In this document: piece after piece, positions 1 to 64,000 of the stretch
How positions within the stretch are numbered: the stretch's first letter is position 1
How the letters are laid out: every line of letters begins with the position of its first letter
From: an uncultured Candidatus Saccharibacteria bacterium
Lineage (GTDB): Bacteria > Patescibacteriota > UBA1384 > CAYGGE01
DNA length: 64,000 bases
Direction of reading: 5' to 3'
Assembly: GCA_964349485.1 (NCBI GenBank)
Contig: CAYGGE010000001.1
Coordinates: forward strand, 69,204-133,203
Made by a program: the position numbers and the translations under genes
The notes under the pieces: model-generated
Database searches by the model: none
What the model saw: the letters and a program-made list of their open reading frames with translations, nothing else
What the model was told of the DNA's origin: nothing

Positions 1-176
1 GGGAGAGATCCAGGAATTCATCCGCTTGACTCGCGGGTACTACTCGATCTCTTTCTGGGACGCTCAACACGCGACCCCGGGGATGGTCCGAGACGTAACT
101 GCCGGCACTCGACGCTGGCGCCGGTAGAATTCGCCGCAAGGCATGATCGTCCGTGAACAACGGACAGAGGGTAATC

Positions 177-803
177 ATGAGAACGAATGTGATAATTGGT
201 GGCTGTGTCATAGCTTTGGCTGGCGGCATAGGCCTGGCCTTAATGATGACCCGATCGATGGTAGAAAAGGCCGGCGGGCGCGAGATCGTGGTGCCGGCAG
301 AGTTGCCAACACATCCCCCTACCAACGCACCCATCGTCGCCAACACAGAAGGCGGCGAGAACCTGACGGCGTCTCTGAGCGAGAATGGCAAGACCATCCT
401 GCTCATGGATAGCAAGCATGAACTGCGGACCAAATGGGAGCAAGATAAGGTGTCTGACAACCACGAGAAGGTTGTCTCTCTCGCCTTCTCCCCGAACGGC
501 TCCCGTCTGGCGGCGATCTACGAGGACGGCTACGTCCACCTCTGGAACGTCGGCATGCGGGAAGATGCCGACTGGCGGTTCGGTTGGGAGGTTCTGCCCA
601 CTCGTAAGCGAGCCGGCCGGCGTCACATTGTCGAATACGCGGACTACGCCGAGGTGGTAAAGGGCGCTGAAGTCAAATACAGCGTCGTGAAGATCGACGA
701 GGCAGAGCGAGTCGGCAGCTACCGGCTCGAGGAGCGGTACACCGAGGGAGTCGGTTACTCCCTCATCGTCAAGGATGTCACCGTCGATGATGGCATCCCG
801 TAG
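177..803 (+). CDS. Membrane-anchored protein, first member of a tandem paralog family. It has an N-terminal TM helix and a single WD40-like motif (FSPNGSRLAAIYEDGYVHLWN). Alternative GTG start at 153.
   Basis: ORF track 153..803. GAGGGT RBS 6 nt before ATG at 177. The SPNGSRL..DG.V.LWN and C-terminal TEGVGYSL motifs are shared with the ORFs at 1101 and 1963. Confidence 0.55.
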   Translation: MRTNVIIGGCVIALAGGIGLALMMTRSMVEKAGGREIVVPAELPTHPPTNAPIVANTEGGENLTASLSENGKTILLMDSKHELRTKWEQDKVSDNHEKVVSLAFSPNGSRLAAIYEDGYVHLWNVGMREDADWRFGWEVLPTRKRAGRRHIVEYADYAEVVKGAEVKYSVVKIDEAERVGSYRLEERYTEGVGYSLIVKDVTVDDGIP

Positions 804-827
804 GGCCAGCTTGGCCCGAAGCATCAG

Positions 828-856
828 AAGCCCTGTCCCCTGTGGACAGGGCTTCT
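828..856 (+). terminator. Stem-loop terminator after paralog 1 (GAAGCCCTGTCC-cctgt-GGACAGGGCTTC)
   Basis: Perfect 12-bp inverted repeat read directly in the sequence, immediately downstream of the stop at 803. Confidence 0.6.
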
Positions 857-891
857 CGCGTATCATAGAGCTATTTTGAGCCTGTTAGTCC

Positions 892-919
892 TTGACAGAT
901 GGCCATTATCGTGCTACAA
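892..919 (+). promoter_or_regulatory. Sigma-70-like promoter: TTGACA (892-897), 16 nt spacer, TACAAT (914-919)
   Basis: Near-consensus -35 and -10 hexamers read in the sequence, upstream of the paralog-2 leader. Confidence 0.55.
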
Positions 920-966
920 TCTCCGGTTAACGATGGCTATTCTGCCTGCCTTAATAACTAAATAAA

Positions 967-1013
967 CTTACGGTGACTCAATTCTCTAACTTAGCGAGCT
1001 GAGTCACCGTAAG
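967..1013 (+). promoter_or_regulatory. Leader-region stem-loop with 14-bp perfect arms (CTTACGGTGACTCA / TGAGTCACCGTAAG) and a 19-nt loop, in the 5' UTR of paralog 2
   Basis: Inverted repeat read directly. It is not followed by a T-tract. It lies between the promoter at 892-919 and the RBS/ATG at 1101. Confidence 0.5.
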
Positions 1014-1100
1014 CAACTGCTTGCGAATACGGTGTACACTCGCGCCGCAAGGCGCCCCTACCCGTCCGCGCAAGCGGACACACTCTTGAAGGAGAGTGAA

Positions 1101-1841
1101 ATGACACGACAGACCAAGGACTACTTGCTCCTTGCTTTCATCACGCTGACCGCACTCCTCGGTGGGGTGATGATCGGGAGAAACTACCCGAGCCAGGCAA
1201 ACGACGAGCAGGAGATCGCCGCCGGCCCGACCCACGCCCAGGCGACGGCCCCAGATGCGGGCACTGAAGAGGGCTACACCGCCACGTCGGCGGATGAGAC
1301 CCTCAACGCTGACCTATCTGTGGACAAGAAGAGCATCGGGCTATTCGATAAAGAAGGGAAACCGCTGCCAGTCAAGTGGGATCAGGGCTCGCTCGCGAGT
1401 CATGGGACCATCACCGACGCGGAATTCAGCCCCAACGGCTCACGGCTCCTCGTGCTCTACTCTGATGGTTATACGCATCTCTGGAATTCGGCGGCCGACT
1501 ACCGTAACGGCCTGGACTGGGCCAAAGGCTGGTCGGTCTATCTACCGCAAGGTGATGACGCAAGTACCGTAAGTACAATCACCGAATACAAAGACGATAA
1601 GGAGGGTGACACAGTCTACAGCGTCGTCGGGCTTAGTAGCGGTGACCTAGACGTGACCCTGATTCTTTCAGAGACATTCACCGAGGGAGTCGGCTACTCC
1701 CTCACCGCCACCAAGGTGGAGGACACGCCGGCCAGCACCCTGCCCAACGGCGGCGAGGGCGATCCTGGCCCTCCTGTCGACGAGAAGCCCGCGCCGGCTA
1801 CTACCAAGCCGGCACCGATCAAGAAAGGGACCAAGGCCTAG
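1101..1841 (+). CDS. Membrane-anchored paralog 2 (FSPNGSRLLVLYSDGYTHLWN ... TEGVGYSL) with a Pro/Thr-rich C-terminal tail
   Basis: ORF track 1032..1841. Strong RBS GGAGAG before ATG at 1101, and the upstream part of the track ORF covers the leader hairpin. Paralogous to 177..803 and 1963..2655. Confidence 0.6.
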   Translation: MTRQTKDYLLLAFITLTALLGGVMIGRNYPSQANDEQEIAAGPTHAQATAPDAGTEEGYTATSADETLNADLSVDKKSIGLFDKEGKPLPVKWDQGSLASHGTITDAEFSPNGSRLLVLYSDGYTHLWNSAADYRNGLDWAKGWSVYLPQGDDASTVSTITEYKDDKEGDTVYSVVGLSSGDLDVTLILSETFTEGVGYSLTATKVEDTPASTLPNGGEGDPGPPVDEKPAPATTKPAPIKKGTKA

Positions 1842-1873
1842 CTGGCCGCGGTCCCCTACCACACGAGCACAAG

Positions 1874-1900
1874 AGGCCCGACCCAGCTGGGTCGGGCCTC
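1874..1900 (+). terminator. GC-rich palindromic hairpin downstream of paralog 2 (GAGGCCCGACCCAGCTGGGTCGGGCCTC)
   Basis: 13-bp inverted repeat read in the sequence. There is no clear U-tract. Confidence 0.45.
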
Positions 1901-1962
1901 GCTCAAATCTAGGTAAGGCAAGGATGCCTCTATCGCTCATCTCGAAAGAAGGAGAAGTGAAC

Positions 1963-2655
1963 ATGAGCGTTGAATCTGAGGACCAAGAGGAGCAACCGAT
2001 CGCTTACTGGTCAAGCGAGATCGAAGTCTTCGAGCGTCAGGCATTCATCACCGGTTATCGGCAAGCGATGGAAAAAGCTTTCTCGCGAACAATGCTAGCA
2101 GTCTGTGCCGTCGGCTTTCTGGGTAGCTTCTTCGGAGCTGCAGCTAGTCACTGGACAAACCAGCAGCAAGCTGCCGTGCGACCAACAGTCATCGCGCCGC
2201 TCGACATCCCCCCTACCCTACCAATTACCGAAAAACAGGTTGGTTCGGATGATGTTCGGGTAATGATCGAGGACGACACGATCAAACTGACGCAGTCTGA
2301 TGGCATAAGGCTACCGACCAACTGGCGTCAAAACCGGCACGGGAAACCACTGTCGACCAGCCTCTCGCCGAACCGGAGCCGGCTCGCAGTCAGTTATATG
2401 GACGGTCAAGTCTGGCTCTGGAACATCGCCATGCGCAACGCCCCTACTTGGGCCGACGGCTGGCAGGTGCTACCGGCGAAGGAAGGGGTCGTCCGGACAC
2501 TGACCAGCTATGAGGTGGCGGACGACGGCGAAGTCCAGCGACACCGACTGGTCATAAGCGAGAATCTCCAGCCCATCCCTTTCCTCCTCACCGAGCGGTT
2601 CGATAAAACTGCCGGTAAGGGAGGCGGTTATGTCCTCGACGTAGCCGTAGAATGA
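1963..2655 (+). CDS. Membrane-anchored paralog 3 (LSPNRSRLAVSYMDGQVWLWN ... WADGWQVLP)
   Basis: ORF track 1924..2655. RBS GAAGGAGAAG before ATG at 1963. Motif is conserved with paralogs 1 and 2. Confidence 0.6.
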   Translation: MSVESEDQEEQPIAYWSSEIEVFERQAFITGYRQAMEKAFSRTMLAVCAVGFLGSFFGAAASHWTNQQQAAVRPTVIAPLDIPPTLPITEKQVGSDDVRVMIEDDTIKLTQSDGIRLPTNWRQNRHGKPLSTSLSPNRSRLAVSYMDGQVWLWNIAMRNAPTWADGWQVLPAKEGVVRTLTSYEVADDGEVQRHRLVISENLQPIPFLLTERFDKTAGKGGGYVLDVAVE

Positions 2656-2661
2656 AGCAGG

Positions 2662-2692
2662 CCGGCCCCCCGAGTGCGGGGGGCCGGTTTTT
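2662..2692 (+). terminator. Rho-independent terminator (CCGGCCCCCCG-agtg-CGGGGGGCCGG followed by TTTTT)
   Basis: Perfect 11-bp GC stem plus T-run directly after the stop at 2655. Confidence 0.8.
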
Positions 2693-2750
2693 GCTATCCG
2701 AGCGTAGTCACCTATGCTATAATTCAACTACAACATAAGGTGGGGAGACT

Positions 2751-3224
2751 ATGCAGTATAAGGTACCGCAGCATATTGACGAGGAAGATAAGATCCTCGG
2801 TCCGTTGACGTTTATTGACTTTATCTACCTTTTAGTTGGCGGAGCGCTGATTCTGTTTTGCTTTGTCTTGTTCGATTTTGGTCTCTTTCTCTTCCTCGCT
2901 ATCCCGATCGCTCTCCTATCGGCCGCATTGGCGCTAATTAAAGTCCAAGATCAGCCCTTTAGTCGATTTCTGGTAACATTTCTGCTCTACTTACGTCAGC
3001 CAAAAAGACGGGTTTGGGCTGATCTTGAAGCCGAAGAGGATGAAACAGCCAGCCAGCTACTCGATATTGTTGCCGATCGTGAGGTCAAATTTGCGAGGAA
3101 GGCAGGTAATACAGCATCGGCAGCTACAGCCCCACCATCACCGACTGTTATTAAAACCGATGCCTCGCCGATTGTTTATCCTACCAAACCCGCTCGCAGG
3201 GTCCAAGTCACCTTAGCCTCGTAG
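2751..3224 (+). CDS. PrgI/VirB3-like small membrane protein of a type IV secretion system
   Basis: N-terminus (QYKVPQHIDEEDKILGPLTFIDFIYLLVGGALILF) followed by two hydrophobic helices resembles the PrgI/VirB3 family. It sits immediately upstream of the VirB4 ATPase. Confidence 0.55.
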   Translation: MQYKVPQHIDEEDKILGPLTFIDFIYLLVGGALILFCFVLFDFGLFLFLAIPIALLSAALALIKVQDQPFSRFLVTFLLYLRQPKRRVWADLEAEEDETASQLLDIVADREVKFARKAGNTASAATAPPSPTVIKTDASPIVYPTKPARRVQVTLAS

Positions 3225-3232
3225 GAAGTATC

Positions 3233-3862
3233 ATGACCAAGCCTTCCCCTACTCAACACTACCTCAACCTAGCCGATATAAAGGATGGTTGTTTGGTTCT
3301 GCGTAATGGCGAGGTAAGACAAGTACTGATTGTGAGCGCTCTGAACTTTGCTTTAAAGAGCGAACAGGAACAGTCAGCGATTATTTATCAGTATCAAGCC
3401 TTCCTAAACTCACTGCCCTTTTCGATCCAAATCGTCGTTCAATCACGACAGCTTGACCTAACGACCTACCTCGCCAAGCTGAAAACCCAGGCCGAGCAGA
3501 CCACTAACCTGGCTCTCAAGGCTCAGATGCTTGAGTACCTCGACTTCGTTGGCCGGCTGGTGACTTTAGGCAATATCATGGAGAAACGATTTTATGTAGT
3601 AATCCCCTACGCGACGGCGGCTGCCCGCACGAGAAGCCTGTTTGGCCAACTATTGAAACGCCAGACGGTCTTTATCGAAGAAGCAGAGTTTAAGGTCGCT
3701 AAAGCCAAGCTCGACGAACGGGCCGAATCGATTCGCCAAGGCTTGGGCAGCATGGGTCTAGTGGCTAATGTGGCGACTAAAGAAGAAGTGGCAAAGATGT
3801 TGTACCAAACCTATAACCCGATCGAAACAGGAGAGGTAGCGGTCAGTCCGCTCGCATCATGA
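3233..3862 (+). CDS. virB4: VirB4/TrbE-family conjugative ATPase, N-terminal (CagE_TrbE_VirB-like) portion. It is probably the 5' part of a single virB4 gene interrupted by a -1 frame change.
   Basis: Sequence (LADIKDGCLVLRNGEVRQVLIVSALNF ... ) resembles VirB4 N-termini. It ends in a TGA that overlaps the ATG of the next ORF (ATGA at 3859-3862). The downstream frame is already open from 3817. Confidence 0.6.
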   Translation: MTKPSPTQHYLNLADIKDGCLVLRNGEVRQVLIVSALNFALKSEQEQSAIIYQYQAFLNSLPFSIQIVVQSRQLDLTTYLAKLKTQAEQTTNLALKAQMLEYLDFVGRLVTLGNIMEKRFYVVIPYATAAARTRSLFGQLLKRQTVFIEEAEFKVAKAKLDERAESIRQGLGSMGLVANVATKEEVAKMLYQTYNPIETGEVAVSPLAS

Positions 3863-5673
3863 ACAAGACTAAACAGCCCAAACAAGTTGAGACCCCCAAA
3901 ACCAGCCCGATTACCAGTGCCATGAACGCCATCGCGCCGGCAGCTTTTCTGATGACCGCCGACCATATCCAGCTTAACAACCTGTACGCCAAGACATTAT
4001 TCGTCTATACCTATCCCCACTTCCTCGAGACCAACTGGGTCTATCCACTAATTAATTTAGATATTCCGATGGATATTTCTTTCTTTATCTATCCGATCGA
4101 CAGCAACAGTCTACTCCCCCAGCTTCGCCGGAAATCGACCCAGCTCCATGCCAGTTTTAGTATCGAGCAGGATAAGGGCTTGGTACGTAACCCAGAGCTT
4201 GAGGCCGCGATTACCGATATCGAACAGCTTCGCGACACCTTAGTTCGGGGTGAAGCTCGACTGTTTCACTTAGGATTATACTTCACAATCTATGGCAAAA
4301 CACAGGAAGCGCTCTCGTCGGGCATCAAACAGATTGAGTCGTACTTGAACGGCGCCCTTATTTACACGAAGCAGGCCTTCTTACAGATGGAACAAGGTTT
4401 TAACTCGACCCTACCGATTGGCACCGACGAACTAGCCATCACCCGCAACCTCGACACTGGCTCGCTGTCCACCACCTTCCCCTTTACCTCGGCCTCCTTG
4501 ACATCCAACGAAGGTATCCTCTACGGCATCAATCGACACAATAATTCATTGATACTGTTTGACCGATTTAACCTTGAAAATGCCAATTCGCTGATCCTCG
4601 GTAAGGCTGGAAGCGGTAAAAGTTACTTAGTCAAACTAGAGATCTTACGGACCCTCATGATGGGTACCGACGTGATCGTTATTGACCCTGAGAATGAATA
4701 TCGGGCCTTGGCTGAGACCCTAGGTGGGACATACTTGAATTTTTCGATCAATTCCCAAACCCGCATTAACCCACTCGACTTGCCACCGCCTTACGAGGGT
4801 GAAAGCGGTGAGGATATTGTTCGTACAGCGATCGTGACCGCCCGCAGTCTCATATCGCTCATGGTCAACGGCCTCTCGCCAGAAGAAGACGCGGTGCTCG
4901 ATAAAGTGTTGTTGGAAGTTTATAAACGAAAAGGGATCACCACCGATATCGCCACTCACGGCAATCCACCACCACTACTAGCAGATGTCGTCGCCCTACT
5001 CGGTCAGTCGACGGGCATGCAACAGTTGGCGGTTCGTCTTGAACGCTATACTGAAGGGACGCTGTCTGGTCTCTTTAATCAGCCGACCAATATCAATTTG
5101 AATAACGGCTTTCTGGTCTTCTCAATTCGCGACCTTGAAGAACAGCTTAGACCAATTGGTAGTTACATTATCCTGTCGTTCATCTGGAACACCATCCGCC
5201 ACGAACTACGTAAACGAATGCTGGTCATCGATGAGGCTTGGATCTTGCTTCAGCACGAGGACTCAGCCGCCTACCTTTATTCCTTCGCCAAGAGGGCTAG
5301 AAAATATTACCTTGGCATGACCACGATAAGCCAGGACGTGGAAGACTTCTTAGACTCGAAATATGGCCGATCGATCATCAATAACACATCATTACAGATA
5401 CTACTTAAACAGTCGACCTCGGCGATCGATAAGGTAGCTAACGCCTTCAACTTAACCGAAGGCGAGAAACTGTTACTCCTTGAATCAGATATCGGCGACG
5501 GGCTATTCTTCGCTGGGCAAAACCACGTGGCCATTAAAGTCATCGCTTCAGGAATTGAGGATCAGATGATTACCACCAACCCGCAAGAAATTCTGGCCGA
5601 ACGAGCGATCGCCGAGCAAGCCGCAACGCAAGAAGGTACTCAGCCAGCGCGGCCAACTGCGCCGGCCGCTTAG
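3859..5673 (+). CDS. virB4: VirB4/TrbE/PrgJ-family T4SS ATPase (C-terminal ATPase portion)
   Basis: Walker A LILGKAGSGKSY, VIDPENEY and a Walker B-like MLVIDEAWILL. Size plus the upstream N-terminal fragment totals about 810 aa, typical of VirB4. Confidence 0.8.
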   Translation: MNKTKQPKQVETPKTSPITSAMNAIAPAAFLMTADHIQLNNLYAKTLFVYTYPHFLETNWVYPLINLDIPMDISFFIYPIDSNSLLPQLRRKSTQLHASFSIEQDKGLVRNPELEAAITDIEQLRDTLVRGEARLFHLGLYFTIYGKTQEALSSGIKQIESYLNGALIYTKQAFLQMEQGFNSTLPIGTDELAITRNLDTGSLSTTFPFTSASLTSNEGILYGINRHNNSLILFDRFNLENANSLILGKAGSGKSYLVKLEILRTLMMGTDVIVIDPENEYRALAETLGGTYLNFSINSQTRINPLDLPPPYEGESGEDIVRTAIVTARSLISLMVNGLSPEEDAVLDKVLLEVYKRKGITTDIATHGNPPPLLADVVALLGQSTGMQQLAVRLERYTEGTLSGLFNQPTNINLNNGFLVFSIRDLEEQLRPIGSYIILSFIWNTIRHELRKRMLVIDEAWILLQHEDSAAYLYSFAKRARKYYLGMTTISQDVEDFLDSKYGRSIINNTSLQILLKQSTSAIDKVANAFNLTEGEKLLLLESDIGDGLFFAGQNHVAIKVIASGIEDQMITTNPQEILAERAIAEQAATQEGTQPARPTAPAA

Positions 5674-5682
5674 GGACATCTC

Positions 5683-6477
5683 GTGAAGCTTGCGATTGTT
5701 CTATTTATCGGCATCATCTTCTTTGTCGGCCTCCCGCTTCTTATGAGTCCATTCTTCGCCGGCACTGGCGGTCAAGGTGAGGGTGTAAGTAGCGGTGAAA
5801 GCATCGCCGTTAGTCCACAAACTGGGCCACGCACCGACGGCGGCACCACCAGTGATGAAGTTCCTGCCCCACTTAAAAAGCTCTTTGAAGAGGCAGATGA
5901 CGCTACGGATACCTCGACCCCGGCCTCACTCTTAGCGGCCATCTCACACCAGGAATGCGGCCGCCTCTGGACATATACTGAAAAGAATTTACAGATAGTT
6001 CAGACGATTATCGATAACAATGATGACGTAGCTCATGTTCCAGTTGGTCTGGGCGATGCAAAAAGTCGAGTCCATCCTAACTCATGGGGCTGTGGATTTA
6101 AAAATGATTCAAATGTATGGGGGCCGATGCAGTTTCTGGACACAACGTGGGGTATTGCGAGTGGCGCCGACGCAACAACTCACCCAATCCCCCGAGCAGT
6201 CGGCTACGGCGCTAAGGCAAGTCAGTTCACTAACCGCGCTCCAGCCTTTGCCAACCAACCGGTTGTTTCTATGTTGAGCATCAAGGATTCGGTTTACGGG
6301 GCGAGTATCATGCTCTACGAAAACGCCAGTCAGCCAACGGTTTGGACTGAGGCGACAGTTAAGAAAACAGCGGCCAGGTACTACGGCAGTTGTGAGGGTG
6401 AACATGCGTCTTATTGCCAAAACATAGTAAGTAAGTGGCGTCGCTATGCTCCCCAATTTGAAGGAGATACACCATGA
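5683..6477 (+). CDS. Membrane-anchored lytic transglycosylase (SLT domain, VirB1-like) associated with the T4SS
   Basis: N-terminal TM helix. SLT motifs LLAAISHQECG (catalytic Glu context) and GPMQF...TW. GTG start with 9-nt spacing after the VirB4 stop. Confidence 0.6.
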   Translation: MKLAIVLFIGIIFFVGLPLLMSPFFAGTGGQGEGVSSGESIAVSPQTGPRTDGGTTSDEVPAPLKKLFEEADDATDTSTPASLLAAISHQECGRLWTYTEKNLQIVQTIIDNNDDVAHVPVGLGDAKSRVHPNSWGCGFKNDSNVWGPMQFLDTTWGIASGADATTHPIPRAVGYGAKASQFTNRAPAFANQPVVSMLSIKDSVYGASIMLYENASQPTVWTEATVKKTAARYYGSCEGEHASYCQNIVSKWRRYAPQFEGDTP

Positions 6478-7466
6478 GGAAGCTTTGGGAACAGGTCCGT
6501 CACTACCAGTATTGGATTATCCTTGGTGTCGTCTTAATCGCCGTATTGTTTAGCCTATTCAACCGTCGCTCAAATCCGTCTGCGCCAACTGGCACACCCG
6601 CCAAGACGCCTTCAGCCGTCACACCGCTGTCACGCTCCCCGGCAGCAATCAAACAACCAGTAAGCGATAGCCTGGATACCCTTTCGAACCATCCATTTCC
6701 TGCAGCCGCACTCGATGTAAACACAAAAACGATCGTCTACCACGACTTCGATAACGATGCATTTAAGCGATATACACTAAGTAGTGGGGCTGAACAGACC
6801 ATCGCTAAGGCCTCCGTCTACCTCACTAAAGCTCTGTGGTCACCCGACTTTACAACCCTCATCATTCAAGCCCTCAATGAAGTTGGTCGAGTAGGCACCA
6901 ACCCGTTTTATAGTGAAGCTCGACCTTTTGGGAGTACAGTTGTCGGCTCATACAAGTTACAAACCAAGCGATTCACTCCGCTCAACCCTAACATAAAAGA
7001 GATTGCCTATATCAGTCCCCAAGAAATTATCTATCAGTTTAACGACGGCCGACACAATAACATTTCAGTCGCCCAGGTTGATGGCAGTGCTTGGAAAAAT
7101 ATCAGCCGTCCGAAGGGTGAGGTGGCACTTCGTAACGCTGGCTACACGGCACTGCTTCAGGAGGTCGGGCAACCAAAGATCACTCGACATGGAGCTAATG
7201 GGAAAGTGATGGAAACAATCGACGTACCGACCGACCTCAAGCTCGCTCAAAGTAGTTGGACTGGGTCTGGTCGACAGGCACTGTACTGGATCGAGGAAGA
7301 TGGGCAGATCGCTATCAAACAGCTACGCGCCAATAAAAGCGAACTAGTGGCCACTGTTACGCTAAACACTGAAGATTTAGTCATTTTGTGGGATAATGAA
7401 ACAGGTGAGGTCTATCTGGCCAATTTTGACGGCCTGTTCAAACTCAATAGTATTGCCAAACCATAG
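6474..7466 (+). CDS. Membrane-anchored extracytoplasmic protein with TolB/PD40-like beta-propeller features (WSPDF motif)
   Basis: ORF track. N-terminal TM helix. WSPDF motif shared with the next ORF. 4-nt overlap with the upstream gene. Confidence 0.45.
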   Translation: MRKLWEQVRHYQYWIILGVVLIAVLFSLFNRRSNPSAPTGTPAKTPSAVTPLSRSPAAIKQPVSDSLDTLSNHPFPAAALDVNTKTIVYHDFDNDAFKRYTLSSGAEQTIAKASVYLTKALWSPDFTTLIIQALNEVGRVGTNPFYSEARPFGSTVVGSYKLQTKRFTPLNPNIKEIAYISPQEIIYQFNDGRHNNISVAQVDGSAWKNISRPKGEVALRNAGYTALLQEVGQPKITRHGANGKVMETIDVPTDLKLAQSSWTGSGRQALYWIEEDGQIAIKQLRANKSELVATVTLNTEDLVILWDNETGEVYLANFDGLFKLNSIAKP

Positions 7467-7473
7467 GACACCC

Positions 7474-8640
7474 ATGAGTCGACTTTACCTGTCATTAATC
7501 TTAGCTTTCATTGCCCTGGGTCTAGCTGGCTTTGTTTTTTGGCGCTATTTCTACCTTGGAACTCTAGTTTTAGATCTTGTTCCCACTCAGGCGACCGTCA
7601 CTCTGAATGGAGTGGCCGTGCCCGATCGGACGTTGCATTTGCGTCGGGGAACGTACGAGGTAACGGTCAGCGCACCTGGCTATCGCAATGAGTCATTCAC
7701 TCACACATCTAGCCTCGGCAGACAGGCCAATAAACGACTAGAGCTCGTCTCGCTCCCTCGGCCAAAGCTGATACTGGATGGGGCTATTAGTTCAGTGGCC
7801 ACCAATGCTGAACGGACTCACCTATTTTTCGTCAAAGATCATACTCTCTATCGCCTTAACTTAGCTGTCGCTGGACAACCCGCCCAAGCGATCACTCCGA
7901 AGCTAGCTGGTATCGTTCGAGTCGATTGGTCGCCTGACTTTGCGTTAGCGATTCTCTACAAAACGAATGGCGAAGTAGGACTATACGACTTTAATCGCTA
8001 CGATCTACTCAATCAAAGTTACAAAGTGCTCGGCCAGACAATCACGGCAACGACCTGGGAGGCTGACGGTAGCGCCTACTACTACCTCAATCAATTACCC
8101 GATGGCACGAACCTCTTAGTCAAGGCCGATCGGTCAGGGACTGACATTGCTCGTTACGATCACATTGGCGTGCCAGCTGGCACAAAAGTTACCTTAGTCA
8201 GCGGACCAGCCAATCAAGTCTTAATCACCGGAACAGACCGTCAGAGGCCGAACGATATTATCGTTAGCGATAACTACACCCGAACGATCACCCCGCTAAC
8301 CACTAGTCAAAATGCTTTTGCCCCTGTCCTCTCCCCCTCCAAGAAATATCTTGCCTATCTTGAGAATGGTGAGTTAGTCGTTGCCACAGCTGCCGGCAAA
8401 GATCGACGGAATACGAACCTGAGGCCGAGAGCCAATAGCTACGCTTTTGTTTCCGAAACCAGCCTCGCTGTACTCACTGCCAACATGATCAGCTTAATTA
8501 ACCCCCAAACGGGAGAGACCACGAGTCACGAGGTTTACGCCCCCGATGATACGATTACGGCACTTATTGCGAGTGCTGATGGCAAGGTAGTATCCTATGT
8601 CTACAAAGGCAATCTATTTGCCCTACCTCTTGGCCGGTAA
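7474..8640 (+). CDS. Membrane-anchored TolB-like beta-propeller protein
   Basis: ORF track 7396..8640. More likely start at ATG 7474 (MSRLYLSLILAFIALGLAGFVFW), just after the upstream stop at 7466. WSPDF motif. Confidence 0.45.
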   Translation: MSRLYLSLILAFIALGLAGFVFWRYFYLGTLVLDLVPTQATVTLNGVAVPDRTLHLRRGTYEVTVSAPGYRNESFTHTSSLGRQANKRLELVSLPRPKLILDGAISSVATNAERTHLFFVKDHTLYRLNLAVAGQPAQAITPKLAGIVRVDWSPDFALAILYKTNGEVGLYDFNRYDLLNQSYKVLGQTITATTWEADGSAYYYLNQLPDGTNLLVKADRSGTDIARYDHIGVPAGTKVTLVSGPANQVLITGTDRQRPNDIIVSDNYTRTITPLTTSQNAFAPVLSPSKKYLAYLENGELVVATAAGKDRRNTNLRPRANSYAFVSETSLAVLTANMISLINPQTGETTSHEVYAPDDTITALIASADGKVVSYVYKGNLFALPLGR

Positions 8641-8648
8641 GGAGCAGT

Positions 8649-9866
8649 ATGGCCAAGCGAAAAACGAGTCAATTCCCCGTTCTGACTAAATTCCAACAAC
8701 AAGCCGAGACGACAGCAGCTCGTTTGGCTCGTCTTGAGGCCGAAAATTTGGCCCGTTCCTCGGGAGCAAGTCGGTTTGCTGGGCGTAAGTTGGTAGCCAC
8801 CGCCACCCGCGTCGGTCAACAACTTGCCGATACAGAGAAAGAGACGGACCAAGAGCGACGACCTGAGGAGATATCTCCCCAGGAAGTTCGTGAGGTCTTT
8901 GCCGAGAAACAAGCCAAGGGTCAGCAAGTCCAGGCAACTAAAGTTCAAGAAGTAGCCCGCAACGCCGCTAGGCAAGAGATCCGCCAAGTTGGCAAAGCGA
9001 TTGCCAAGCAATTTACCCGTCAGGCCTTAGCCACCGCCACTAAAGCATTGTTGACCAATCCATATGTATTAGCCGTCCTAGCGGTCATCGGCCTTGCCGT
9101 TATGATCATTGTATTGATCTTCGCGATTGGACTAGGCGCTGCTGGGTCTGATCCGGCCATTAGCGGGACCAGTGTCCAACAGCCAATCGACCCCGTAAGC
9201 CATGGCGGGACGCTGAAAAGCGTTTTGGCCGGCTCAGTCCGTTCGGCTACCGCCGCAAAGACTTTACTCGCTGAACTTCAGAAACTACGTAAGCGCTTCG
9301 ACACTAACCCTGCCGCCACTAGCACGATTAATACCCTCCAAAAAGCGGCTGAAGCGATGATTGCCAGTCCAAACGACCAGACTGTTTTAGCCGAAAAGAG
9401 CGCCGTCATCAGTGCCGAAATGGCCGAATTACTGGCGTTATTGACCATGCCGGAGCGAATTGCGATTACTGCTCTCTCTAAGGTTACCGATCCGACCGAA
9501 AATTATTACGCACCTAACCCCACTCGGGCCTGTGCCGCTTTTGTCGGCAAGATCCTTCGCGAAGTAAAGGCCGTTCCCACGGTCTGTTCCTTCCGTGCAG
9601 TTACCTTAGCTAGCGAGGTCGAAAAGTTTGGGGCCACCCGAATCATCGCCGACAATACTCCGCTCAATCACGGTTCAGTTAGTCAGCTAGCGGCTGGCGA
9701 TATCATCTTCTTCAATAAAAAGCCTGGTTACTATGGCCATACGGGCATCGCCATCGGTGGTGGCGAGATGGTCGACACTAGCTCATCGGAGCGAAAGGTT
9801 AAGAAGCGACCGGTTATGGATCTTAGTAACGATTATCAAGCGATCAGTTCATTTCGGTTTAATTAA
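8649..9866 (+). CDS. Bitopic cell-wall hydrolase with a C-terminal NlpC/P60- or CHAP-like domain (a PrgK/TcpG-like T4SS hydrolase)
   Basis: Coiled-coil N-terminal region, TM helix (PYVLAVLAVIGLAVMIIVLIF), then a Cys...His pair in NPTRACAAFVGK ... YYGHTGIAIGGGEMVD, typical of NlpC/P60 or CHAP. Confidence 0.5.
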   Translation: MAKRKTSQFPVLTKFQQQAETTAARLARLEAENLARSSGASRFAGRKLVATATRVGQQLADTEKETDQERRPEEISPQEVREVFAEKQAKGQQVQATKVQEVARNAARQEIRQVGKAIAKQFTRQALATATKALLTNPYVLAVLAVIGLAVMIIVLIFAIGLGAAGSDPAISGTSVQQPIDPVSHGGTLKSVLAGSVRSATAAKTLLAELQKLRKRFDTNPAATSTINTLQKAAEAMIASPNDQTVLAEKSAVISAEMAELLALLTMPERIAITALSKVTDPTENYYAPNPTRACAAFVGKILREVKAVPTVCSFRAVTLASEVEKFGATRIIADNTPLNHGSVSQLAAGDIIFFNKKPGYYGHTGIAIGGGEMVDTSSSERKVKKRPVMDLSNDYQAISSFRFN

Positions 9867-9867
9867 T

Positions 9868-12576
9868 ATGCAACAATTATCCCAAGCACAGTCGCGCCTC
9901 AGTCAGCTAGCCAGGACAACCGGTCTACTAGGTTTGTTATTGGCCTTAGTATTGACATCACCACTGGATACACTTGGACAGCAAATCGATGAGACTATCG
10001 ATGATCCGGTAATCGTCTCTAACCCAGTGCCCATCGATGCCGACCGCTTGACCAGCCTCTCGACCCTCCTCTCGACGAAGACAACGCTCGACGATGCCGT
10101 AGCTAATCCAGCTATCGTCTTAAACGAGCAGGATTGGCGGGATTGGCAGAACCTCGAGGGCAAGGATCTCTCGATTTATGATAAACGAATCATGACTGGC
10201 CTCTTGCCGGGCTTAGTTAACGAAGTCGGACCGGGTTTTGAACAAGTCGTGGTTGATCGAGTAAGACGTGGCTATACCGACGAGACGACGGCAATCAGCC
10301 GGAAACTGCCCGACTCAACCAATATCAGTCAGCACTACTATGGCAAAGCCGTATCGCTTACGTCCTTAGGAACAACCCGATGTCAAAATGGATCAGCCTT
10401 CTTTCCACAGTTGATCGATGCGAAATTACCGGTTTGGGTTCACTGGCAGACCGGCGAGGCGGACAAGCAAACTGTCCGATGGCCCTTGGCCCGTAGTTTT
10501 GACGGCCTTATCAAGCATATCTTCTGGCTAGAGGGTCGAGCCCTGACCGAGACGCCGATCGCCGCTGAGACTTGGTCAGATTTCCTGATTGCCATCGCCA
10601 AGAGTGAATTGGAGCAACGGTTCGGGTTAAGAAAAGGTAGTCTAAACAATGTGCCTATTGATGACCTCGATGTGGCATTAGCCAGTGGCCGTCTAGCTAC
10701 TGCCCTCGGCTTAACTGATTTGCCAATCGGAACAACCAAAGCCGAGCTTTTCGAATCAATTGGCCGTCGAAAAGCCGAGGTTGAGCTTAATCTACCGATT
10801 TACGCCTTCGAGGGAACAACTTGGACCGCCATTTATCGAACAATTGGTCAGCGAGTCCTAGAACATGAACTTGGCTTGCCCGATGTCCCGATCAGTAGTC
10901 TAGTCACCGCCGATAATAGTACTGATCCGAAGCTCGCCTTTGGGGGTGAGGCCCGTTTTGGAGCGCTGGCAGACGCAATTGGAGAACGTCAAAACTACTA
11001 TAGTGACTTACGAGTCGCCCTTAATCTGCCAGTCGGTGAGTATTTAGCTTCCAGTAGTGGGTTAGCTTTCCCGGATCGACTGCTCCTGGGTGATGCTGGA
11101 GCGTTCACGACGCTTGGTGCCTACTTTCTGGCTGATAGTCTCGATCTTTCGCCTGGCGACACCAAAACCTTGGTCGAGAATCTAGATAATGACCAGACGA
11201 CCAGTGATCGAGTCATCAACCTTAAAACCGCCCGCCCGATTGACCCAGCCATCAGACCCGAGACACTGTTTAATCTTGAAGTTTCAGACCAACCAAAACT
11301 CTTCGAATCGATTGGCCAACAGGCCGAGTCGACAATCAGTAGTCACCTGCCGCGACTTAACGAGGACGTCTTACAGGCGATGAAGGGTAATAATAAGATT
11401 CCAGAGTTAGGACAGATTATTTCGACCCTAAGTAACGCTAAAGGACGCCAGGCCATCTTAACCAAGATTGCCAGCGCCAGTATCGCCGATGCCAATTATC
11501 AAGGGAACCTGACCAAAGCCGCCCTACAGAACCGAGGAAGGGCGCTGTTCGCCGGAACGATCGGTCTTTCACCCGATGCAATTAGTAGGGTGGAACAGAG
11601 TAAAGCTACGCCGATCGAACTCGAACAGACCGTCAGTACAGTCGCCGACGCGATGGGTTGGCCATCACCCTATGATTCGCGGGTGGCTACGACCGACAAG
11701 ACCTTAATCGAAGATCTGCTGGGGAGCGTCGGTAGCTCTCTCGCCCCAAACGCTACGATAGCCTTAAAGCGCCGCTTACTGACCGCTGGCGCCCATCAGC
11801 TGTGGAACCAGTTAGATATCCCAAAAAGTCTCGTCGATAGTTTGGATCGTTACTTCTTTCTCGGCCAAGCCCTAGCCACACCGGCAAGACTGCCCAGTAC
11901 CAGCCAAGGGACGTCAGACAGCGACGAAGGAGAGACTATTCCTGACGACTTCTTTTCCTCAATAGAGACACAGGCTCCGGTCATCCACCAAATCAGTCAA
12001 GCGACTAGCCTGCCCGAAGCCGATATCACCTACTTCTTCACGGGCCAGATGAGGCCAGCCCTAATTCGAGCGACGGCCGCTTTGGTAGGTCGCGAGCTAA
12101 ACGATGCAGGGACCATGACACCGGCTGAGGTTATCAAACTTCTCGACACCAGTGCGACCGACCTTGGCAATCAACTGGTCAGTCAACCGACAGCCCCTGA
12201 TGTGCTTGGCCCGACATTTCTCGACTTAGCAAAGAAGGCCATCGCGGCCGATGATCCATATAAATTATGGGATGCCTTTCAGGGCGAGATGGTTTACCAG
12301 TGGAATATGGCCTGCCAAGACAAGCAGACCTTAGCCGAAACAGCCATCAGTCGTCTAATCAGTTACCTCATCTCCTTACCTGACAGCAGTCAAAATCAAG
12401 AAGATGTTCCCACTACCCGGCCGGTTCAGATCATGACCCTAAAGGGCTCTGCTGGACTGGCGGGAGGAATTAGCTCGAAGATTAAGGAAGCCTATCCGAA
12501 TGCGGATGGCGAGAACTATAAATACGGTTTATATGCCTTTGCCAGAGGTTGGGATAATGTTTATATTGCGTACTAG
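9868..12576 (+). CDS. Large (about 900 aa) signal-anchored surface/secreted protein of unknown function at the end of the T4SS operon
   Basis: ORF track 9733..12576. More likely ATG at 9868, right after the upstream stop at 9866 (MQQLSQAQSRLSQLARTTGLLGLLLALVL). No recognisable catalytic motifs. Confidence 0.5.
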   Translation: MQQLSQAQSRLSQLARTTGLLGLLLALVLTSPLDTLGQQIDETIDDPVIVSNPVPIDADRLTSLSTLLSTKTTLDDAVANPAIVLNEQDWRDWQNLEGKDLSIYDKRIMTGLLPGLVNEVGPGFEQVVVDRVRRGYTDETTAISRKLPDSTNISQHYYGKAVSLTSLGTTRCQNGSAFFPQLIDAKLPVWVHWQTGEADKQTVRWPLARSFDGLIKHIFWLEGRALTETPIAAETWSDFLIAIAKSELEQRFGLRKGSLNNVPIDDLDVALASGRLATALGLTDLPIGTTKAELFESIGRRKAEVELNLPIYAFEGTTWTAIYRTIGQRVLEHELGLPDVPISSLVTADNSTDPKLAFGGEARFGALADAIGERQNYYSDLRVALNLPVGEYLASSSGLAFPDRLLLGDAGAFTTLGAYFLADSLDLSPGDTKTLVENLDNDQTTSDRVINLKTARPIDPAIRPETLFNLEVSDQPKLFESIGQQAESTISSHLPRLNEDVLQAMKGNNKIPELGQIISTLSNAKGRQAILTKIASASIADANYQGNLTKAALQNRGRALFAGTIGLSPDAISRVEQSKATPIELEQTVSTVADAMGWPSPYDSRVATTDKTLIEDLLGSVGSSLAPNATIALKRRLLTAGAHQLWNQLDIPKSLVDSLDRYFFLGQALATPARLPSTSQGTSDSDEGETIPDDFFSSIETQAPVIHQISQATSLPEADITYFFTGQMRPALIRATAALVGRELNDAGTMTPAEVIKLLDTSATDLGNQLVSQPTAPDVLGPTFLDLAKKAIAADDPYKLWDAFQGEMVYQWNMACQDKQTLAETAISRLISYLISLPDSSQNQEDVPTTRPVQIMTLKGSAGLAGGISSKIKEAYPNADGENYKYGLYAFARGWDNVYIAY

Positions 12577-12839
12577 CTTCTCACGTAAAGCTCTTTAACG
12601 ACCGACTCGCCAAAAGCACTATTCAATTGAGCGATGATTGCCTCTTTGCGTAAGACAAGATCTTGGGCCGCTACTGGGCTATGAGCGATAATCGTTAGAC
12701 GACCGTTGCGGTAGCGAATTGGCTCAAACCGACCAGCCGACACTTGTTTCACCTTTGCCAGCACAACGGCAGCATCAATTGACCGGGACAAGCCGTTGCC
12801 GGTTTTCTTTGTGATGATCTGGCTGATTGGTTTAAACAT
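12573..12839 (-). CDS. DUF721-family small protein (DciA-like) downstream of recF
   Basis: 88 aa. Conserved position after recF. Pattern ...RYRNGRLTIIAHSPVAAQDLVLRKEAIIAQLN resembles DUF721. Confidence 0.6.
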   Translation of the reverse strand: MFKPISQIITKKTGNGLSRSIDAAVVLAKVKQVSAGRFEPIRYRNGRLTIIAHSPVAAQDLVLRKEAIIAQLNSAFGESVVKELYVRS

Positions 12840-12855
12840 AGAAAATCTCTTGTAT

Positions 12856-13974
12856 CTACCTTAGTTTCTCAATCTTCGCCTCTTGGCGCAACTTGGTGTC
12901 CAGATAGCTAACTTCAGTCGTAGTAATGACCGCTTGATGGTTACCGATCAACGTCGCCAATTGACCACGACGATCCAGGTCAAGTTCGGAGTAGGCATCG
13001 TCTAACAGAAAGATGAGCGGCACTGGCTCCTTGGCGGCAAGTAGAAAATCGGCCTCGGCCGCCTTGAGGGCGAGGGTCGCCGATCGGAATTCGCCTCGAG
13101 AACCAAAGGTCGAGAGCGGCCGACCATTTAAGACTAAAGTGAAGTCGTCCCGCTGAGGACCATAAAGGCTCGAGCCAGCGCTAATCTCTCGATCTTGAAA
13201 CTGCTCTATTGACCCCCGTAATAGTTCCTGCCACTGGGTAGCTTGTGTGGGACAGTCGGAGGGGTGGCGATATATACCCTTTAATCCACTTCGCTCACTA
13301 ATTGAGGCCGCTTTGTACTCGAGTTGGAGTAATTCTTTTTTACCACTCATCACTTCGTAGTGACGAGTAATGGTCTGATTAATTAGCTGTAGGAAACCTA
13401 CTCTTGAGGCGATAAGATAGCCAGCTTCTTCCACAAAAGAGTCATTCCAAAAATCTAATTGATCGCGGCTCGCCTGACCTTCATCTATTTGACGGAGTAA
13501 GCGGTTTCGTTGACGTAGGATCTTTTGGAGTTGAATCAGATGATAAGCATATCGCCTGTCGCTTTGAACTAGGACCAGATCGAGAAAGTGACGGCGGCTT
13601 TGGGGTGAACCAGCCACCAAATCGATAGATTCGGGTAAAAAGAGTACCACCCGGACATTGCCTAACAGTTCAATCGCCCTCCGCGCCACGCCATTAATTT
13701 TAACCGACTTGCCGCCGCGTAGTTGCTGGGAAAGGGTAACTTCAATCCGAGTCTCACCAATATCCCCCACCAAACGAGCAACATCGCTCTCCCAGGCGAT
13801 TGCCTCCTTGTCCTGTAAGGCCCGAAAACTGCGAGCCAAAGCCAAGAAGCCGATTGCCTCCAAAATATTCGTCTTGCCCACGCCATTCTTCCCAATAATA
13901 GCCGTCACCCGTTCAAAAGTGAAAGTTTGGTCGGAGTAACTTCTGAAATTAGTGAGGTGAAGGGAGGTAAGCAT
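12856..13974 (-). CDS. recF: DNA replication and repair protein RecF
   Basis: N-terminus LHLTNFRSY and Walker A GKNGVGKTNILEAI. Located in dnaA-dnaN-recF synteny. Confidence 0.95.
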   Translation of the reverse strand: MLTSLHLTNFRSYSDQTFTFERVTAIIGKNGVGKTNILEAIGFLALARSFRALQDKEAIAWESDVARLVGDIGETRIEVTLSQQLRGGKSVKINGVARRAIELLGNVRVVLFLPESIDLVAGSPQSRRHFLDLVLVQSDRRYAYHLIQLQKILRQRNRLLRQIDEGQASRDQLDFWNDSFVEEAGYLIASRVGFLQLINQTITRHYEVMSGKKELLQLEYKAASISERSGLKGIYRHPSDCPTQATQWQELLRGSIEQFQDREISAGSSLYGPQRDDFTLVLNGRPLSTFGSRGEFRSATLALKAAEADFLLAAKEPVPLIFLLDDAYSELDLDRRGQLATLIGNHQAVITTTEVSYLDTKLRQEAKIEKLR

Positions 13975-13986
13975 GAGTGTAAAGTT

Positions 13987-14058
13987 CTCTGGTTGTCTAA
14001 TTCGCTTCGCTATCTGGTTGTCTGGTTATGAACTAGAGAACTAGACGACCAGAAAAAC
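13987..14058. repeat. Copy A of a roughly 70-85 bp intergenic repeat element. Core is ..AACCAGAYAGCGAAGCGAA..GACAACYAGAGAAC when read toward the downstream gene. This copy is 13 bp upstream of the recF start.
   Basis: Aligned by eye to the copies at 32761..32832 and 46125..46210. It contains internal CTGGTT/AACCAGA half-site repeats. Confidence 0.7.
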
Positions 14059-14065
14059 CTCGCCT

Positions 14066-15175
14066 CTAGTCGATCTTCAGTGGCATAACCAGCGAAAAGT
14101 ACTCTTTACTATTGGCCGGCCGCAACACCGCTGGTCGATCAGGACCAGAAAATTCGATGAAAACATTGTCTGAGCTGATCACAGAAAGCGCATCTAGAAG
14201 ATATTTTGCATTGAAGGCGATGGTCAGTTCCTCGCCCTCGGCAATCGCCGTCAGACTACTCATCGCCTCGCCTTTTTGGTCGGCAACAGATTGAATAATC
14301 ATGCCATTGCCTGGTGAGATCTGACATTTCACCATGCCGCCCGCATCTTTAGTGAACAGTTGGGTGGTCTTCAAACTCGCGGTCAAGTCGCCGACATGGG
14401 CGGTGACTCTCGTCTGATAACTATCAGGGATGATTGTTTTATAGGGTGGATAATTACCCTCGATTAAGCGCGAGACCAAAAGGGTCGATTTATAGCCAAA
14501 TTGAATCTGATTATCCCCAACAAAGACCGAAATATCCACAGTCTTATCTTCGATTATCCTCATAACCTCTAGCAAGGTTTGTTTGGGAACAATTACCGAA
14601 CATTCAGACTGATCAGTATATTTGACCGATCGTTCAGCTAAGCGATGACTGTCAGTTGCTACGAGCACTAATCTATCGTTCTTACATTGTAATAGGACAC
14701 CGGCTAAGACAGGGCGGGTATCGTCGAGGGCAGTGGCGTAAAGAACCTGTCCAACCGCTTCTTTTAGAGTTTCTGTTTTAAGGCTGAAAGTTGGTAGAGC
14801 TTTAAAGAACGGTAGGTTGGGGAACTCGGAGGCATCGAGACCACGAATCTTGACCCCTGTGTGCTCACTGGTCAGGTGGAGAGTTGCATCATCGGACACC
14901 TTTCCATTGAAGTAGAGGTCATTACTACTTTGAATGAATTCGTGAAATAAACGAGCTGGTACGGTGAACTTTCCTGGTTTTTTTACTTCGGCCGGAATTG
15001 TTGTTTGAATTCCTATTTCCAGATCAGTTACCGATAGAATTATCTGATCATCTTCTGTGACTAGGAGAATGTTATTTAAAATAGGTAGGGGCATGCGGTT
15101 AGTAGCTAATCGGCTAACTATCCCTAGTCCAGCTATGAGATCTTGTTTTGCTACTTTAAAGTTGAGTTCGCTCAT
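14066..15175 (-). CDS. dnaN: DNA polymerase III beta subunit (sliding clamp)
   Basis: 369 aa. Position directly after dnaA. N-terminus MSELNFKVAKQDL is typical of DnaN. Confidence 0.9.
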   Translation of the reverse strand: MSELNFKVAKQDLIAGLGIVSRLATNRMPLPILNNILLVTEDDQIILSVTDLEIGIQTTIPAEVKKPGKFTVPARLFHEFIQSSNDLYFNGKVSDDATLHLTSEHTGVKIRGLDASEFPNLPFFKALPTFSLKTETLKEAVGQVLYATALDDTRPVLAGVLLQCKNDRLVLVATDSHRLAERSVKYTDQSECSVIVPKQTLLEVMRIIEDKTVDISVFVGDNQIQFGYKSTLLVSRLIEGNYPPYKTIIPDSYQTRVTAHVGDLTASLKTTQLFTKDAGGMVKCQISPGNGMIIQSVADQKGEAMSSLTAIAEGEELTIAFNAKYLLDALSVISSDNVFIEFSGPDRPAVLRPANSKEYFSLVMPLKID

Positions 15176-15405
15176 ATATACACCGTTCTATTTACTAATA
15201 ATATATTTACATAAGTAGTCGTAATAGTCTTAGGGCCTGTGGATCTGGGGATATTAACCTGTCGGGCATGGGGGTAAACGATCATTTTTCTTGGGATAGT
15301 TTGGGGACGAGGTGAGGATGAATCGGGGACAAGGTTTGGCTTTGGCGTGAACGCTGGGGATACTGCCGACTTATCCCTCCCCTATCAACAGCTAACGCCT
15401 CGTAG
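15176..15405. promoter_or_regulatory. dnaA-dnaN intergenic region with an AT-rich tract and several degenerate DnaA-box-like motifs. It may be a second origin module.
   Basis: TGTGGATCT (15238-15246), TGGGGATAT (15246-15254), TGGGGATAC (15355-15363) and TTATCCCTC (15372-15380), plus an AT-rich stretch at 15189-15230. Confidence 0.4.
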
Positions 15406-16854
15406 CTACATAGACTGGTAGAGTTTTTCTTTTAGCCTGGAGAGATCGTCTTGAATGGTTGCGTTGCGGGCAATCTCTTTCTCGATTTTATCTACGCCGT
15501 GCATAACGGTGGTGTGATCCTTGCCACCGATTTCTTTGCCGATCTTGGGGTAAGAATATGATAGTTCGTGGCGCAAGAGATACATAATGATCTGCCTGGG
15601 GTAGACGAGCTCTTTGTAGCGTCTTGTTCCCACCACTTCAGATGACTCGAGAGAAAAGAAATCACTAACAATCTGGATGATCTTGTGGGTACTGACTTGT
15701 CGGCTTCGACTAGTCGCAATGGCTACGTGCGAGAAGACTTGGGCGACATACTCTGGAGTTAGGGGGATCTTTTCTATAGCGCTTTGAGTGATGACTCGCT
15801 GGAGTGCCCCTTCGAGCTCGCGGATATTAGACTGAATGACCTTGGCAATTGCCTCGATCGATTCGTCTGGGATGATATAGTTTCCTTCGGCACACTTGGC
15901 TCGTAAGATTGCCACTCGGGTTTCAAAATCCGGAGGCTGAATATCGGCGACCATTCCCCAGGCGAATCGACTAGTTAATCGACTCTCTAATTCAGGGATG
16001 TTCTGCGGTTCGCGGTCGGCAGTTAAGACAATCTGTTTTTTGGCCTGGTGAAGGGCATTAAAAGTGTGGAAAAATTCCTCTTGGGTCTGCTCTTTGCCAG
16101 ACATGAACTGAACATCATCGATCAAAAAGACGTCAGTCTTTCGGTATCGATCCTTAAAACTATCCATCTGATTCTTACGGATAGACTCGATGAAATCATT
16201 GGTAAATGTCTCGCACGATATGTAGGTGATTCGGAATTTAGGATTATTTTTACGAACTTCGTTGCCGATCGCTTGGGCGAGGTGGGTTTTACCTAGGCCG
16301 ACTCCCCCGTACAGAAAGAGTGGGTTATATTTTTTACCTGGTTCCTCGGCGGCGGCCAAACTGACAGCGTGGGCCAAACGGTTTGAGCTACCGACCACAA
16401 AATTAGTAAACAGCCGAGTTTCGTCGAGCGGTGCATGCCCTTCTGGCACAGCTACCGGAGTATCGGCAAAGACGGCTTGTTGTCGGCCAGAATTGGAGAG
16501 GCTTTCTGCTCCCCCACTCTCCGGGAGGACGATTGGCTCACTGTAATTGGGCGGGGTTTGGGCGATTTGCGTCGAGACCGGCGAGAGAGCTACTGGCGGA
16601 GCTGGAGCCTTGCTGGCCACGGTATAAGAGATGTCTCGAATGGCTGGCCGAAATTTCCGTAGAGCCTCGGCGATATTTTTATGGTATTTGTTGCGAATCC
16701 AGTCAAGGTAGAAGGTGTTAGGAACGCCAATAGTAATGGTCTCCCCGGTGTCGTCGATAATAAAAGTATCGCGAAGCCAAGTCCCAAAGTTAGCCTTTGA
16801 GAGCGAAACTTCGAGTTCGCTCATGACCGATGACCAAAGCCCTTGGTTCTCCAA
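15406..16854 (-). CDS. dnaA: Chromosomal replication initiator DnaA
   Basis: AAA+ motifs LFLYGGVGLGKTHLAQAIGNE and C-terminal DNA-binding domain. The ORF track extends to 16932, where a GTG overlaps a DnaA box. A TTG at 16852-16854 is preceded by GGGAGG and gives the conventional N-terminus (..LWSSVMSELEV..). Confidence 0.93.
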   Translation of the reverse strand: MENQGLWSSVMSELEVSLSKANFGTWLRDTFIIDDTGETITIGVPNTFYLDWIRNKYHKNIAEALRKFRPAIRDISYTVASKAPAPPVALSPVSTQIAQTPPNYSEPIVLPESGGAESLSNSGRQQAVFADTPVAVPEGHAPLDETRLFTNFVVGSSNRLAHAVSLAAAEEPGKKYNPLFLYGGVGLGKTHLAQAIGNEVRKNNPKFRITYISCETFTNDFIESIRKNQMDSFKDRYRKTDVFLIDDVQFMSGKEQTQEEFFHTFNALHQAKKQIVLTADREPQNIPELESRLTSRFAWGMVADIQPPDFETRVAILRAKCAEGNYIIPDESIEAIAKVIQSNIRELEGALQRVITQSAIEKIPLTPEYVAQVFSHVAIATSRSRQVSTHKIIQIVSDFFSLESSEVVGTRRYKELVYPRQIIMYLLRHELSYSYPKIGKEIGGKDHTTVMHGVDKIEKEIARNATIQDDLSRLKEKLYQSM

Positions 16855-16924
16855 GACAACCTCCCGGAACCTATTGTTATTACCGACCAACCTTCGTAAA
16901 GTCGTAGCTCCAATAGTCACACAA

Positions 16925-17200
16925 TTATCCACAGTTTGTCAAATCGCTGTCTAAAGCGTCCCCTACCGCAATGAAAAGCACTTTTACAGGTTAAAAGGAG
17001 TTTATCCACGGTCTTACCCCCAGCTTATCCTCCATATACTTATTCTTTTCCACAATAATGTATGGGTTTTCAACAATAGTTATGACATTATCCACAGCAA
17101 CTTCGAAGTTGTCCTCCGTCATACTTAACTTTGCCCAAAGGCCTTGAACTATCGGGAGCTATAAGGTATACTAAGAGCCACTACAAAGTCTTTGAGGAAG
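16925..17200. promoter_or_regulatory. oriC: oriC between dnaA and rpmH, with DnaA boxes and an AT-rich unwinding region
   Basis: Perfect TTATCCACA at 16925-16933 and 17088-17096. TTATCCACG at 17002-17010, TTTTCCACA at 17046-17054 and TTATCCTCC at 17025-17033. AT-rich tract at 17031-17090. Confidence 0.8.
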
Positions 17201-17207
17201 GATCGTT

Positions 17208-17342
17208 ATGAAGCGGACATTTCAGCCCAATTCTCGTCATCGCAATAAAACCCACGGTTTTCGTTCTCGCATGACGACCACTACCGGCCGCAATGTGTTA
17301 GCCCGTCGCCGTTTACGGGGACGTAAGAAACTCGTGGTCTAG
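17208..17342 (+). CDS. rpmH: 50S ribosomal protein L34
   Basis: Translated by eye as [44 protein letters not shown] (44 aa). It is not in the ORF track because of its length. Confidence 0.95.
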
Positions 17343-17349
17343 GACTATC

Positions 17350-17700
17350 ATGCTTGCTCGTTCTTTTCGGCTCTATAAAAAACGAGATATTCAAAAAGTC
17401 TATAAATCGACCCTAACTAACGGCACTCGATTTTTTTATGTCCGTGCCTTAGTAAACCGAACCAATCAACCACGCCTCGCGGTGGTGATTGGGAAGAAAG
17501 TTGCCAAGAAGGCTGTCGTCCGTAATCGATTACGTCGCTTAGTTCACCAAGCCTTTCAAGAGCTGATGACCGATCCAAACTTTCTTTCAAAAGTGAGCAA
17601 ATACGATCTCCTTCTAACCATCCATCACGATCCCGATCCGCCATATAGCCTGGAGAGAATTAAGTCGGAGACGGTGACATGTTTCGCCAAGTTGCCTTAG
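17350..17700 (+). CDS. rnpA: Ribonuclease P protein component
   Basis: 116 aa basic protein following rpmH. Its N-terminal region ([15 protein letters not shown] ...) and [11 protein letters not shown] basic tract are typical of RnpA. Confidence 0.9.
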
Positions 17701-17903
17701 GCCTCATCCGTTTTTATCAGGCGACCATCTCCCCTGACCATGGCCTCTGGCGCCGGGCAGGCTGTATCTACATGCCGACTTGTTCCCAGTACACCTATGA
17801 AGCAATCGAGAAATATGGGGTAGTAAAGGGGTCGCTGTTGGGCATCAAGCGAATCGGTCGTTGTCATCCGTTTGCGAAGGGTGGCTATGACCCAGTTAAG
17901 TAA
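17679..17903 (+). CDS. yidD: Membrane protein insertion efficiency factor YidD
   Basis: [11 protein letters not shown] ... [10 protein letters not shown] ... [11 protein letters not shown] matches the YidD family. It sits in rnpA-yidD-yidC synteny. Confidence 0.92.
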
Positions 17904-17971
17904 CTTTTTCGCTCTAAAGATTTAGCGTATACTAACTAAGATCCAGCTTTAACTAATGTGGCAATATTAAC

Positions 17972-18763
17972 ATGAAAGACTTTTTTAATAGCATCTTCGT
18001 TCCCCTACTCTATCAGCCAATCTTCAATGCCTTGATCTTTTTGGCTTGGCTAATTCCAGGTCATTCGATTGGTTGGGCGATTATTGGCCTCACTGTCTTG
18101 ATCCGACTCTTACTCTTGCCGACAGCGAACCAGACCTTCGTTCAGCAAGCTCGGATGAAGGCGCTACAGCCAAAAGTCGATGCTCTTAAGGACATTCATG
18201 GCCACGATAAAGCAGCGCACTCTAAGGCGACCATGGAGCTCTACGCGGCCGAAAAATTCAACCCCCTTGGCGGCTGTTTACCCAGTCTCATCCAACTGCC
18301 AATTCTGATCGTGATGTATCGGGTTTTTGTGGATGGTTTGACGACCGAGCACTTTAGCCTACTTTATTCATTTACGCCCCATATGTCTGATATCAATACC
18401 TCGTGGCTTGGCTTTAACCTGACCAAACCCGATCTCTGGATCTTGCCGATCTTGGCTGGTCTCGGACAGTATTTCCAAGCGAAACAGATGGCTGATATGA
18501 ATAAACCAGTTGATGGTAAAGTTGATCCTAACGATATGACTGCCGCGATGAGCAAACAGTTCATGTACCTCTTCCCGATAATGACTATTTTTATCGCTCG
18601 CAGTCTGCCGGCCGCGATGTCAGTCTACTGGATCATTTTCTCACTGTTTAGTGTAGTTCATCACGCCTGGTATTTCCGTACCGAACGCGCCTTACCTGCG
18701 CCGAAAGTCAATAATACCAAAGATGGTGTAACGGTTTCAGTCCGCAAGAAAAGTGAGGACTAA
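17972..18763 (+). CDS. yidC: Membrane protein insertase YidC (short form)
   Basis: Conserved region LIRLLLLPTANQTFVQQARMKALQPKVDALK and GCLPSLIQLPILIVMY, with multiple TM segments. Confidence 0.9.
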   Translation: MKDFFNSIFVPLLYQPIFNALIFLAWLIPGHSIGWAIIGLTVLIRLLLLPTANQTFVQQARMKALQPKVDALKDIHGHDKAAHSKATMELYAAEKFNPLGGCLPSLIQLPILIVMYRVFVDGLTTEHFSLLYSFTPHMSDINTSWLGFNLTKPDLWILPILAGLGQYFQAKQMADMNKPVDGKVDPNDMTAAMSKQFMYLFPIMTIFIARSLPAAMSVYWIIFSLFSVVHHAWYFRTERALPAPKVNNTKDGVTVSVRKKSED

Positions 18764-18853
18764 GTAGTTCGTAATTTGTTCGGTATAACTTTGAATATAC
18801 TCGATAAGATGCCTGGCATTTATGCCGTGTATTCTGTATAACTGACCGATGTT

Positions 18854-18943
18854 GGAGAGGTCGCATAGTGGCCTAGTGCGATAGTTTCGAAAACTATTGT
18901 ACCCGTAAGGGTACCGTGGGTTCAAATCCCACCCTCTCCGCCA
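18854..18943 (+). tRNA. tRNA-Ser (anticodon CGA) with a long variable arm, including 3' CCA
   Basis: Folded by eye: acceptor GGAGAGG/CCTCTCC, anticodon stem-loop ATAGT-TTCGAAA-ACTAT, long variable arm TGTACCCGTAAGGGTACCG, T-arm GTGGG-TTCAAAT-CCCAC, then GCCA. Confidence 0.85.
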
Positions 18944-19040
18944 AAGTATTACTACTCACTCGGAAGTGAGTGGAAATACTTTGAGTATAGGTGTGAGATT
19001 TGAAGGGCGCGAGCGAGCGTAGTGCCCCGGGGGCTATGCC

Positions 19041-19058
19041 CAAATCCCACCCTCTCCG
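19041..19058 (+). repeat. 18-bp direct repeat of the tRNA-Ser 3' end (CAAATCCCACCCTCTCCG), about 100 bp downstream of the tRNA
   Basis: Identical to 18923..18940. It lacks the 5' half of a tRNA, so it is a fragment rather than a gene. Confidence 0.7.
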
Positions 19059-19101
19059 AAGAAAAGCGAACCTAGATCAATAATAATTACAGATTAAACC
19101 G

Positions 19102-19467
19102 ATGAAACAATCCCAAACTATCGACCAATATATACATGATTTCCCCGAAGATATACAAGCCATTCTCCAAAAGATACGTAAAGTGATTCAGTCGGCGGCT
19201 CCTCAGGCAATTGAAGCGATTAATTATGGCATCCCGACTTTCAAGCTCCATGGCAATCTGGTCCATTTAGCCGCCTTCAAACAGCATATTGGCTTTTATC
19301 CGGCGCCGTCTGGAATTGATGTATTCAAACAAGAGCTGGCGCCATATATCGCCGGCAAAGGGACCATACAGTTCCCACTTAACCAACCTATTCCCTACGA
19401 GCTCATCAAAAAAGTGACCGAATATCGAGCCAAGGAGAACCTAATGAAAGATGGTTATGCCCGATAG
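19102..19467 (+). CDS. DUF1801 (YdhG-like) domain protein
   Basis: 121 aa with the pattern IDQYIHDFPEDIQAILQKIRKVI...GIPTFKLHGNLVHLAAFKQHIGFYP, typical of DUF1801. Confidence 0.55.
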   Translation: MKQSQTIDQYIHDFPEDIQAILQKIRKVIQSAAPQAIEAINYGIPTFKLHGNLVHLAAFKQHIGFYPAPSGIDVFKQELAPYIAGKGTIQFPLNQPIPYELIKKVTEYRAKENLMKDGYAR

Positions 19468-19690
19468 ACCGACTGAATCGACTGGTGAATGGATCCGATA
19501 CCATAAGGATGGGAGTATTTGGGCTAAGGGCCGCGTATTAAATGGTCAACCTGAAGGTTATTGGGAGTGGTGGCGCAAAGATGGCACCAAGCTTCGTTCG
19601 GGTTATTTCACGGCCGGCAAACAGTCCGGTAGCTGGACGACCTACGATCGGTCCGGCAATGTCTATAAAGTTACAACTATACAAAAGTGA
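19451..19690 (+). CDS. Small MORN-variant/YwqK-like repeat protein
   Basis: Repeats of the G.W..Y..G....G form (GEWIRYHKDGSIWAKG, GYWEWWRKDGTKLRSGYF, GSWTTYDRSGN). Confidence 0.45.
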   Translation: MVMPDRPTESTGEWIRYHKDGSIWAKGRVLNGQPEGYWEWWRKDGTKLRSGYFTAGKQSGSWTTYDRSGNVYKVTTIQK

Positions 19691-19717
19691 AACAGTGTCT
19701 AATTAATCGTTTTCCAA

Positions 19718-20314
19718 CTAATCCGACGAATCAATCACTCCGAGTGCTCGCCTTAGTCTGATAATCGCCCTAAATCTTCGAGATTTGACTGTACCGGGAG
19801 CAACCCCATCGCGAATTGCGATTTCTTCGACCTTCAGCTCCTCAAGTAGATCAAAAATTGCTTGTTTATGTTCAGGTGTAAGCACGTGTAGCATAGCTTC
19901 GACTTTGTCGAGTACTCGATCGAGCCAGACCTGTGAGACGATAGTCCCCTCTAAATCAACTTGTAAAGCGGCGTTATTACTTGTTTCTTCAGGATCTATA
20001 TCCGTCGTATTGATATCAAGTCTACCTTTCTCTATTAATCTTGACCTTATGAGATTGAGGTAACAATTAATGATCGCTTGGGACAGGAATCGTCTGGGAA
20101 ATTCAATATCTCTGTTTGTGGCAATTTTTCTAGCTACCAAAACCAATTTAACCAACCCTTCGGAGGTAAGCTCTTCAATATCTAGCCCAATGTCAGGATT
20201 TTGGTATTTTCTGGCCAATATGCCTGGTAGATCAAGATTGTCTTGGATAATTCTTTCGGCTTTATCACTCTCGTGATGCTCAGCTTCTGGGTAATGACTA
20301 ATTTGTTCGCTCAT
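19718..20314 (-). CDS. Sigma-70 family (ECF-like) RNA polymerase sigma factor
   Basis: 198 aa. Region-4-like [31 protein letters not shown] and region-2-like segment. Transcribed divergently from msrA. Confidence 0.55.
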
Positions 20315-20376
20315 ATACTACTCCCATCATATGGACTATGAATAATATATTCCAAATCATATTGTATAATAATTAC

Positions 20377-20865
20377 ATGATTAAGGATATCAAGCATGAA
20401 TTAGCAACTTTCGCCGCTGGCTGCTTCTGGGGAGTGGAAGATGCCTTTCGTCGTATCCCTGGAGTGAGTAATGCTATCTCTGGCTATACTGGTGGCCACC
20501 AAGAGAACCCGACCTATGAACAGGTTTGCACGGGCGATACGGGTCACGCCGAAGCGGTCGAAGTGACCTTCGATCCAGAAAAAGTTACCTATGAAGAACT
20601 ACTGGCTAAGTTTTGGTATTTACATAACCCAACGACTCGAGATCGTCAAGGGCCAGATGTCGGGTCACAGTATCGCTCAGCAATTTTTTATCATAGCGAA
20701 GACCAGAGAAAAGCTGCAGAGGTTTCAAAAAAAACTTTGGAAGTCTCGGGAAAATATCCAAATCCAGTAGTCACCGAAATTACCCCGGCTTCAACCTTCT
20801 ACCCGGCCGAAGACTACCACCAACGTTGGACGGAAAAACATGTCGGTTACGCCTGTCACATATAG
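20377..20865 (+). CDS. msrA: Peptide methionine sulfoxide reductase MsrA
   Basis: [47 protein letters not shown] and QYRSAIFYH. The ORF track starts at 20338. ATG at 20377 sits 7 nt after a TATAAT, so the transcript may be leaderless. Confidence 0.9.
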
Positions 20866-21021
20866 GTATAGGAACCCGCATCGTCAGGAGCAGACATGTT
20901 ACAGGTTGGGAGACAGTTTCCTAACCTGTAGTGTTTTAATTGACGCGAATTAGAATATGGAGCGTCAAAATCGTCTCTTGATCAGAAGCCGTTATTGGAG
21001 TGACTTAGAGAACATCTTTTT

Positions 21022-21041
21022 AGTTTAGTATATGCTAAACT
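21022..21041. promoter_or_regulatory. 20-bp palindrome AGTTTAGTATATGCTAAACT about 60 bp upstream of xylA, a candidate operator
   Basis: Perfect 7-bp arms with a 6-bp TATATG spacer, read in the sequence. Confidence 0.4.
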
Positions 21042-21100
21042 TTGCGCAGCCCAAGCCACGGGGCGTTCGTGGTAGTTCTGAAACTGTCAGGAGGACAGAA

Positions 21101-22276
21101 ATGATTCCTTATCAGCCGACACCAGCCGACCGGTTTACGTTCGGCCTCTGGACGTTTGGCAATCCTGGCCGTGATCCCTTTGGGGACGCGGTTCGACCGA
21201 CGCCTAGCATCGACACGATCGAGCGTGCTCTTCCTAAACTGGCTGAGCTTGGGGCCTATGGAGTGAACTTGCACGACAACGATCTGGTGCCGATGGACGC
21301 CACCGCGTATTATCGTGACCAGCTAGTGGGGCGCTTCATGGCCGCACTTGCAATGACTGGACTCAAGGTGCCGATGGCCACTACCAACCTGTTCACGAAC
21401 CCAGTGTTCAAGGACGGGGCTTTCACTAGCAATGATAGGAGAGTGCGGGCATATGCCCTACAAAAGACGATGCAGGCGATTGACCTCGGCGTCGAGCTGG
21501 GGGCAACGATCTACGTCTTCTGGGGCTGTAGAGAAGGAACGGAGGTCGATGTGTCCAAGAACCCGGTCGAAGCACTCGAGTGGTTCCGGGAGTGTCTGGA
21601 CTTCCTGTGTCACTATGTCGATGACCAGGGATATGACCTTCGCTTTGCTCTCGAAGCCAAGCCAAATGAGCCGCGGGGCGACATCTTCTTGCCGACGACG
21701 GGGTCGATGCTCGCCTTCATCCAGACGCTTTCAATACCGAACATGGTTGGGGTCAACCCGGAGGTCGCCCACGAGACGATGGCCGGGTTGAACTTCACTC
21801 ATGCGGTCGCCCAGGCGCTGGAGGCCGAGAAGCTGTTCCACATAGACCTGAACAGCCAGAAGCCGGGTCGTTACGACCAGGACTTTCGGTTCGGCCAGGA
21901 GGACATCAAAGGCGCTTTCTTCCTGGTCAAGTTGCTAGAGGAAAACGGATACGCCGGTATGCGTCACTTCGACTCTCACGCCATGCGGACCGAGGACATG
22001 GATGGAGTCTGGGCGTTTTGTCGTGGCTGCATGCGGACGTATAAGATCCTCCAGGAGAAGGTTCGGCAGTTCGCTGTCAACCCCGAGATCCAGGGTCTGC
22101 TGGCTACGATCCGCGTCGACGACAGCGAGCTCAAGGACATAATGGCGAGCACCTCGCCAAGCTGCGCTGAGAAGCTCCAAAATTGGAGGTTCGATCCGCG
22201 GGCACTCGCCGCTCGAGGGCTCGGCTACGAACAGCTCGACCAACTCGTTACCGAACTCCTCCTCGGCGTTCGTTAA
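21101..22276 (+). CDS. xylA: Xylose isomerase, class I (actinobacterial type, about 391 aa)
   Basis: [66 protein letters not shown] and LFHIDLNSQ are close to Streptomyces/Arthrobacter XylA. Strong RBS AGGAGG before ATG at 21101 (the ORF track starts at 21032). GC is visibly higher than in the flanking genes. Confidence 0.9.
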
Positions 22277-22302
22277 CAGGTAGGTGCCGACCTTAGGCAC
22301 AC

Positions 22303-22334
22303 CAAGAAAAGAACCCCCGCTAACTGATGTAAGC
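22303..22334 (+). terminator. Hairpin terminator after xylA (GAACCCCCGCT-aactgatgta-AGCGGGGGTTC). A second 9-bp hairpin follows at about 22351-22380.
   Basis: Perfect 11-bp stem read in the sequence. It lies in the convergent intergenic region. Confidence 0.6.
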
Positions 22335-22588
22335 GGGGGTTCTACATTTAAGATAGGGGGGGGTCAGTCCCTATCTTAAAATGATCTTGGCCTGAGCGTT
22401 CTTAAAGATCTTACTGAACGGTCATATAAATGTAAGAGGCAATAAGTCACAATTTAATACCTATAAGTTTAAGAGGTTAGACATTTTACAGTTGTTAGCA
22501 CACTAGCCACTCAAAACAATAAAACAGTATACTAGGGAAGGTACCTAATGATTAGCTTTTGTTGATAAATCATTCCCTAAACTAATGC

Positions 22589-23122
22589 TCATTGAATTTC
22601 AGGGTACTGAGTGCGATAGTGATCTTGAATTTCACCTTTTGGATGTTCTATCTCCCAAGACGCTCCGCCTTCACTGGTCTCGATACGTAATGAAACACTT
22701 GCGTCTGGATCGTTAGGGTCAGTCGCATATCGACTGTCGGGTGTGTAGATTGCTAATACGACCCGTTGGATATGTGCACTGTCGAATGGTACCCCAAGCG
22801 AACCGGGACTTGAGCCCTCTGGATCTGACTGAAGCATTCGGATGATAGCCTCTGCCTCTTTTATGGCGGCATCTTTTATCGTATCTGTGATGCGTGGGTC
22901 CACGATCATTGAAGGTGTAAAAGGCTTTACTTCGACACTAGCCACAGTTGCTTTCCGTTCGTGCATCGTATCAACTCTGGCCTGTTGCTCGAGTGCTGCT
23001 CGTACCTTATCTATCCCAAAGCGTATAACGAGTTCGTCAACAGCTTTTCGAAGCTCACTATTTTCTAACTCAGGACGACTTCCTGACATTTCTCCACTTT
23101 GGTTATATGACTGTTCATACAT
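22589..23122 (-). CDS. Hypothetical protein (acidic, no recognisable domain)
   Basis: ORF track 22589..23137. ATG at 23122 is preceded by GGAAGGTGG. Confidence 0.45.
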   Translation of the reverse strand: MYEQSYNQSGEMSGSRPELENSELRKAVDELVIRFGIDKVRAALEQQARVDTMHERKATVASVEVKPFTPSMIVDPRITDTIKDAAIKEAEAIIRMLQSDPEGSSPGSLGVPFDSAHIQRVVLAIYTPDSRYATDPNDPDASVSLRIETSEGGASWEIEHPKGEIQDHYRTQYPEIQ

Positions 23123-23164
23123 AATACCACCTTCCAAAACTCTTATTTGATAAGCGTAATGTGA

Positions 23165-23818
23165 TTAAGAAGACGGAGGGCTAGTCTTTTTGATTGGAGT
23201 TGGTTTAGTAGTTGGACTTTTGGTATTAGTGGGCGAGGGCGTTGGTTTATTGCGGCAGCTTTGGCTCAGCAGCAACATCTGCTGTCTCAACGCCGCCAGG
23301 CTGTCGATGAGCCTGCGCAGTATCAGTTGGTCGTTAGGGTTTTGGACGTTGCCGATACTGGCATTGATACGATTGATTTCGTCATTGATCTGCTGAATCT
23401 GCTTGGTTAGAGCGTCGATCAAGGCTTGGCATTGCTTGTTCGGATCCTTTTTTTGGTCGGTACAACTAGCTAGCGCCGTCTCTAACGAACTTCGTTGATC
23501 GATGAGGTCCTGATAATGCGCGCGAAGCAGAGTCATGTATGTCGGATCGGTGTCTGGCAAATTATCGATGAGATCTTGCTCAGAAGCGATCTCATCGGCT
23601 AGGTTATTGATAGTTACTGAAAGCGAAGCAATCTGATCACGGAGACCTTGGCAGAGATCGGTTGCACCGGCTGGTGTCTTTGTGTTGGCCTGTGGGGAAT
23701 AGCGTGTGATCAGAAAGGCAGCGGTCCCAACAACGAGAGCTAACACGATCAGCCCAATCCAAGTTTTGACGATGAATTGCTTACTCATTTGACATAACCA
23801 TAGCTTTAATCTTATCAA
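23165..23818 (-). CDS. Signal-anchored coiled-coil protein with a Pro/Thr/Lys-rich C-terminus
   Basis: ORF track. N-terminal TM helix (WIGLIVLALVVGTAAFLI), Q/L-rich heptad-like region and a PTPSPTNTKSPTTKPTPIKK tail. Confidence 0.45.
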   Translation of the reverse strand: MIRLKLWLCQMSKQFIVKTWIGLIVLALVVGTAAFLITRYSPQANTKTPAGATDLCQGLRDQIASLSVTINNLADEIASEQDLIDNLPDTDPTYMTLLRAHYQDLIDQRSSLETALASCTDQKKDPNKQCQALIDALTKQIQQINDEINRINASIGNVQNPNDQLILRRLIDSLAALRQQMLLLSQSCRNKPTPSPTNTKSPTTKPTPIKKTSPPSS

Positions 23819-23936
23819 CGGTCAGCTTGATGGTCAATTAAAGTACGTACTTGTTTGAGGGGTGGTTGGGCCGTATGATGAGTTTATAACTATACACATT
23901 ACGGAACTTAGTTCCATCACACTCTGCGGAGGAATT

Positions 23937-24365
23937 GTGACAAAAATTAAGAAAACCGATGCCCAGTGGCGAAGCCAATTGACTGAAGAACAATATCGAA
24001 TTCTACGAAAGAAAGGGACGGAGCCGCCGTTTACCGGAGAGTATTTGTATAACGATGAAAGTGGTGTCTATACCTGCGGGGCATGTGGCTACGAACTTTT
24101 TTCTTCAGACACTAAGTTTGAGTCACACTGCGGTTGGCCGAGTTTTTATGATCCCATGTACCAAGACCATATTGTCTTCACGCCTGACGATGCGCTCGGC
24201 ATGAGCCGGATTGAGGTGACCTGTGCTCGATGTGGCGGACACTTGGGGCATGTGTTTGACGACGCCCCACAGACGCCGACAGGGAAAAGGTTCTGTATCA
24301 ATTCAGCATCATTAGGCTTCAATAAGAAGGATATGAAGGAGGGGAATGTTGAATCTGTTAACTAA
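23937..24365 (+). CDS. msrB: Peptide methionine sulfoxide reductase MsrB
   Basis: CGACGYELF ... HCGWPSF ... RIEVTCARCGGHLGHVFDD (two CxxC pairs). GTG start at 23937 after GGAGGAA. The ORF track starts at 23862. Confidence 0.9.
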   Translation: MTKIKKTDAQWRSQLTEEQYRILRKKGTEPPFTGEYLYNDESGVYTCGACGYELFSSDTKFESHCGWPSFYDPMYQDHIVFTPDDALGMSRIEVTCARCGGHLGHVFDDAPQTPTGKRFCINSASLGFNKKDMKEGNVESVN

Positions 24366-25275
24366 CCTTGGAGTCAGTAAATTATTGCTTATCGCCAGCG
24401 GTGTAGTTGTCGTCACTGGTGTTTCAGCCTTTGGTGTAGCGCGATCGCCTAAGCCGGCCGCGGATTCAATCGTAAGGGTACAGACAACCGCTGTTTCTGT
24501 GGTGCCAAGTAGCAGTACGATTGCGACTGCGTCATCTACCAGTACGGTGAAGCCCTTACCGTCTGTTACCAATTCAGCTATCACAAGTAAAATAGTAGTG
24601 GCAACCAGCCCACCGAGCGTGGCCAAAGAAAATGATCACACACCGCCGTTATTACTCAAAGGAGTGGGCATCAACTTTGATTATTACGATCCGGCGACGG
24701 GTAGAGCGGGCGATGTGGTATTTACCAAAGATAAACTTCAGTTCAATGTTCTCTTGACTGAGTACGGCTTTACGATTCCGGCTGATCAAACCTCGAGCGG
24801 TCAGAGCAAGCGCAATCCGCAACCGACCTGGCAGGTGCCGATGGGCACTAAGGTTCGTTCCATAGTTGATGGTGTTGTGACGAATGTTTCGACCCTATAT
24901 AGCAATGACTATAGTATCATGGTGGCGACAGACCCTAAGAGTAATTGGCAATATGAAACTGAACATGTCATCAATCCGTTAGTTAAGGTTGGAGACAGAG
25001 TGACTGCCGGTCAAGTTATCGCTGAAGTTAGTCCACACAATAAAGATGGTAACGCCGGCTACGGTCTGGTCGAGATTGGTATATTGAAAGGTGGTACCCC
25101 ACCACAACACGTCTGTCCGTTTGCCTATCTTGACCCATCGATCAAAGATGACTTCCAAAACAAACTGCGGGCATTTTACAAATCCTGGGAAGAGTATCGC
25201 GGTGATACTAACTTGTACGACGAGGCATCACAAGCAATTCCTGGTTGTTTGACCCAAGAGGCGATCGATGGTTGA
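24346..25275 (+). CDS. Secreted/anchored protein with a degenerate LytM/M23-like beta-rich domain
   Basis: Strong RBS GAAGGAGGGG. Segment GTKVRSIVDGVVTNV...VGDRVTAGQVIAEV resembles the M23 fold, but the HxxxD and HxH motifs are missing. Confidence 0.4.
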   Translation: MLNLLTNLGVSKLLLIASGVVVVTGVSAFGVARSPKPAADSIVRVQTTAVSVVPSSSTIATASSTSTVKPLPSVTNSAITSKIVVATSPPSVAKENDHTPPLLLKGVGINFDYYDPATGRAGDVVFTKDKLQFNVLLTEYGFTIPADQTSSGQSKRNPQPTWQVPMGTKVRSIVDGVVTNVSTLYSNDYSIMVATDPKSNWQYETEHVINPLVKVGDRVTAGQVIAEVSPHNKDGNAGYGLVEIGILKGGTPPQHVCPFAYLDPSIKDDFQNKLRAFYKSWEEYRGDTNLYDEASQAIPGCLTQEAIDG

Positions 25276-25372
25276 GGATTGAACTGTGAGTGAGGTATAA
25301 ATCGGCTTACTATTCGAGATAGATGCCATTTGTTCGGTTGTGTCAATTGTCCAGTAAGAGTATCATGAACGC

Positions 25373-26032
25373 ATGAAATGGTACAAATGGCTTAGCTTAG
25401 CCAGCATAGTCTTAGTTCTTCTTGCTCTCGGATTGTCTGTTTGGGCCCGTGTTGCCTATGGCAAAAGGCAGTTGGTAAACCACAAACGGGTCACGATTAC
25501 TCTCCCCTTTTCGGTAGACAATGAAGCTAATCGCTTAATTCCGATGGGCGAGACGATCGAACACCCGAACAGTCCGGGAGGTCATCCGGGGCTCGATTTT
25601 GGCTGGGAGCGCTCCGTGCCGCTGATTGCGGTTGGCGACGGCACGATCACCGCTATTACCGACGCTCTGGACTTAGGTGATCCGGTAAAGTATGTTACCC
25701 TTCGAATGGGTGAATACGCCGCGACCTATAAGGAGCTGAGTAGCGTTAATGTAATAAAAGGTCAAAAGGTCAAGCAAGGTGAGTTGATCGGGACCCCTCA
25801 TTGCCTAGATTATGGCGATCACACGGGATGTCAGCTTCATTGGGAATTTAGCTACGCTTCATTTCTGGCTCATTTTTCGGGCGCTCCAGATCGTTTGTGT
25901 CCACTTACTTACTTCGATTCATCGGCTTTAGTGCGGATTACGGCCGTGTGGGATATAGTGCCCGCCAACGATAAGTTCAAAAAGGAATTTCCTCACATTT
26001 GTAGCAACGTATTTTATGAACATAACGAATAG
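25373..26032 (+). CDS. M23-family (LytM-like) peptidase, membrane-anchored
   Basis: HPGLDFG (HxxxD), GDGTITAI, GELIGTPH and QLHWEF (HxH position, first His replaced) in the correct order. Confidence 0.55.
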   Translation: MKWYKWLSLASIVLVLLALGLSVWARVAYGKRQLVNHKRVTITLPFSVDNEANRLIPMGETIEHPNSPGGHPGLDFGWERSVPLIAVGDGTITAITDALDLGDPVKYVTLRMGEYAATYKELSSVNVIKGQKVKQGELIGTPHCLDYGDHTGCQLHWEFSYASFLAHFSGAPDRLCPLTYFDSSALVRITAVWDIVPANDKFKKEFPHICSNVFYEHNE

Positions 26033-26072
26033 GGCTGATTTTGATATTATTTGAACTATAATTAATCGACAG

Positions 26073-27206
26073 TTATTGTTGGTGATTAATTATTCTTTCG
26101 GCATTCTGGTAGGCGTATTTGGCTTGAACCGTCGGGTCTAGTCGACCAATAAACGAACGCATATACTGATTTAAGACGACTGCCACATCGGAATCGACTG
26201 ACCAGGCCGAACTCCAACCACGGTCGGTACCCCACAAAACTTGATCAGGATGACGGGTGATAAAGTCCTTAAATGTTGCCAAGTCAATCTCTAATAGGGG
26301 CTCGGGGTTATTGAAGTGGGCTAAGAACTGCGACTTCGATACTTCTGGCCGTAATAGCCACTCCCCACCGTACAGTTCGTCGACGCCATAGTAAACGTTA
26401 GGGTGACGATTTAATATGGCCTCAATGTCGTCGAGGCCGATTTTATTATCGGGTAAATGATGCACTAATTGATCACCATGCCAAATAAAAGTGATATCGC
26501 GATTAGCGGCGGCCATCGCTTCGAAGGCGGACTGTTGACCTTCGCCCAGATGAAAATAGATAACCATATTATGTTTGCGAACGACCGGGTATATATCAGT
26601 TAGTCGCGGTGAGTTTGGCGATAAAGCTTTGGCGCCATGCACTCGAGCATACAGACCGATCTCGCCATATCCAGCGAATGAGTTAGAAGATTGGTTAAGC
26701 ATGTTGGTTAAGGCGGTCGCGTCAACCGTTGGGAAGCCACCAGGCTTATCGTCGTGTTCTGGTGGCATAATAAAAGGCACAAATTTGTCGGGGAAAGCAG
26801 TGAGAACTCTTTTCACAACGGATATGGATGGGTCAATAATTGGCTCCCAGACTGGAAAGAAAGCAAACACTTGGCGGATATTTCCGGTCGTCATCATACA
26901 GACATAATCATTAATTGTAATGTTTGAACCTAAAACCGGTCGACTATTTTTTGACGTGTTTAAGACTGGCCCATCTGGAAGGGGGGCGATGTGAATGTGA
27001 GTATCAATCATCGGACCAGTGTAGGCGAGGGGATCCAGGTTCGGCACGGTTTTGGTTGTACAGGTTCGTGAGTCAAAACTGTCGTCAATTAATGAGTTTA
27101 TAACAGGCGTTGTGTTGAACAGAGTAGCACTTAGTCCAAACCAAACTAACCCACTTGCGATCAATAACCCGATCAATATTTGGATTAACAGACGATAGCT
27201 GGTCAT
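26073..27206 (-). CDS. Amidohydrolase-family metal-dependent hydrolase (TIM barrel), membrane-anchored
   Basis: MIDTHIHIAP metal-binding motif near the start of the catalytic domain. N-terminal TM helix. Confidence 0.5.
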   Translation of the reverse strand: MTSYRLLIQILIGLLIASGLVWFGLSATLFNTTPVINSLIDDSFDSRTCTTKTVPNLDPLAYTGPMIDTHIHIAPLPDGPVLNTSKNSRPVLGSNITINDYVCMMTTGNIRQVFAFFPVWEPIIDPSISVVKRVLTAFPDKFVPFIMPPEHDDKPGGFPTVDATALTNMLNQSSNSFAGYGEIGLYARVHGAKALSPNSPRLTDIYPVVRKHNMVIYFHLGEGQQSAFEAMAAANRDITFIWHGDQLVHHLPDNKIGLDDIEAILNRHPNVYYGVDELYGGEWLLRPEVSKSQFLAHFNNPEPLLEIDLATFKDFITRHPDQVLWGTDRGWSSAWSVDSDVAVVLNQYMRSFIGRLDPTVQAKYAYQNAERIINHQQ

Positions 27207-27274
27207 AAAAAATTTCTCTTTAAAACAAATAACGATTCTGGTAACGACTGTATATTACTCACTTTTCGGCATAT

Positions 27275-28948
27275 CTAATCTTTAATAAGATGCTGGAGGC
27301 TGTACTGTAGGGAAACGGCAACTTTTTTGCCTGGGTTGAAGATATTATTCGGATCAAATATCGCTTTAGTAGTCGCGAACAGACTGACCATCTCTGGGCC
27401 AAACATGGCGGTTAAGTAAGGAGTACGGATTAAGCCATCATTATGCTCGCCGCTCATGGAACCGCCATACTGAAAGACTAGATCGAAGACTTTTTTTGAT
27501 ACTTCAGGGATAATTGCCGTGATCTTTGTGTCGTGCATATTGAGCAGTGGAATAATATGAAAATTGCCGTCACCGATATGCCCCGCTAATGTGTACTCGA
27601 TGGCGTAGTGGCTCATTATCTCTTTAAGTTTAGGCAAAAATTTTGGTAGCTTTGCTGGCGCGACCGTAATATCGTCAATAAACGGAGCGGCGTGCTTATC
27701 GGGGCTGTGATGTCGCAAGAGATTGAAACTTTCTCGTCTGACCACCCAGTACTTCTTCTCCTCGATCTTCGTCTTGGTAACCAAGGTTTTTTCTGAGTAC
27801 GCCTTAATTGCCGTTTCCGCGACTAAAGCCTGCTTGGTTGCGTCACTAGCTTTATCTGAGGTGAATGAGGCGAGGAGGACTAATTTTGGCATGCCGTGAC
27901 GGAGAAAGAAAAAGGCTTCAGGCAAGAAATTAAGTGCTGTTTTTAAAGGACTCTGCCTGGCAATATGTTTTGACAGCTCTGGTAGATATTTTATAGCCAT
28001 AGTAAGAGTATGGTCATCAAAGCACTCGAAACTCTCTGGTCGATGCTCAAGTACTTTATTGATGATTGTTGCGAGCTTGTCGGTGTCGGAAAGAAATATC
28101 ACTAGTAATCGGCTATGTTTTTTAGGCCTGACGAGCTTTAGTTTCATCTTGGTGATGATGCCTAGAGTGCCTTGTGAGCCGACTAAGAGTTTGGTGAGAT
28201 CGAAGTGTGTTCCGTCCCAGACATTCCACAGATAATAGCCGGCTGAATTTTTTGAGACGGTTGGCTTGGCCTGGCAGATCGGTACGTAGTTTTCGCGAAT
28301 TAGGGCGTACATCTTACGGTAGATGTCGCCTTCGAGTCCAGGGAGTTGAAATTTGGCTGGTAGCTCCGCAACAGTCAGGGGACGAAAAGTGGCTAACGTA
28401 CCATCGGCCAAGACAACCTCCAACTCCTCGACATAGCGCTCTGCCTTGCCGTAGGACAACGATTTTTCCCCTCCCGCATTGTCCGCGATCATGCCACCGA
28501 TCGTGCAGATATCCTTCGAAGAGGTGTAGGCGGGATAGAGGGCATCCTTCTTCTTCGCTGCCCTCTCGAGAGTTTTATACATTACGCCCGGTTGGCAGAC
28601 AACGTGACTGCTGGTAACCGATTCAATCTTGGTAAAATGCTTTTTCATGTCGAGAACGATCGACTCTGTCAACGGTCCACCGCTCATGTCGGTACCGGCA
28701 AGGCGTGGGGTTAGAGAGAGTTTTTCATCTGGATGTTCATTGATGTACTGGATCAATTTTTGAATATCAGTCGTATCTTTTGGGGCGATCACCAAAGAGG
28801 GTCGAACGGTAAAGATGCTGGCATCTCGGCTAGCTTGATCGAGGATCTTAGGAGTATCGTAAACCTCGCCGCGAATCAACTGCTGAAGCGTTTCTTTTTG
28901 CATCGTAAAACCAAGCTCAATGAGCCTGTCCCCTCTCCTTCGCTCCAT
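27275..28948 (-). CDS. FAD-linked oxidase (GlcD/D-lactate dehydrogenase-like; FAD_binding_4 plus FAD-oxidase C-terminal domain)
   Basis: RPSLVIAPKDTTDIQKLIQYINEHP...LSLTPRLAGTDMSGGPL and C-terminal GGSMSGEHNDGLIRTPYL. The track ORF extends to 29038, which would overlap the HD gene by 58 nt. Internal ATGs at 28948 and 28903 are alternative starts. Confidence 0.8.
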   Translation of the reverse strand: MERRRGDRLIELGFTMQKETLQQLIRGEVYDTPKILDQASRDASIFTVRPSLVIAPKDTTDIQKLIQYINEHPDEKLSLTPRLAGTDMSGGPLTESIVLDMKKHFTKIESVTSSHVVCQPGVMYKTLERAAKKKDALYPAYTSSKDICTIGGMIADNAGGEKSLSYGKAERYVEELEVVLADGTLATFRPLTVAELPAKFQLPGLEGDIYRKMYALIRENYVPICQAKPTVSKNSAGYYLWNVWDGTHFDLTKLLVGSQGTLGIITKMKLKLVRPKKHSRLLVIFLSDTDKLATIINKVLEHRPESFECFDDHTLTMAIKYLPELSKHIARQSPLKTALNFLPEAFFFLRHGMPKLVLLASFTSDKASDATKQALVAETAIKAYSEKTLVTKTKIEEKKYWVVRRESFNLLRHHSPDKHAAPFIDDITVAPAKLPKFLPKLKEIMSHYAIEYTLAGHIGDGNFHIIPLLNMHDTKITAIIPEVSKKVFDLVFQYGGSMSGEHNDGLIRTPYLTAMFGPEMVSLFATTKAIFDPNNIFNPGKKVAVSLQYSLQHLIKD

Positions 28949-28980
28949 TGTCTCAAATCGCCCTAGAGCAAGCAAGTCAC

Positions 28981-29574
28981 TTACTTTGACTTCTGGCGAC
29001 TCACCCACCACTCGTCCTCTTTGTCGGCGAACCACCACTCGTCGGAGTTGGTTTCCATGATTTGCTTAGCCAGCTTTTTGGCGGACTCAGTTTTGAGACG
29101 TTTGATCGCTGGTGGGAGCCAAGTTTCGGCTCGGGCATTGCCCGTGTCGACCTGCTCTTTGAGCGAGAGAATCCATTCAAGATTGTCAGCCTCTTTGGCG
29201 ATGATCGATTCTTTAGTTTTACGCTCCTCGTACTCCGCTATGATCGACTTAATTTCCTCGCCATAAGGGAATGAAGCCGCAATATCGTCAACCGCTTTTG
29301 CCTCATGGCTCTCGATATATTTTTGATGAATATAGTTGAGGTCACTGGTTCGGCCTTCAGCTAGATCGTGAAACAGGCACATTTTGATGACTTTTTCAGT
29401 GTTGACATCGCCTTCCATCCAAGCCAAAACTAAGCCACAATAGACAGTTCGATTAATATGTTCAGCCACTGACTGTTCGCCACTACCCAAGAAAAAGAAC
29501 CCGCTACGTGGGGTTTGTGACAGAATGCCAACTTCAAACAGGAAATTGACGAGCGATTTGGAATCATTTTCCAT
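28981..29574 (-). CDS. HD-domain phosphohydrolase (YfbR-like 5'-deoxynucleotidase family)
   Basis: HINRTVYCGLVLAW ... LFHDLAEGRTSDL matches the HD motif. Confidence 0.7.
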   Translation of the reverse strand: MENDSKSLVNFLFEVGILSQTPRSGFFFLGSGEQSVAEHINRTVYCGLVLAWMEGDVNTEKVIKMCLFHDLAEGRTSDLNYIHQKYIESHEAKAVDDIAASFPYGEEIKSIIAEYEERKTKESIIAKEADNLEWILSLKEQVDTGNARAETWLPPAIKRLKTESAKKLAKQIMETNSDEWWFADKEDEWWVSRQKSK

Positions 29575-29771
29575 GATTACTCCAAGGTTCTCACTATACC
29601 AACACAGGCAATTGAGAGCAACTAGACGTTGCTCCTCGGTAGTATATATGGTTTAATGATTACCTCCGGCTTTGGTCGGCGTTCTTTAGTCTTTCTGTTT
29701 GGCATTTCCAGGTTTTTCTCGATGTTCGTTACAAGGCCTGGAGTTGTCCAGGCAGAAAGGGTAGTAAGCCC

Positions 29772-31079
29772 ATGTGGCTTGAACGGGTAAAGCTTTGGTG
29801 GCGTCAAAAGTGTCGACAGGGGACATACGTCCTCGTCGTAGGGTCGTTGTTCGGCGACGAAGCCAAGGGGAAGCTCACTGATCTCCTGGCTAAATACGCC
29901 GACGTGGTGGTCCGGTGGGCCGGTGGTAACAACGCCGGCCACACGATCATTCACGGTGGATTGACCCATAAACTCCACCTCCTTCCGAGTGGTGTGTTGC
30001 ACGAGCACATCACGAACGTGATCGGCTGTGGCACGGTCATTGATCCGGTGGTACTGTGCGATGAGCTCGACGAGCTAGCTAAGCACGGCATCACCCTCGA
30101 TAGCCGTCGCTTGCTCATCAGCCGTCATGCTCACTTGATCCTGCCAACACATCGGCTTGCTGATGCGTTGGGCGATCAACAGCGAATCGGCACGACCGGT
30201 CGAGGGATTGGCAAGGCTTATGAGACCAAGGCCGGTCGCTATGGGATTCGGATGGAGGATTTGCAAAGACCCGACTGGAAGATCGAAGAAATGCTTGGTG
30301 CAGAAGTCCAACGTTTCCATGTGCTCTACCAAGAGCGTCCATCGGACGATCTCGAAGGCGATTTGGTTAAGTGGATGGAAGCAGCTAGGCGGCTAAGACC
30401 GTTCATCGCAGACACCGCAACCTTCCTAAACGACGCTCTGGCGGCCGGGAAGGTAGTCGTCGGTGAAGGCGCCCAGGGTTGGGGGATCGACCTCGATCAT
30501 GGGACGTACCCGTTCGTGACCAGCTCCTCGCCGACCGCCGGCGGGGCCTGCACTGGGACGGGCATCTCGCCTCGGAAAGTCGACCGAGTGATCGCCGTGG
30601 TCAAGGCCTACTCGACGCGAGTCGGGAAGGGGCCATTTCCCACGAAAGTTACCGATGAAGCTGGTAAGTGGATGCTCGAAAAGGGCAAAGAGCGCGGCAC
30701 GACGACCGGTCGGCCGCGGGACTGTGGTTGGGTGGACTTGGTTCTGCTCAAGTACTCGTTGATGATCAGCGGCTGGGACTGGATGTTTCTGACCAAGCTC
30801 GACGTCCTGTCGGGCCTCAAAGAACTCCGGGTCTGCGTCGCCTACCAGCTACCAGATGGCAGCCAAGTGGACCGGCTGGCCGACGTGCCGGATCTCGATG
30901 CGGTAACGCCGGTCTGGGAGACTCTCCCCGGTTGGACTGAGGACATTGGTCATATCCGCTCATTCTCGGACTTGCCGGAGGCAGCTCAGAACTATGTTGA
31001 GTATCTGGAGTGCGCGCTCGGGGTAGACGCCAAGATGATCTCGGTCGGGCCGGACCGAGATCAGACAATCTACCGCTAA
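29772..31079 (+). CDS. purA: Adenylosuccinate synthetase
   Basis: GDEAKGKLTDLLA (P-loop), VVRWAGGNNAGHTI, GTTGRGIG and TKLDVL. GC is visibly elevated. Confidence 0.9.
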   Translation: MWLERVKLWWRQKCRQGTYVLVVGSLFGDEAKGKLTDLLAKYADVVVRWAGGNNAGHTIIHGGLTHKLHLLPSGVLHEHITNVIGCGTVIDPVVLCDELDELAKHGITLDSRRLLISRHAHLILPTHRLADALGDQQRIGTTGRGIGKAYETKAGRYGIRMEDLQRPDWKIEEMLGAEVQRFHVLYQERPSDDLEGDLVKWMEAARRLRPFIADTATFLNDALAAGKVVVGEGAQGWGIDLDHGTYPFVTSSSPTAGGACTGTGISPRKVDRVIAVVKAYSTRVGKGPFPTKVTDEAGKWMLEKGKERGTTTGRPRDCGWVDLVLLKYSLMISGWDWMFLTKLDVLSGLKELRVCVAYQLPDGSQVDRLADVPDLDAVTPVWETLPGWTEDIGHIRSFSDLPEAAQNYVEYLECALGVDAKMISVGPDRDQTIYR

Positions 31080-31176
31080 GGCGGGCGGAACAGCTCAATG
31101 CAAATGTAACAGGAGGTTAAAACGGGCCGGGGCGCAGTGTGCGCTCCGGCTTTCCGTTTTCTGGTATACTGAAACT

Positions 31177-31869
31177 ATGGATATTTTTCGCGCTTTTGTT
31201 TTAGCTTTGTTTCTCCTTTTCCCGGCTCGTCTTTTGGCGCAAACAGTTGATTACTGCGTACGATTAACCAACGTTGCCGACTATCCGGATTCGGTATTTG
31301 TTTCTAGCTTACCAACCGACGTGGGAAGTGGTTTTGGAATCTTTACTGGCAATAACTGCTTGCCAGCTGCTCCTGAATTTAACCAGACAATCTATGCTAT
31401 CCCCCAGTCTGATTTCGACGAGTCACAACTTTCTGGTGATACCACAAGCTACTTGGTTGAAAACCCGGCAGTGGCCAGAGGTATACTTTCAATTAGTGCA
31501 CCGACAGATCCTGCCATTAGTCGAGTAGTCGCCAATTATTCGATCGATACCCTAACGCCAACAGCTCTCACCACAAAACTTATTGACCAAAAGTCATTTG
31601 ACGCAAATGGATCGATTATTATATCGAGCCCAATCCCATCGCCGCGACCCGCTGGCTCAAATGGATCCCAAACTGCCTCAACTAAGGGGCTCAAGTGGTT
31701 TCAGGAAAATTGGACTGTCGCCTTGCCGTTGGCGGGGAGTATTATCATCGGCCTGATCATTGTCTTAAACATCGCCAAAAAGCGGCCGACAGAAGCAGTC
31801 GTTCAGGAACCGACCGATGAAGTAGAAGTCCAGTCACCGCCACCTACTGAGCAACCACCGAGCGTATAG
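31177..31869 (+). CDS. Secreted protein with a C-terminal TM anchor, unknown function
   Basis: Signal peptide MDIFRAFVLALFLLFPARLLAQ and C-terminal hydrophobic segment AGSIIIGLIIVLNIAKKR. Confidence 0.45.
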   Translation: MDIFRAFVLALFLLFPARLLAQTVDYCVRLTNVADYPDSVFVSSLPTDVGSGFGIFTGNNCLPAAPEFNQTIYAIPQSDFDESQLSGDTTSYLVENPAVARGILSISAPTDPAISRVVANYSIDTLTPTALTTKLIDQKSFDANGSIIISSPIPSPRPAGSNGSQTASTKGLKWFQENWTVALPLAGSIIIGLIIVLNIAKKRPTEAVVQEPTDEVEVQSPPPTEQPPSV

Positions 31870-31895
31870 TCATAAGAGAGATAAGGGAGCCTCAA

Positions 31896-32177
31896 ATGAG
31901 TGAAGAACGGATCCTTGCTTTGGAAAATGAGATTAAATCCATCAAGGAGCGCAACCTAAAGGTTGAGGCCGATAAAGCATGGGAGACTAGTCTGGCCCGA
32001 ATCGCGATGATTTGTATCATTACTTACTTCATCGCGGTTTGGGTGATGGCAGTAATCGGGGTTACGAACTACTGGCTCTCAGCCTTAATCCCGACGATTG
32101 GCTTTTACCTCTCAGTTCAGTCGTTGCCCGTGGTCAAACGGTGGTGGGTGAAGCATTACGTGACGAGTAAGGAATGA
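31896..32177 (+). CDS. Small two-TM membrane protein
   Basis: 93 aa ORF with RBS AAGGGAG and two hydrophobic helices. Confidence 0.4.
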   Translation: MSEERILALENEIKSIKERNLKVEADKAWETSLARIAMICIITYFIAVWVMAVIGVTNYWLSALIPTIGFYLSVQSLPVVKRWWVKHYVTSKE

Positions 32178-32212
32178 ATAATTCTCGATGAAATAATATT
32201 AATCAAATAGTC

Positions 32213-32737
32213 GTGGCCTCTAACAACCCGGTAAAAATTGAAGCGGCACGGCAAGCTTTTTCTAGGGTGTGGCCTGAGACAGAGTGGCAATTGGAGGGTT
32301 TGACGGTATGGTCGGGCGTGCCTGACCAGCCCATGTCAGATGAGGAAACTCTGATCGGTGCCACCAATCGTGCCAATGCTGTAAAACTAGCCAGACCACT
32401 CGCCGCCTATTGGGTTGGAATTGAGGGCGGGCTTCAGGATCGGGGCGATGAACTGGAGGCCTTTGCTTGGGCAGTTGTCATCGGAGCTGATCGAGTGGGT
32501 AAGGGAAAGACAGGCAGTATATTTCTGCCACCCGAGGCCGCCAAACTTATTCGAGATGGCAACGAGCTAGCGACGGCAACCGACATTATCTTTAAAACAA
32601 CCAACGCCCGTCACTCCATCGGAGCCGTGGGGGCGTTGACCCGAGGACACATCGATCGCACTACTTTCAACGCGCAAGCAGTCTTGCTGGCCTTATTGCC
32701 ATTTATGAATCCAGAACTCTACAAAGAAGAGACTTAA
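32213..32737 (+). CDS. Inosine/xanthosine triphosphatase (YjjX/NTPase_I-T family)
   Basis: N-terminus ASNNPVKIEAARQAF resembles YjjX (TTNPAKI..). Size is 174 aa. Confidence 0.6.
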   Translation: MASNNPVKIEAARQAFSRVWPETEWQLEGLTVWSGVPDQPMSDEETLIGATNRANAVKLARPLAAYWVGIEGGLQDRGDELEAFAWAVVIGADRVGKGKTGSIFLPPEAAKLIRDGNELATATDIIFKTTNARHSIGAVGALTRGHIDRTTFNAQAVLLALLPFMNPELYKEET

Positions 32738-32760
32738 GTTCCAAGTACTGAACTCGGAGC

Positions 32761-32832
32761 AGTCTCTGGTTCTCTAATTAACGACCAGACGAACCAGACA
32801 GCGAAGCGAACGAGACAACTAGAGAACCATTT
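32761..32832. repeat. Copy B of the intergenic repeat element, about 80 bp upstream of the gene at 32916
   Basis: CGACCAGACGAACCAGACAGCGAAGCGAACGAGACAACTAGAGAACC aligns with the reverse complements of copies A and C. Confidence 0.7.
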
Positions 32833-32915
32833 TTTGCATTTCTTTTTCAGGTGTCGTATAGTTAATTTAACGGTGTATTTTTATTTACAGTGAGTTTGTT
32901 CTATAAGGAGGTTAT

Positions 32916-33401
32916 ATGGCTTGGTCTGATGTTCCTCGGAGTAAGAAAGTGCTCATTTTAGGCACCAGTGTCCTGGTTCTCTCGGTTGGGTTAGCAATAA
33001 TCGGAACCGGTGGTAGCAAGACGCCAAGTGCTGATAACTCGGCCAGCAATCCACTACTTGATAGCGGACTCGATCCTGATGCGATCAATGTTCTTATCGA
33101 AACGATAACTGACGATGACAAGGTAGCGTCGGCTTTTCTCGATGCCATTGCCGATAAGAACCTTAATTGTAAAATTGACCCAACGGAGAGCGATGGATAT
33201 GCTAGTCAGACCGAAGCAGATGGCACCGCAACTATGAGTCTACCAGCTGGTTCGTATGTCTTGCGTGGGACGGACATCAGCTCAAATGCCGAAGGAACTA
33301 CAGCGATCGCCGTAGGAGCAGTTTCCGGTGCAAGCTGTACGAAGCAAATCTCAGTCGCCAATACCGATCCGGTGATTATCCGACTGATATCGAGCCAGTA
33401 G
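32916..33401 (+). CDS. Signal-anchored secreted protein, unknown function
   Basis: ORF track. RBS AAGGAGG. N-terminal hydrophobic segment. Confidence 0.45.
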   Translation: MAWSDVPRSKKVLILGTSVLVLSVGLAIIGTGGSKTPSADNSASNPLLDSGLDPDAINVLIETITDDDKVASAFLDAIADKNLNCKIDPTESDGYASQTEADGTATMSLPAGSYVLRGTDISSNAEGTTAIAVGAVSGASCTKQISVANTDPVIIRLISSQ

Positions 33402-33416
33402 GTCAAAATAGGAGGA

Positions 33417-34394
33417 GTGTTTTTGCCTGTACTTAAGCGATGGGTATTGCTACTGGTCACGGCTATTTTGGCACTTAGCCAACCTGTATTTGTCGTTGCC
33501 CAAACGATCGATACTTATCAAGGCGATGCAACTATCGCGATAGGCAGAATTAACCAAGTTGAAGCTCAAGCGATAGAACGGATTCGTTTTTCGGTCCTGC
33601 ATCAACCGACGGTTGGTGGTGCATCTAGCTCTGTTACGACTATTCGTTCCGATGCGATTCGCCTAATTACTGAAATTGTCAATGAATATAAGGCGCAATA
33701 CGAACTAAACTCAGTGAGTCGCTCCACGATCGATCCGCGAAGGGAAGGCATCCGTATTGCTTCGAGCCAAGTTGAGTATGCAGGCCAACAGTCAGTCATA
33801 AAAATAGAGTCGTCGATTCGTACGGTTTCAATGCAGGCCAGACAAACCAACCATGCCCTGCCACAACCCAGTGTCCTCCCGTTTTATCGTTCAATTCTGC
33901 CAGCGGGCGCGGCGACCTCGGTATTTAGCCGATATCCAGAAAAAGCTCCAGCCCTGACTGAGTCCCTGGCCAAAACTGGTCATCGACCCTTTTTACCGCT
34001 TTCGCCCAACATTGGTGGGGTGCTCTATCGACTGCAGAACCCGCAGATTAAACAGTCCCAACCCGATTTTTGGACCGCCGCTGGCGTGGCAATTGGTGGT
34101 TATCTCGGTTTACGTACGCTATTTAATCAACCAGCCAAGATTCGAGTTTCTGCCTACTCGCCGTACGATAGCCTATCGTACACCATCGGCATCACTGGCG
34201 ATCGTGAGGCGCTAAAAGAGGTAGTCGTACCAACTAAAGGTCAGGCGCCCATTGTTCAAGAACTTCGAGCCGGTCAGTATCGGGTGGTCTATCGAGCGAG
34301 TGGCAGTAACCAACAGCTGATCCATCCGTTATTAGTTGGACCGGGCGAGATTTGGTGCTTACAAGTGCCTCAACCGCCAATTCGTTGTTATTGA
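33417..34394 (+). CDS. Secreted protein, unknown function
   Basis: ORF track. Signal peptide LLLVTAILALSQPVFVVAQ. RBS AGGAGGA. Confidence 0.45.
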   Translation: MFLPVLKRWVLLLVTAILALSQPVFVVAQTIDTYQGDATIAIGRINQVEAQAIERIRFSVLHQPTVGGASSSVTTIRSDAIRLITEIVNEYKAQYELNSVSRSTIDPRREGIRIASSQVEYAGQQSVIKIESSIRTVSMQARQTNHALPQPSVLPFYRSILPAGAATSVFSRYPEKAPALTESLAKTGHRPFLPLSPNIGGVLYRLQNPQIKQSQPDFWTAAGVAIGGYLGLRTLFNQPAKIRVSAYSPYDSLSYTIGITGDREALKEVVVPTKGQAPIVQELRAGQYRVVYRASGSNQQLIHPLLVGPGEIWCLQVPQPPIRCY

Positions 34395-34405
34395 GAGAGG
34401 GAATT

Positions 34406-36982
34406 ATGAATTTCATTCCAAAACTGCTGACTAGAATTGCCACCCTACTCATAGCCGTGACTTTGGCTTTCCCCGCTGCGGCCACTGCTCAGTTCGTGGC
34501 GAAAGGCGAAGTAGCCTCTTTGGGCAATACGGCGCAACAACAGGATCTGCAACGGGTGCTCGATACTCTAGCGAAGAAAAATGATACGGCCCGAAAGAAA
34601 GTTCTGGTAGTATTGAGCCAGCTCGACAGTAAAAGTATCGGCGCAAGTAACACTAAGCGCCAAGTCGAAGGAACGGTTGGCCTCTTAAAGTCTGAGTTCA
34701 ACAAGGTGTTGGCTGACTACGCCAGACAGACACCACCAACTACGTCTCTGCGGGAAGCATACCGGGTTGCTCAGACCTATCTTAACGATATCCGTAGCTT
34801 AACGGACGTTGCAGTAACGACAAGCGAGATCGATAAAAAGCTCGACCCCTCGGCGCCGACTGGTAAGTACCTGGAGCATCAGAAGAACATACAGGTTCTA
34901 GTCACAAAAGCCCTCACCAAAGCCGATGCCCGACTGGCTGATCGGGGCAAGAAAGAGACGGTTCGACGTGACCTTGAGCAGATTGTAGCGGACACCCAGC
35001 GTCACATTAATTCTAGCACGGCAAGCTACATGTTAGAGAATGCTGAACTATTGGAATCGGCGCTCAAGAGAGTTAACACTAAAGTGCTCGAGGGATTTTC
35101 GACCGAGATGGAAGCTCGGTTCAAAACCGCCAACAGCCGTAGCGCTGACAAAGAGAACGATTTGAATGCCGAAGAAGAGGAGATATTTCAAATAGTTAAA
35201 AAAGAGATGAGCGATGTGATTGATCGTTCAATCAGCACGATCGATTCATTGGTCAAACAAGTACTTACTGCCAACTTACCAACGTCCAGCCAGGAGCCTG
35301 GTGTTAATCCGCTCCTTGAAGCGAAGTTTAAAACCCAGAAACAATTGGCCGATATCCTCAAGACCTCGCTAGACCGAGTCAGAAAAATTAATGCCAGGGC
35401 TAATCAGAACAATGAATACTCATCCTTGCTGAAGGAGGTGATCGACCGGGAGGCGACTCGCCAAAAACAAAGACTGCAGGATACCTACGCCGAATATGAG
35501 GGAAATTTTATAGCCGGTGATCCGACTCGACAACAGTATACCAAGCGCAAAAATGCGGCCCAAGACAAGGCAGAAGGTTGTACTAGTTTCTTGTGCGACA
35601 TTGGCCGTGTAATTTCAGGCGCTGGTTCAGCGTTTATTAGCGGCGCCACTGGTGGCCTAGTCAATATCCCCCCGCAAACGTTTAGTAGCGGACTGTTCGG
35701 TATTCAAAATCCGACCTATGCCGCTTCGCCGTACTCGTCGAGTTATTTCAACGGTGTCCCAAGTCTGCCAAATGTTAACGGACGTTATCTTGCTCCTGGT
35801 GCATACGGCAACCAGTCGATCATTTCTGATCCACGCTGTTTTGTGCTTGGTGAGCCTCATCGGCAATTTGTACTTATCGACTCGGTTAAAGCACAACAAA
35901 TTGGCGATCATGATTTTATCGAGGCAACATCCATACCTTCACGGGTTATCCCTGCTCCAAATCCAACAGCAGTGGTTACTGCTGTCCCCCGCTCCGACAC
36001 CAGGAACCAGAGCTTTGTCGATCAGATTCGTCAGACCATCCAGCGTGGTGCAGGCTTCCAACTCGGTGGATTCGGGATCGGCACACCGCCGTTTAACCCA
36101 AATACTAGTCTGCTTGCCTGTCCACCCGGGACACCGGGCTACTATCGCGCCGCCGGTGGAGTTCTATCGACCGGTCTAGGCAATGTCTTTGGTGGCCTAC
36201 CAGTCGGTCAATCGATCTTCGGTAGCGGTACAACCAATGACCAATTACGTCTGACTTTGAATCAAGCAAATATGACCAGTCAACTGTCTTCCGGATTTCG
36301 TATCTTGGCCGGTATTACCAAGCAAGACGGATATCGGGAAGTAGCCGATAGCTTTGGTAGCGGTGACATGACAACCGAAAAGCTGATCAGCATTACCACT
36401 AAACTTCGCGAACTGAGTTTCTACAAATTAGCCAACAATGGCGGAGATTCAATCATCAACCTCTTCTTAAACCTATGTTCGTATACGATTAGCGGCGATC
36501 AGAATATGAGAACCTTTTGTCAAGGGATTATTACGGTTAATAATATAACGGAGCCTCAATCACAGTCCGCTGTGCTTGCCCCAATCTGGTCGAGTCAGGT
36601 AGCCCATAGCTTACCACTTAGCGTTAGTCCTGAATCTCCACAACTGGTTGAAACGTCAAGGGCATTGATCCCGAGCCGTATCAATGTCGGCACGATTGTT
36701 GTGGGGGTTGATACGGTTGCTGGGGCTCAAGCCTATATCGTATCTGTCTTGAGGCAAGGTAGTAGTAATGCTTCGCCAGATATCAATAGTGTTGCAATCA
36801 GCAAGGGTGAAAAACGAACAGCAACGGTACAACCAGGAACATATAAGCTCTATTACCGTGATATCTTAGAGCCTGATTTAAGAAAGACGACTTTAGTCGC
36901 GAATATTGTAATTAAATCTGGTACGTGTCAGCTTGTTATGATCAATGGGAACAAGAACGAACAAGCCTCATCCTGCAAATAA
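34406..36982 (+). CDS. Giant secreted paralog 1 (about 858 aa). Conserved N-terminal helical half ending in the EGCTSFLCDIGRV...ISGATGGLVNIPPQTF motif, then a divergent C-terminal region.
   Basis: ORF track 34352..36982. RBS GAGAGAGGG before ATG at 34406. Signal peptide. Near-identity to the next ORF over about 420 aa. Confidence 0.55.
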   Translation: MNFIPKLLTRIATLLIAVTLAFPAAATAQFVAKGEVASLGNTAQQQDLQRVLDTLAKKNDTARKKVLVVLSQLDSKSIGASNTKRQVEGTVGLLKSEFNKVLADYARQTPPTTSLREAYRVAQTYLNDIRSLTDVAVTTSEIDKKLDPSAPTGKYLEHQKNIQVLVTKALTKADARLADRGKKETVRRDLEQIVADTQRHINSSTASYMLENAELLESALKRVNTKVLEGFSTEMEARFKTANSRSADKENDLNAEEEEIFQIVKKEMSDVIDRSISTIDSLVKQVLTANLPTSSQEPGVNPLLEAKFKTQKQLADILKTSLDRVRKINARANQNNEYSSLLKEVIDREATRQKQRLQDTYAEYEGNFIAGDPTRQQYTKRKNAAQDKAEGCTSFLCDIGRVISGAGSAFISGATGGLVNIPPQTFSSGLFGIQNPTYAASPYSSSYFNGVPSLPNVNGRYLAPGAYGNQSIISDPRCFVLGEPHRQFVLIDSVKAQQIGDHDFIEATSIPSRVIPAPNPTAVVTAVPRSDTRNQSFVDQIRQTIQRGAGFQLGGFGIGTPPFNPNTSLLACPPGTPGYYRAAGGVLSTGLGNVFGGLPVGQSIFGSGTTNDQLRLTLNQANMTSQLSSGFRILAGITKQDGYREVADSFGSGDMTTEKLISITTKLRELSFYKLANNGGDSIINLFLNLCSYTISGDQNMRTFCQGIITVNNITEPQSQSAVLAPIWSSQVAHSLPLSVSPESPQLVETSRALIPSRINVGTIVVGVDTVAGAQAYIVSVLRQGSSNASPDINSVAISKGEKRTATVQPGTYKLYYRDILEPDLRKTTLVANIVIKSGTCQLVMINGNKNEQASSCK

Positions 36983-36992
36983 ACTGAGCCAT

Positions 36993-39368
36993 ATGAATAA
37001 AAACACCATAGCATTTACGATATTTGTTCTAGTTTTATGGTTACTACCGACGACAGCTGCAGCCCAATTTGTACCTATAGGGGAAGTGGCTTCTTTGGGG
37101 ACGGTGGCGCAGCAGGGGGAATTGCAGCAGGTGCTCGATGCTTTGGCAAGGAAGAGTGATACGACTCGAAAAAAAGCAATCATTACCCTTGGCCAACTTG
37201 AAGATAAGAGTATTGGAGCCTCTAACGCTCGTCGGCAGATTGAGGGCGAAGTTGGCAGTCTTAAGGTAGCATTTAACAAAATTCTGGCTGACTACTCAAG
37301 GCAAACCCCGCAGACTGCCTCCCTTCGTGAAGCCTATCAGGTAGCTCAGACCTACCTAAACGATATACGAGCCATGACTGACGATGCGGCTAGTCAAGCT
37401 ACCCTCGAAAAGAAACTTGATCCTTCGGCACCGACGGGCAAATATTTAGCTCATCAGAAGAAAGTACAATCCCATACTACAGCGGCTGTCGCTAAGGCTG
37501 ATGCCCGATTAACGGAGCGGGGTAAAAAGGTTACTGTTTTGCGTGATTTAGAACAAATAGTTCAGGATACTCAACGTCAAATAAATCTAGCGACAGCGAG
37601 CTATTTACTCGAAAATGCCGATGTCTTAGAGTCTGTTTTGCAACGGATCAATACCAAGGCTCTTGAAGACCTTTCGGCCGCTATGGAGAGCCGTTTCAAG
37701 GAAGCAAGTACGCGCAGTTCTGATCAAGAAAACGATCTCAATACTGAGGAAGATGGCATCTTCCAGGGAGTCAAGCAAGAGCTGAGTGACACTGTCGATC
37801 GCGCAATTAGCACTTTCGACTTGCTAGTCAAGCAAGTCCTCTCTGCAAATCTACCCAGTGCGAGTCAAGAACCGGGTGTAAACCCGCTCCTTGAAGCGAA
37901 GTTCAAAACACAGAAGCAGATGGCAGATATTCTCCAAACTTCGCTTGATCGGATCAATAAAATTAACGGCCGCACTGGCCAAAATGCTGATTATTCCGCT
38001 CTACTTAAGGAAGTCATCGCCAAGGAAACTACCAGACAGAAGCAACGCCTGACTGATACCCATAAAGAGTATGAAGGTAATTTTATAGCCGGTGACCCAA
38101 CTAGACAGCAATACACCAAGCGAAAAAGAGCTGCCCAAGAGAAGGCAGAAGGTTGTACTAGTTTCTTGTGCGATATCGGTCGCGTAGTCTCAGGAGTCGG
38201 CTCGGCATTCATTAGTGGAGCTACTGGCGGTTTAGTCAATATCCCCCCGCAAACGTTTAGTGGCGGTCTATTCGGTATCCAAGACCCGACCTATGCCGCT
38301 TCGCCCTACTCCTCAAGTTACCTTAATGGTGCTCCCAGTTTACCGTTCGTGAACGGACAGTACACCACCATGGGTGCATATGGTGGGCAAAATATCTCAA
38401 TTAATCCCCAGTGCATCATGTTTCGCGGCCAAGATAGTCAACTGTCTTTTCTGGGCGTAGCACAGGCGCAGGGCGGAGCAGAGGAATCACAGTCTAGCGG
38501 TGATCAAGGTCAGGCTCGTGGTACCGGAAGTAGCTCAGTTGATACTGAGAGGAGCACCACCAGGACTAACCAAAACCGAGGCTTCTTCGGTGAGCTATTT
38601 GGTGGTAATCTCGGCAGGGCCTTCGGCGGCTTTAGCCAAACACTCCGTAACGGCGCCTGCGGTACCTATCAAAACCAATATAGTATGGGGACAAATTCAT
38701 ACTATGGTGGTCTCCCTGTCATGCAAGCCATGGGCTTACCAGCCAATGCACAACTCAATTTGCCTCAAAACTATGTACCGGTCTTGAGCCAGCTCTTTCA
38801 GTCGCTTGGCCAACGCGATCCGCGATTGGCGCAACTTCTCCCGATCTTCGACGACGGCCAGCTCACCGGCAACGAAAGTGCCCAGCTCCAACCGTATCTT
38901 CAACAGATTGGCTTTTTCTCGAGTGCTACCAATAGTCCCTTCTGGCAAGATCCAATACGCGGCCTAGTTCTTGGTGCCTGTCACCAAGCATTCCAGCAGT
39001 CTAATCAACTGGCACTACAGATCTGCAAACAACAGTTTACTGGCGACCGATTGCTCAATACGACCGGTCGAACCAACAGTGTACCCTCTACTGTGAGTGG
39101 TGCCAACGACCAAAGCGCATTAACAAAGGTGCAAGCGATCGTGACGAACCGAATCCAAACTTTGTCTGCCGCTGGTCCCTTCCAGTGTCAATCCGCAACC
39201 AATATTGTTCAAGATGTTGATGCAATCCGTTTTGCATATCGAACGGTTCAGAGCGAGACTGTTAAATCGCAGGTAACTAATCTCTGGCATGGCATGCTCA
39301 GGCAATTCGAAGTCACTTGTCCCAATGTCAGCGTCATTCAACTTTATAGTCCCGGCTACTCACAATGA
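36993..39368 (+). CDS. Giant secreted paralog 2 (about 792 aa). It has the same conserved N-terminal half, and its C-terminus carries a Gly/Ser/Gln-rich low-complexity segment.
   Basis: ORF track 36945..39368. ATG at 36993 comes after the paralog-1 stop at 36982. Signal peptide MNKNTIAFTIFVLVLWLLPTTAAA. Confidence 0.55.
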   Translation: MNKNTIAFTIFVLVLWLLPTTAAAQFVPIGEVASLGTVAQQGELQQVLDALARKSDTTRKKAIITLGQLEDKSIGASNARRQIEGEVGSLKVAFNKILADYSRQTPQTASLREAYQVAQTYLNDIRAMTDDAASQATLEKKLDPSAPTGKYLAHQKKVQSHTTAAVAKADARLTERGKKVTVLRDLEQIVQDTQRQINLATASYLLENADVLESVLQRINTKALEDLSAAMESRFKEASTRSSDQENDLNTEEDGIFQGVKQELSDTVDRAISTFDLLVKQVLSANLPSASQEPGVNPLLEAKFKTQKQMADILQTSLDRINKINGRTGQNADYSALLKEVIAKETTRQKQRLTDTHKEYEGNFIAGDPTRQQYTKRKRAAQEKAEGCTSFLCDIGRVVSGVGSAFISGATGGLVNIPPQTFSGGLFGIQDPTYAASPYSSSYLNGAPSLPFVNGQYTTMGAYGGQNISINPQCIMFRGQDSQLSFLGVAQAQGGAEESQSSGDQGQARGTGSSSVDTERSTTRTNQNRGFFGELFGGNLGRAFGGFSQTLRNGACGTYQNQYSMGTNSYYGGLPVMQAMGLPANAQLNLPQNYVPVLSQLFQSLGQRDPRLAQLLPIFDDGQLTGNESAQLQPYLQQIGFFSSATNSPFWQDPIRGLVLGACHQAFQQSNQLALQICKQQFTGDRLLNTTGRTNSVPSTVSGANDQSALTKVQAIVTNRIQTLSAAGPFQCQSATNIVQDVDAIRFAYRTVQSETVKSQVTNLWHGMLRQFEVTCPNVSVIQLYSPGYSQ

Positions 39369-39384
39369 ATCTATAGTTGCCAAT

Positions 39385-39420
39385 CAAACAAAAAGAGGTC
39401 GATCGACCTCTTTTTGTTTG
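39385..39420. terminator. Perfect 36-bp palindrome CAAACAAAAAGAGGTCGATCGACCTCTTTTTGTTTG, a bidirectional terminator between convergent genes
   Basis: Read directly. It is flanked on both sides by A/T runs. Confidence 0.8.
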
Positions 39421-39433
39421 ATAATACAGACTG

Positions 39434-39871
39434 TTAGAAACCGTTCGAGTTAAACCCGGCGCCGAAGCCGTTACCACCTACTTGTTGGGCTTGCTCCTGA
39501 ACGAAGCCGCCAACCCAGATAATGATTGAGTAGGAAAGGATTATAACCACAATCCCGATAATCGCGTTGTAAATGGCTGTTCGGGCTTTTTTCGCCTTTT
39601 CTTCATCGGTGCTGGCTGTGATGTACTGAATACCGGCCCAGACTAGGTAAAGGATGGCGATAATTGCAGCCAGGAGAATCACTAAGTTAAAGAGGTTCAA
39701 GAAAAAGCTCACAATGTTGAAATTGCCACTAGGTTGAACCGGGAATAAAATTTGCTTCAGTCGATCAAGGTTAATGGCCTGGGGAGCGCCGCCGAATTGA
39801 GCGAAGGTCACGGTAGGGAGCGTGAGGGTAGTCAGAGCGACTCCGGCACGCAACAGGAACTTATTCATCAT
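39434..39871 (-). CDS. VirB2/TrbC-like T4SS pilin-domain protein (signal peptide, then hydrophobic helix, charged loop DEEKAKKAR, second hydrophobic helix)
   Basis: Topology read from the sequence. The charged loop flanked by two long hydrophobic segments is shared with the next three genes. Confidence 0.55.
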   Translation of the reverse strand: MMNKFLLRAGVALTTLTLPTVTFAQFGGAPQAINLDRLKQILFPVQPSGNFNIVSFFLNLFNLVILLAAIIAILYLVWAGIQYITASTDEEKAKKARTAIYNAIIGIVVIILSYSIIIWVGGFVQEQAQQVGGNGFGAGFNSNGF

Positions 39872-39940
39872 TCCTCCTTAAAGGATGTAGGACATAGGTT
39901 TTCTTAAGTATACAATACCTACACAATACTACAAGTAGGG

Positions 39941-40459
39941 CTATTTTTGGATGTCACGAACCGCTGGCAGTTGTTGAAGTGGGGCGTTCAAGTCCGTGTT
40001 GACTGGTTCATTATCCGCTTGGGGAGGAACGACCTTGAACATGTCCAGTCGCTCTTGGCAACGGTCGATGTTCTGACCTTGTGCATTACGAATCACGAAC
40101 AAACCATTAAACTTTCCAGTATTATCGAAGATTTGATACTGAACCCCGAGGAAACCTCGCACAAACATGACGAAGAAGAACAAAGAGATAAGAACCATGA
40201 GCAAGCCGATAACTCCATTACGTAAACCTTCGCGTGACTTCTTGATCGACTCTTCGTCGCCAAAGCTCCGCAGTAATCCGAAACTGTTGGCGCGTATAAC
40301 CGTCATTAGCGCCATGATACCAAACCATAACAAGCCAATGAATAGCAAGTTAAAGAGGATCGGTAAACCCTGTTGAATTGGACAGGCCCAGAGGGCAGGC
40401 TCGCCGAAGTTGGCGAGGTAGCGAGAAATGTTATCGTAAATAATCGTGCTATCAGTCAT
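39941..40459 (-). CDS. VirB2/TrbC-like pilin-domain paralog (loop GDEESIKKSRE)
   Basis: Same helix-loop-helix pilin-like arrangement. Confidence 0.5.
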   Translation of the reverse strand: MTDSTIIYDNISRYLANFGEPALWACPIQQGLPILFNLLFIGLLWFGIMALMTVIRANSFGLLRSFGDEESIKKSREGLRNGVIGLLMVLISLFFFVMFVRGFLGVQYQIFDNTGKFNGLFVIRNAQGQNIDRCQERLDMFKVVPPQADNEPVNTDLNAPLQQLPAVRDIQK

Positions 40460-41208
40460 TAGCCACCACCAGCAATGAGATAACGAATGAGCAGCGAAAA
40501 CTGATCGGAGACAAAGTAACCTAAGATCAAAATAATGATTACACTGACGGTGGCAATCAAGTAGTTCCTGGCTCGCTTGACCTTCTCTTCATCGTCCCGA
40601 GCCATGATGTACATTATCCCACTAAAAACGATGGCGAAGAGGATGAACATCGGCCAGAAGACTTGATCGAGAAAATTTAACATTACACGAACGAAGTTTT
40701 GGCGTAAGGTCGGTAGCTCTGCTCGGACGGCATTGTAACCCAGATCGGGGTCAAAGAGTTCTTTGGTTGGTTCGATTGCCACATTGATGTCTGTCTGACT
40801 GGCGATGATTTGTTCAACTTGGCCCTTACTAAAGTTTTTTACGATGGTTGCCGCATTGATTACTACCTTTTTTGGTGACTCGTCGGTTGGTACGGTAGCC
40901 AGGGCAATCGTTATGCTCTTGATCTGTGGGCCAGGGGCGGGAGTGATAGGGATGGCATTGGTTTTCACGACGCGGTTATCGGCAATCACCGCAAACGCGA
41001 CGCCGTACTTGTTGGTATCGCCAGGGATCGGTAGTAGGGTGACGGTGTAGGTTAGGGTGAGATCGTCGCCGTTAACTACTGCTTTGTTAATTTCGATTGA
41101 AGGGGAAGCGGCGGCTTCGACCGATGTGACGACGAAAAAGCTAGCGACAATTATGAGCCCAATCGCTTGATAAATTAGTCGAAAATATTTTTGTATTAAA
41201 GTAATCAT
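40459..41208 (-). CDS. Pilin-domain paralog with an N-terminal extracellular domain (C-terminus MYIMARDDEEKVKRARNYLIATVSVIIILILGYFV)
   Basis: C-terminal helix-loop-helix pilin-like domain. 1-nt and 4-nt overlaps with neighbours suggest translational coupling. Confidence 0.5.
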   Translation of the reverse strand: MITLIQKYFRLIYQAIGLIIVASFFVVTSVEAAASPSIEINKAVVNGDDLTLTYTVTLLPIPGDTNKYGVAFAVIADNRVVKTNAIPITPAPGPQIKSITIALATVPTDESPKKVVINAATIVKNFSKGQVEQIIASQTDINVAIEPTKELFDPDLGYNAVRAELPTLRQNFVRVMLNFLDQVFWPMFILFAIVFSGIMYIMARDDEEKVKRARNYLIATVSVIIILILGYFVSDQFSLLIRYLIAGGG

Positions 41209-42452
41209 CTGTTCACTCGTTGAAAGAGGTTTTCTAAGAAAGTATTGGGAACTTCTTGACTGCCGACCGTATTGGTAACATTGGTCGCGTAGTCAGTATA
41301 CTTATCTTCGCTCGTAAAGCCGATCGGTTCAAGAGCTAGGAAGTTAGCCAGGACTCTAGCGAACATGAGGAGCATGATCCCGATTATCGCTCCACCCATA
41401 ATCTCGCGCGATTTCTTCAGCTCTTCTGGGTCTGCGGAGTCCCACATAAGCTTACTGCCCGCGTAGATAGTCATGAGTACAGCCAAGATGATGCCGATCG
41501 GCAGGGCAAAGCTGACAATATTGGATGCATATTCGCCGATGTTGCTGACTAAGCCAAATTCAGTTGGTGCGACCACGGTGTCAATGTGGCGGGTGGTGCC
41601 ACTCGTCACTGTTCCATCAGTGAGGGTAGCCGAGACGGTATACTCTGTAGCCAGATCACCTTTCGATTTGACATCAGCAAGGTGATAGATGTGGTATTTG
41701 GCCTCGGTGAGGGACAAACTGGTGCGATCGTTTGGATCATTGATTTCTAGAGGTATAGCGTCGGGAGTAGAGGGCTGAATTGTGTATTTGGTTACGTTAT
41801 CGACTGCCTTCCAGACAAGGTCGGCTTTGTAAGTGTCATTTACTTTGGTGATACGGAGCGTTGGATTGATCTCCGGCTTTATTAGACCTTGGCTTGTCCG
41901 ACCGATGGCTGTCGCTGTCTTCGCCCCTTCTTTGAGGGCAGCTGTGTCGGCCGGTTTTGCTGTAGGGATGGCAGTCGATGCGGGCGGTGCTTTTATGCCT
42001 GCGCCAAGAATCTGTTCGCCTGTTCCGTTTAATGAGGTGGTAGAGACAATTTCATTCCCGCCCTTTACCAATTCAAGTGTTCCCTTTGCCGACTTAGCTT
42101 TCTTGATCGTCAAGTCATTGGCCAGGGCGAGAGTATAAAATCCATTAGTCACGGTCTGGGTCAACTGTTCTTCTTTACTACCTAGAGTAGTGTAGACCAG
42201 GTTATTACTATCTGTTGTCGCCATACTAAAACGGAGCTGATAACTATCGGCATAGGATTTGGCTTGAGCAGAATATTGAAAGCGAATCGTCTTTAGACCG
42301 TCATAGGTTACACTATGGAGCGTTACTTTGTCCGAAGTGGTCGGTGCTGCCATGGCCGCTTCACTACTCAATAAGACGAGCCGGCTAGTAAACAAAAAGG
42401 CTATGACAATGAGCCATCGATATTTAAAAAGTTGGTTCAAAACATAGCTCAT
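41205..42452 (-). CDS. Pilin-domain paralog with a large N-terminal extracellular domain (C-terminus AGSKLMWDSADPEELKKSREIMGGAIIGIMLLMF)
   Basis: Same C-terminal module. The 415 aa protein has a signal-anchor at its N-terminus. Confidence 0.5.
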   Translation of the reverse strand: MSYVLNQLFKYRWLIVIAFLFTSRLVLLSSEAAMAAPTTSDKVTLHSVTYDGLKTIRFQYSAQAKSYADSYQLRFSMATTDSNNLVYTTLGSKEEQLTQTVTNGFYTLALANDLTIKKAKSAKGTLELVKGGNEIVSTTSLNGTGEQILGAGIKAPPASTAIPTAKPADTAALKEGAKTATAIGRTSQGLIKPEINPTLRITKVNDTYKADLVWKAVDNVTKYTIQPSTPDAIPLEINDPNDRTSLSLTEAKYHIYHLADVKSKGDLATEYTVSATLTDGTVTSGTTRHIDTVVAPTEFGLVSNIGEYASNIVSFALPIGIILAVLMTIYAGSKLMWDSADPEELKKSREIMGGAIIGIMLLMFARVLANFLALEPIGFTSEDKYTDYATNVTNTVGSQEVPNTFLENLFQRVNR

Positions 42453-43819
42453 CGCAAAATCCCAGTTATGGCTGTCGCCGCTTGGGTTAAGATAGTCGCG
42501 ACTGGTTGACCATCTTCAGTTGCCCCCTTAATGAGTTGACTGAATATCTGATCGACAATTCGAGGCGATGGCCCCTTGTACCAATTTGTCGTGTTGGGGT
42601 TGATGATGGCGGTTATGGTTTCGTCCTGCGATTCTTCGGCAACACTGGCATTGGCGTAAATCTGGGGCGGAATCTGTGAAGTCTGCTTCGCATAGACACT
42701 AGTGATATCGATATTGCTGGTTGAGTATTGGATAAACTGCCAGGCGATCTGTTCTCGCTTGGCTCGCTGTTCTTTGGTGAGCCTCGAAGCTGACTTACTA
42801 ACCACGAGGCTTCGGTATTTGGCTAACTGGACCTCTTTACTTACTTCCGCTGGTGTATCGCCTACCGGGATTTTCTTCAGACCACGCTGAGGCACGCCGG
42901 AAACAGAGTAGTTGAGCTTGCTATTCAAGAGCTTCATCTGCGGGTAAAGCGACAGATAGTTAATCATCATCGACAAATTACCGCTAGCAAAAGCCTGGGT
43001 CGAATAAGGTTGGTTCGCGTCCCAACTTTGGTAAGCTGATGCGGGGTCGGCAAAGCTATCAAAGAAGGTGACGGCTTCTTGACCGAGGTAACGATATTCG
43101 CCACTGTCCGGATCTTGGATGAATAGATCAAAAGTGGCTTGTTTGTGGGCGGGATCAACCATCTGAACACCGAGTTGCATCATGACGAGCTGTAATATAT
43201 GGCTAGCCCGATCGAGATTGCTTGCCGTACCCATGGCGAAACCTGGTCGAACAATCGTTTGGTCGACTCGGAGTGTCGTTAGCTTAGCGATAGCGGCTAA
43301 TTCCTCCCAAGTTTTGGGGGGTTTCTCGATCCCTGCCTGTTTCATGTGATCAACATTCATAAATAGCACGAGCGGGTCGATAGTGATCGGCATGCCATAG
43401 AGGGTGTCGTCGATAATCATCTGATTGGCGATTGCTCTTGCGTAAGTCTTTTTGAAGATCTCCTGCTCGCCTTTACTTGGAAAGACAAAACCGGCCAGTT
43501 TATCTTTATGACGAGCTAGCTCATCGTCTCGAATTTCCCAGATGTCTGGTCCCTTACCGGCCGCTAAGGCGTTAATTACTGCGGTTTCATAGTCATCGGT
43601 CGGCTCAAAGAGACGCGTCTCGATGTTAATAGTCGGTACATCTTTTTCGTAAGTTGCAATGAGCTTATCGAAAACCTTATCGTCGCCTGACTGCTTGACG
43701 TGCCAATAAGTTAAGGTTTGTTTGGCCTGATTAACAGCCTGTTGATCATTACGTAAACCACAGCCAGTCAAAAAGAGTGGTGTAATGGCGAGGAGAGCGA
43801 GGGATGTGAACTTATTCAT
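42449..43819 (-). CDS. Extracellular solute-binding lipoprotein (ABC-transporter SBP family 1-like), orphan
   Basis: Lipobox LTGCG. SBP_bac_1-like features (TLTYWHV..., GPDIWEIRDDELARHKDKLAGFVFP). There is no permease or ATPase nearby. Confidence 0.55.
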   Translation of the reverse strand: MNKFTSLALLAITPLFLTGCGLRNDQQAVNQAKQTLTYWHVKQSGDDKVFDKLIATYEKDVPTINIETRLFEPTDDYETAVINALAAGKGPDIWEIRDDELARHKDKLAGFVFPSKGEQEIFKKTYARAIANQMIIDDTLYGMPITIDPLVLFMNVDHMKQAGIEKPPKTWEELAAIAKLTTLRVDQTIVRPGFAMGTASNLDRASHILQLVMMQLGVQMVDPAHKQATFDLFIQDPDSGEYRYLGQEAVTFFDSFADPASAYQSWDANQPYSTQAFASGNLSMMINYLSLYPQMKLLNSKLNYSVSGVPQRGLKKIPVGDTPAEVSKEVQLAKYRSLVVSKSASRLTKEQRAKREQIAWQFIQYSTSNIDITSVYAKQTSQIPPQIYANASVAEESQDETITAIINPNTTNWYKGPSPRIVDQIFSQLIKGATEDGQPVATILTQAATAITGILR

Positions 43820-45182
43820 AGGCCTCCCCTCGTAGGATGTGGGTACTTTGCTTAGTTAGGCGGTCGATCACAACTGATAATGGCTCGCCAGAAAGTGTCG
43901 CATCGATAGCTTGGTGGAAGACGGTTTTACTGGCCTTGATGTCGTTACGATACCAGAGGCTAGCCACCGCGGGCGTTCCTTTGGGGGTGTCAATCTGGGC
44001 CAAAAATGGAGCGAGGAAGGGACTAAAACTCGAGCTTTGCAGGAGATCACGACGAGCCGGTGGTCGACCAGAGGCTAGGGCATAGCGCAGGTTATTGTCT
44101 TTATTGGTTAAGAACTGGATGAAATTCCAAGCCTCGACCGGGTGTTTACTGACTGATGGCACGCCGACAACTAAGGGCGAAGCAAGGGTGATGGGGTCAC
44201 TCGTGTCGCGAATTTGCGGCATGATACCAGTCGCCAGCGGGAAAGTCGGATTAGTTTCGGTGATATCGCGAATTCGGTAACTGTAGTCAATGAGGAGCGG
44301 CAGCTTTCCAGCCATAAACAATTCAAAATCTTGTGATTGATCCTTTGTCCAAGCATAGTTTTCCTTACTTGGAGAGGCAAAGCTGGTATAGAAATCGAGA
44401 GCGGCTAATCCTGGCTGAAAGGCCTCGCCCGTCGCTTTCGAAATGGTTTCATTGTAACGTGCTTCTGTTTTCTGGCTGTCGGTCATGGGGGTATGGTTTT
44501 GCAGAAGTAAGGTCGCCAAAATCTCATCGGCACGACTGACGTTGGTGCTCGAACCAATGGCTAGGCCAGGCTTGGTGAGATTCACCCCATTGCGCTCGCG
44601 TAGTTTATTGGAAGCGGCGATCGTATCGTCCCATGTTTGGGGCAAGCGGGGAATCGACTTTTGTTGTAGTAGGCTAGTGTTGGCAAACAAGCCCAAAGTA
44701 TCAGCGGCGATCGGAAGAGTATATACTGCACCTTTTACGATATTTTCTGTTTGGGTGACCGTAGTATAGCGTTCGTTGAAGAGCGTCACATTGGGTGAGG
44801 GCTTAATTTTTTTGGCGAATAACCGTTTTTTTGTGGGCACAGCGTCTTGGCTAGCCAACAGTCCCTCGGGGACTATAGCGAGTTTATCGTGATGCTTGGG
44901 TAACCAATCTTGAGGAATGAGCCAAATGTCGGGTCCGTCTTGGCTAGCTAAGAGGTTTAGTGAGGCGAACTCGTAAAGTGAGGCCTCTTTTTGGGTGTAA
45001 TTGACGGTGACTCCCGGGTGAGTGGCTTCATAGCTATCGATAATCGGCTGGAAGAGTGAGACATCATCGTAAACGCCCCAAAAATTTAAGGCTACTGGTC
45101 TAGCATCGTCAGTTGTTAGTGGCGTTGACTGCTTCGGGACGTCAATAAATTGCCAAACCAAATAAATACCTGAAAGGACCAT
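43812..45182 (-). CDS. Extracellular solute-binding protein paralog (SBP family 1-like), orphan
   Basis: LNFWGVYDD, GPDIWLIPQDWLPKHHDKL. Overlaps the next gene by 8 nt. Confidence 0.5.
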   Translation of the reverse strand: MVLSGIYLVWQFIDVPKQSTPLTTDDARPVALNFWGVYDDVSLFQPIIDSYEATHPGVTVNYTQKEASLYEFASLNLLASQDGPDIWLIPQDWLPKHHDKLAIVPEGLLASQDAVPTKKRLFAKKIKPSPNVTLFNERYTTVTQTENIVKGAVYTLPIAADTLGLFANTSLLQQKSIPRLPQTWDDTIAASNKLRERNGVNLTKPGLAIGSSTNVSRADEILATLLLQNHTPMTDSQKTEARYNETISKATGEAFQPGLAALDFYTSFASPSKENYAWTKDQSQDFELFMAGKLPLLIDYSYRIRDITETNPTFPLATGIMPQIRDTSDPITLASPLVVGVPSVSKHPVEAWNFIQFLTNKDNNLRYALASGRPPARRDLLQSSSFSPFLAPFLAQIDTPKGTPAVASLWYRNDIKASKTVFHQAIDATLSGEPLSVVIDRLTKQSTHILRGEAYE

Positions 45183-45240
45183 CAGGAAGATAAGGATCCC
45201 TAAGGCAATACGTAGACCGATGCTCCCCTCCTCGTTCCCC

Positions 45241-46113
45241 TTAACTGACTGTTTTCAAAAATTCAAGCATTTCGCCTCTCGTGTCGTCACGCTGTAAGGC
45301 GAAATAGACGTTAGCCTTCAAGAAACCAATTTTACTGCCGATGTCCCAGTAGTGACCGGTCACTATCTTGCCGTAGACCGTTTCCTCTTGAAGTAACTTG
45401 GCGATTGCATCGGCTAACCAAATTTCATTCGATTTACCTGGCTTGGTTTCGACCAGGAGCTCCATGATACGTGGAGTGAATAAGTAACCGCCAACCGAGA
45501 ACAGATTGCTCGGCGCTTCTTCCGGGGCCGGCTTCTCGATCATGGTATCGATGGCATAGACAGAATCGCTGACGGCTCGGCCGCCGACGCAACCGTAACG
45601 TTTGCAATGGGCTTCGAAAGTTTCCTCGCTACTCTGGATACAGGCTAAGACTGAGCCACCGTAAGTATTGTAGGTATCGATCATCTGTTTAACTCGAGGT
45701 TCATTGCCCTCAAAGATATCATCACCCCAGGCGACGACGAACGGTTCATTGCCAACCAGATCCTTAGCCATCAAAATAGCATGACCATTACCGAGTGGCT
45801 CATGCTGGTAGACGACAGAAATCTTCACTCGCTTCTCAATCGCCCGAATTTCGTCTAGCAAATCTTGCTTACCGCTCTCAATCAGTCGCTTTTCGAGGTC
45901 GTGATTGGGCTTAAAGTAGTCTTCAATCGCCTGTTTACTGGGATGATTGACCAAGATGACTTCTTCGATACCTGAATCGGCCGCTTCCTCAATGAGGTAG
46001 TGGATAACTGGTCGATCGACAATTGGCACCATCTCTTTAGGGATGGTTTTAGTGGCCGGGAGCATACGGGTGCCGAAGCCGGCGACCGGGATGACCATTT
46101 TGGTGATAGGCAT
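45241..46113 (-). CDS. galU: UTP--glucose-1-phosphate uridylyltransferase
   Basis: KMVIPVAGFGTRMLPATKTIPKEMVPIVDRPVIHYLIEEA matches the GalU N-terminal motif. Confidence 0.85.
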   Translation of the reverse strand: MPITKMVIPVAGFGTRMLPATKTIPKEMVPIVDRPVIHYLIEEAADSGIEEVILVNHPSKQAIEDYFKPNHDLEKRLIESGKQDLLDEIRAIEKRVKISVVYQHEPLGNGHAILMAKDLVGNEPFVVAWGDDIFEGNEPRVKQMIDTYNTYGGSVLACIQSSEETFEAHCKRYGCVGGRAVSDSVYAIDTMIEKPAPEEAPSNLFSVGGYLFTPRIMELLVETKPGKSNEIWLADAIAKLLQEETVYGKIVTGHYWDIGSKIGFLKANVYFALQRDDTRGEMLEFLKTVS

Positions 46114-46124
46114 GTGGTCCTTTT

Positions 46125-46210
46125 GGTTGTCTAGTTATCTCGTTGTCTGGTTCGCTTCGCTTATCTGGTTGTGAACTAGAAAACTAGACAACCAGAAAAC
46201 GAGATAACTA
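46125..46210. repeat. Copy C of the intergenic repeat element. It has 21-bp imperfect terminal inverted repeats (TAGTTATCTCGTTgTCTGGTT / AACCAGAaAACGAGATAACTA), starts 12 bp upstream of the galU start and overlaps the hsp20 stop.
   Basis: Aligned by eye with copies A and B. The core is TTCGCTTCGCT. Confidence 0.7.
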
Positions 46211-46591
46211 ATCCTGGCTGACGACGGTGATCGTCCTAGCTCGGCTTTTTTCGAGTTTGGGGATACGAACTGTTAAAACACCGTTTTTGAGGCTGGCCTC
46301 AGTCTTATCGGCATCGACGGCGACAGGCAGAATATAGCTTCGAGAAAAACTGCCCCAATAACATTCTTGACAGAAATAATTATCTCGACTCTGGGCTTGA
46401 TCATCTTGGCGCTGGCCTTTCACTGTGACCGTATCGTCGGTGACCGCTACCTCAAGATCTTCCGGCTGAACACCAGCAATTGGCGCCTTCAAGATGATAT
46501 CGTCATCGGTTTGATAAACGTCAATGGCCAGCTGACCTTCATAGTCATCAGCCAGCCAATCGGAATCTTGAGGGGTTAGGTTGTCAGCCAT
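46208..46591 (-). CDS. Hsp20/alpha-crystallin family small heat shock protein
   Basis: 127 aa ORF whose alpha-crystallin-like segment LAIDVYQTDDDIILKAPIAGVQPEDLEVAVTDDTVTVKG...GVLTVRIPK fits the Hsp20 family. Confidence 0.85.
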   Translation of the reverse strand: MADNLTPQDSDWLADDYEGQLAIDVYQTDDDIILKAPIAGVQPEDLEVAVTDDTVTVKGQRQDDQAQSRDNYFCQECYWGSFSRSYILPVAVDADKTEASLKNGVLTVRIPKLEKSRARTITVVSQD

Positions 46592-46757
46592 CGTTTACTC
46601 CTCCAGAGTAGATTGCTAATTTCTCATTAATGACGAAAATCCAAAGTAAAACAACATCCTTAAGCCATTAGAAATTAGTGATTAATCATTCTCATTGTAC
46701 CTTCTGGTTTGATCTCCTGTCAATTCTGGAGTAGGCTCTTAGTGAGGAGCGCACAAG

Positions 46758-47417
46758 TTGTTACTCGAGTGGTTATTGCCAAAACGGTGTGTCGGTTGTG
46801 GTGGGGAGGGCAACTGGCTCTGCCTGGCCTGTTTTGAAACGATTGAGCTGAAGTCTACGCCAGCTTGTGCCGACTGTCAGCGTTTAACCATAGATGGCCG
46901 TTTCTGTCGCTTTCATCGTAAAGACCATGCCTTGACTGGCCTACTTTCGGTCGATGATTTTTCGCCCGGAGTGTTACGTGAGGCAATCCACGTGCTGAAA
47001 TATAACGGCGTTCGGGAATTGGCTCATCCACTAGCTTATCTACTTTGGCAACGGTTATCGGCCTCGTCGCTGACCGGAGCCCTAATCTTACCGGTACCTC
47101 TCCACCCGAAACGAGAGTCTCTGCGTGGCTTCAACCAAGCGGCATTACTCGCTAGAGGTCTGCCAGCAGTCGATATGACGATCTTGGTTAAGTACCGGGC
47201 AACTACACCTCAAGCCGATCTTGACCACATTAAACGAAAAACAAATCTGACGGGTGCGTTTGGTATCAGACAGGAGTCAGCCGGCAAAATTATTGGTAAA
47301 AAGATTATTTTAGTCGACGACGTCTCGACAACCGGTGCCACACTCGACATGATCGCCGATCTACTGAGGCATCATGGTGCAAGACAGGTTTGGGGTTTAG
47401 TGCTGGCTAAAGGCTGA
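46758..47417 (+). CDS. comFC: ComF family phosphoribosyltransferase-domain protein (ComFC)
   Basis: N-terminal CxxC...CxxC zinc finger and PRTase motif IILVDDVSTTGATL. TTG start after GAGGAG. Confidence 0.8.
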   Translation: MLLEWLLPKRCVGCGGEGNWLCLACFETIELKSTPACADCQRLTIDGRFCRFHRKDHALTGLLSVDDFSPGVLREAIHVLKYNGVRELAHPLAYLLWQRLSASSLTGALILPVPLHPKRESLRGFNQAALLARGLPAVDMTILVKYRATTPQADLDHIKRKTNLTGAFGIRQESAGKIIGKKIILVDDVSTTGATLDMIADLLRHHGARQVWGLVLAKG

Positions 47418-47430
47418 ATTCGTGTATGAG

Positions 47431-48189
47431 TTAGTTGCCATGGGCAAATCGGATCAGAGCGCCGATTAGGACGACACTACTGATTAAGATGGCGAGCACA
47501 CGATAAAGGTGTTTATGACCGGCTAAGTGATGAATTTCGGGGATAATGTCCGAAGCGCCAATATATATAAAAATACCGGCGGCGGAAGCCAAGAAATATG
47601 GCAGTGACGATTCAAGCTGTTGGCCAAGGCTATAGGCAAACAAGGCGCCGATGACGGTGAGCAGTGACTGTAAGATGTTGATAACAATGACCTTACTTTT
47701 TGTCCAACCTTGATTCAACAAGATGCTGAAATCGCCAATCTCTTGAGGGATCTCGTGGGCGGCCACGGCAATGGCAGTGATTAGGCCAAGTGAAGGACTG
47801 GCGAGGTAAGCTAGACCTATGACAATACCGTCAAGAAAGTTATGGATGCTATCGCCGACGATGATCAAGACCGGCAAACTCTCGGTATGGTCGGCATGTT
47901 GGTGGTTCGTTGATTCGTGTGTATGAAAGTAACGCATCAGGACTCGTTCAAGGGTAAAGAAGAAGAGAAATCCAGCGACTAAAGCATACATAAGACTCTG
48001 AGGTTCGTCAGTCAGCTCAAGGGCTTCAGGTAATAGATCGAGAAAACTGGCTGCCAAGAAAGCGCCGGCAGCGAAGGTCATGAGTGGTAAGGTATACCGT
48101 TTGACGATGTCGGCTCGCCAAATCAGCACTAAACCGCCAAGTAGCGAGAATAGTCCACCGACTAAACTATAGAGAATGAGCTGACTCAT
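47431..48189 (-). CDS. zupT: ZIP family zinc transporter
   Basis: HEIPQEIGDFSILL signature and multiple TM helices. Confidence 0.85.
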   Translation of the reverse strand: MSQLILYSLVGGLFSLLGGLVLIWRADIVKRYTLPLMTFAAGAFLAASFLDLLPEALELTDEPQSLMYALVAGFLFFFTLERVLMRYFHTHESTNHQHADHTESLPVLIIVGDSIHNFLDGIVIGLAYLASPSLGLITAIAVAAHEIPQEIGDFSILLNQGWTKSKVIVINILQSLLTVIGALFAYSLGQQLESSLPYFLASAAGIFIYIGASDIIPEIHHLAGHKHLYRVLAILISSVVLIGALIRFAHGN

Positions 48190-48590
48190 ACGGCCTCTTT
48201 CTGTTGGCAGGGCGAACAGGTGCCCTGTAATTCTATTGAATGACGATTGATTCGAAACCCAGTCTGTTTGCTAACGCGCGACTGATTAAAGTCGATAACT
48301 TTGTCGTCGATATCAGTCACTCCGCCGCAATCATCACAGACGATATGGTGGTGGTGGGGCAGGTCAGCCCATTCGTAACGGCTACCCCGCTCTCGCCAAT
48401 CAACACGGATTACTTTCCCCTCCTCCTCAAGTTTCTGAAGGATACGATAGACTGTCGAAAAAGCCGTCTTTGGTAATGACATCTTAATAAACAGATGGAG
48501 CTCACCCAAAGCGATCGGTGCGGCAAAAGACTGCAAAATCTGGCTAACCGCTTGTTTGGTCTGGGTGCTACGTTCTAGTTTAGTATTCAT
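48186..48590 (-). CDS. zur: Fur-family metalloregulator (Zur-like)
   Basis: HHHIVCDDCGGV ... CSPC metal-binding motifs. 4-nt overlap with zupT (operon). Confidence 0.8.
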   Translation of the reverse strand: MNTKLERSTQTKQAVSQILQSFAAPIALGELHLFIKMSLPKTAFSTVYRILQKLEEEGKVIRVDWRERGSRYEWADLPHHHHIVCDDCGGVTDIDDKVIDFNQSRVSKQTGFRINRHSIELQGTCSPCQQKEAV

Positions 48591-48752
48591 ACTCTGACTA
48601 TACCAGAGGAAACATAATGATGCAACTAATTTGCAATAGACCGAGTTAAAGCTTATCAGGGTTACGCCCTGATAATGGGCTGAAAAACAAGGAGACTCCC
48701 TGCACAGGGAGTCTCCTTGTTATAAATTAAGGCCTCAAATACCGGGAGACGA

Positions 48753-50954
48753 TCACTGCTGGTCGAACCCATCCATCGATTGACCGGGCAGGGCTTGTTT
48801 GATCGATAAGGAGATGCGGCCGCGTTCGGGGTCGACGGCCGTTACTTTCACGGTCACTGCTTGGCCGACTTTGACGACTGAGCTGACATCGGGGACTCGG
48901 TCGGTTGATAACTCTGAGATGTGGACCATGCCGTCTTTGCCCGGTAGAAACTCGACAATCGCGCCGATCTCTTTACCGGAGTTGCGGTCTTTGATAATGT
49001 CGGCCACTTTACCGGCATAAATCTCGCCGACTTTAACTTCTTTCGTCATGCCTTCAATGGCGGCTTTAGCTTTTGCAGCAGCAACCGGATCGGTTGAAGC
49101 GATGGAGACCGTACCATCGTCGTCGATGTCGACGCTGACCAGTTCTTTACCACCGGCATCGTCAACGATCTTCTTGATGTTCTTCCCGCCAGGACCGATC
49201 AGAGAACCGATTTTATCGATCGGAATCTGAACGGTAATGATTCGTGGGGCATACTTAGACAGCTCGGCTCGAGGAGCCGCAATGACCGCTTCGATCTTAT
49301 CGAGGATGCTTTCGCGAGCGGTTTTGGCTTTGGCGAATGTCTCGTCGATGATCGCTTCGGACAGACCGGCAAGTTTGGTATCCATCTGAATTGCCGTGAT
49401 CCCTTTGCGGGTCCCAGCAATCTTGAAGTCCATGTCGCCGGCAAAGTCTTCGATGCCTTGGATGTCGGTTAAGACTTGGTACTTGCCAATGTCGCCATGT
49501 TTGTCACGTTTGCCATCTTCACTCTCGGTAATTAAACCGATTGCAATACCGGCAACGGGGGCGGTGATTGGGACGCCAGCATCCATAAGGGCCAAAGTTG
49601 AACCACAAGTGGCGGCCATACTTGAAGAACCGTTACTGGCTAAGATTTCGGAAACGAGGCGGATGGTGTAGGGGAAGGTGTCTTTGGTGGGGATCACGGG
49701 AAGTAGAGCCCGTTCGGCTAAAGCGCCGTGGCCGATATCGCGACGACTGGCGCCACGCATCGGTTTAACTTCACCGACCGAGAACGGTGGGAAGTTGTAG
49801 TGGTGCATGTAGCGCTTCTCGCCTTCAAGCTCCATGGTGTCGATCAGCTGCTCTTCACCTGGCCCGCCGAGGGTGGCGATGGTCAGGGCTTGGGTTTGGC
49901 CGCGGTTAAAGAGGGCCGAACCGTGGGTTCGTGGGAGTAAACCAACTTCCATGCTAATGGGGCGAATTTCGTCGATCGCTCGGCCATCTGGTCGTTCGCT
50001 ACGTTCAATAATCGCTTTTCGGACATGGGCTTCGACAAGGGCGGCAAAAGCGGTCGCTAATTCGCTCTGTTTGAACTTACCTTCATGCGTCTTCAGGACT
50101 TCAGCTTCGACGATCGCGATATTGGCTTCGCGGATGGTCTTGTCCTTCTCGCTAATTAGTTCTGCTAGTCGGCTACCAGCAGTATCTTTGATGGCGTCGA
50201 GGATAGGATCATCAGCATGTTCGTCGACAATGATTTTTGTGTCATTGAGTAACGGCATTTGCAATTCGATCATGGGTTGCATCCCGACATGGGCAAATTT
50301 AAGGGCAGCGATCATGATGTTTTCGGCAACTTCTGTGGCCCCGGCTTCAATCATGATAATCCGTTCTCGGGTTCCAGCGACGGTTAGATCAAGGGCTGAC
50401 ACTTCACGTTCGGCAGCAGTTGGGTTCAAAACGAGGCGATGTTTCAGGTCATTATGAGAAAATTCACCCATTTCATCGGGTACTAAACCTACACGAGCAC
50501 CAGCAACCGGGCCAGAGAACGGTGCGGTAGTCATCATCAGCGCAGCAGACGCTCCGGTAATGGCAGCGACATCGGGATCGTTGTCGCCGTCGATCGAGAG
50601 GATGGTGCAGATAACTTGAACGTCACATTTAAACTTTTTAGGAAATAACGGCCGAAGTGGTCGGTCAATGAGGCGGGCATTTAAAATGGCCGCTTCAGAC
50701 GGTCGGCCTTCCCGTTTGATAAATCGGCTACCGGAAATTTTGCCGGCCGCGTAAAGACGCTCTTCATAGTCGACCATGAGGGGGAAATAATCAATTCCCT
50801 CGCGTGGTTCGGCACCGGAAACGGCGGTGGCCAAGACGACAGTATCCCCGTACCGAACGGTGACGGCCCCGTGGGCCAGACCGGCTAAACGCCCGGTCTC
50901 AAGCGTAAAAGGACGTCCAGCGACGTCAACCGAATAGTTTTTGATTTCTGCCAT
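48753..50954 (-). CDS. pnp: Polyribonucleotide nucleotidyltransferase (PNPase)
   Basis: 733 aa. N-terminus [35 protein letters not shown]1 C-terminal region. Confidence 0.95.
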
Positions 50955-51100
50955 TATGCAGTCCTTTATCTCCCGTTTGTGTCAGAGTACGAGGAGAAAG
51001 ATTGAGGGTCTGAAACACGTACGGGTTACTTACTTCAATACGCTCATTCTTTCCTAACGATAGTATATCAAATAACAGGTGAAAGTAAAGTGCTACTTAG

Positions 51101-52834
51101 CTACCAGCTTCCGCCGCCGCCGCCGCCGAAACCGCCGCCTGAGAAACCGCCACCGCCTGATCCACTGCCGCCGGGGGTGGCGGCCATGGCTTGGGAAAGA
51201 CTGGAGGAGAAATTGCTGACTGTGCTGGCGAAAGCGACGGTATGGAATGGATGAGGACTGACGTACCAGACTGGTTGAGGTGGGGTTAGCTCGAGCTTTT
51301 CCATGGCTTTGGCTAGTTTCTTGGTCGATCTAAAAACGATAGCGTAGGGTAGGATCTCGGTATATCGATTCTCCTGCTCAGCAAACTGGGCCCGGTATTT
51401 TTCGGCAGTGTTGATAAACAGTTCAAAGCCCTTCGCTTGGCGATACAGTTCGCTGCCTTTTTGCGTTCTGGCTGGCATCGACCAGGCGGTTGTTATCAGG
51501 GTTAGCCCCAAAGGAACAAGACCAAGACCACTACCCAGTAGCAGTTGTAAGATAGTTACTGGAAAGACTTGGCTTTGGCTGCCGACAAGCCACATCGCCA
51601 CAATTCCGATTACGAAAAACATAATACCGAAGAGAATCTGTTTATTACGTATGTGATCTGGATTGCTAACGAACAAGCCTTTTTCAGTCACTTCGATGTA
51701 AAGCAGCTTCTTTACTTCATAGAGGTCGAAAACAAAATCCTTACTCAGGGCTGAAAGACGTACCTCAGTTTTTTTCTTGAAGATCTTCTCGAGAAGTTTT
51801 TGCTCATAACGAAGTAGGTTGCTTAATTCTTTATCTGTACGATTGAAGATATAATCAGTTTCGCCGAACAGCCATTTTTTCGGTTCTTCAGTAATTGTGA
51901 GGTAGCCCCTTACCGCAAGATCAACAATGGTGGCGCTCACATCGAGTGTATCGGCTCGTTCGTCAACTAGCAGGCCGATCTCAGCGGGTCGAAGGCTTGC
52001 CGGGGCGTCGTACTCAGCGACGATTGTCGTCTTCCCTGAACTTCGATCTCGTCCCCCAGCTAACCATCGTCGGATGACCCAGATGACTCCCAGGATGAAA
52101 ATTACAATGCTACTGGCTAAGGCCACCGGGGAGACTAGGGCATCAATCGGATCTGGTGGTGTGGCAACCAAGAGGATCGGTACTAAGCCTTTTGTATAGC
52201 CCACGGCGATAGTCAGGCCTTCACCAATCATTAGTTCGCGAGAGCTCTTGAAAGTGACTTGACTCTCGGTTGTTAGGTCGGTGGTACATCTCTCACTACT
52301 CCCAGTACTGCCTTCATAGCAAGCAATCTGCAAGATGCCGTCTGCCGGGAGGCGAACAGTCGCTCTAGCCTGTTTGATCGGAACCTCCCACTGGTCGCCG
52401 GTCACGTTCCAATACAGCTCGTCATAATCTGTAAAACTGCTCAGGATACCTGCCGCTGTGTAGTGGATCGTATATTGACGAGGTCCCGTAATCGTCAAAC
52501 CTGGATCGCCGATCTGCACGCGAATATCATTTTCATTTTGTGAAGTCTCATAGGTTGCCTCCGTCCCGTCTTGACTCACTGAATTCACCGACAACTCTGT
52601 CGAAGTGACCTTTGTACCATCGGAGTAACGATAGGGAATATCGCGGTAGATGCCGTGCTTTGACGTGTTGCCGAAGTCGACGTCGATTGTTTCGATTATA
52701 CTCACGGTGCCGTCGGCGTTAACCGTGATATCACTTTGAAAGTTTTCGATAGTCCAGTCGGCTGCCTGTGCTTGTCCTGGCCAGACGAGACAGACCGACA
52801 AGCAGATAGCACTGGCAATCAGTAAGTTTTTCAT
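51101..52834 (-). CDS. DUF2207-like membrane protein with an extracellular N-terminal domain, several TM helices and a C-terminal poly-Gly tail
   Basis: ORF track 51101..52939. ATG at 52834 (AAGGAAAG RBS, signal peptide MKNLLIASAICLSVCLV) sits 11 nt after the upstream stop. C-terminus GGSGSGGGGFSGGGFGGGGGGSW. Confidence 0.5.
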   Translation of the reverse strand: MKNLLIASAICLSVCLVWPGQAQAADWTIENFQSDITVNADGTVSIIETIDVDFGNTSKHGIYRDIPYRYSDGTKVTSTELSVNSVSQDGTEATYETSQNENDIRVQIGDPGLTITGPRQYTIHYTAAGILSSFTDYDELYWNVTGDQWEVPIKQARATVRLPADGILQIACYEGSTGSSERCTTDLTTESQVTFKSSRELMIGEGLTIAVGYTKGLVPILLVATPPDPIDALVSPVALASSIVIFILGVIWVIRRWLAGGRDRSSGKTTIVAEYDAPASLRPAEIGLLVDERADTLDVSATIVDLAVRGYLTITEEPKKWLFGETDYIFNRTDKELSNLLRYEQKLLEKIFKKKTEVRLSALSKDFVFDLYEVKKLLYIEVTEKGLFVSNPDHIRNKQILFGIMFFVIGIVAMWLVGSQSQVFPVTILQLLLGSGLGLVPLGLTLITTAWSMPARTQKGSELYRQAKGFELFINTAEKYRAQFAEQENRYTEILPYAIVFRSTKKLAKAMEKLELTPPQPVWYVSPHPFHTVAFASTVSNFSSSLSQAMAATPGGSGSGGGGFSGGGFGGGGGGSW

Positions 52835-52844
52835 CGTACTTTCC

Positions 52845-54593
52845 TTATTCACTAGCGAAACTGCCAGCTTGGATATTCCATAATTTTTGATAAGTCCCTT
52901 GATTGACCTTGAGGAGTTCATGATGTGTCCCTTCCTCAATGACCTTGCCTTTTTGGATCACGACAATTCGATCCATCTGCATAATTGTTGACAGGCGATG
53001 GGCGATCACAATCGTTGTTCGGCCCGCCATCAAGTCGTGCAGTGCACCTTGAATAAAGCGCTCACTTTCGGAATCTAGACTGCTGGTCGCCTCGTCTAAC
53101 AGGATGATTGGAGCGTCTTTTAGCATTGCTCTGGCGATCGCAACTCTCTGGCGTTCACCACCGGAAAGTTTAACTCCTCGTTCACCGACTAATGTCTCAT
53201 ACTTTTCGGGGAAAGAGCTGATAAACTCATGACAATGGGCCAACTTTGCCGCTTTGATGACCTCATCGTCAGTTGCGTCTGGCTTAGCGTAACGGATGTT
53301 CTCTAATAAGCTACGGTGAAAAAGAATCGGCTCTTGGGGCACTAAGGCGATCTGACTGCGTAGGCTATCTTGAGTAACCATCGCAATATTCTGGTTATCG
53401 ATGAAGATTTCACCGGACTTGATGTCTAGAAAACGCAGTAGTAATTTGATAATCGTCGACTTGCCGCCACCTGATGGGCCGATCAAGGCAACTCGTTCGC
53501 CTGGCTTTACAGTTAAATTGAAATTTCGTAAAACAGGTCTTTTCTGATTGTAAGCGAACTGGGTATTGCTAAAAACGATCGAACCGGCAGTGACCTGCAA
53601 CTCAGGTGCCGCTTCGATATCGGCTACCTCGTGAGGGGTAACCAGAATCTCAGTCATCTCGTTAGCATCGGCCAAACTTTCAAAAATCTTCTGAATATTA
53701 CGGCCAATGTCCCAGGTTGAACGGAAAATTTTTATCACGTAGGCTTGGATCAGCGCAAAGTCGCCGATGGTTAACATCCCTCTTTGCCAAAGACTAATGG
53801 CAATCCAGATAATAGAGAACTCTAAGATGATCATGAGTCCGCTTTGAACTGCTTCACCGACTGACTCAATTCGCCAAACTAACCAACGGCTCCGAAAAAG
53901 TCGCTCGGTTAGCTGGGAGAAGCTCTTGAATTCAAAATCGAAATTGCTAAACAGTTTAATATTGATATTGTTGGTTAAGGTATCGGCCAGGTAGCCACTG
54001 ACTTGGGTGTCAACTTGGGCACGCTTTACATCAAATTTCAACTTATACTTCATAAAGAACCATAAGAAGAGGAGGTAACCGATCATCCAGGCTAGCAGGA
54101 CCGCGGCAAGTATCCAGTGTCTAGAGATCAGTACGGTTAAAATAAATAGGACCGACAGGGTTGTGGGCCAGAGATTCCAAATAATCTTATCACTGACGTT
54201 CTCAAATGACTTACTATAACGATTGACTCGGCGAACTAGGCTGCCAGTGAAATTGCTATTGAAATAATTATAAGAATGGCCATGGATGTAGCGAAAACAG
54301 CTGTTATAGAGATCAGCGGTCAGTCGAGAGACAAAGAAACTGTCGGCAAAGGTCGCCGTTCGCCAGCCGGTCCACTGAATAATTAGGGCAAGCAAGATCA
54401 TTGTCACGGTGTTATAGGGAGTTACCGTGTCGCCGCCGACTAATTGGTTAAGCAAGTCCTTGTAGAGTATTGGCTGGTAAACATCGCTGATTATACCTAA
54501 AGCGCTACCCGCCAAGACAGCAACAATTGCAAGTTGTTGCTTACTTGCATGTTGCCAATATATTCGCAATGTTTCTTTAGTATAGTTTTTCAC
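52845..54593 (-). CDS. ABC transporter, fused permease/ATP-binding exporter (MsbA-like)
   Basis: Walker A GPSGGGKST, ABC signature LSGGERQRVAIARA, Walker B ILLDEATS. N-terminal 6-TM domain. Confidence 0.9.
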   Translation of the reverse strand: MKNYTKETLRIYWQHASKQQLAIVAVLAGSALGIISDVYQPILYKDLLNQLVGGDTVTPYNTVTMILLALIIQWTGWRTATFADSFFVSRLTADLYNSCFRYIHGHSYNYFNSNFTGSLVRRVNRYSKSFENVSDKIIWNLWPTTLSVLFILTVLISRHWILAAVLLAWMIGYLLFLWFFMKYKLKFDVKRAQVDTQVSGYLADTLTNNINIKLFSNFDFEFKSFSQLTERLFRSRWLVWRIESVGEAVQSGLMIILEFSIIWIAISLWQRGMLTIGDFALIQAYVIKIFRSTWDIGRNIQKIFESLADANEMTEILVTPHEVADIEAAPELQVTAGSIVFSNTQFAYNQKRPVLRNFNLTVKPGERVALIGPSGGGKSTIIKLLLRFLDIKSGEIFIDNQNIAMVTQDSLRSQIALVPQEPILFHRSLLENIRYAKPDATDDEVIKAAKLAHCHEFISSFPEKYETLVGERGVKLSGGERQRVAIARAMLKDAPIILLDEATSSLDSESERFIQGALHDLMAGRTTIVIAHRLSTIMQMDRIVVIQKGKVIEEGTHHELLKVNQGTYQKLWNIQAGSFASE

Positions 54594-54638
54594 GACTACA
54601 TTTTAGTATACGTGATTGTTATTAATTTGTCTGTTGCA

Positions 54639-54682
54639 TAAAAAAACAGTGTCTTCGTTAACGAAGACACTGTTTTTTTATC
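54639..54682. terminator. Palindromic terminator AAAAAAACAGTGTCTTCGTTAACGAAGACACTGTTTTTTT downstream of rpsO
   Basis: Perfect long inverted repeat flanked by A and T runs. Confidence 0.8.
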
Positions 54683-54684
54683 GG

Positions 54685-54951
54685 CTACTTGCGTAAGCCC
54701 AGATCGGCAATCAGTTTGTCGTAGGCTTTTTGGTCGTGTTTTTTGACGTAGTTGAGCAAGCGACGGCGCTTACCAACCATCATGAGCAGGCCGCGACGGG
54801 AATCATGATCTTTCTTATGGAGCTGGAGGTGGGCTGATAGGTCAGCAATTTTTTGGGTTAGAAGGGCGATCTGGACTCCGGTACTGCCGGTATCTTTCTT
54901 ATTGGTTTGATACTTGGTGATCAAATCTTTTCTATCGGTCGTTTCCGCCAT
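54685..54951 (-). CDS. rpsO: 30S ribosomal protein S15
   Basis: 88 aa. LTQKIADLSAHLQLHKKDHDSRRGLLMMVGKRRRLLNYV matches S15. Confidence 0.95.
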   Translation of the reverse strand: MAETTDRKDLITKYQTNKKDTGSTGVQIALLTQKIADLSAHLQLHKKDHDSRRGLLMMVGKRRRLLNYVKKHDQKAYDKLIADLGLRK

Positions 54952-55092
54952 TGTGTGTCCTTTTGTGATGCATCACAGTAAGCCTTGAAAGGGCAACCGT
55001 TGCATCAAATATCTTATTGGATATTGGGTCAGAGTCGACTCTCAGTAAGTATCGATTATACCTTATGAGACATAAATATGCAAGAGTTGAAT

Positions 55093-57081
55093 CTACTGTG
55101 GTGTTGGTTCAGGAGTCGGTGTGGCTTCAGGAGTCGGTGTTGGCTCAGGCGTTGGTTCCGGAGTCGGCGCTGGACCGGTACCACGATAAAATTTAGCCTG
55201 CCAGCTGGTATAACTACTTGTATAAGTCTGACTGTGGAGCGTCTTACCGTCTTTGGTGACCTTATATTTGAAGTTCGTTTTAGCCCCACCGACCGCCTTC
55301 TCTTTTTGCTTTGTTGTACCAGTTGGCAGGTTGGGTTCGTCAATATACTGAATTTCAGTTGGGGCGGCCGTAGTTGAGGTGATGAACGGTCCTTCGATTG
55401 ACGTCTTTCGTCCGTCTTTCGTCCCGAATAACTCAAAAGTTAGCCGAGTGCCTTCGACTTTGCTTTGGATCAGCATGTAGTGATCGGTGTCGTTTGTGAA
55501 CATAAAGTCAGGTGACGGGTCGTAGATGGTCGCATCGAGACCGACCAGCGTCTTGGCGTTGAGGCTAACGTAGTCTTCAGGGTCAGGACTGGGCACACGC
55601 GTCTCATAGTAGCTAACCCGAAATCGGTGATTGCGTCGCTCGTCAACTTTGAGTCCAGCATTGATGACAGCCCGAAAGAGCGTCGTGGAAACCTGACAGA
55701 GGCCACCACCCACTTCCGGAGTGAGTTGATCTTGCTTGATGACCAATTCTAGTTTGAAACCCGAAGCTTCGTCAATATTACCGAGGGACTTGACGGCCGA
55801 AAATTGTTGGCCTGGCTTCAAGATAATGCCGTTGAATAGCTTCGTACCGAGGCGGATGTTCTCTTGCCGATTGTTTGGACTCCCCTTGAAGTCAGTTTCA
55901 GAGATAGCGATCCGTTCCTTGATGCCGAGACTGGTGATATTGTCGTCACTGACGTCTGGTTTTTTGACAGTTGATTTTATGGTGACGGTGGTGAGATTGA
56001 CAGCCGCCGACGGGCTGGCCGGCGCGATACTCCCAGTCGGCGACGGCGAAATGGTTTGCGTAGCCGGCGTGGGAACTTCTTTGCGCAGGGCTAGTAACTG
56101 CAATAAGTTGTTCTTGGCATCTTCCCGATCGATTGACTTACCGTCTCGGCTCGACTCAATGATCTGGACTTGACCACCCGTAAAGGCTAGTCGAGCATTT
56201 CTGGGTTCAATCTCAAATGTTTTGATGATCGTGGCATGTAAATATTTGGTTATCTGTTCATCGTTAAAGTCGACCTCGAGCGAATATTTTAACAGTCCCT
56301 TGGTTGGTTTGGTCGTGAGCCAGCCGCCAATCGTCGAAGCTTCAGCGGTCAAGTTCTGTCCCCTGTCGGTAAAAGTGATGGGGGAGGCCATGATGGCTTC
56401 GGCAACCTGCTTGGCTACCTGGGCAGCGGCATCGTCGACTTTTGGTTTTACCGACAACAGCTTCAAATTGACTGTCTCAATCTTCTCGTTTCCGAGGGCC
56501 GCCCGGACGTCGCGGTCGAGGCGGGTCTTGTCGACGATGTTCCCGATGACTGCGGCCGATGTTTTAACGACGCCATTCTTAATCACCAGATCGGCATCTT
56601 TTTCAGTCACCGTAACTGCCTCGACGACTGTCGCGAGCGCTTCAGAGAACTTTGCCTCATCGGTCCGAATTGAAGCTGGTAGCTCGAGGCCAAAGAACGG
56701 GACCGTTAGTTTTTGAGTCAGGTTAGTCAGGAAGTCCTTATCGCGACCTACCGTATAGGCGCGCTTGACCGACTCGTCGATGTCGTAACTCGCCGTTACG
56801 TCCTCTGGTTTTATCGTGAATGACCGATTGTCATTGGTCACAATGATCGTCGTACCGATGCTCCGCTTGGCTAGTCCTTCAGCTAGGCGTTGCTTGGCTT
56901 CGGCCTCGCCAAGACTACCAAGCGCAATCCCAGCGACGTTGACTCGAGGGTAGATCTGTTTGGCGTAGCTGACTGAATACACGCCAAAGAGGATGGCCAC
57001 GACACCAACAAGACTAGCTAGGTAGATAGCAAGGATTCGCGGCCACGATTTATGGGCTGGTTTTGTCTGTTTGTCTTTCAT
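55093..57081 (-). CDS. VanW-family protein with a C-terminal PT/PE repeat tail
   Basis: VanW signature GGGLCQVSTTLFRAVINAGL. N-terminal TM. C-terminus PTPEPTPEPTPTPEATPTPEPTPQ. Confidence 0.8.
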   Translation of the reverse strand: MKDKQTKPAHKSWPRILAIYLASLVGVVAILFGVYSVSYAKQIYPRVNVAGIALGSLGEAEAKQRLAEGLAKRSIGTTIIVTNDNRSFTIKPEDVTASYDIDESVKRAYTVGRDKDFLTNLTQKLTVPFFGLELPASIRTDEAKFSEALATVVEAVTVTEKDADLVIKNGVVKTSAAVIGNIVDKTRLDRDVRAALGNEKIETVNLKLLSVKPKVDDAAAQVAKQVAEAIMASPITFTDRGQNLTAEASTIGGWLTTKPTKGLLKYSLEVDFNDEQITKYLHATIIKTFEIEPRNARLAFTGGQVQIIESSRDGKSIDREDAKNNLLQLLALRKEVPTPATQTISPSPTGSIAPASPSAAVNLTTVTIKSTVKKPDVSDDNITSLGIKERIAISETDFKGSPNNRQENIRLGTKLFNGIILKPGQQFSAVKSLGNIDEASGFKLELVIKQDQLTPEVGGGLCQVSTTLFRAVINAGLKVDERRNHRFRVSYYETRVPSPDPEDYVSLNAKTLVGLDATIYDPSPDFMFTNDTDHYMLIQSKVEGTRLTFELFGTKDGRKTSIEGPFITSTTAAPTEIQYIDEPNLPTGTTKQKEKAVGGAKTNFKYKVTKDGKTLHSQTYTSSYTSWQAKFYRGTGPAPTPEPTPEPTPTPEATPTPEPTPQ

Positions 57082-57134
57082 TGCTCGCTTCTATTATATG
57101 GGTCGGCACATACCCTGTAAACCCCAAGGTTTAA

Positions 57135-57368
57135 TCATTTCTCATTGACGCCGTTCAACAGTTCTTCCAAAATATGCTGGGCGAGCTCTAGTTTTGAGGC
57201 TTCGTGTTCGCTTTTGGACAGTAATTGGAGGTATATCGTCTCACCAAGTCCCTGCTCTTTAGGCAGAAGATAGGTGGGAACAGTCAGCTCTTGGTTGTCC
57301 GCCAACTTGAGCGTCACGGTCCGTCCAGAGCGGGCTTCGATGGTTGCGGTCAGGGCTGGTCGTTGCAT
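57135..57368 (-). CDS. Small hypothetical protein (77 aa)
   Basis: ORF track only. No recognisable motif. Confidence 0.3.
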   Translation of the reverse strand: MQRPALTATIEARSGRTVTLKLADNQELTVPTYLLPKEQGLGETIYLQLLSKSEHEASKLELAQHILEELLNGVNEK

Positions 57369-57482
57369 GATAGTTTCCGTTTATTTCGATAAGGGGTTAG
57401 TATAGCACTCGATACACATTTTGTCACCCCCATATTTATAGTATAGTTATCATATCTATAGAATATTTTGGCAAGGAGATGC

Positions 57483-59912
57483 ATGAATTGGCGCAATACC
57501 TCACGTTCCACCGCGCGACTGATCGGTGCCCTCGCTGTAGTATTGGTAATCGGCGCTACTTTAGGCATTACCACCTACCTCAAACCCAAAGCTGAAGTGA
57601 TTGTTAATCAGCCATGTCTGATTACGCGAACCGTTTCAGTAGTCGCCGATCGACGCGAAGCCACCGTCACCCCGAGTCAAACCGGTCGGTTTAAGTTCAC
57701 AATTACTCCTAGCACTGATGCCATCACCCCGATCGAATTTGATATCTCGGGTACCGCTAGTCGAGCAGATTACACGGTAACCCCAGAGAATGCCCAAGAC
57801 CTTAACTTCGACGTATCCCCAGCTACGGGAACTTTCAAAACCCGAAGCGGTACGTTCTATGCCGTCATCGCTATCGCTAACCCGCAGCAGTATATTGATC
57901 GGACAGTCATCGTCACGCTCCGCAATAAACCTGGCATTGTCGTCGGTTCGGCCAGCACCGCTACCGTTCGACTTTACAATCCGGATCCAGGCAAGCCATC
58001 TATCACCATAGATAACCCATTAGATAACGCACATTTCACCAGTAGCCCCAATCTTCAAGTCAATCTTACTGCTCACTTCTTTGTCCCAACCAACACGACT
58101 GGTAGCCAGAGTGTGACCTTCTATGTCGATGGTACCGCCTATCCTGCCACAGTCAGTGGCCAAAACGCTACCTATACCTTAAACAATCCTGCGCTCGGTC
58201 CTCACACCGTTAGTGCCCAATTGAAAGCTGGTCCCAAGATAGTCAATAACGATGATCCACCCATTCCTCCTGGTCAACAGAGAGTAGACTTCGTTGTTGA
58301 CGCAGCCACACCCTCACCGAGCCCAAGCGTTACGCCGAACCCCGGTGGTACCCCAACTTCAGTTCCAGTGGGACCAGGTGCTTTCTTGCCGACACGGTTC
58401 ACGAACTTTATGATGCCTAAGGCTCAAGCTCAAGCACCAGCACCAGTCAATGACGGTATGATCTGCGGAATAGTCACTGATGTATCGACTGGGAGGCCGC
58501 TTGCCGATATCAAAGTTGAGTTCGATGAGGGTAATAGAAAGAGAACAACAAGAACCGACGTAGAGGGATATTATTCTTTCGCAGGACTATACTTGGGGGT
58601 TACGCAAAATTATAGTTTCGAAGTAGGGCGAGGTTCTTCGGAATATGTATCAACCGTGAGAGCAAGTGATGGCAAGAAGCAACATAATATAGAGAGCGCT
58701 CCAGTAGGTACTAGAATAAATTTTGCACTTGTAAAGGGTGGTTTTATCTCAGGTATTATCTCGTCACCAGATGGACATGCATTACCTGCCATCAGTGTTG
58801 AAATTGTTATTGATGACGAAATTGATGTTGATGATGGCCGCGAGACAGTAGATTATGTAGAAACTAATCCACTCGGAGAGTACAGATCTGCCCCACTTCC
58901 ATTAACTAGAATTTATAAGGTAAGTACTTACGATACATTAAATAGGTACGCAAATAGCAGCGCAGGTAATAAACGCTTAAGCCGTCCTGCACCCGGTACA
59001 AGATTTGACATTACACTCTATCCGCCAGGAAAGATTTTTGGAACACTGTCAGCCGAACCAAACATAATTGGTTCTTTATACGTTGTTCTGGTAAGCTTAT
59101 CTACCCAAATGGAGACGTTGGTAGGGCCTTACGGACTTGAATGGACTTCTTCTGGTGATACATATCGAAACTTTGTCTTTCCAGACTTACCGTTAGATGA
59201 TAAAACTAAATACCGCTTAGAGGTAAGAAACGGCAGATCGAAAAACAGTCAAATACTTGCCTCGAAGTCAGATATTGTTCCGTCTCAAGATCCTGGGACT
59301 CAAGTAGATTTTTACTTAATACGAGACAAAATTGAGTCTATTGTGGAATACGAAACAACCCCCTATACGATGCGTGGTTGTGGTAACGTAATCACAATCA
59401 ATAGTAATCAATGCGCTCCTGTAGGGTTACGTAAATTGCTTGTTGAAAAATTATCTTCTAATGTTGCTACCTGGCGAACAAAATTAAAAGCCCCCAGGGG
59501 TGCTTCCCTGACAATCGGCAAGGTTGTCTTTTATCCACCTAATTCTCGAGACGGAAAAGATGTATCTATCTTTCTTGGCACGACGAAAGCCGATAGCGGC
59601 GTTACCCGTAATGGCAGCTATCTTTCCAAGACGCTCGCCAATAATACGTATCGAGTCGTGATCGATCCAAAAGCTACGCTTAATTATTGTGCTCATGTCT
59701 TGTATCGCACAGGCGCAGGTGCGTTAGTTAATAAATACATCAAGTTCTCTGGTCCCGCCATAGCGTTTTCCAAAAATGCTACACCTGGCGACACCGTCAA
59801 CTGGTCAAGTTGGGGCGATTCAGCTGCTATCGATCAAGTTATGGATATTGGTAAAACAATCTACGTTATCTCTGATACCGACTGTACGGTTCCGCCTTGG
59901 CAGCCAATTTAA
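57483..59912 (+). CDS. Large signal-anchored surface protein with a CarboxypepD_reg-like beta-sandwich domain
   Basis: ORF track 57468..59912. AAGGAGAT RBS before ATG at 57483. Motif GIVTDVSTGRPLADIKVEF...TDVEGYYSF. The C-terminal half is conspicuously AT-rich. Confidence 0.55.
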   Translation: MNWRNTSRSTARLIGALAVVLVIGATLGITTYLKPKAEVIVNQPCLITRTVSVVADRREATVTPSQTGRFKFTITPSTDAITPIEFDISGTASRADYTVTPENAQDLNFDVSPATGTFKTRSGTFYAVIAIANPQQYIDRTVIVTLRNKPGIVVGSASTATVRLYNPDPGKPSITIDNPLDNAHFTSSPNLQVNLTAHFFVPTNTTGSQSVTFYVDGTAYPATVSGQNATYTLNNPALGPHTVSAQLKAGPKIVNNDDPPIPPGQQRVDFVVDAATPSPSPSVTPNPGGTPTSVPVGPGAFLPTRFTNFMMPKAQAQAPAPVNDGMICGIVTDVSTGRPLADIKVEFDEGNRKRTTRTDVEGYYSFAGLYLGVTQNYSFEVGRGSSEYVSTVRASDGKKQHNIESAPVGTRINFALVKGGFISGIISSPDGHALPAISVEIVIDDEIDVDDGRETVDYVETNPLGEYRSAPLPLTRIYKVSTYDTLNRYANSSAGNKRLSRPAPGTRFDITLYPPGKIFGTLSAEPNIIGSLYVVLVSLSTQMETLVGPYGLEWTSSGDTYRNFVFPDLPLDDKTKYRLEVRNGRSKNSQILASKSDIVPSQDPGTQVDFYLIRDKIESIVEYETTPYTMRGCGNVITINSNQCAPVGLRKLLVEKLSSNVATWRTKLKAPRGASLTIGKVVFYPPNSRDGKDVSIFLGTTKADSGVTRNGSYLSKTLANNTYRVVIDPKATLNYCAHVLYRTGAGALVNKYIKFSGPAIAFSKNATPGDTVNWSSWGDSAAIDQVMDIGKTIYVISDTDCTVPPWQPI

Positions 59913-59985
59913 CGATATTCATCTGCCCCGTTATGAGTGCTGAAATACTCGGATTACTGTTGTACCTATCTTTAGAAGGTAATTT

Positions 59986-60543
59986 ATGACTGCCAGTATG
60001 CACAACCCTGTTTTACCCAGACTGATTATCCTTCACTGTTTTGGCAAAACCAGCCGTGATCGATGGTATCGGTCAGTCGGTAATGCCGTTACCGATATTT
60101 TTGATATCGTCCTCCCTGATCTGCCGAATCCAGACACTGGTCGTATGAGCGAATGGCTGCCGGTACTTCAGGCGCTTAAACCGGATCAGCAGACGGTATT
60201 GGTTGGCCATTCTCTGGGTGGCCTGTTGATTCTCCGCTACCTCGAAACCGCGACCGAACCAGTGGCGGGGTTTTATACGGTGGCGGCGCCAATTGGTACG
60301 CTTGATCGTGACGATTTACTTGAGACCGGCTTCTTCGATCGAGAGCTTGGTTGGGAAGCGATTAAACACAATGCGAATCGGCGGTTCATTATTGCTTCAA
60401 CTGACGATGCGACAGTTCCATTTGAACAGGCCCAAGAAATTGCTAAGCGTGTCGATGGTGAGCTGATCCAATTTTCCGATAAGGGTCATTTTAAACAAGA
60501 TGACTTTCCTGAATTAATTACTAGGTTGCGAACAGACTGGTAA
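59986..60543 (+). CDS. Alpha/beta-fold serine hydrolase (YdeN/RBBP9-like)
   Basis: Nucleophile elbow VLVGHSLGG. Size is 185 aa. Confidence 0.6.
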   Translation: MTASMHNPVLPRLIILHCFGKTSRDRWYRSVGNAVTDIFDIVLPDLPNPDTGRMSEWLPVLQALKPDQQTVLVGHSLGGLLILRYLETATEPVAGFYTVAAPIGTLDRDDLLETGFFDRELGWEAIKHNANRRFIIASTDDATVPFEQAQEIAKRVDGELIQFSDKGHFKQDDFPELITRLRTDW

Positions 60544-60557
60544 CATAAAGGAGCATC

Positions 60558-61115
60558 ATGACCGCAGAGCCAAAAAACCGACTGGGTATCGCCGGCCCGT
60601 TCATCCGCGATATCGTCTTTGGAGTCCATGACGCTTTACTGACCAATATAGGTATCGTCACCGGTTTCGTGGCGGCTCTCCAAGACACGCGGTTGATCAT
60701 CTTAACCGTGATTATTGACGTGATTGTCAGCGCCTTTGCCATGTCGTTCGGGACCTATCTTTCACGCACTAGCGAGTCGGACTATCTCAAAGGACAGCTT
60801 GATCGCGAAGAACACGAGACAATGCAAGATATCTTAGCCAACCCAATCATTGCCGCAGTGGTGATGTGGGTGACTTACGTTGTAACGGGCATGATCCCAT
60901 TGTTGCCCTTCTTCTTCAATCTTCCGTCAGTGGAGGCGTTACGGATTGCGATTGTCCTCTCCCTCGTTGTCTTCTTAGCCGTCGGCGCCTTCAAGGGTGT
61001 CGTCACCGGCACCAGTCCTTGGCGCGGCGGCCTCCAATTTTTCGCCTTCGGCAGCGTAGCGGCGGTTATCGGCTACGTGATCGGCCAATACGGTCAGCAG
61101 TTGCTTGGTGGTTGA
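60558..61115 (+). CDS. VIT1/CCC1-family membrane protein (putative Fe/Mn transporter)
   Basis: GPFIRDIVFGVHDALLTNIGIVTGF... pattern and multiple TM helices. Confidence 0.55.
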   Translation: MTAEPKNRLGIAGPFIRDIVFGVHDALLTNIGIVTGFVAALQDTRLIILTVIIDVIVSAFAMSFGTYLSRTSESDYLKGQLDREEHETMQDILANPIIAAVVMWVTYVVTGMIPLLPFFFNLPSVEALRIAIVLSLVVFLAVGAFKGVVTGTSPWRGGLQFFAFGSVAAVIGYVIGQYGQQLLGG

Positions 61116-61165
61116 TCGTTCATGGTCTCGTTGACTTTACAAGCCGACCAGCGTATCGTCGAACC

Positions 61166-61981
61166 ATGAGAAAACTGAATTTTCCACTTGTTAGCCTACT
61201 GATTATTATCGGGGTCACTACCTTTGTGTTAATTCGAACACAAATTCAATGGTCACGGACTGTAGCACTTGTCCCACCGAGCGTAGCCGTGCCCTCTGTT
61301 TCAGCCACTCCACTACCAACTACTTCGATCAGCCCTCAACCGACAGTTGTAGCTGCCTCGCCGACTGGACTGTCAACACCCAAGTTCACCCAAACTAAGA
61401 CTGTCGCGGCTTCGGCCATCTACCTCTCGGTACCTTTTACTGTCCAAGCCCCTGACGCCGACTGGTCAGAACCCTGGAAAGAAGGTTGTGAAGAGGCGGC
61501 TTTACTGATGGTTGAGGCCTATCTTAAAGGTGATCGGGCGGCGACGCTTCCGGTCGGCGAGACAAAAGCGAAAATCAACGCCATGGTGGATTGGCAACAC
61601 GAGAAGTTCGGTGGACATCATGACCTGGGCTTGGCGGACATCGTTACGATTGCGAAGGACTACATGGGTAGCAAGACCGCCAGGATTAAAGAGAACGCAA
61701 CTTTCGACGATATCCGTAATGAGCTACGGGCCGGACATCCAGTCATCTTACCTTTAGCCGGTCAAAAATTGAAAAACCCTTACTTCAAGCAGCCCGGTCC
61801 TCCGTACCATGTATTTGTGATCACAGGGTTTGAGGGCAAGGACTTCATTAGCAATGAAAATGGCACCAAGCGTGGCCATGACTACAAATACAGTCAAACG
61901 ATCCTAGAAAACGCCTGGCATGATTATGTAAAAGGCCAGCCGATCGAATCTGGACCACGCTCTTACCTCGTTCTCGAATAG
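61166..61981 (+). CDS. Membrane-anchored C39-like (papain-fold) peptidase-domain protein
   Basis: ORF track 60866..61981. More likely start at ATG 61166 (MRKLNFPLVSLLIIIGVTTFVLI), after the upstream stop. Cys in WKEGCEEAALLMV and His in PYHVFVITGF. Confidence 0.45.
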   Translation: MRKLNFPLVSLLIIIGVTTFVLIRTQIQWSRTVALVPPSVAVPSVSATPLPTTSISPQPTVVAASPTGLSTPKFTQTKTVAASAIYLSVPFTVQAPDADWSEPWKEGCEEAALLMVEAYLKGDRAATLPVGETKAKINAMVDWQHEKFGGHHDLGLADIVTIAKDYMGSKTARIKENATFDDIRNELRAGHPVILPLAGQKLKNPYFKQPGPPYHVFVITGFEGKDFISNENGTKRGHDYKYSQTILENAWHDYVKGQPIESGPRSYLVLE

Positions 61982-62031
61982 ACATTTGTATTTATTTGTT
62001 CAGAGGGCCTGATCCACTACAGGGACAGTTT

Positions 62032-62628
62032 CTAATAGAGACTGAGAGTTTGTGTGTTATGAGGTGATGCTCGAAGCTCAAGCTGTCGTCGGGCGAGATC
62101 GTACTGGGTAGTTATTTTGTATTGTTCAAGCGCCAAGATTCGTTGTTGGCTGGCGGCGGCTGCGCTCTGGCTGTTATGTTGCAGCTCTTTTTGTAGCGTC
62201 AAGCGTGTCTTTTCGAGATCGGCCTCTATTTTGGCTAAAGTAATCCGAGTATCTGCTTGGAGCATTTCCAGATCTAATTGCGATTTGGCAGCTAGCTCTT
62301 CGCGCTTCAGCACGATTAAATTAGGATCGGTTACATCCGCTTTCACGGCGGGTGCCGAGGCGATAAAGCTTCGGGAGGCTTTTCGGCTGTTGGCCACACC
62401 TGTCGGGAGATAGGTCGTTGCCCATTGACTAGGTGGCGGTGGCAAGACTACTCGTTGATCGATGGTTGCTGGGGCCTGGCTGACTACTGATGGCGTAGGA
62501 CTTGGAGTGGTTAGTGCTGTATCATCTGCCCGATTCGAAAAACGGTAGGCGATGTAGGCGATACCGACAAAGAAGAGGACAAAGGCCAGACCGGCAAAAA
62601 CGTAGCGAGAGATTGATTGGTTGGGCAT
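62032..62628 (-). CDS. Signal-anchored coiled-coil protein
   Basis: ORF track 62032..62667. ATG at 62628 is preceded by GAAGGAATAA. TM helix FAGLAFVLFFVGIAYIAY. Confidence 0.4.
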   Translation of the reverse strand: MPNQSISRYVFAGLAFVLFFVGIAYIAYRFSNRADDTALTTPSPTPSVVSQAPATIDQRVVLPPPPSQWATTYLPTGVANSRKASRSFIASAPAVKADVTDPNLIVLKREELAAKSQLDLEMLQADTRITLAKIEADLEKTRLTLQKELQHNSQSAAAASQQRILALEQYKITTQYDLARRQLELRASPHNTQTLSLY

Positions 62629-62800
62629 GATTATTCCTTCTGCTGACGAGTTTTGATAGTATCGCAAGTCGTCTTGTACCTGTCAATATCTGGACAAGGC
62701 GCGATGTGCTTTGCCATCGATAAACTGTGGTATAATTTTATCACAACCAGTAGTGATAATTGTTCTCGGGCGAAGCCGCCACAGTCTAAGGAGGGCTAAG

Positions 62801-63931
62801 ATGGCTGATAACCAAGATCCTTTAACGAATCAATCTACAGGTACAACTTTCTCGTCTGACCCATCAGCTTCCGCCCCCATTGCGCCGGCGGCATCGAGCC
62901 ATGAGCCATTTCCCTGGGAAGTTGCACCACCGGCCGATTCACCGCCGGCAGCCAGTCCAATCCCACAAACGACCGAGACTGACCTTTCGATGCCTGTCAG
63001 TCAACCACCAGTGAGTGATGTTAGTCCGGTTACTCCTCCTCCAGTACCCGACCTTGATCTGCCAGTGCCACCACCTACCCCAACTCTGCCCGAAACACCG
63101 CCGACTGGTCAACCAATGCTCGACTTACCGATGCCACAAGTATCCCCTGATCTCCAAGCTGCCCCCTCGTTACCTAGCGCTGAAAGCCCAGCTCCTGATC
63201 CATGGCAATCGGCGGGTGCAGCTGCTCCAGTGGCCGCTACAGCAACACCGACAACTCCCTGGCCGGCTCCGATTAGCCCAGAGCCAACTCCCCAATCGAC
63301 CGTGCCCGATCTTTCGTCTGGTCTAGTGCCGCCTCCGCCTCCGGCCTTAAATGAACAACTATCAACTCCACCGATCGCCCAACCTTCTGAGTGGACTGCC
63401 CCTACCCCATCAGCTCCAGCGATCGAGCAGACGACTCAACCTCCAGCTGCCCCATTACCACCGGCCTTTCCCGAGACGATGGCCCCAACAAGTTCACAAC
63501 CGATTGAATTGCCGCTGGGTGGTGATGTAGTTACGCCGGCTGTCACCCCGGAGGTTAATGCGCCTGCCCCAGATGCGCAACCTGTGCCAGTACCAACTCA
63601 TCAATCACTCTCTGGAACGATTCCACCGCCACCACCAATGGGTGTACCGGAAGCAACAACCAAGAGATCCGGGACCATGAAGTGGATGTTACTCATTGTG
63701 GGGATTGTGGTTGTAATCGGGCTCGTTCTTTTCTTTGTTGGACGCAATTATTTGGCTAATCAGTCGGCCCAAACTGCCAATGATGCGATCTCCGAAGATG
63801 CCAGTGTACCCTCAACTGAGTTTCAAGATACAACAAGTACTAGCCAATTTAACCTGCCGCCTGACGGTAGTAGTGGTGGGCTAGGGTCGGATACGATAGA
63901 TCCCGGTGTTGGTGCCCTACCTAATCAGTAG
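62801..63931 (+). CDS. Proline-rich protein with a C-terminal TM anchor
   Basis: ORF track 62711..63931. Strong RBS TAAGGAGGG before ATG at 62801. About one third Pro, with a C-terminal hydrophobic helix WMLLIVGIVVVIGLVLFFV. Confidence 0.5.
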   Translation: MADNQDPLTNQSTGTTFSSDPSASAPIAPAASSHEPFPWEVAPPADSPPAASPIPQTTETDLSMPVSQPPVSDVSPVTPPPVPDLDLPVPPPTPTLPETPPTGQPMLDLPMPQVSPDLQAAPSLPSAESPAPDPWQSAGAAAPVAATATPTTPWPAPISPEPTPQSTVPDLSSGLVPPPPPALNEQLSTPPIAQPSEWTAPTPSAPAIEQTTQPPAAPLPPAFPETMAPTSSQPIELPLGGDVVTPAVTPEVNAPAPDAQPVPVPTHQSLSGTIPPPPPMGVPEATTKRSGTMKWMLLIVGIVVVIGLVLFFVGRNYLANQSAQTANDAISEDASVPSTEFQDTTSTSQFNLPPDGSSGGLGSDTIDPGVGALPNQ

Positions 63932-63941
63932 ATCGTGAATA

Positions 63942-63978
63942 CAAAAAAACAGCTACGCTAGCTGTTTTTTTTGTAACC
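63942..63978 (+). terminator. Terminator hairpin AAAAAAACAGCTA-cgc-TAGCTGTTTTTTTT
   Basis: 7-bp stem flanked by A and T runs, 10 nt after the stop at 63931. Confidence 0.7.
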
Positions 63979-64000
63979 AGGTTTTATCGTTTCAGTTGCT

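What the first reader, a model, noticed from the sequence alone, without database searches (positions are those of the whole stretch)
2751..12576. Type IV secretion-like operon placed immediately beside the replication origin
Eight tightly packed or overlapping plus-strand genes look like a T4SS module. They are a PrgI/VirB3-like membrane protein, a VirB4 ATPase (Walker A GSGKSY), an SLT lytic transglycosylase, two TolB-like membrane-anchored proteins, an NlpC/P60-CHAP-like hydrolase and a roughly 900 aa surface protein. The module sits between the DUF721-recF-dnaN-dnaA block and an upstream paralog triplet. No VirD4 coupling protein, relaxase or VirB11 is present. The system therefore looks like a secretion/pilus apparatus, plausibly an episymbiosis organelle, rather than a conjugative element. 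Its position next to oriC suggests it is core genome rather than a mobile island.
Basis: partly seen in the sequence, partly recalled or inferred. Interest (0 to 1): 0.7.

Follow-up and report, generated by a model that had tools for sequence, protein, structure and literature searches.

The report
Patescibacterial type IV secretion operon beside oriC
This is a real, chromosomally fixed type IV secretion gene cluster of the kind already described in ultra-small CPR/Patescibacteria, sitting next to the replication origin and lacking DNA-transfer genes, so it is a new example of a known system rather than a new one.

Summary
Eight plus-strand genes (2751-12576), spaced -4 to +9 nt apart, encode PrgI/VirB3, a TrsD-like protein that matches the N-terminal part of VirB4 models, a monoderm-type VirB4 ATPase, and five membrane-anchored envelope proteins. 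The operon converges on dciA-recF-dnaN-dnaA. DnaA boxes place oriC about 4.4 kb away. No relaxase, coupling protein, VirB11 or integrase was found in the 64 kb window.

- The "SLT" gene (5683-6477) matches no profile. Only motifs and gene position support the call.
- Only one "TolB-like" protein (7474-8640) is shown to be a beta-propeller.
- The 902 aa protein carries a LAS (DD-peptidase/hedgehog) fold with two of its three zinc ligands replaced, plus about 600 aa of helices with no solved relative.

This system is already published. Wang et al. 2023 showed it is essential in Southlakia epibionticum, in the same order next to recF. Quinonero-Coronel et al. 2025 described the PrgI-TrsD-VirB4 core, the missing relaxase and the dnaA proximity across Patescibacteria.

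Verdict: a new member of a known kind in a Berkelbacteria-like lineage, of modest interest.

The parts
177..803 (+). Paralog 1 of a triplet of small membrane-anchored proteins. Each carries one or two WD40-like blades.
   Evidence: Triplet alignment shows 34-41% identity. N-terminal TM segment. Weak WD40 Pfam hits. The triplet profile matches single WD40 blades in PDB proteins.
1101..1841 (+). Paralog 2 of the triplet.
1963..2655 (+). Paralog 3 of the triplet.
2666..2683 (+). GC-rich hairpin followed by a T run, between the triplet and prgI. It looks like a terminator and suggests the T4SS operon is a separate transcription unit.
   Evidence: This is a consensus match only.
2751..3224 (+). PrgI/VirB3-like membrane protein.
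   Evidence: PF12666 at 38.9 bits against a cutoff of 27. Hydrophobic hairpin at aa 33-70.
3233..3862 (+). TrsD-like protein, equivalent to a detached N-terminal part of VirB4.
   Evidence: NCBIfam VirB4_plasma 1.5e-8 at model positions 128-233, TrsD 5e-5, CD1110 at positions 11-92. PF26593 TraC-like.
3859..5673 (+). VirB4 ATPase of the monoderm (MPF-FATA/CD1110) type. Walker A lies at nt 4600-4623 and Walker B at nt 5224-5241.
   Evidence: It aligns only to model positions 186-734 of 752, so the N-terminus is supplied by the upstream gene.
5683..6477 (+). Membrane-anchored 264 aa protein in the position held by SLT/lysozyme genes in relatives. It carries SLT-like motifs (E91-C, GPMQ 147-150, YYG 233-235), but family membership is unproven.
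   Evidence: No profile hit. Positional counterparts L012:11816-13165, L002:11806-13017 and L005:11690-13792 carry PF01464 SLT. Motif alignment.
6474..7466 (+). Membrane-anchored 330 aa protein with no family assigned. It may be a divergent paralog of the next gene.
   Evidence: Ortholog in L012 at 32% identity. The link to the F family appears only in an iterated search and is not reproduced. One search is circular.
7474..8640 (+). Membrane-anchored PEGA-like beta-sandwich followed by a 7-bladed beta-propeller.
   Evidence: AF2 model at pLDDT 89.4 and pTM 0.77. Foldseek top hit is 3bws Lp49 (Ig-like domain plus propeller) at 4e-14, followed by WD40 propellers. PEGA at 21.6 bits. Homologs carry PF08308 and PF07676. 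The family is found near virB4 in 18 ORFs of related loci.
8649..9866 (+). Bitopic NlpC/P60-type cysteine peptidase. It has an N-terminal cytoplasmic region of about 140 aa, a TM segment at aa 140-158, and an extracellular catalytic domain with Cys in RACAAFV (aa 293-299) and His in GHTGIA (aa 363-368).
   Evidence: PF00877 at 23.2 bits against a cutoff of 23, plus a weak CHAP hit. PDB 6b8c at 0.0065. PHROG tail-lysin hits. TM segment. Homologs near virB4 in 13 ORFs of related loci.
9868..12576 (+). Membrane-anchored 902 aa protein. A LAS-fold (DD-peptidase/hedgehog) domain is built from aa ~80-230 plus the C-terminal strands 854-901, with an all-alpha region of about 600 aa in between. Two zinc-ligand positions are substituted.
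12573..12839 (-). dciA (formerly DUF721). It converges on the 902 aa gene and overlaps its end by 4 nt.
   Evidence: PF05258 at 2.7e-10.
12856..16932 (-). recF (12856-13974), dnaN (14066-15175) and dnaA (15406-16932).
   Evidence: Translations. tblastn finds counterparts in related loci.
16925..17096 (+). Cluster of four DnaA boxes (two perfect TTATCCACA) between dnaA and rnpA. This is the probable oriC.
   Evidence: Cumulative GC-skew minimum at 12-20 kb. rnpA, yidD and yidC lie to the right.
39434..42452 (-). Array of four VirB2-like T4SS pilin genes (145, 172, 249 and 415 aa). It is probably part of the same machine but lies about 27 kb from the operon.
   Evidence: PF18895 at 43.6 and 34.1 bits (cutoff 26.6), and 15.5 and 18.2 bits below the cutoff. 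Two-helix C-terminal hairpins. Homologs lie within 10 kb of virB4 in seven related loci.

Best explanation
The region is the core operon of the Patescibacteria-type type IV secretion system, a chromosomally fixed derivative of the monoderm (Gram-positive/MPF-FATA) conjugation machinery. The organism appears to be Berkelbacteria-like.

Shown by the sequence and tool results:
- A PrgI/VirB3 membrane protein.
- A VirB4 ATPase with intact Walker A and B motifs, whose N-terminal part is encoded by a separate TrsD-like gene.
- A downstream block of single-pass membrane proteins whose bulk lies C-terminal of the single predicted membrane segment: a protein in the SLT position, a PEGA plus 7-bladed propeller protein, an NlpC/P60 peptidase, and a 902 aa protein with a LAS fold.

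Inferred:
- PrgI tethers the TrsD/VirB4 ATPase to the membrane.
- The hydrolase-type proteins open or bind the cell wall around the apparatus, in the VirB1/PrgK/TraG role.
- The propeller proteins and the large helical protein act as wall-spanning scaffold or contact surface.
- The VirB2-like pilins encoded 27 kb away are the polymerised substrate.

Because relaxase and coupling protein are absent, the machine most likely does not conjugate DNA. It more likely builds a pilus-like conduit or exports proteins at the contact with a host bacterium. This follows the homologous, essential cluster of Southlakia epibionticum.

The position next to recF-dnaN-dnaA is ancestral synteny. It may also raise gene dosage.
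For: Core components. PrgI, TrsD and VirB4 are assigned.

Phylogenetic neighbourhood. The nearest VirB4 relatives are all from Patescibacteria MAGs at 48-88% identity. PrgI-TrsD-VirB4 is syntenic in 27-30 of 80 loci. The whole order is kept in L012.

Envelope module. One search finds the F, G and H families near virB4 in related loci. Searches show the PEGA plus propeller architecture. Searches show the LAS fold. Searches support NlpC/P60.

Domain-for-domain match to the published cluster. In Southlakia epibionticum ML1, SEML1_0005 is a PEGA protein. SEML1_0006 has two lysozyme-like domains plus a cysteine proteinase domain. SEML1_0007 carries a Hedgehog/DD-peptidase domain. SEML1_0008, 0009 and 0010 are VirB4, TrsD and PrgI. 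SEML1_0004-0010 are scored essential and lie directly after dnaA-dnaN-recF in convergent orientation (PMC10633639 supplements).

Absence of transfer genes. No relaxase, T4CP or integrase in the window.

Pilin array..

Origin..

Phylum-wide description. The same features are reported in PMC12102498.
Against: - No polytopic VirB6-like protein occurs in the operon or anywhere in the window, and no NTF2/VirB8-like protein was recognised. The membrane channel is therefore not accounted for here.
- Only 64 kb of the genome was examined, so a coupling protein or relaxase could lie elsewhere. The 2025 survey finds VirD4-like genes far from virB4 in many genomes.
- The SLT assignment of 5683-6477 failed every statistical test.
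- The LAS domain of the 902 aa protein lacks two zinc ligands, so it may not be a hydrolase.
- No expression or functional data exist for this organism.
- The operon is transcribed head-on to replication, which fits awkwardly with a simple high-expression argument for its position.
Confidence: 0.8

Rival explanations
1. It is a DNA-moving machine after all. It would be either a conjugation system whose relaxase and coupling protein lie elsewhere in the genome or are too divergent to recognise, or a DNA-import system in the manner of the archaeal Ced or Helicobacter ComB systems.
For: VirB4 gives weak matches to the archaeal DNA-import ATPases CedB (9.6e-12) and CedD (1e-5). PMC12102498 reports thousands of VirD4-like genes far from virB4 in Patescibacteria, and competence genes near the T4SS in class ABY1. 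Only 64 kb of this genome was seen.
Against: No relaxase or T4CP occurs in the window. The CedB and CedD scores are far below those families' cutoffs (700 and 600 bits) and far below the CD1110 match. In S. epibionticum the coupling-protein homolog is not essential while the T4SS is. In the same organism, deleting comEC abolishes competence without affecting viability (PMC12102498; PMC12857230).
Confidence: 0.12
2. It is a decaying remnant of an integrated conjugative element that has lost its transfer genes and has no current function.
For: The system descends from monoderm conjugation machinery. VirB6, VirB8, T4CP and relaxase are missing from the locus. One hydrolase-like domain has lost its metal ligands.
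Against: All eight ORFs are intact and tightly coupled, and the Walker motifs are intact. The gene order and the position next to recF are conserved across classes that differ by 40-50% in VirB4 sequence. There is no integrase, and the only tRNA gene in the window (18854-18943) lies on the far side of oriC rather than at a border of the cluster. The homologous cluster is essential in S. epibionticum.
Confidence: 0.04
3. The five genes downstream of virB4 are a cell-wall remodelling or division module that merely sits beside the ATPase genes and is not part of the secretion apparatus.
For: These genes encode generic envelope domains: NlpC/P60, a LAS fold, PEGA and a beta-propeller. The window holds many other wall enzymes, including M23 at 24346-26032, VanW/PG_binding_4 at 55093-57081 and C39-like at 60866-61981.
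Against: Overlaps and gaps of -4 to +9 nt imply co-transcription with virB4. The F, G and H families recur next to virB4 in many loci even when the order changes. Gram-positive T4SSs need dedicated wall hydrolases such as PrgK and TraG (discussed in PMC12102498).
Confidence: 0.04

Closest known systems
T4SS cluster of Candidatus Southlakia epibionticum ML1 (SEML1_0004-0019; Wang et al. 2023, Cell, PMC10633639)
   Same: The PrgI-TrsD-VirB4 order is the same. Lysozyme-, cysteine-peptidase-, Hedgehog/DD-peptidase- and PEGA-type envelope proteins follow virB4 in both. Both clusters converge on recF-dnaN-dnaA at the origin. Neither has a relaxase or coupling protein in the cluster, and both genomes encode VirB2-like pilin arrays.
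   Different: Here the pilin array is about 27 kb away rather than adjacent. No VirB6-like (SEML1_0013), NTF2-like (0012) or 0011-like gene lies next to prgI, and a triplet of small WD40-blade proteins sits there instead. The PEGA domain is fused to a full 7-bladed propeller. The lysozyme and cysteine-peptidase functions are on separate genes. The LAS domain is split around a helical region of about 600 aa and lacks two zinc ligands. Sequence identity outside VirB4 is too low to detect.
Patescibacteria-clade T4SS as surveyed by Quinonero-Coronel et al. 2025 (Microb Genom, PMC12102498)
   Same: The VirB4 is of the MPF-FATA-related type. TrsD and PrgI are associated with virB4. Relaxase is absent, pilin arrays are present, and the locus lies close to dnaA and dnaN.
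   Different: This particular lineage and its accessory genes are not described individually in that survey. No phylogenetic tree was built here to place the VirB4 formally in the clade.
Gram-positive conjugative T4SSs (pCF10 Prg/Pcf, pIP501 Tra, pGO1 Trs; MPF-FATA)
   Same: All have VirB3-like PrgI and VirB4 (PrgJ/TraE), and pGO1 has TrsD. All have a bitopic wall hydrolase with a cytoplasmic N-terminus, one TM segment and external hydrolase domains (PrgK/TraG-like). None has an outer-membrane core.
   Different: This locus has no relaxase, coupling protein, VirB6 (PrgH/TraL), VirB8-like protein (PrgL/TraM) or LPxTG adhesin. It is chromosomal and fixed next to the origin. It has VirB2-like pilins, which Gram-positive systems lack.

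Membership tests
Patescibacteria-type T4SS (MPF-FATA-derived) | VirB4 ATPase with Walker A and B motifs, closest to monoderm VirB4s | tested here: met
   conju_CD1110 at 386 bits against a cutoff of 325. PDB 4ag5 at 2.3e-54. Motifs located.
Patescibacteria-type T4SS (MPF-FATA-derived) | VirB4 belongs to the monophyletic Patescibacteria clade | tested here: inconclusive
   Among the 80 best related loci, nearly all come from Patescibacteria MAGs at 48-88% identity. No tree with reference MPF classes was built.
Patescibacteria-type T4SS (MPF-FATA-derived) | TrsD-like gene and PrgI/VirB3-like gene directly upstream of virB4 | tested here: met
   The arrangement is syntenic in 27-30 of 80 loci.
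Patescibacteria-type T4SS (MPF-FATA-derived) | No relaxase or coupling protein associated with virB4 | tested here: met
   Pfam scans of nearly all window ORFs of at least 74 aa found none. The rest of the genome was not seen.
Patescibacteria-type T4SS (MPF-FATA-derived) | VirB2-like (PF18895) pilin genes, often in arrays | tested here: met
   A four-gene array at 39434-42452, with two genes above the cutoff. It lies 27 kb from virB4 rather than adjacent.
Patescibacteria-type T4SS (MPF-FATA-derived) | VirB6-like polytopic membrane protein | tested here: not met
   No polytopic protein occurs in the operon. Among the window's polytopic proteins, only YidC, ZIP, an ABC transporter and DUF2207 were identified. 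VirB6-like proteins from L001 and L006 find nothing in the window. The 2025 survey also reports VirB6 as scarce in several classes.
Patescibacteria-type T4SS (MPF-FATA-derived) | VirB8-like (NTF2-fold) bitopic protein | tested here: inconclusive
   No sequence match was found. The triplet has VirB8-like topology, but its profile matches WD40 blades. No structures were predicted for the triplet or for 6474-7466.
Patescibacteria-type T4SS (MPF-FATA-derived) | Cell-wall hydrolases encoded next to virB4 | tested here: met
   NlpC/P60 and a LAS-fold protein. The SLT-position gene remains unproven.
Patescibacteria-type T4SS (MPF-FATA-derived) | Required for epibiotic growth | not testable with these tools
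   Known only for S. epibionticum ML1 from Tn-seq (PMC10633639).
Conjugative element (ICE or plasmid T4SS) | Relaxase, type IV coupling protein, and integrase or attachment sites | tested here: not met
   None found in 64 kb. The neighbours are housekeeping genes, and the position is conserved across classes.
SLT lytic transglycosylase (PF01464), for 5683-6477 | Significant match to the family profile | tested here: not met
   No hit at E up to 0.1 in Pfam, NCBIfam or PHROGs. No PDB hit. hhalign against positional SLT genes gives 2.8% probability.
SLT lytic transglycosylase (PF01464), for 5683-6477 | Catalytic Glu motif (E-S), GLMQ motif and AYNxG-like motif | tested here: inconclusive
   E91-C, GPMQ and YYG are present and invariant in the one homolog. 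They align with the motifs of SLT-bearing counterparts. The motif definitions come from recall.
NlpC/P60 (PF00877), for 8649-9866 | Profile match and Cys/His catalytic residues | tested here: met
   23.2 bits against a cutoff of 23. PDB NLP/P60 6b8c at 0.0065. Cys in RACAAFV and His in GHTGIA are present. The match is borderline.
LAS metallopeptidases (M15/M74, DD-peptidase/hedgehog fold), for 9868-12576 | LAS fold | tested here: met
LAS metallopeptidases (M15/M74, DD-peptidase/hedgehog fold), for 9868-12576 | Zinc ligands H-x6-D plus a C-terminal His | tested here: not met
   The window protein has SQHYYGKAVS, with Ser at the Asp position, and ends in VYIAY, with Tyr at the His position. Remote giant relatives keep SxHxxGxAxD and VH(I/V)G(Y/F). 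The assignment of these residues as ligands rests on recalled family knowledge, not on a superposition.

The most novel reading that the evidence does not exclude
In this Berkelbacteria-like lineage the T4SS may work without a VirB6/VirB8 channel. Lineage-specific proteins would then stand in as the wall-spanning part of the apparatus. One candidate is the 902 aa protein, whose catalytically dead LAS domain is split around a helical body of about 600 aa with no solved relative. The others are the single-blade WD40 triplet, possibly assembling into a composite propeller, and the PEGA-propeller proteins. That would be a structurally new solution for a monoderm T4SS envelope complex.
Probability: 0.12. 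Interest if true: 0.55.

Novelty: new member of a known kind. Interest (0 to 1): 0.3.

Why it matters
The Patescibacteria T4SS is the first T4SS shown to be essential for its own bacterium, and its substrate is unknown. This locus adds a divergent, compact example from outside Saccharimonadia. It shows which parts stay constant: PrgI, TrsD, VirB4, a wall-hydrolase block, a PEGA protein, and the position against recF-dnaN-dnaA. It also shows which parts are free to move or be replaced: pilins, VirB6/VirB8 and accessory scaffolds. That helps define a minimal conserved set for structural and genetic work. It does not open a new question.

Tried and rejected
- SLT assignment of 5683-6477. I tried Pfam, NCBIfam, PHROGs, PDB sequences by phmmer and by profile, a word-indexed homolog search (only 2 relatives), local jackhmmer over 3,508 ORFs of related loci, and hhalign against SLT-bearing positional counterparts. 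None was significant. Only motifs and position remain.
- Paralogy of 6474-7466 with the propeller protein. The hhalign result is circular, because the query was a row of the alignment, so I discarded it. Non-circular hmmsearch and hhalign gave nothing. Only an iterated search links the two.
- VirB6. A hydrophobicity scan of all window ORFs, and tblastn with the polytopic proteins found upstream of prgI in L001 and L006, gave nothing.
- VirB8-like reading of the triplet. I rejected this on sequence grounds, because the profile matches WD40 blades. The fold was not predicted.
- Mobile-island reading. I rejected this because there is no integrase, relaxase or T4CP, and the position is conserved.
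- Source organism. Cluster look-up and contig look-up returned no names, and one look-up found nothing. The taxon is inferred from the closest MAG, labelled Berkelbacteria (88% VirB4 identity).
- Foldseek against the PDB found nothing for the 902 aa model as a whole.

Full report
**1. What is there**

The window carries eight co-oriented plus-strand ORFs between 2751 and 12576. Their boundaries are 2751-3224, 3233-3862, 3859-5673, 5683-6477, 6474-7466, 7474-8640, 8649-9866 and 9868-12576. Neighbours are separated by between -4 and +9 nt, which is the pattern of a single operon.

A GC-rich hairpin with a T run at 2666-2683 lies between the upstream paralog triplet and the first gene. This is a consensus match only. 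The last gene overlaps the convergent dciA gene (12573-12839, PF05258) by 4 nt. recF, dnaN and dnaA follow on the minus strand.

Four DnaA boxes, two of them perfect, lie at 16925-17096 between dnaA and rnpA-yidD-yidC. Cumulative GC skew reaches its minimum at 12-20 kb. The probable oriC is therefore about 4.4 kb from the end of the operon.

**2. The core T4SS genes**

- 2751-3224 matches PrgI (PF12666) at 38.9 bits against a cutoff of 27.
- 3859-5673 matches the monoderm VirB4 model conju_CD1110 at 386 bits against a cutoff of 325 (E 2.8e-115).
- Its best solved relative is the Thermoanaerobacter VirB4 C-terminal domain 4ag5, at 2.3e-54.
- Walker A (GKAGSGKS, aa 248-255) and Walker B (VIDEAW, aa 456-461) are intact.
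- The VirB4 protein aligns only to positions 186-734 of the 752-position model.
A precomputed annotation calls it PF26593 TraC-like.

The ATPase is therefore split into a TrsD-like part and a VirB4 part.

**3. The envelope genes**

All five downstream proteins have a single predicted membrane segment.

It has no significant match in Pfam, NCBIfam, PHROGs or PDB sequences, either as a single sequence or as a two-sequence profile. It has only two relatives in the word-indexed protein collection. hhalign against its SLT-bearing counterparts gives 2.8% probability.

What does support an SLT-like role is position and motifs. The gene directly after virB4 in L012, L002 and L005 carries PF01464 SLT. 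A multiple alignment puts the window protein's E91-C, GPMQ and YYG under the motifs of those proteins. I rate this likely but unproven.

*7474-8640.* With an alignment of 18 sequences, this protein gave a confident model (pLDDT 89.4, pTM 0.77). The model has a TM helix, a PEGA-like beta-sandwich and a seven-bladed beta-propeller. Foldseek's best hit is the Ig-plus-propeller antigen Lp49 (4e-14), followed by generic WD40 propellers. Some homologs carry PEGA and PD40 annotations. 'TolB-like' is acceptable at fold level only.

*6474-7466.* This protein has an ortholog in L012 at 32% identity. Its link to the propeller family appears only in an iterated search. It was not reproduced with a profile that excludes it. 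The strong result is circular and I disregard it.

*8649-9866.* This protein reaches the NlpC/P60 cutoff by a small margin (23.2 against 23 bits). It also matches a solved NlpC/P60 at E 0.0065 and phage tail-lysin families. Its membrane segment is central (aa 140-158). That gives the bitopic topology of Gram-positive T4SS wall hydrolases.

*9868-12576.* This family is rare: 30 cluster representatives among 1.84 billion proteins, of which 15 score below 1e-30. Its model is good (pLDDT 80.6, pTM 0.82).

Remote giant relatives (1300-2600 aa) keep the motif SxHxxGxAxD and a C-terminal VH(I/V)G(Y/F). The window protein and its close family instead have Ser or another residue at the Asp position and Tyr at the C-terminal His position. 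By recalled knowledge of LAS enzymes these are zinc ligands, so the domain is probably not catalytic. This step is an inference.

**4. What is absent, and what lies elsewhere**

No relaxase, coupling protein, VirB11 or integrase domain was found in any window ORF scanned. The remaining genes are housekeeping, including purA, pnp, rpsO, msrA, msrB, fur, hsp20 and transporters.

No polytopic VirB6-like protein occurs in the operon or the window. Relatives such as L006 and L001 do have one directly upstream of prgI.

Four tandem genes at 39434-42452 on the minus strand carry the VirB2-like T4SS_pilin domain. Two are above the cutoff and two below. Their homologs lie within 10 kb of virB4 in seven related loci.

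**5. Relatives**

A scan of one genome per species returned 343 relatives of the VirB4. The best 80 are nearly all Patescibacteria MAGs.

- The closest is a MAG labelled Candidatus Berkelbacteria (L012, 88% identity). It keeps the whole gene order.
- PrgI-TrsD-VirB4 is syntenic in 27-30 of the 80 loci.
- dnaA, dnaN or recF lie within 10 kb of virB4 in L004, L043, L063 and L064.
- An identical copy of the locus on a Logan contig (L081) extends 6.1 kb to the left of the window. It shows a weak GH25-like protein, a 133 aa protein and two proteins of about 1370 aa, none of them polytopic.

**6. Comparison with what is known**

Wang et al. 2023 (PMC10633639) describe an essential T4SS in Southlakia epibionticum ML1. 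They note that it most resembles Gram-positive conjugative systems, has pilin genes, and lacks recognisable coupling and relaxase proteins.

Their supplementary tables give the following layout:
- dnaA, dnaN and recF are genes 0001-0003.
- The convergent genes that follow are 0004 (prealbumin-like) and 0005 (PEGA).
- 0006 has two lysozyme-like domains plus a cysteine proteinase domain, and 0007 carries a Hedgehog/DD-peptidase domain.
- 0008, 0009 and 0010 are VirB4, TrsD-like and PrgI.
- 0011 has no assigned function, 0012 is NTF2-like and 0013 is VirB6-like.
- 0014-0019 are pilins.

This is the mirror image of the window's layout, with the same domain types downstream of virB4.

Quinonero-Coronel et al. 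2025 (PMC12102498) report several findings across 3,035 genomes:
- A Patescibacteria VirB4 clade nested in MPF-FATA.
- Frequent TrsD and PrgI next to virB4.
- VirB2 arrays.
- Near absence of relaxases.
- Proximity to dnaA and dnaN, with a gene-dosage hypothesis.

A 2025 review repeats this and speculates about a pilus-like conduit to the host (PMC12857230).

**7. Mechanism**

Shown: the gene content, motifs, folds and synteny described above.

Inferred:
- PrgI anchors the TrsD/VirB4 ATPase.
- The wall-active or wall-binding proteins make and line the passage through the peptidoglycan.
- The propeller and helical proteins act as scaffold or contact surface.
- The VirB2-like pilins are assembled by the machine.
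- The system serves interaction with a host bacterium rather than conjugation.

The channel component is unaccounted for in this window, and the transported substrate is unknown.

**8. Verdict**

This is a real feature, correctly read by the first stage apart from three gene-level labels. It is a new member of a known kind. The lineage-specific points are of modest interest: the detached pilin array, the absence of an adjacent VirB6/VirB8, the WD40-blade triplet, and the split, apparently inactive LAS-fold protein.

Noticed in passing
window 39434-45182 (-): The start of the VirB2-like pilin array overlaps the stop of the second of two solute-binding-protein genes (SBP_bac_8, 42449-43819 and 43812-45182). 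Pilins and substrate-binding proteins may therefore be co-transcribed.
   Followed up: partly
window 2751-12576 relative to oriC at ~16.9-17.3 kb: The operon is on the plus strand to the left of the origin, where GC skew indicates the minus strand is the leading strand. It is therefore transcribed head-on to replication, unlike dnaA-dnaN-recF-dciA.
   Followed up: no
window 12573-12576: The 902 aa gene and dciA converge and overlap by 4 nt at their stop codons. This leaves no room for a terminator between them.
   Followed up: no
window 14445-14562: A second cluster of four one-mismatch DnaA-box-like sites lies inside dnaN.
   Followed up: no
window 33417-39368 (+): Three consecutive membrane-anchored ORFs (325, 876 and 807 aa) have no Pfam match and no homolog in the 80 related loci. 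They converge on the pilin array.
   Followed up: partly
window 1-2655: The paralog triplet region has higher G+C (58% in the first 2 kb) than the window average of about 49%. The triplet has no detectable homolog in any of the 80 related loci, so it appears lineage-specific.
   Followed up: partly
L081:1-6269 (same genome, left of the window): Upstream of the triplet lie a membrane-anchored protein with a weak GH25 match, a 133 aa protein and two proteins of about 1370 aa with no family. In L012 the same position holds proteins of 2043 aa and more than 724 aa. These may be further parts or substrates of the system.
   Followed up: partly
P0037-P0050 (remote relatives of 9868-12576): Giant proteins of 1300-2600 aa share the LAS-like N-terminal region and keep an intact SxHxxGxAxD motif and a C-terminal VH(I/V)G(Y/F). 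They look like the active ancestors of the degenerate 900 aa family.
   Followed up: partly
window 24346-26032, 55093-57081, 60866-61981: The window is rich in other wall-active genes: two Peptidase_M23 genes, a VanW/PG_binding_4/G5 protein and a Peptidase_C39-like protein.
   Followed up: no

What the first reader, a model, noticed from the sequence alone, without database searches (positions are those of the whole stretch)
3233..5673. VirB4 ATPase is encoded as two ORFs joined by an ATGA overlap and needs a -1 frame change
The N-terminal VirB4 domain (3233..3862, 209 aa) and the ATPase portion (3859..5673, 604 aa) together equal a normal roughly 810 aa VirB4. The downstream reading frame is already open from 3817, so the two frames overlap for 46 nt. 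A single-base indel anywhere in 3817..3860 would fuse them. This could be a sequencing or assembly error, a real pseudogenising or regulatory frameshift, or a genuine two-subunit arrangement.
Basis: seen in the sequence. Interest (0 to 1): 0.5.

Follow-up and report, generated by a model that had tools for sequence, protein, structure and literature searches.

The report
Two-gene VirB4 (TrsD plus ATPase)
The "broken" VirB4 secretion ATPase is not broken: its N-terminal module is a separate TrsD-like gene just upstream of the ATPase gene, a two-gene layout conserved across Patescibacteria, shared with Gram-positive conjugative plasmids and already published, so it is ordinary.

Summary
ORF1 (3233..3862, 209 aa) and ORF2 (3859..5673, 604 aa) share an ATGA stop/start overlap. 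ORF2 is in the -1 frame, which is open from 3817. Together they align colinearly to a fused 830-aa VirB4.

No frame change is needed, however. All 119 ORF1 homologues found are free-standing (173-330 aa), and the best 120 ORF2 homologues are 586-726 aa. In 78 related Patescibacteria loci the two genes are always separate. They occur in all three relative frames, with junctions from a 17-nt overlap to a 1.2-kb gap.

The two closest relatives keep the ATGA. In them the ORF2 frame upstream of the ATG contains stop codons, and substitutions fall on ORF1 third codon positions. The overlap has no slippery heptamer. Four-nucleotide overlaps are common in this window.

ORF1 belongs to Pfam TraC-like (PF26593) and is a remote homologue of TrsD of pSK41/pGO1, where the break point is the same. 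The TrsD + VirB4 pairing in Patescibacteria, next to the replication origin, was described in 2025 (PMC12102498).

Verdict: a genuine, conserved, already-known two-gene arrangement, probably translationally coupled. It is not an error, pseudogene or programmed frameshift. Interest is low.

The parts
2751..3224 (+). PrgI-family (VirB3-like) membrane protein gene, 8 nt upstream of ORF1
   Evidence: Pfam PF12666 PrgI, E 1.3e-9, 38.9 bits against a cutoff of 27. The same PrgI - TraC-like - VirB4 order occurs in the close relatives L084 and L085 and on Gram-positive plasmids.
3233..3862 (+). ORF1: free-standing TrsD-like / Pfam TraC-like (PF26593) protein of 209 aa, equivalent to the first ~200 residues of a fused VirB4
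   Evidence: The identical protein P0001 carries PF26593, as do 117 of the other 118 homologues, which are 173-330 aa long (family name). NCBIfam TrsD/TraD hit, E 5e-5, profile positions 29-198 of 201. hhalign of the family profile against pSK41 TrsD gives probability 88%, E 3e-6. BLASTP to residues 28-209 of a fused VirB4 gives E 6e-13. The AF2 model has pLDDT 77.7, and 10 of its 11 best PDB fold matches are TrwK/VirB4 of R388, best E 5.4e-4. An AGGAAG Shine-Dalgarno-like motif lies 6 nt before the ATG.
3859..3862 (+). ATGA stop/start overlap: ORF2 ATG at 3859-3861 and ORF1 TGA at 3860-3862. It is the probable site of termination-reinitiation coupling.
   Evidence: Sequence read directly. CATCATGA is conserved in the two closest relatives. 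There is no SD-like motif within 20 nt; GGAGAGG lies 22 nt upstream. Coupling itself is inferred.
3859..5673 (+). ORF2: VirB4-type T4SS ATPase of 604 aa. It holds the second half of the N-terminal domain plus the C-terminal P-loop ATPase domain, and lacks the first ~200 residues of fused VirB4.
   Evidence: NCBIfam conju_CD1110 scores 386 bits against a cutoff of 325, at profile positions 186-734 of 752. Pfam P-loop_TraG, AAA_10 and DUF87 all hit. A Walker A motif GKAGSGKS is present. hhalign places ORF2 residue 105 at TrwK residue 292. The best 120 homologues are 586-726 aa.
8649..9866 (+). Putative cell-wall hydrolase (NlpC/P60 / CHAP) in the same gene string, a VirB1-like role. It is context, not part of the split.
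   Evidence: Pfam NLPC_P60 E 6.8e-5 (23.2 bits against a cutoff of 23) and CHAP E 0.0025. Peptidase/lysozyme genes downstream of virB4 are reported for Patescibacteria (PMC12102498).

Best explanation
This is the normal type IV secretion locus of a Patescibacteria (CPR) chromosome, sitting next to recF-dnaN-dnaA. In this lineage the VirB4 motor is encoded by two cistrons.

The first is a ~210-aa TrsD-like (Pfam TraC-like) protein. It corresponds to the first ~200 residues of canonical VirB4. The second is a ~600-aa protein carrying the rest of the N-terminal domain plus the P-loop ATPase domain. The gene order PrgI(VirB3) - TrsD-like - ATPase is colinear with VirB3 - VirB4.

Shown: the two proteins are separate in every relative examined. 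The split point is the same as in TrsD/TrsE of staphylococcal pSK41. ORF1 is under purifying selection in its own frame right up to its stop codon.

Inferred: ORF2 is translated by termination-reinitiation at the ATGA, because it has no well-spaced Shine-Dalgarno motif. This would give roughly equimolar output. Also inferred: the two polypeptides associate non-covalently to rebuild a VirB4-like protomer. In that model the TrsD-like piece supplies the surface that VirB3/PrgI wraps around and that mediates VirB4 dimer contacts in the R388 structure.
For: Free-standing homologues:
- All 119 ORF1 homologues (down to 37% identity) are 173-330 aa, and all but one carry PF26593.
- The best 120 ORF2 homologues (58-100% identity) are 586-726 aa. 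None carries the N-terminal module.

Related loci:
- A genome scan confirmed 593 of 600 candidate stretches.
- In 78 loci with both parts the ORF1 homologue always ends at a stop and the ATPase gene starts separately.
- Relative frames 0, 1 and 2 occur in 17, 30 and 31 loci.
- Eight junctions overlap (-17 to -1 nt), 57 have gaps of 0-20 nt, 8 have gaps of 21-150 nt and 5 have gaps above 150 nt.
- In L035 and L047 the gap between the two genes holds an unidentified open frame, of 126 codons and 328 codons (stop to stop).

Closest relatives (ATPase 88%, ORF1 75-76% identity):
- They keep the ATGA.
- 8 of 11 and 9 of 12 substitutions in 3817..3858 fall on ORF1 third codon positions.
- Their ORF2 frame there contains two stops.
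- An in-frame 3-nt indel follows the ATG.

Homology to VirB4 and TrsD:
- ORF1 and ORF2 align colinearly and without overlap to a fused 830-aa VirB4.
- pSK41 has trsD (227 aa), a 14-nt gap, then a 672-aa ATPase.
- The ORF1 profile matches TrsD end to end.
- ORF2 residue 19 aligns to TrsE residue 32.
- Ten of the 11 best PDB fold matches of the ORF1 model are TrwK/VirB4.

Literature:
- TrsD homologues were found in 2,221 Patescibacteria assemblies, 1,664 of them next to virB4.
- The TrsD homologue of Ca. Southlakia epibionticum ML1 is listed as essential, and the T4SS lies near oriC (PMC12102498).
- VirB3 wraps the VirB4 N-terminal domain, and that domain mediates dimer contacts (PMC9259494).
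Against: - No direct evidence here that the two polypeptides bind each other or PrgI. No multimer prediction, proteomics or genetics was available.
- Translational coupling is inferred only from the ATGA and from the poorly spaced SD-like motif.
- The fold match to TrwK is significant but loose (TM-score 0.39-0.43).
- Sequence profiles do not link ORF1 to TrwK directly or to any PDB chain.
- ORF1 scores far below the NCBIfam TrsD cutoff (23 against 200 bits), so the TrsD relationship is remote.
Confidence: 0.93

Rival explanations
1. A sequencing or assembly indel artificially split a single ~810-aa virB4 gene.
For: The geometry alone permits it. A -1 frame offset and a 46-nt stretch open in both frames mean that one base change could fuse the ORFs.
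Against: - The identical two proteins are recorded from three sources, NCBI, Logan and ENA.
- The two closest relatives have the same 209-aa + 604-aa pair with the same ATGA.
- All 78 more distant loci are split, with varied junctions and frames.
- No fused homologue appears among the 119 ORF1 homologues or the best 120 ORF2 homologues.
Confidence: 0.01
2. A programmed -1 ribosomal frameshift in 3817..3860 produces a full-length fused VirB4, alone or alongside the two separate products.
For: ORF2 is in the -1 frame and that frame is open for 14 codons before the ATG.
Against: - There is no X_XXY_YYZ heptamer in the overlap. The only one in ORF1 is at 3352, where the ORF2 frame is closed.
- In the closest relatives the ORF2 frame upstream of the ATG has two stop codons and only 5 of 14 identical residues. 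The ORF1 frame there has 12 of 15.
- Relatives use all three relative frames, including 17 in-frame cases separated by a stop, and some have intervening genes.
Confidence: 0.02
3. A recent pseudogenising frameshift: the T4SS ATPase is decaying in this reduced genome.
For: Reduced genomes accumulate pseudogenes, and split genes are a common sign of that.
Against: - Both ORFs are intact and conserved. ORF2 is 88-90% identical to its closest relatives.
- ORF1 substitutions against L084 are distributed 42, 21 and 125 over codon positions 1, 2 and 3, which indicates purifying selection.
- The split is phylum-wide and also occurs on functional conjugative plasmids such as pSK41.
- The TrsD homologue is reported as essential in Ca. 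S. epibionticum (PMC12102498).
Confidence: 0.01
4. ORF1 is an independent accessory protein that only resembles the VirB4 N-terminus and does not form a composite VirB4 with ORF2. For example, it could be an adaptor with its own partners.
For: [quoted passage not shown]
- In a few loci other genes sit between the two.
- TrsD homologues in Gracilibacteria are not next to virB4 (PMC12102498).
- In Embleya the module is fused to PrgI rather than to the ATPase.
Against: - ORF2 lacks exactly the segment that ORF1 supplies, and the two are colinear with fused VirB4.
- Adjacency is tight in 65 of 78 loci, with an overlap or a gap of at most 20 nt.
- Fused, split and PrgI-fused layouts of the same three modules all exist. 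That is the usual signature of physically interacting partners.
Confidence: 0.05

Closest known systems
Patescibacteria (CPR) chromosomal T4SS with TrsD + VirB4 (Quinonero-Coronel et al. 2025, PMC12102498; Wang et al. 2023 for Ca. Southlakia epibionticum ML1)
   Same: The components and order match: PrgI/VirB3-like, TrsD-like, VirB4, and a downstream cell-wall hydrolase. The location next to dnaA/dnaN matches: recF is at 12856-13974, dnaN at 14066-15175 and dnaA at 15406-16932. The nearest homologues are all Patescibacteria.
   Different: Nothing substantive; this window is another instance. The passages of the paper retrieved here call TrsD a component with remote homology to the VirB4 N-terminus and no assigned function, and word searches found no mention of a split or truncated VirB4. 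The complementarity and the junction statistics come from the analyses done here.
TrsD/TraD + TrsE/TraE of staphylococcal conjugative plasmids pSK41/pGO1 (MPF_FATA, pGO1 subclass; NCBIfam NF041427)
   Same: The three-gene string is the same: a small VirB3-like protein, a ~210-230-aa TrsD and a ~600-670-aa DUF87/VirB4 ATPase. The break point is the same: ORF2 residue 19 aligns to TrsE residue 32, and the ORF1 profile at 7-201 aligns to TrsD at 33-217.
   Different: The sequence relationship is very remote. BLASTP of ORF1 against TrsD is not significant, and the NF041427 score is 23 bits against a cutoff of 200. pSK41 has a 14-nt gap instead of an overlap. It is plasmid-borne, conjugative and has a relaxase and coupling protein nearby.
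Canonical single-chain VirB4 (TrwK of R388; CD1110-family VirB4 of Firmicutes, e.g. B. cereus pJ62_2 830 aa)
   Same: ORF1 and ORF2 together cover the whole protein colinearly. ORF2 passes the CD1110 cutoff. The ORF1 model matches the TrwK fold.
   Different: There are two polypeptides instead of one. The break falls at about TrwK residue 190-210, inside the 15-400 N-terminal domain defined in the R388 cryo-EM structure. [quoted passage not shown]
Programmed -1 frameshift genes (dnaX, IS3-family transposases)
   Same: Only the geometry is shared: two overlapping ORFs with the downstream one in the -1 frame.
   Different: There is no slippery heptamer, no conservation of the frame relationship, and no coding signal in the downstream frame before its ATG.

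Membership tests
VirB4 T4SS ATPase (NCBIfam NF045971 conju_CD1110 / TIGR00929) | C-terminal P-loop ATPase domain with a family-level profile score above the curated cutoff | tested here: met
   ORF2 scores 386.3 bits against a cutoff of 325 for NF045971. Pfam P-loop_TraG scores 100 bits and AAA_10 and DUF87 also hit. A Walker A motif GKAGSGKS is present.
VirB4 T4SS ATPase (NCBIfam NF045971 conju_CD1110 / TIGR00929) | The N-terminal ~200 residues lie on the same polypeptide as the ATPase domain | tested here: not met
   ORF2 covers only profile positions 186-734 of 752. The missing part is ORF1, which ends at a TGA.
VirB4 T4SS ATPase (NCBIfam NF045971 conju_CD1110 / TIGR00929) | Encoded next to a VirB3/PrgI-type membrane partner within a T4SS gene cluster | tested here: met
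   A PrgI gene lies at 2751-3224, and an NlpC/P60-CHAP hydrolase gene at 8649-9866.
Pfam PF26593 TraC-like (free-standing VirB4-N-terminal-like proteins) | Match to the family profile | tested here: met
   The precomputed Pfam hit PF26593.2 is listed for P0001, which is 100% identical to ORF1, and for 117 of the other 118 homologues. hmmscan against the local Pfam copy returned no PF26593 hit for ORF1, so this rests on the precomputed annotation.
TrsD/TraD family (NCBIfam NF041427) | Profile score above the curated cutoff of 200 bits | tested here: not met
   23.2 bits, E 5.1e-5, although the match runs end to end over profile positions 29-198 of 201.
TrsD/TraD family (NCBIfam NF041427) | Homology to a bona fide TrsD and the same position, directly upstream of the VirB4-like ATPase and downstream of the VirB3-like gene | tested here: met
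   hhalign of the ORF1 family against pSK41 TrsD gives probability 88%, E 3e-6, over 174 columns. The synteny is identical.
Patescibacteria T4SS (PMC12102498) | VirB4 of the Patescibacteria clade with TrsD and PrgI nearby, chromosomal and close to dnaA | tested here: met
   The closest homologues are all Patescibacteria. PrgI and TrsD are adjacent. dnaA, dnaN and recF lie 7-11 kb downstream. No phylogenetic tree was built.
Patescibacteria T4SS (PMC12102498) | No relaxase in the cluster | not tested
   Only ORFs at 153-15175 and a few others were scanned against Pfam/NCBIfam. No relaxase hit appeared, but the whole window was not screened.
Programmed -1 ribosomal frameshift | Slippery X_XXY_YYZ heptamer inside the overlap | tested here: not met
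   There is none in 3817..3862. The only heptamer in ORF1 is at 3352.
Programmed -1 ribosomal frameshift | Frame relationship and trans-frame coding conserved in relatives | tested here: not met
   Relative frames 0, 1 and 2 occur in 17, 30 and 31 related loci. The ORF2 frame before the ATG carries stops in the closest relatives.

The most novel reading that the evidence does not exclude
The VirB3 - VirB4(N-module) - VirB4(ATPase) trio behaves as three shuffleable modules in monoderm-type T4SSs. All four layouts were seen here:
- three separate genes (this window, pSK41, Geobacillus, C. perfringens);
- N-module fused to the ATPase (B. cereus pJ62_2);
- N-module fused to PrgI with a separate ATPase (Embleya);
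- all three fused (Vescimonas).

If the free N-module in Patescibacteria is a regulated or exchangeable adaptor, for example one that sets how many ATPase protomers dock on PrgI, the split would be functionally meaningful for the essential epibiotic T4SS rather than a neutral fission.
Probability: 0.15. Interest if true: 0.4.

Novelty: already known. Interest (0 to 1): 0.12.

Why it matters
It matters mainly for annotation. Pipelines and readers should not flag this junction as a frameshift, pseudogene or assembly error, and should not "repair" it. The upstream 209-aa ORF should be labelled as a TrsD/TraC-like VirB4 N-terminal module.

Biologically, a full VirB4 motor here requires two polypeptides. 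This is relevant to anyone reconstituting or modelling the essential T4SS of epibiotic Patescibacteria. The arrangement itself is already in the literature.

Tried and rejected
- The local Pfam scan of ORF1 gave only a chance DUF473 hit. The family PF26593 was seen only through precomputed annotations.
- A PDB sequence search with the ORF1 family profile gave 0 hits at E <= 10.
- hhalign of the ORF1 profile against TrwK of R388 was not significant, probability 1%.
- BLASTP of ORF1 against pSK41 TrsD was not significant. Only the profile comparison worked.
- An exact-sequence look-up of the window's own two proteins for their source contigs returned nothing.
- The cluster look-up gave no names or accessions, so the source genome is not identified beyond Patescibacteria; the closest named loci include several Saccharibacteria/Saccharimonadia.
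- Guglielmini et al. 2014 (PMC4027160), cited for the TrsD-VirB4 homology, does not contain the word TrsD in its main text.
- A multimer or fused-construct structure prediction was considered but not run.
- The error, pseudogene and programmed-frameshift readings were rejected, as detailed under rival explanations.
Full report
**Observation.** ORF1 runs from ATG 3233 to TGA 3860-3862 (209 aa). ORF2 runs from ATG 3859 to its stop at 5671-5673 (604 aa). The two share ATGA at 3859-3862. ORF2 is in the -1 frame relative to ORF1, and that frame is open from 3817, after TAA at 3814-3816.

The open 46-nt overlap is not unusual. Of all ATG triplets on the + strand of the window, 58% have at least 14 open codons upstream. 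The ATGA overlap is not unusual either: 5 of 38 same-strand neighbouring ORF pairs in the window overlap by exactly 4 nt, and others overlap by 1 or 8 nt.

**What the two ORFs are.** ORF2 is a VirB4-type T4SS ATPase. NCBIfam conju_CD1110 scores 386 bits against a cutoff of 325, but only over profile positions 186-734 of 752. Pfam P-loop_TraG, AAA_10 and DUF87 also hit.

ORF1 hits the first part of VirB4 profiles (CD1110 positions 11-92; VirB4_plasma positions 128-233). It also hits NCBIfam TrsD/TraD end to end at sub-threshold score (E 5e-5).

Direct BLASTP against a fused 830-aa VirB4 of Bacillus cereus plasmid pJ62_2 places ORF1 residues 8-199 on residues 28-209 (E 6e-13). ORF2 residues 5-588 fall on residues 228-830 (E 4e-65). 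The two are colinear and do not overlap.

An AlphaFold2 model of ORF1 has mean pLDDT 77.7. Ten of its 11 best PDB fold matches are TrwK/VirB4 chains of the R388 T4SS, with best E 5.4e-4 and about 200 aligned columns, though TM-scores are modest.

Profile alignment puts ORF2 residue 105 at TrwK residue 292. The break therefore corresponds to about TrwK residue 190-210. [quoted passage not shown]

**Is a frame change needed? No.**
- All 119 database homologues of ORF1, down to 37% identity, are free-standing proteins of 173-330 aa, and all but one carry Pfam PF26593 (TraC-like).
- The best 120 homologues of ORF2 (58-100% identity) are 586-726 aa. None is an ~810-aa fusion.
- A scan of one genome per species confirmed 593 of 600 candidate stretches and returned 80 loci. 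They come from Saccharibacteria, Falkow-, Berkel-, Moran-, Uhr-, Kuenen- and Buchananbacteria and Parcubacteria.
- In the 78 loci that hold both parts, the ORF1 homologue always ends at a stop codon and the ATPase gene starts separately.
- The relative frame is 0, 1 or 2 in 17, 30 and 31 loci.
- Junctions range from overlaps of 17 to 1 nt (8 loci), through gaps of 0-20 nt (57 loci) and 21-150 nt (8 loci), to gaps above 150 nt (5 loci).
- In L035 and L047 the gap between the two genes holds an unidentified open frame, of 126 codons and 328 codons (stop to stop).

The two closest relatives (ATPase 88% identical, ORF1 75-76%) have the same 209-aa + 604-aa pair and the same CATCATGA junction. Between them and the window, 8 of 11 and 9 of 12 substitutions in 3817..3858 fall on ORF1 third codon positions. 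The ORF1 frame keeps 12 of 15 residues. Their ORF2 frame there has two stop codons and keeps 5 of 14 residues. An in-frame 3-nt indel follows the ATG.

The only X_XXY_YYZ heptamer in ORF1 is at 3352, far from the overlap. Sequencing error, recent pseudogenisation and programmed frameshifting are therefore all excluded for practical purposes.

**How it probably works.** ORF1 has an AGGAAG motif 6 nt before its ATG. ORF2 has no SD-like motif within 20 nt; the nearest, GGAGAGG, is 22 nt upstream and encodes the conserved residues G-E-V of ORF1. Other genes in the window do have well-spaced AGGAGG-type motifs. Across relatives only 8 of 79 junctions have an SD-like motif, and most gaps are 0-20 nt.

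I infer that ORF2 is translated by termination-reinitiation coupling, which would give roughly equimolar products.

In R388, VirB3 wraps around the VirB4 N-terminal domain, and that domain makes the VirB4 dimer interface (PMC9259494). Here the VirB3-like PrgI gene (2751-3224) is immediately upstream of ORF1. I infer that the TrsD-like protein docks on the ATPase chain and on PrgI to rebuild a VirB4-like protomer. This interaction was not tested.

**Comparison with what is known.** The same three-gene string is found on staphylococcal pSK41. It has a small hypothetical gene, trsD (227 aa), a 14-nt gap and a 672-aa DUF87 ATPase. The ORF1 family profile aligns to TrsD over 174 columns (probability 88%, E 3e-6). 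ORF2 residue 19 aligns to TrsE residue 32, so the break point is the same.

Split layouts with a PrgI gene upstream also occur on plasmids of Miltoncostaea, Clostridium perfringens and Geobacillus; on the Pontibacillus plasmid the same split follows an unnamed upstream gene. Of the 57 plasmid records with an ORF1-like stretch, 6 carry an annotation of 'TrsD'.

For Patescibacteria specifically, Quinonero-Coronel et al. 2025 (PMC12102498) report the following:
- TrsD was the most abundant T4SS component recovered by their HMM searches. There were 2,272 homologues in 2,221 assemblies, 1,664 of them next to virB4.
- TrsD is remotely homologous to the VirB4 N-terminus.
- The TrsD homologue of Ca. 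Southlakia epibionticum ML1 is listed as essential.
- The T4SS often lies near the replication origin.

The window fits the last point. recF (12856-13974), dnaN (14066-15175), dnaA (15406-16932), rnpA and yidC follow the cluster. The arrangement is therefore already known, and this window is one more instance.

**Membership.** ORF2 is a VirB4-family ATPase by curated cutoff, but it lacks the first ~200 residues. ORF1 is a member of Pfam PF26593 by precomputed annotation. It is a remote homologue of NCBIfam TrsD/TraD but not a member by cutoff. The criteria for a programmed frameshift were tested and failed.

**Novelty and score.** The finding is real but ordinary. It is a conserved and published two-gene VirB4 (TrsD-like + ATPase). 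Its value is in preventing mis-annotation.

The least ordinary reading still open is that the N-module is a shuffleable adaptor. It was seen free, fused to the ATPase (B. cereus), fused to PrgI (Embleya) and in a triple fusion (Vescimonas). Its separation might matter functionally in the essential Patescibacteria T4SS. I give that about 15%.

Noticed in passing
L090 (Embleya plasmid NZ_CP108778.1) 2617-3666; L091 (Vescimonas plasmid NZ_AP023417.1) 2623-5451; L083 (B. cereus pJ62_2) 3420-5912: The ORF1-like module occurs in four layouts across monoderm T4SSs. It is free (this window, pSK41). It is fused to the ATPase (830 aa, B. cereus). It is fused to PrgI/VirB3 (349 aa) with a separate ATPase and an intervening XF1762-family gene (Embleya). 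All three are fused in one 942-aa 'PrgI family protein' (Vescimonas). Weak NCBIfam SCO6880_fam hits to the window PrgI gene (profile positions 11-83) and to ORF2 residues 98-188 (profile positions 388-476 of 477) point the same way.
   Followed up: partly
L047 4657-5867; L035 4675-5123: In two Patescibacteria loci the gap between the TrsD-like gene and virB4 holds an open frame: 328 codons in L047 (gap of 1210 nt) and 126 codons in L035 (gap of 448 nt). Neither was identified.
   Followed up: no
L024 4646-7021; L064 4608-6869; L068 4605-7115: In some Moraniibacteriota-type loci the ATPase gene carries an extra 150-240-aa N-terminal extension. The TrsD-like profile does not match it, and a separate TrsD-like gene is still present upstream.
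   Followed up: partly
Proteins P0045, P0050, P0057, P0059, P0060, P0062, P0064, P0071 (homologues of window 3233-3862): A subgroup of ORF1 homologues is 310-330 aa long. The three that were aligned (P0045, P0062, P0071) carry a ~100-aa low-complexity, K/E/Q/T-rich C-terminal tail; the others were not inspected. The C-terminal ends of the family vary freely in length, as expected for a free-standing protein.
   Followed up: no
window 12856-18763: The T4SS cluster sits next to the replication-origin gene set: recF, dnaN and dnaA on the minus strand, then rnpA (17350-17700) and yidC (17972-18763). This matches the oriC-proximal placement reported for Patescibacteria T4SSs.
   Followed up: partly
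window 5683-8640, 9733-12576, 34352-39368: Several ORFs have no family match in the libraries tried. Downstream of virB4 these are 264 and 330 aa, plus a 414-aa ORF with only a weak PEGA hit, and a 947-aa ORF. Two further ORFs of 876 and 807 aa lie at 34352-39368 (Pfam only). The first group may include the VirB6/VirB8-like T4SS components.
   Followed up: no
L006, L007, L010, L013, L016, L018 and about 25 more loci: Many third-party MAG records that carry this Patescibacteria-type TrsD-VirB4 pair are titled 'uncultured Gammaproteobacteria bacterium' or 'Bdellovibrionales'. The locus content suggests the record taxonomy is wrong or is a placeholder.
   Followed up: no

What the first reader, a model, noticed from the sequence alone, without database searches (positions are those of the whole stretch)
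21101..22276. Lone actinobacterial-type class I xylose isomerase in a GC-rich island, probably acquired from the host lineage
The protein matches the short (about 390 aa) class I XylA of Streptomyces, Arthrobacter and Actinoplanes nearly motif for motif ([64 protein letters not shown]). Its GC content is visibly about 10 points higher than the flanking genes. It lacks xylB, xylR and transporter partners, and it interrupts an msrA ... msrB neighbourhood. Saccharibacteria are obligate epibionts of Actinobacteria, so horizontal capture from the host clade is a plausible route.
Basis: partly seen in the sequence, partly recalled or inferred. Interest (0 to 1): 0.65.

Follow-up and report, generated by a model that had tools for sequence, protein, structure and literature searches.

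The report
Borrowed xylose isomerase in a CPR bacterium
An ultra-small (CPR/Patescibacteria) bacterium carries one intact, ordinary-looking xylose isomerase gene that it almost certainly picked up from an unrelated, GC-richer bacterium, but neither the proposed recipient (Saccharibacteria) nor the proposed donor (Actinobacteria) is borne out.

Summary
Window 21101-22276 (+) encodes a full-length 391-aa class I xylose isomerase: NCBIfam TIGR02631 scores 558 bits against a cutoff of 447, and all catalytic and metal-binding residues are present. The gene has its own AGGAGG ribosome-binding site and a hairpin after the stop codon.

Its GC is 58.2% (GC3 72%), against 45.5% in the flanking genes and 49.4% for the whole window (mean gene GC3 52%). 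The rise is confined to the coding sequence. No xylulokinase (FGGY) or xylR gene lies anywhere in the 64 kb. Four other contigs, each from a different sample or run, reproduce the msrA-xylA junction at 100% identity, so this is not an assembly chimera.

- **Horizontal acquisition** is well supported.
- **The recipient** is a CPR bacterium, but its nearest named relatives are Berkelbacteria and "Patescibacteria group" (Andersenbacteria for a neighbouring peptidase). No Saccharibacteria appear among them.
- **The donor** is unresolved. The best hit is only 73% identical, in a GC-rich environmental clade labelled Armatimonadota or Actinomycetota. Deinococcus is 63-67% identical, Thermus 59%, and Streptomyces and its relatives 54-59%. 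The placement has 10% bootstrap support.

This is a new member of a known family, of modest interest.

The parts
21101..22276 (+). xylA: class I (short-type) D-xylose/glucose isomerase, 391 aa, intact
   Evidence: TIGR02631 scores 557.8 bits against a cutoff of 447. It aligns end to end with solved structures 1bxb, 4hhl and others. Catalytic and metal-binding residues H58, D61, E185, K187, E221, H224, D249, D259, D261 and D291 are all kept. GC is 0.582 and GC3 0.719.
21086..21091 (+). Shine-Dalgarno sequence AGGAGG, 9 nt before the ATG at 21101
   Evidence: Read directly from the sequence. It is one of the strongest ribosome-binding sites among the 58 gene starts checked in the window.
22310..22343 (+). 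GC-rich hairpin (15-nt arms, 4-nt loop) starting 34 nt after the xylA stop codon; terminator-like, with a weak T-tract
   Evidence: Inverted repeat I3, 93% complementary; sequence shown.
20896..20934 (+). Terminator-like stem-loop after msrA, separating msrA from xylA
20338..20865 (+). msrA (peptide-methionine (S)-S-oxide reductase), upstream neighbour with host-like composition
   Evidence: TIGR00401 scores 211.8 bits. GC is 0.453 and GC3 0.432.
22589..23137 (-). Hypothetical ORF convergent with xylA; no known family
   Evidence: No Pfam or NCBIfam hit. No relative was found in JGI metagenome contigs. GC3 is 0.366.
23165..23818 (-). Hypothetical ORF; no known family
   Evidence: No Pfam hit. 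It was called as a gene on the independent contig L001.
23937..24365 (+). msrB (peptide-methionine (R)-S-oxide reductase), downstream neighbour that overlaps the start of an M23 peptidase gene
   Evidence: TIGR00357 scores 175.9 bits. The gene call gives 142 aa.

Best explanation
A CPR/Patescibacteria bacterium, related to Berkelbacteria- and Andersenbacteria-labelled genomes, acquired a single coding sequence for a class I xylose isomerase. The donor was a non-CPR bacterium with higher GC, from a lineage not yet sampled closely; its phylum is unresolved.

The gene now sits as its own transcription unit in a poorly conserved accessory stretch downstream of tRNA-Ser, between msrA and msrB. It has a host-type AT-rich upstream region, a strong ribosome-binding site and a terminator-like hairpin.

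The enzyme has every residue needed for the two-metal hydride-shift isomerisation of D-xylose to D-xylulose and, more slowly, D-glucose to D-fructose.
- **Shown:** family membership, an intact active site, foreign composition, the lack of partner genes within 64 kb, and real linkage to the host genome.
- **Inferred:** the gene is expressed and active, and it supplies xylulose (or fructose) to a kinase encoded elsewhere in the genome. From there the sugar would enter the non-oxidative pentose-phosphate shunt that CPR bacteria commonly use.
For: **Family and active site.**

**Foreign composition.**
- GC3 is 0.72 against a window gene mean of 0.52, and the step is confined to the CDS.
- In the 14 homologue loci checked, xylA GC follows the GC of its own locus, for example Poribacteria 0.486 vs 0.475 and Actinomycetes 0.683 vs 0.709.
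- DNA similarity to homologues starts exactly at the start codon.

**Non-CPR relatives.**
- The best hit in 5.8 billion proteins is 73% identical.
- The five loci fetched from the nearest clade have GC of 0.65-0.68, and one lies on a 1.6-Mb contig.
- None of the 80 best GTDB loci is titled as a Patescibacteria/CPR genome.

**The recipient is CPR.**. Locus L091, whose PNPase is 84% identical, is syntenic with window 45-61 kb.

**Not a chimera.** Contigs L001, L173, L174 and L175, each from a different sample or run, are 100% identical to the window (L001 apart from its first base) and all cover the msrA-xylA junction. L001 also covers the downstream junction.

**Not unusually fast-evolving.** Identity to outgroups equals that of the nearest clade.

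**Background from the literature.**
- Patchy metabolic genes in CPR bacteria are shaped by lateral transfer, hexokinase is rare, and the non-oxidative pentose-phosphate shunt is common (PMC7304191).
- Sugar isomerases and kinases were not detected in five rumen Patescibacteria MAGs (PMC9177762).
Against: - No closely related genome with an 'empty' msrA-msrB site was found, so the insertion event itself is not demonstrated.
- No integrase, transposase or flanking repeat marks the gene.
- The donor cannot be named: the sister relationship has 10% bootstrap support, and in only 76 of 200 replicates did the sister group consist solely of the nearest clade.
- Only 64 kb of the genome (contig length 211,632 bp) was visible, so a xylulokinase elsewhere is neither shown nor excluded.
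- The enzyme has a unique Gly-to-Cys change in the WGGREG motif, at a position that is Gly in all 204 other sequences. Its effect on activity is unknown.
Confidence: 0.72

Rival explanations
1. One reading: a Saccharibacteria epibiont captured xylA from its actinobacterial host.
For: - The enzyme belongs to class I, the class historically defined on Streptomyces, Actinoplanes and Arthrobacter enzymes.
- One member of the nearest clade (P0011, 70.8% identical) is labelled as an Actinomycetota MAG.
- Donor-like GC is high, as it is in many Actinobacteria.
Against: - No Saccharibacteria appear among the 120 best PNPase hits; the named hits are Berkelbacteria and 'Patescibacteria group'.
- Cultured or otherwise labelled Actinobacteria are 54-67% identical. 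That is no closer than Deinococcus, Chloroflexota, Poribacteria or Planctomycetales.
- The nearest clade also carries two Armatimonadota labels. Locus L087 holds an N_methyl/SBP_bac_10 gene, which to my knowledge is typical of Planctomycetota and Armatimonadota.
- Even the best hit is only 73% identical, so no sampled organism is a recent donor.
Confidence: 0.06
2. The gene was acquired but is an orphan. It is a recent, effectively neutral capture with no downstream pathway in this reduced genome, and it is destined for loss.
For: - There is no FGGY kinase, regulator or adjacent transporter within 64 kb.
- Composition is not ameliorated.
- The gene sits in a variable accessory region that is not conserved in relatives.
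- Residue 143 carries a unique Gly-to-Cys change at an otherwise invariant position.
- CPR genomes often lack sugar kinases (PMC7304191; PMC9177762).
Against: - The ORF is intact and deviates at only 3 of 140 highly conserved columns.
- It has a strong ribosome-binding site and its own terminator-like hairpin.
- Its GC3 of 0.72 lies between that of the nearest clade (0.83-0.91) and the host (0.52). This could reflect partial amelioration, meaning some residence time under selection.
- The sequence is identical in five assemblies.
- In the nearest clade xylA is also unlinked to xylB, so lack of linkage alone says little.
Confidence: 0.17
3. The gene is an old, vertically inherited CPR gene whose high GC3 reflects gene-specific codon bias, for example from high expression.
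For: - The best identity is only 73%, and the query is a solitary branch.
- Two or three other genes in the window show the same GC3 excess.
Against: - None of the taxon-labelled hits or fetched loci among the 120 best proteins is CPR, and none of the 80 best GTDB loci is titled as CPR.
- The relatives' loci that were examined contain no xylA.
- The window's housekeeping genes (dnaA, dnaN, PNPase, yidC) do not share the bias.
- The branch is not lengthened relative to outgroups.
Confidence: 0.04
4. The gene is an assembly or binning artefact: a fragment of another organism joined into a CPR contig.
For: - The composition jump is abrupt.
- Contigs from three other assemblies end inside xylA.
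Against: - Host-type sequence continues on both sides of a single CDS.
- Four independent contigs, from ERZ27247820, ERZ27247828, ERZ27247830 and ERR3094295, share the msrA-xylA junction at 100% identity. L001 runs from msrA through xylA for a further 10 kb.
- The contig break points differ between assemblies (20356, 21823, 21930, 21995), so there is no common seam.
Confidence: 0.01

Closest known systems
Class I xylose (glucose) isomerase, NCBIfam TIGR02631 'xylA_Arthro'; solved examples are Thermus thermophilus 1BXB and Streptomyces sp. SK 4HHL
   Same: - Length of about 390 aa, aligned end to end.
- All catalytic and two-metal-site residues are present.
- The motifs [24 protein letters not shown] and LFHIDLN are present.
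- It is 59.5% identical to the Thermus enzyme and 58.8% to the Streptomyces enzyme.
   Different: - It is encoded in a CPR genome.
- It has Cys in place of the invariant second Gly of WGGREG.
- There is no xylB nearby, whereas an FGGY kinase adjoins xylA in 8 of 15 GTDB loci checked.
Uncultured GC-rich clade of class I XylA with 75 members in the tree. The only labelled members are Armatimonadota (P0073, P0082) and an Actinomycetota MAG (P0011).
   Same: - These are the closest sequences, at 70-73% identity.
- xylA is not linked to xylB there either.
   Different: - Those genes have GC3 of 0.83-0.91, in loci of 65-68% GC.
- In four of the four loci with downstream sequence they are followed by a DUF218 gene. 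The window has no DUF218.
- The query lies outside the clade, and the link has low support.
Megaplasmid-borne class I xylA of Deinococcus and Thermus
   Same: The family is the same. These cases show that the gene travels on large, mostly non-mobilizable replicons. Identity is 63-67% for Deinococcus and 59% for Thermus.
   Different: The window shows no plasmid context: the gene lies about 4 kb from the dnaA/rnpA/yidC origin region. Annotated xylB accompanies xylA in at least one Deinococcus plasmid.
Patchy, laterally transferred central-carbon genes in CPR bacteria (Jaffe et al. 2020, PMC7304191)
   Same: A single metabolic enzyme that is sporadically present, compositionally and phylogenetically foreign, and set in a reduced genome.
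   Different: Neither 'xylose' nor 'xylulo-' occurs anywhere in that paper's main text. I also found no paper in the searchable library that reports XylA in CPR bacteria.

Membership tests
Class I xylose isomerase (TIGR02631, EC 5.3.1.5) | Full-length match to the family model above its curated cutoff | tested here: met
   557.8 bits against a cutoff of 447, covering residues 4-388 of the protein and model positions 1-382 of 382.
Class I xylose isomerase (TIGR02631, EC 5.3.1.5) | Short architecture (about 390 aa) without the N-terminal extension of class II enzymes (about 440 aa) | tested here: met
   The protein is 391 aa. Class II models TIGR02630 and NF003998 score about 113 bits against cutoffs of 533 and 459. 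Class II structures match only at E = 1e-26 or weaker.
Class I xylose isomerase (TIGR02631, EC 5.3.1.5) | Catalytic His/Asp pair, catalytic Lys, and the seven ligands of the two divalent metals (S. rubiginosus numbering: H54, D57, K183, E181, E217, H220, D245, D255, D257, D287) | tested here: met
   All ten residues are present, at query positions 58, 61, 187, 185, 221, 224, 249, 259, 261 and 291. The columns are invariant across the 205 sequences; at one of them (D291) a single other sequence has Asn. Which residues are catalytic comes from my own knowledge of the family.
Class I xylose isomerase (TIGR02631, EC 5.3.1.5) | Conservation of the remaining invariant positions | tested here: inconclusive
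   137 of 140 columns that are at least 95% conserved are kept. The exception that matters is Cys143, where all 204 other sequences have Gly (WGGREG). The other two deviations are conservative: I40 and L75.
Class I xylose isomerase (TIGR02631, EC 5.3.1.5) | Xylose/glucose isomerase activity | not testable with these tools
   This requires expressing the protein and assaying it.
Canonical xyl operon or regulon (xylA with xylB, regulator and transporter) | Xylulokinase (FGGY family) adjacent or nearby | tested here: not met
   tblastn and an HMM built from eight xylA-linked FGGY kinases found nothing in any frame of the 64 kb (best E = 0.04). The rest of the genome was not available.
Canonical xyl operon or regulon (xylA with xylB, regulator and transporter) | XylR/ROK or another sugar regulator, and a xylose transporter next to xylA | tested here: not met
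   The neighbours are msrA, two hypothetical ORFs and msrB. The only solute-binding proteins (SBP_bac_1/8) lie 20 kb away at 42449-45182, with no recognisable permease or ATPase beside them.
Horizontally acquired gene | Composition deviating from that of the resident genome | tested here: met
   GC is 12.7 points above the flanking genes, the GC3 z-score is 2.6, and the gene falls in the top 2.1% of same-length windows.
Horizontally acquired gene | Closest relatives lie in unrelated taxa and not in the recipient's lineage | tested here: met
   The labelled relatives and fetched loci are non-CPR. The relatives' loci that were examined lack xylA.
Horizontally acquired gene | An empty site in a close relative, or mobility signatures at the borders | tested here: inconclusive
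   No syntenic msrA...msrB locus from a close relative was found. No flanking repeats or integrase are present. The only such feature is an 18-nt duplicate of the tRNA-Ser 3' end, 2 kb upstream.
Saccharibacteria recipient / actinobacterial donor scenario | The recipient genome belongs to Saccharibacteria | tested here: not met
   The best named PNPase hits are Berkelbacteria (five) and 'Patescibacteria group' (three). No Saccharibacteria appear in the top 120. Class-level placement was not determined formally.
Saccharibacteria recipient / actinobacterial donor scenario | XylA nests within an actinobacterial clade | tested here: not met
   Streptomyces and Thermus split from the remaining 203 sequences at 97% bootstrap. 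The query's sister group is unresolved, with 10% support and mixed Armatimonadota and Actinomycetota labels. Streptomycetales enzymes are 54-59% identical.

The most novel reading that the evidence does not exclude
A CPR bacterium outside Saccharibacteria has recruited a stand-alone, laterally acquired class I xylose/glucose isomerase as a new entry point for free sugars. Xylose would become xylulose, or glucose would become fructose, and feed its pentose-phosphate shunt. The phosphorylation step would be done by a kinase encoded elsewhere, possibly a non-canonical one. The enzyme's properties may also be altered by the unique Gly143Cys change in the WGGREG loop. This would be an undescribed route of carbon acquisition in a group usually reported to lack sugar isomerases and kinases.
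Probability: 0.2. Interest if true: 0.45.

Novelty: new member of a known kind. Interest (0 to 1): 0.25.

Why it matters
CPR/Patescibacteria genomes are usually described as lacking the isomerases and kinases that bring free sugars into metabolism (PMC9177762, PMC7304191). An intact, apparently expressible XylA shows that such genes do reach these genomes by lateral transfer. It would be a concrete candidate for testing whether some CPR bacteria use pentoses directly.

The result also carries a caution. 'Class I' does not mean 'actinobacterial', because the family is spread across many phyla and has a poorly resolved, transfer-riddled tree. An attractive epibiont-steals-from-host story should therefore not be inferred from family resemblance alone. 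Beyond that, this is an ordinary enzyme in an unusual host, not a new mechanism.

Tried and rejected
**Empty-site test.**
- I looked for close relatives with an uninterrupted msrA-msrB pair. M23 peptidase homologues led to loci L082-L086, which have no msrA/msrB synteny.
- The hypothetical ORF at 22589-23137 has no relative in JGI contigs.
- The msrA scan returned only loci at 66% identity or less. Every locus in which msrB was also found had 40-65% GC and came from an unrelated organism.

**Naming the host.**
- Three cluster look-ups returned no source names.
- L084 (an Andersenbacteria-labelled MAG) and L091 (PNPase 84% identical) come from contigs of identical length, 49,836 bp. The fetched parts do not overlap, so I could not establish whether they are the same contig.

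**Extending the window.** The protein at the window's right edge is not on record, so no further flank was obtained to search for xylB.

**Vectors.**
- No XylA relative was found in IMG/VR viral contigs.
- Plasmid hits are Deinococcus and Thermus megaplasmids and large Streptomycetales replicons only.

**DUF218.** I looked for a remnant of the DUF218 gene that follows xylA in the nearest clade. None is present in the window.

**Literature.** Searches combining XylA with Patescibacteria, Saccharibacteria or CPR gave no paper that describes such a gene. The run accession ERR3094295 is not mentioned in the library.

**Rfam.** Only tRNA-Ser was found in the window, and no rRNA that could be used for taxonomy.
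Full report
**1. What is there**

The ORF spans 21032..22276 on the + strand. Homologues start at M-x-x-YQPTP, which corresponds to the internal ATG at 21101. Several things support that start. It is preceded by AGGAGG at 21086-21091. It is the start called on an independent ENA contig. It is also the exact point where nucleotide similarity to homologous genes begins.

The protein matches NCBIfam TIGR02631 (xylA_Arthro, an equivalog model) at 557.8 bits against a cutoff of 447, over the whole model. The class II xylose isomerase models reach only about 113 bits against cutoffs of 459-533. Pfam reports the xylose isomerase-like TIM barrel, PF01261.

Against the PDB it aligns end to end with class I enzymes:

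| Source of solved structure | Score (bits) |
|---|---|
| Thermus 1BXB / 1BXC | 491 / 471 |
| Streptomyces | 449-467 |
| Next groups down (depositor names give only 'D-xylose isomerase'; from memory, Arthrobacter then Actinoplanes entries) | 404-412, then 392-398 |

In a 205-sequence alignment, all ten residues that form the catalytic His/Asp pair, the catalytic Lys and the two-metal site are present. Only 3 of 140 highly conserved columns deviate. One is notable: Cys143, where all 204 other sequences have Gly, so WGGREG reads WGCREG. That base is identical in five assemblies, so it is not an assembly error.

A GC-rich 15-bp-stem hairpin lies at 22310-22343, after the stop codon. A terminator-like stem-loop follows msrA at 20896-20934. 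The gene therefore looks like a separate transcription unit.

**2. Composition**

xylA has GC 0.582 and GC3 0.719. The 58 genes of the window average 0.497 and 0.519, giving z = 2.3 and 2.6. The neighbouring genes together are 0.455 GC, and the two flanking intergenic regions are 0.447 and 0.394. A 150-nt profile shows GC rising at about 21025-21100 and falling at about 22300, so the step coincides with the CDS.

Only 2.1% of 1176-nt windows reach this GC, and they fall in three places: 75-2811, xylA itself, and purA at 29.7-31.2 kb. The 'about 10 points higher' observation is correct, but xylA is one of several such outliers.

In the 14 homologue loci checked, xylA GC follows the GC of its own locus. 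Poribacteria show 0.486 vs 0.475, Anaerolineae 0.577 vs 0.575, and Actinomycetes 0.683 vs 0.709. The mismatch here is therefore meaningful.

**3. Is it really part of this genome?**

Yes. ENA contig k141_1253983 (L001, sample ERZ27247830) equals window 20356-32276 apart from its first base. Three further contigs are 100% identical to the window and contain msrA followed 236 bp later by xylA:
- an 80-kb contig from ERZ27247820 (L173),
- a Logan contig from ERR3094295 (L174),
- a contig from ERZ27247828 (L175).

Host-type sequence lies on both sides of the gene, with dnaA, dnaN, recF, rpmH, rnpA, yidD and yidC about 2-8 kb upstream. A chimera or binning error is very unlikely.

**4. 'Lone' status**

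Pfam scans of every large ORF in the 64 kb found no FGGY kinase, no ROK/XylR-type regulator and no transporter beside xylA. I then took eight FGGY kinases that adjoin xylA in GTDB loci and searched the window with them, using tblastn and an HMM. Nothing was found in any frame; the best E-value was 0.04.

Calibration matters here. An FGGY kinase adjoins xylA in 8 of 15 GTDB loci inspected. In the clade closest to the query, however, xylA is never next to one. In the four loci of that clade that have downstream sequence (L087, L088, L089, L172), it is followed instead by a DUF218 gene. Lack of linkage is thus normal for this branch of the family. Whether the genome has a xylulokinase elsewhere could not be tested.

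**5. Who is the recipient?**

The window's PNPase has 16 unnamed relatives at 68-86% identity. After those, at 60-62%, come hits named Berkelbacteria (five) and 'Patescibacteria group' (three). No Saccharibacteria name appears among the best 120. The M23 peptidase next to msrB gives named hits to Andersenbacteria, Berkelbacteria, Levybacteria and Curtissbacteria at about 60%. Locus L091, whose PNPase is 84% identical, shares gene content with window 45-61 kb: VIT1, VanW, DUF2207, PNPase, HSP20 and an NTP-transferase gene.

The genome is CPR/Patescibacteria. The Saccharibacteria assignment is not supported, and the class remains undetermined.

**6. Who is the donor?**

In the 5.8-billion-protein collection the exact protein is recorded on one contig, and the next best hit is 73% identical. 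In the GTDB species representatives the best 80 loci are 60-68% identical. They come from Poribacteria, Planctomycetales, many Anaerolineae and other Chloroflexota, Chthonomonadaceae, Acidobacteriota, Gemmatimonadota and Deinococcota, with only three actinobacterial MAGs.

In PLSDB, Deinococcus megaplasmids are 63-67% identical, Thermus 59%, and Kitasatospora, Streptomyces, Embleya and Nonomuraea 54-58%.

I built a neighbour-joining tree of 205 sequences with 100 bootstraps. Streptomyces plus Thermus separate from the remaining 203 sequences at 97%. The query is a solitary branch beside a 75-member clade of uncultured sequences, with 10% support. The only labels in that clade are one Actinomycetota MAG and two Armatimonadota MAGs. 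In 200 further replicates the sister group consisted solely of that clade 76 times.

Members of that clade sit in loci of 65-68% GC, with xylA GC3 of 0.83-0.91. One lies on a 1.6-Mb contig that also carries an N_methyl/SBP_bac_10 gene. The query is not rate-accelerated: its identity to the outgroups equals that of the clade.

Taken together, the donor lineage is not closely sampled and its phylum is unresolved. Nothing singles out Actinobacteria.

**7. The msrA...msrB setting**

msrA and msrB are 3 kb apart here. Between them lie xylA and two minus-strand hypothetical ORFs with no known family. In 11 unrelated metagenome loci msrB lies about 100-200 bp from msrA, or overlaps it, so an ancestral pair split by insertions is plausible. 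I could not find a close relative that preserves the site. No repeats or mobility genes flank xylA. 'Interrupts' therefore remains an inference.

**8. Mechanism and role**

The following comes from established knowledge of the family. Class I xylose isomerases are homotetrameric TIM-barrel enzymes. They open the sugar ring with the help of the His/Asp pair, then move a hydride between C2 and C1 with the aid of two divalent cations (Mg2+, Mn2+ or Co2+). They interconvert D-xylose and D-xylulose and, less efficiently, D-glucose and D-fructose. All the required residues are present, so activity is likely.

The physiological role is inferred rather than shown. The enzyme would feed xylulose (or fructose) to a kinase encoded elsewhere, and from there into the non-oxidative pentose-phosphate shunt. 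CPR bacteria commonly use that shunt, while generally lacking hexokinase and PFK (PMC7304191). The alternative is that the gene is a pathway-less recent capture. I rate that at about 0.17.

**9. Comparison and novelty**

This is a bona fide member of a very well known enzyme family. Its arrival by lateral transfer fits the documented patchiness of CPR metabolism. Neither 'xylose' nor 'xylulo-' occurs in that survey's main text. A rumen MAG study that scored xylose isomerase reported no key sugar isomerase or kinase hits in its five Patescibacteria MAGs. I found no paper that describes XylA in CPR bacteria. The finding is therefore a new member of a known kind, in an unusual host.

**10. Verdict**

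It is a class I XylA, a one-gene GC-rich island, lone within 64 kb, and horizontally acquired. The Saccharibacteria recipient and the actinobacterial donor are not supported.
- Interest is 0.25.

Noticed in passing
window 29772-31079 (+): purA (adenylosuccinate synthetase, Pfam 515 bits) is a second single-gene GC island, with GC 0.589 and GC3 0.693. Like XylA, its exact protein is recorded from NCBI and ENA but not from Logan assemblies, unlike the other eight window proteins looked up in that call. It may be another lateral acquisition.
   Followed up: partly
window 75-2811 (ORFs 153-803, 1032-1841, 1924-2655, +): This is the highest-GC stretch of the window, with GC 0.57-0.61 and GC3 0.64-0.74. 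Its three ORFs have only weak, sub-threshold WD40/beta-propeller-like Pfam hits. It lies just upstream of a T4SS-like cluster of PrgI and VirB4/TraG genes at 2751-5673.
   Followed up: no
window 18854-18943 and 19041-19058: The last 18 nt of tRNA-Ser(CGA), CAAATCCCACCCTCTCCG, are repeated exactly 118 nt downstream (0.04 matches expected by chance). This looks like an att-type scar of a past integration at the tRNA. No integrase is present. The accessory region that holds xylA begins just after it.
   Followed up: partly
window 21527-21529 (XylA residue 143): The codon encodes Cys where all 204 other class I XylA sequences in the alignment have Gly, so WGGREG reads WGCREG. The base is the same in five assemblies. 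The functional consequence is unknown.
   Followed up: partly
L087 8001-10125, L088 8001-9988, L089 7650-9673, L172 375-2465: In the XylA clade closest to the query, xylA is consistently followed by a DUF218 (PF02698) gene rather than xylB. This is a conserved pairing whose meaning I do not know. The window has no DUF218.
   Followed up: partly
window 21823, 21930, 21995 (ends of L175, L174, L173) and 20356 (start of L001): Contigs from three other assemblies of this same organism end inside xylA, and a fourth starts in msrA. The break points differ, so there is no shared seam. The clustering could still reflect a coverage dip or graph branching at the foreign gene.
   Followed up: partly
window 60558-61115 (+): The VIT1-family (iron/manganese transporter) gene is a milder GC3 outlier, at 0.651 (z = 1.7). 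A VIT1 gene is also present in the related locus L091.
   Followed up: no
window 42449-45182 (-), 39434-42452 (-): Two tandem paralogous extracellular solute-binding proteins (SBP_bac_1/8) have no recognisable ABC permease or ATPase beside them. They sit next to genes with T4SS_pilin domains. If a sugar uptake system serves XylA, this is the only candidate in the window.
   Followed up: no
The other carries the PNPase that is 84% identical to the window's. The fetched parts do not overlap, and their GC differs (0.44 vs 0.50), so I could not establish whether they are the same contig.
   Followed up: partly
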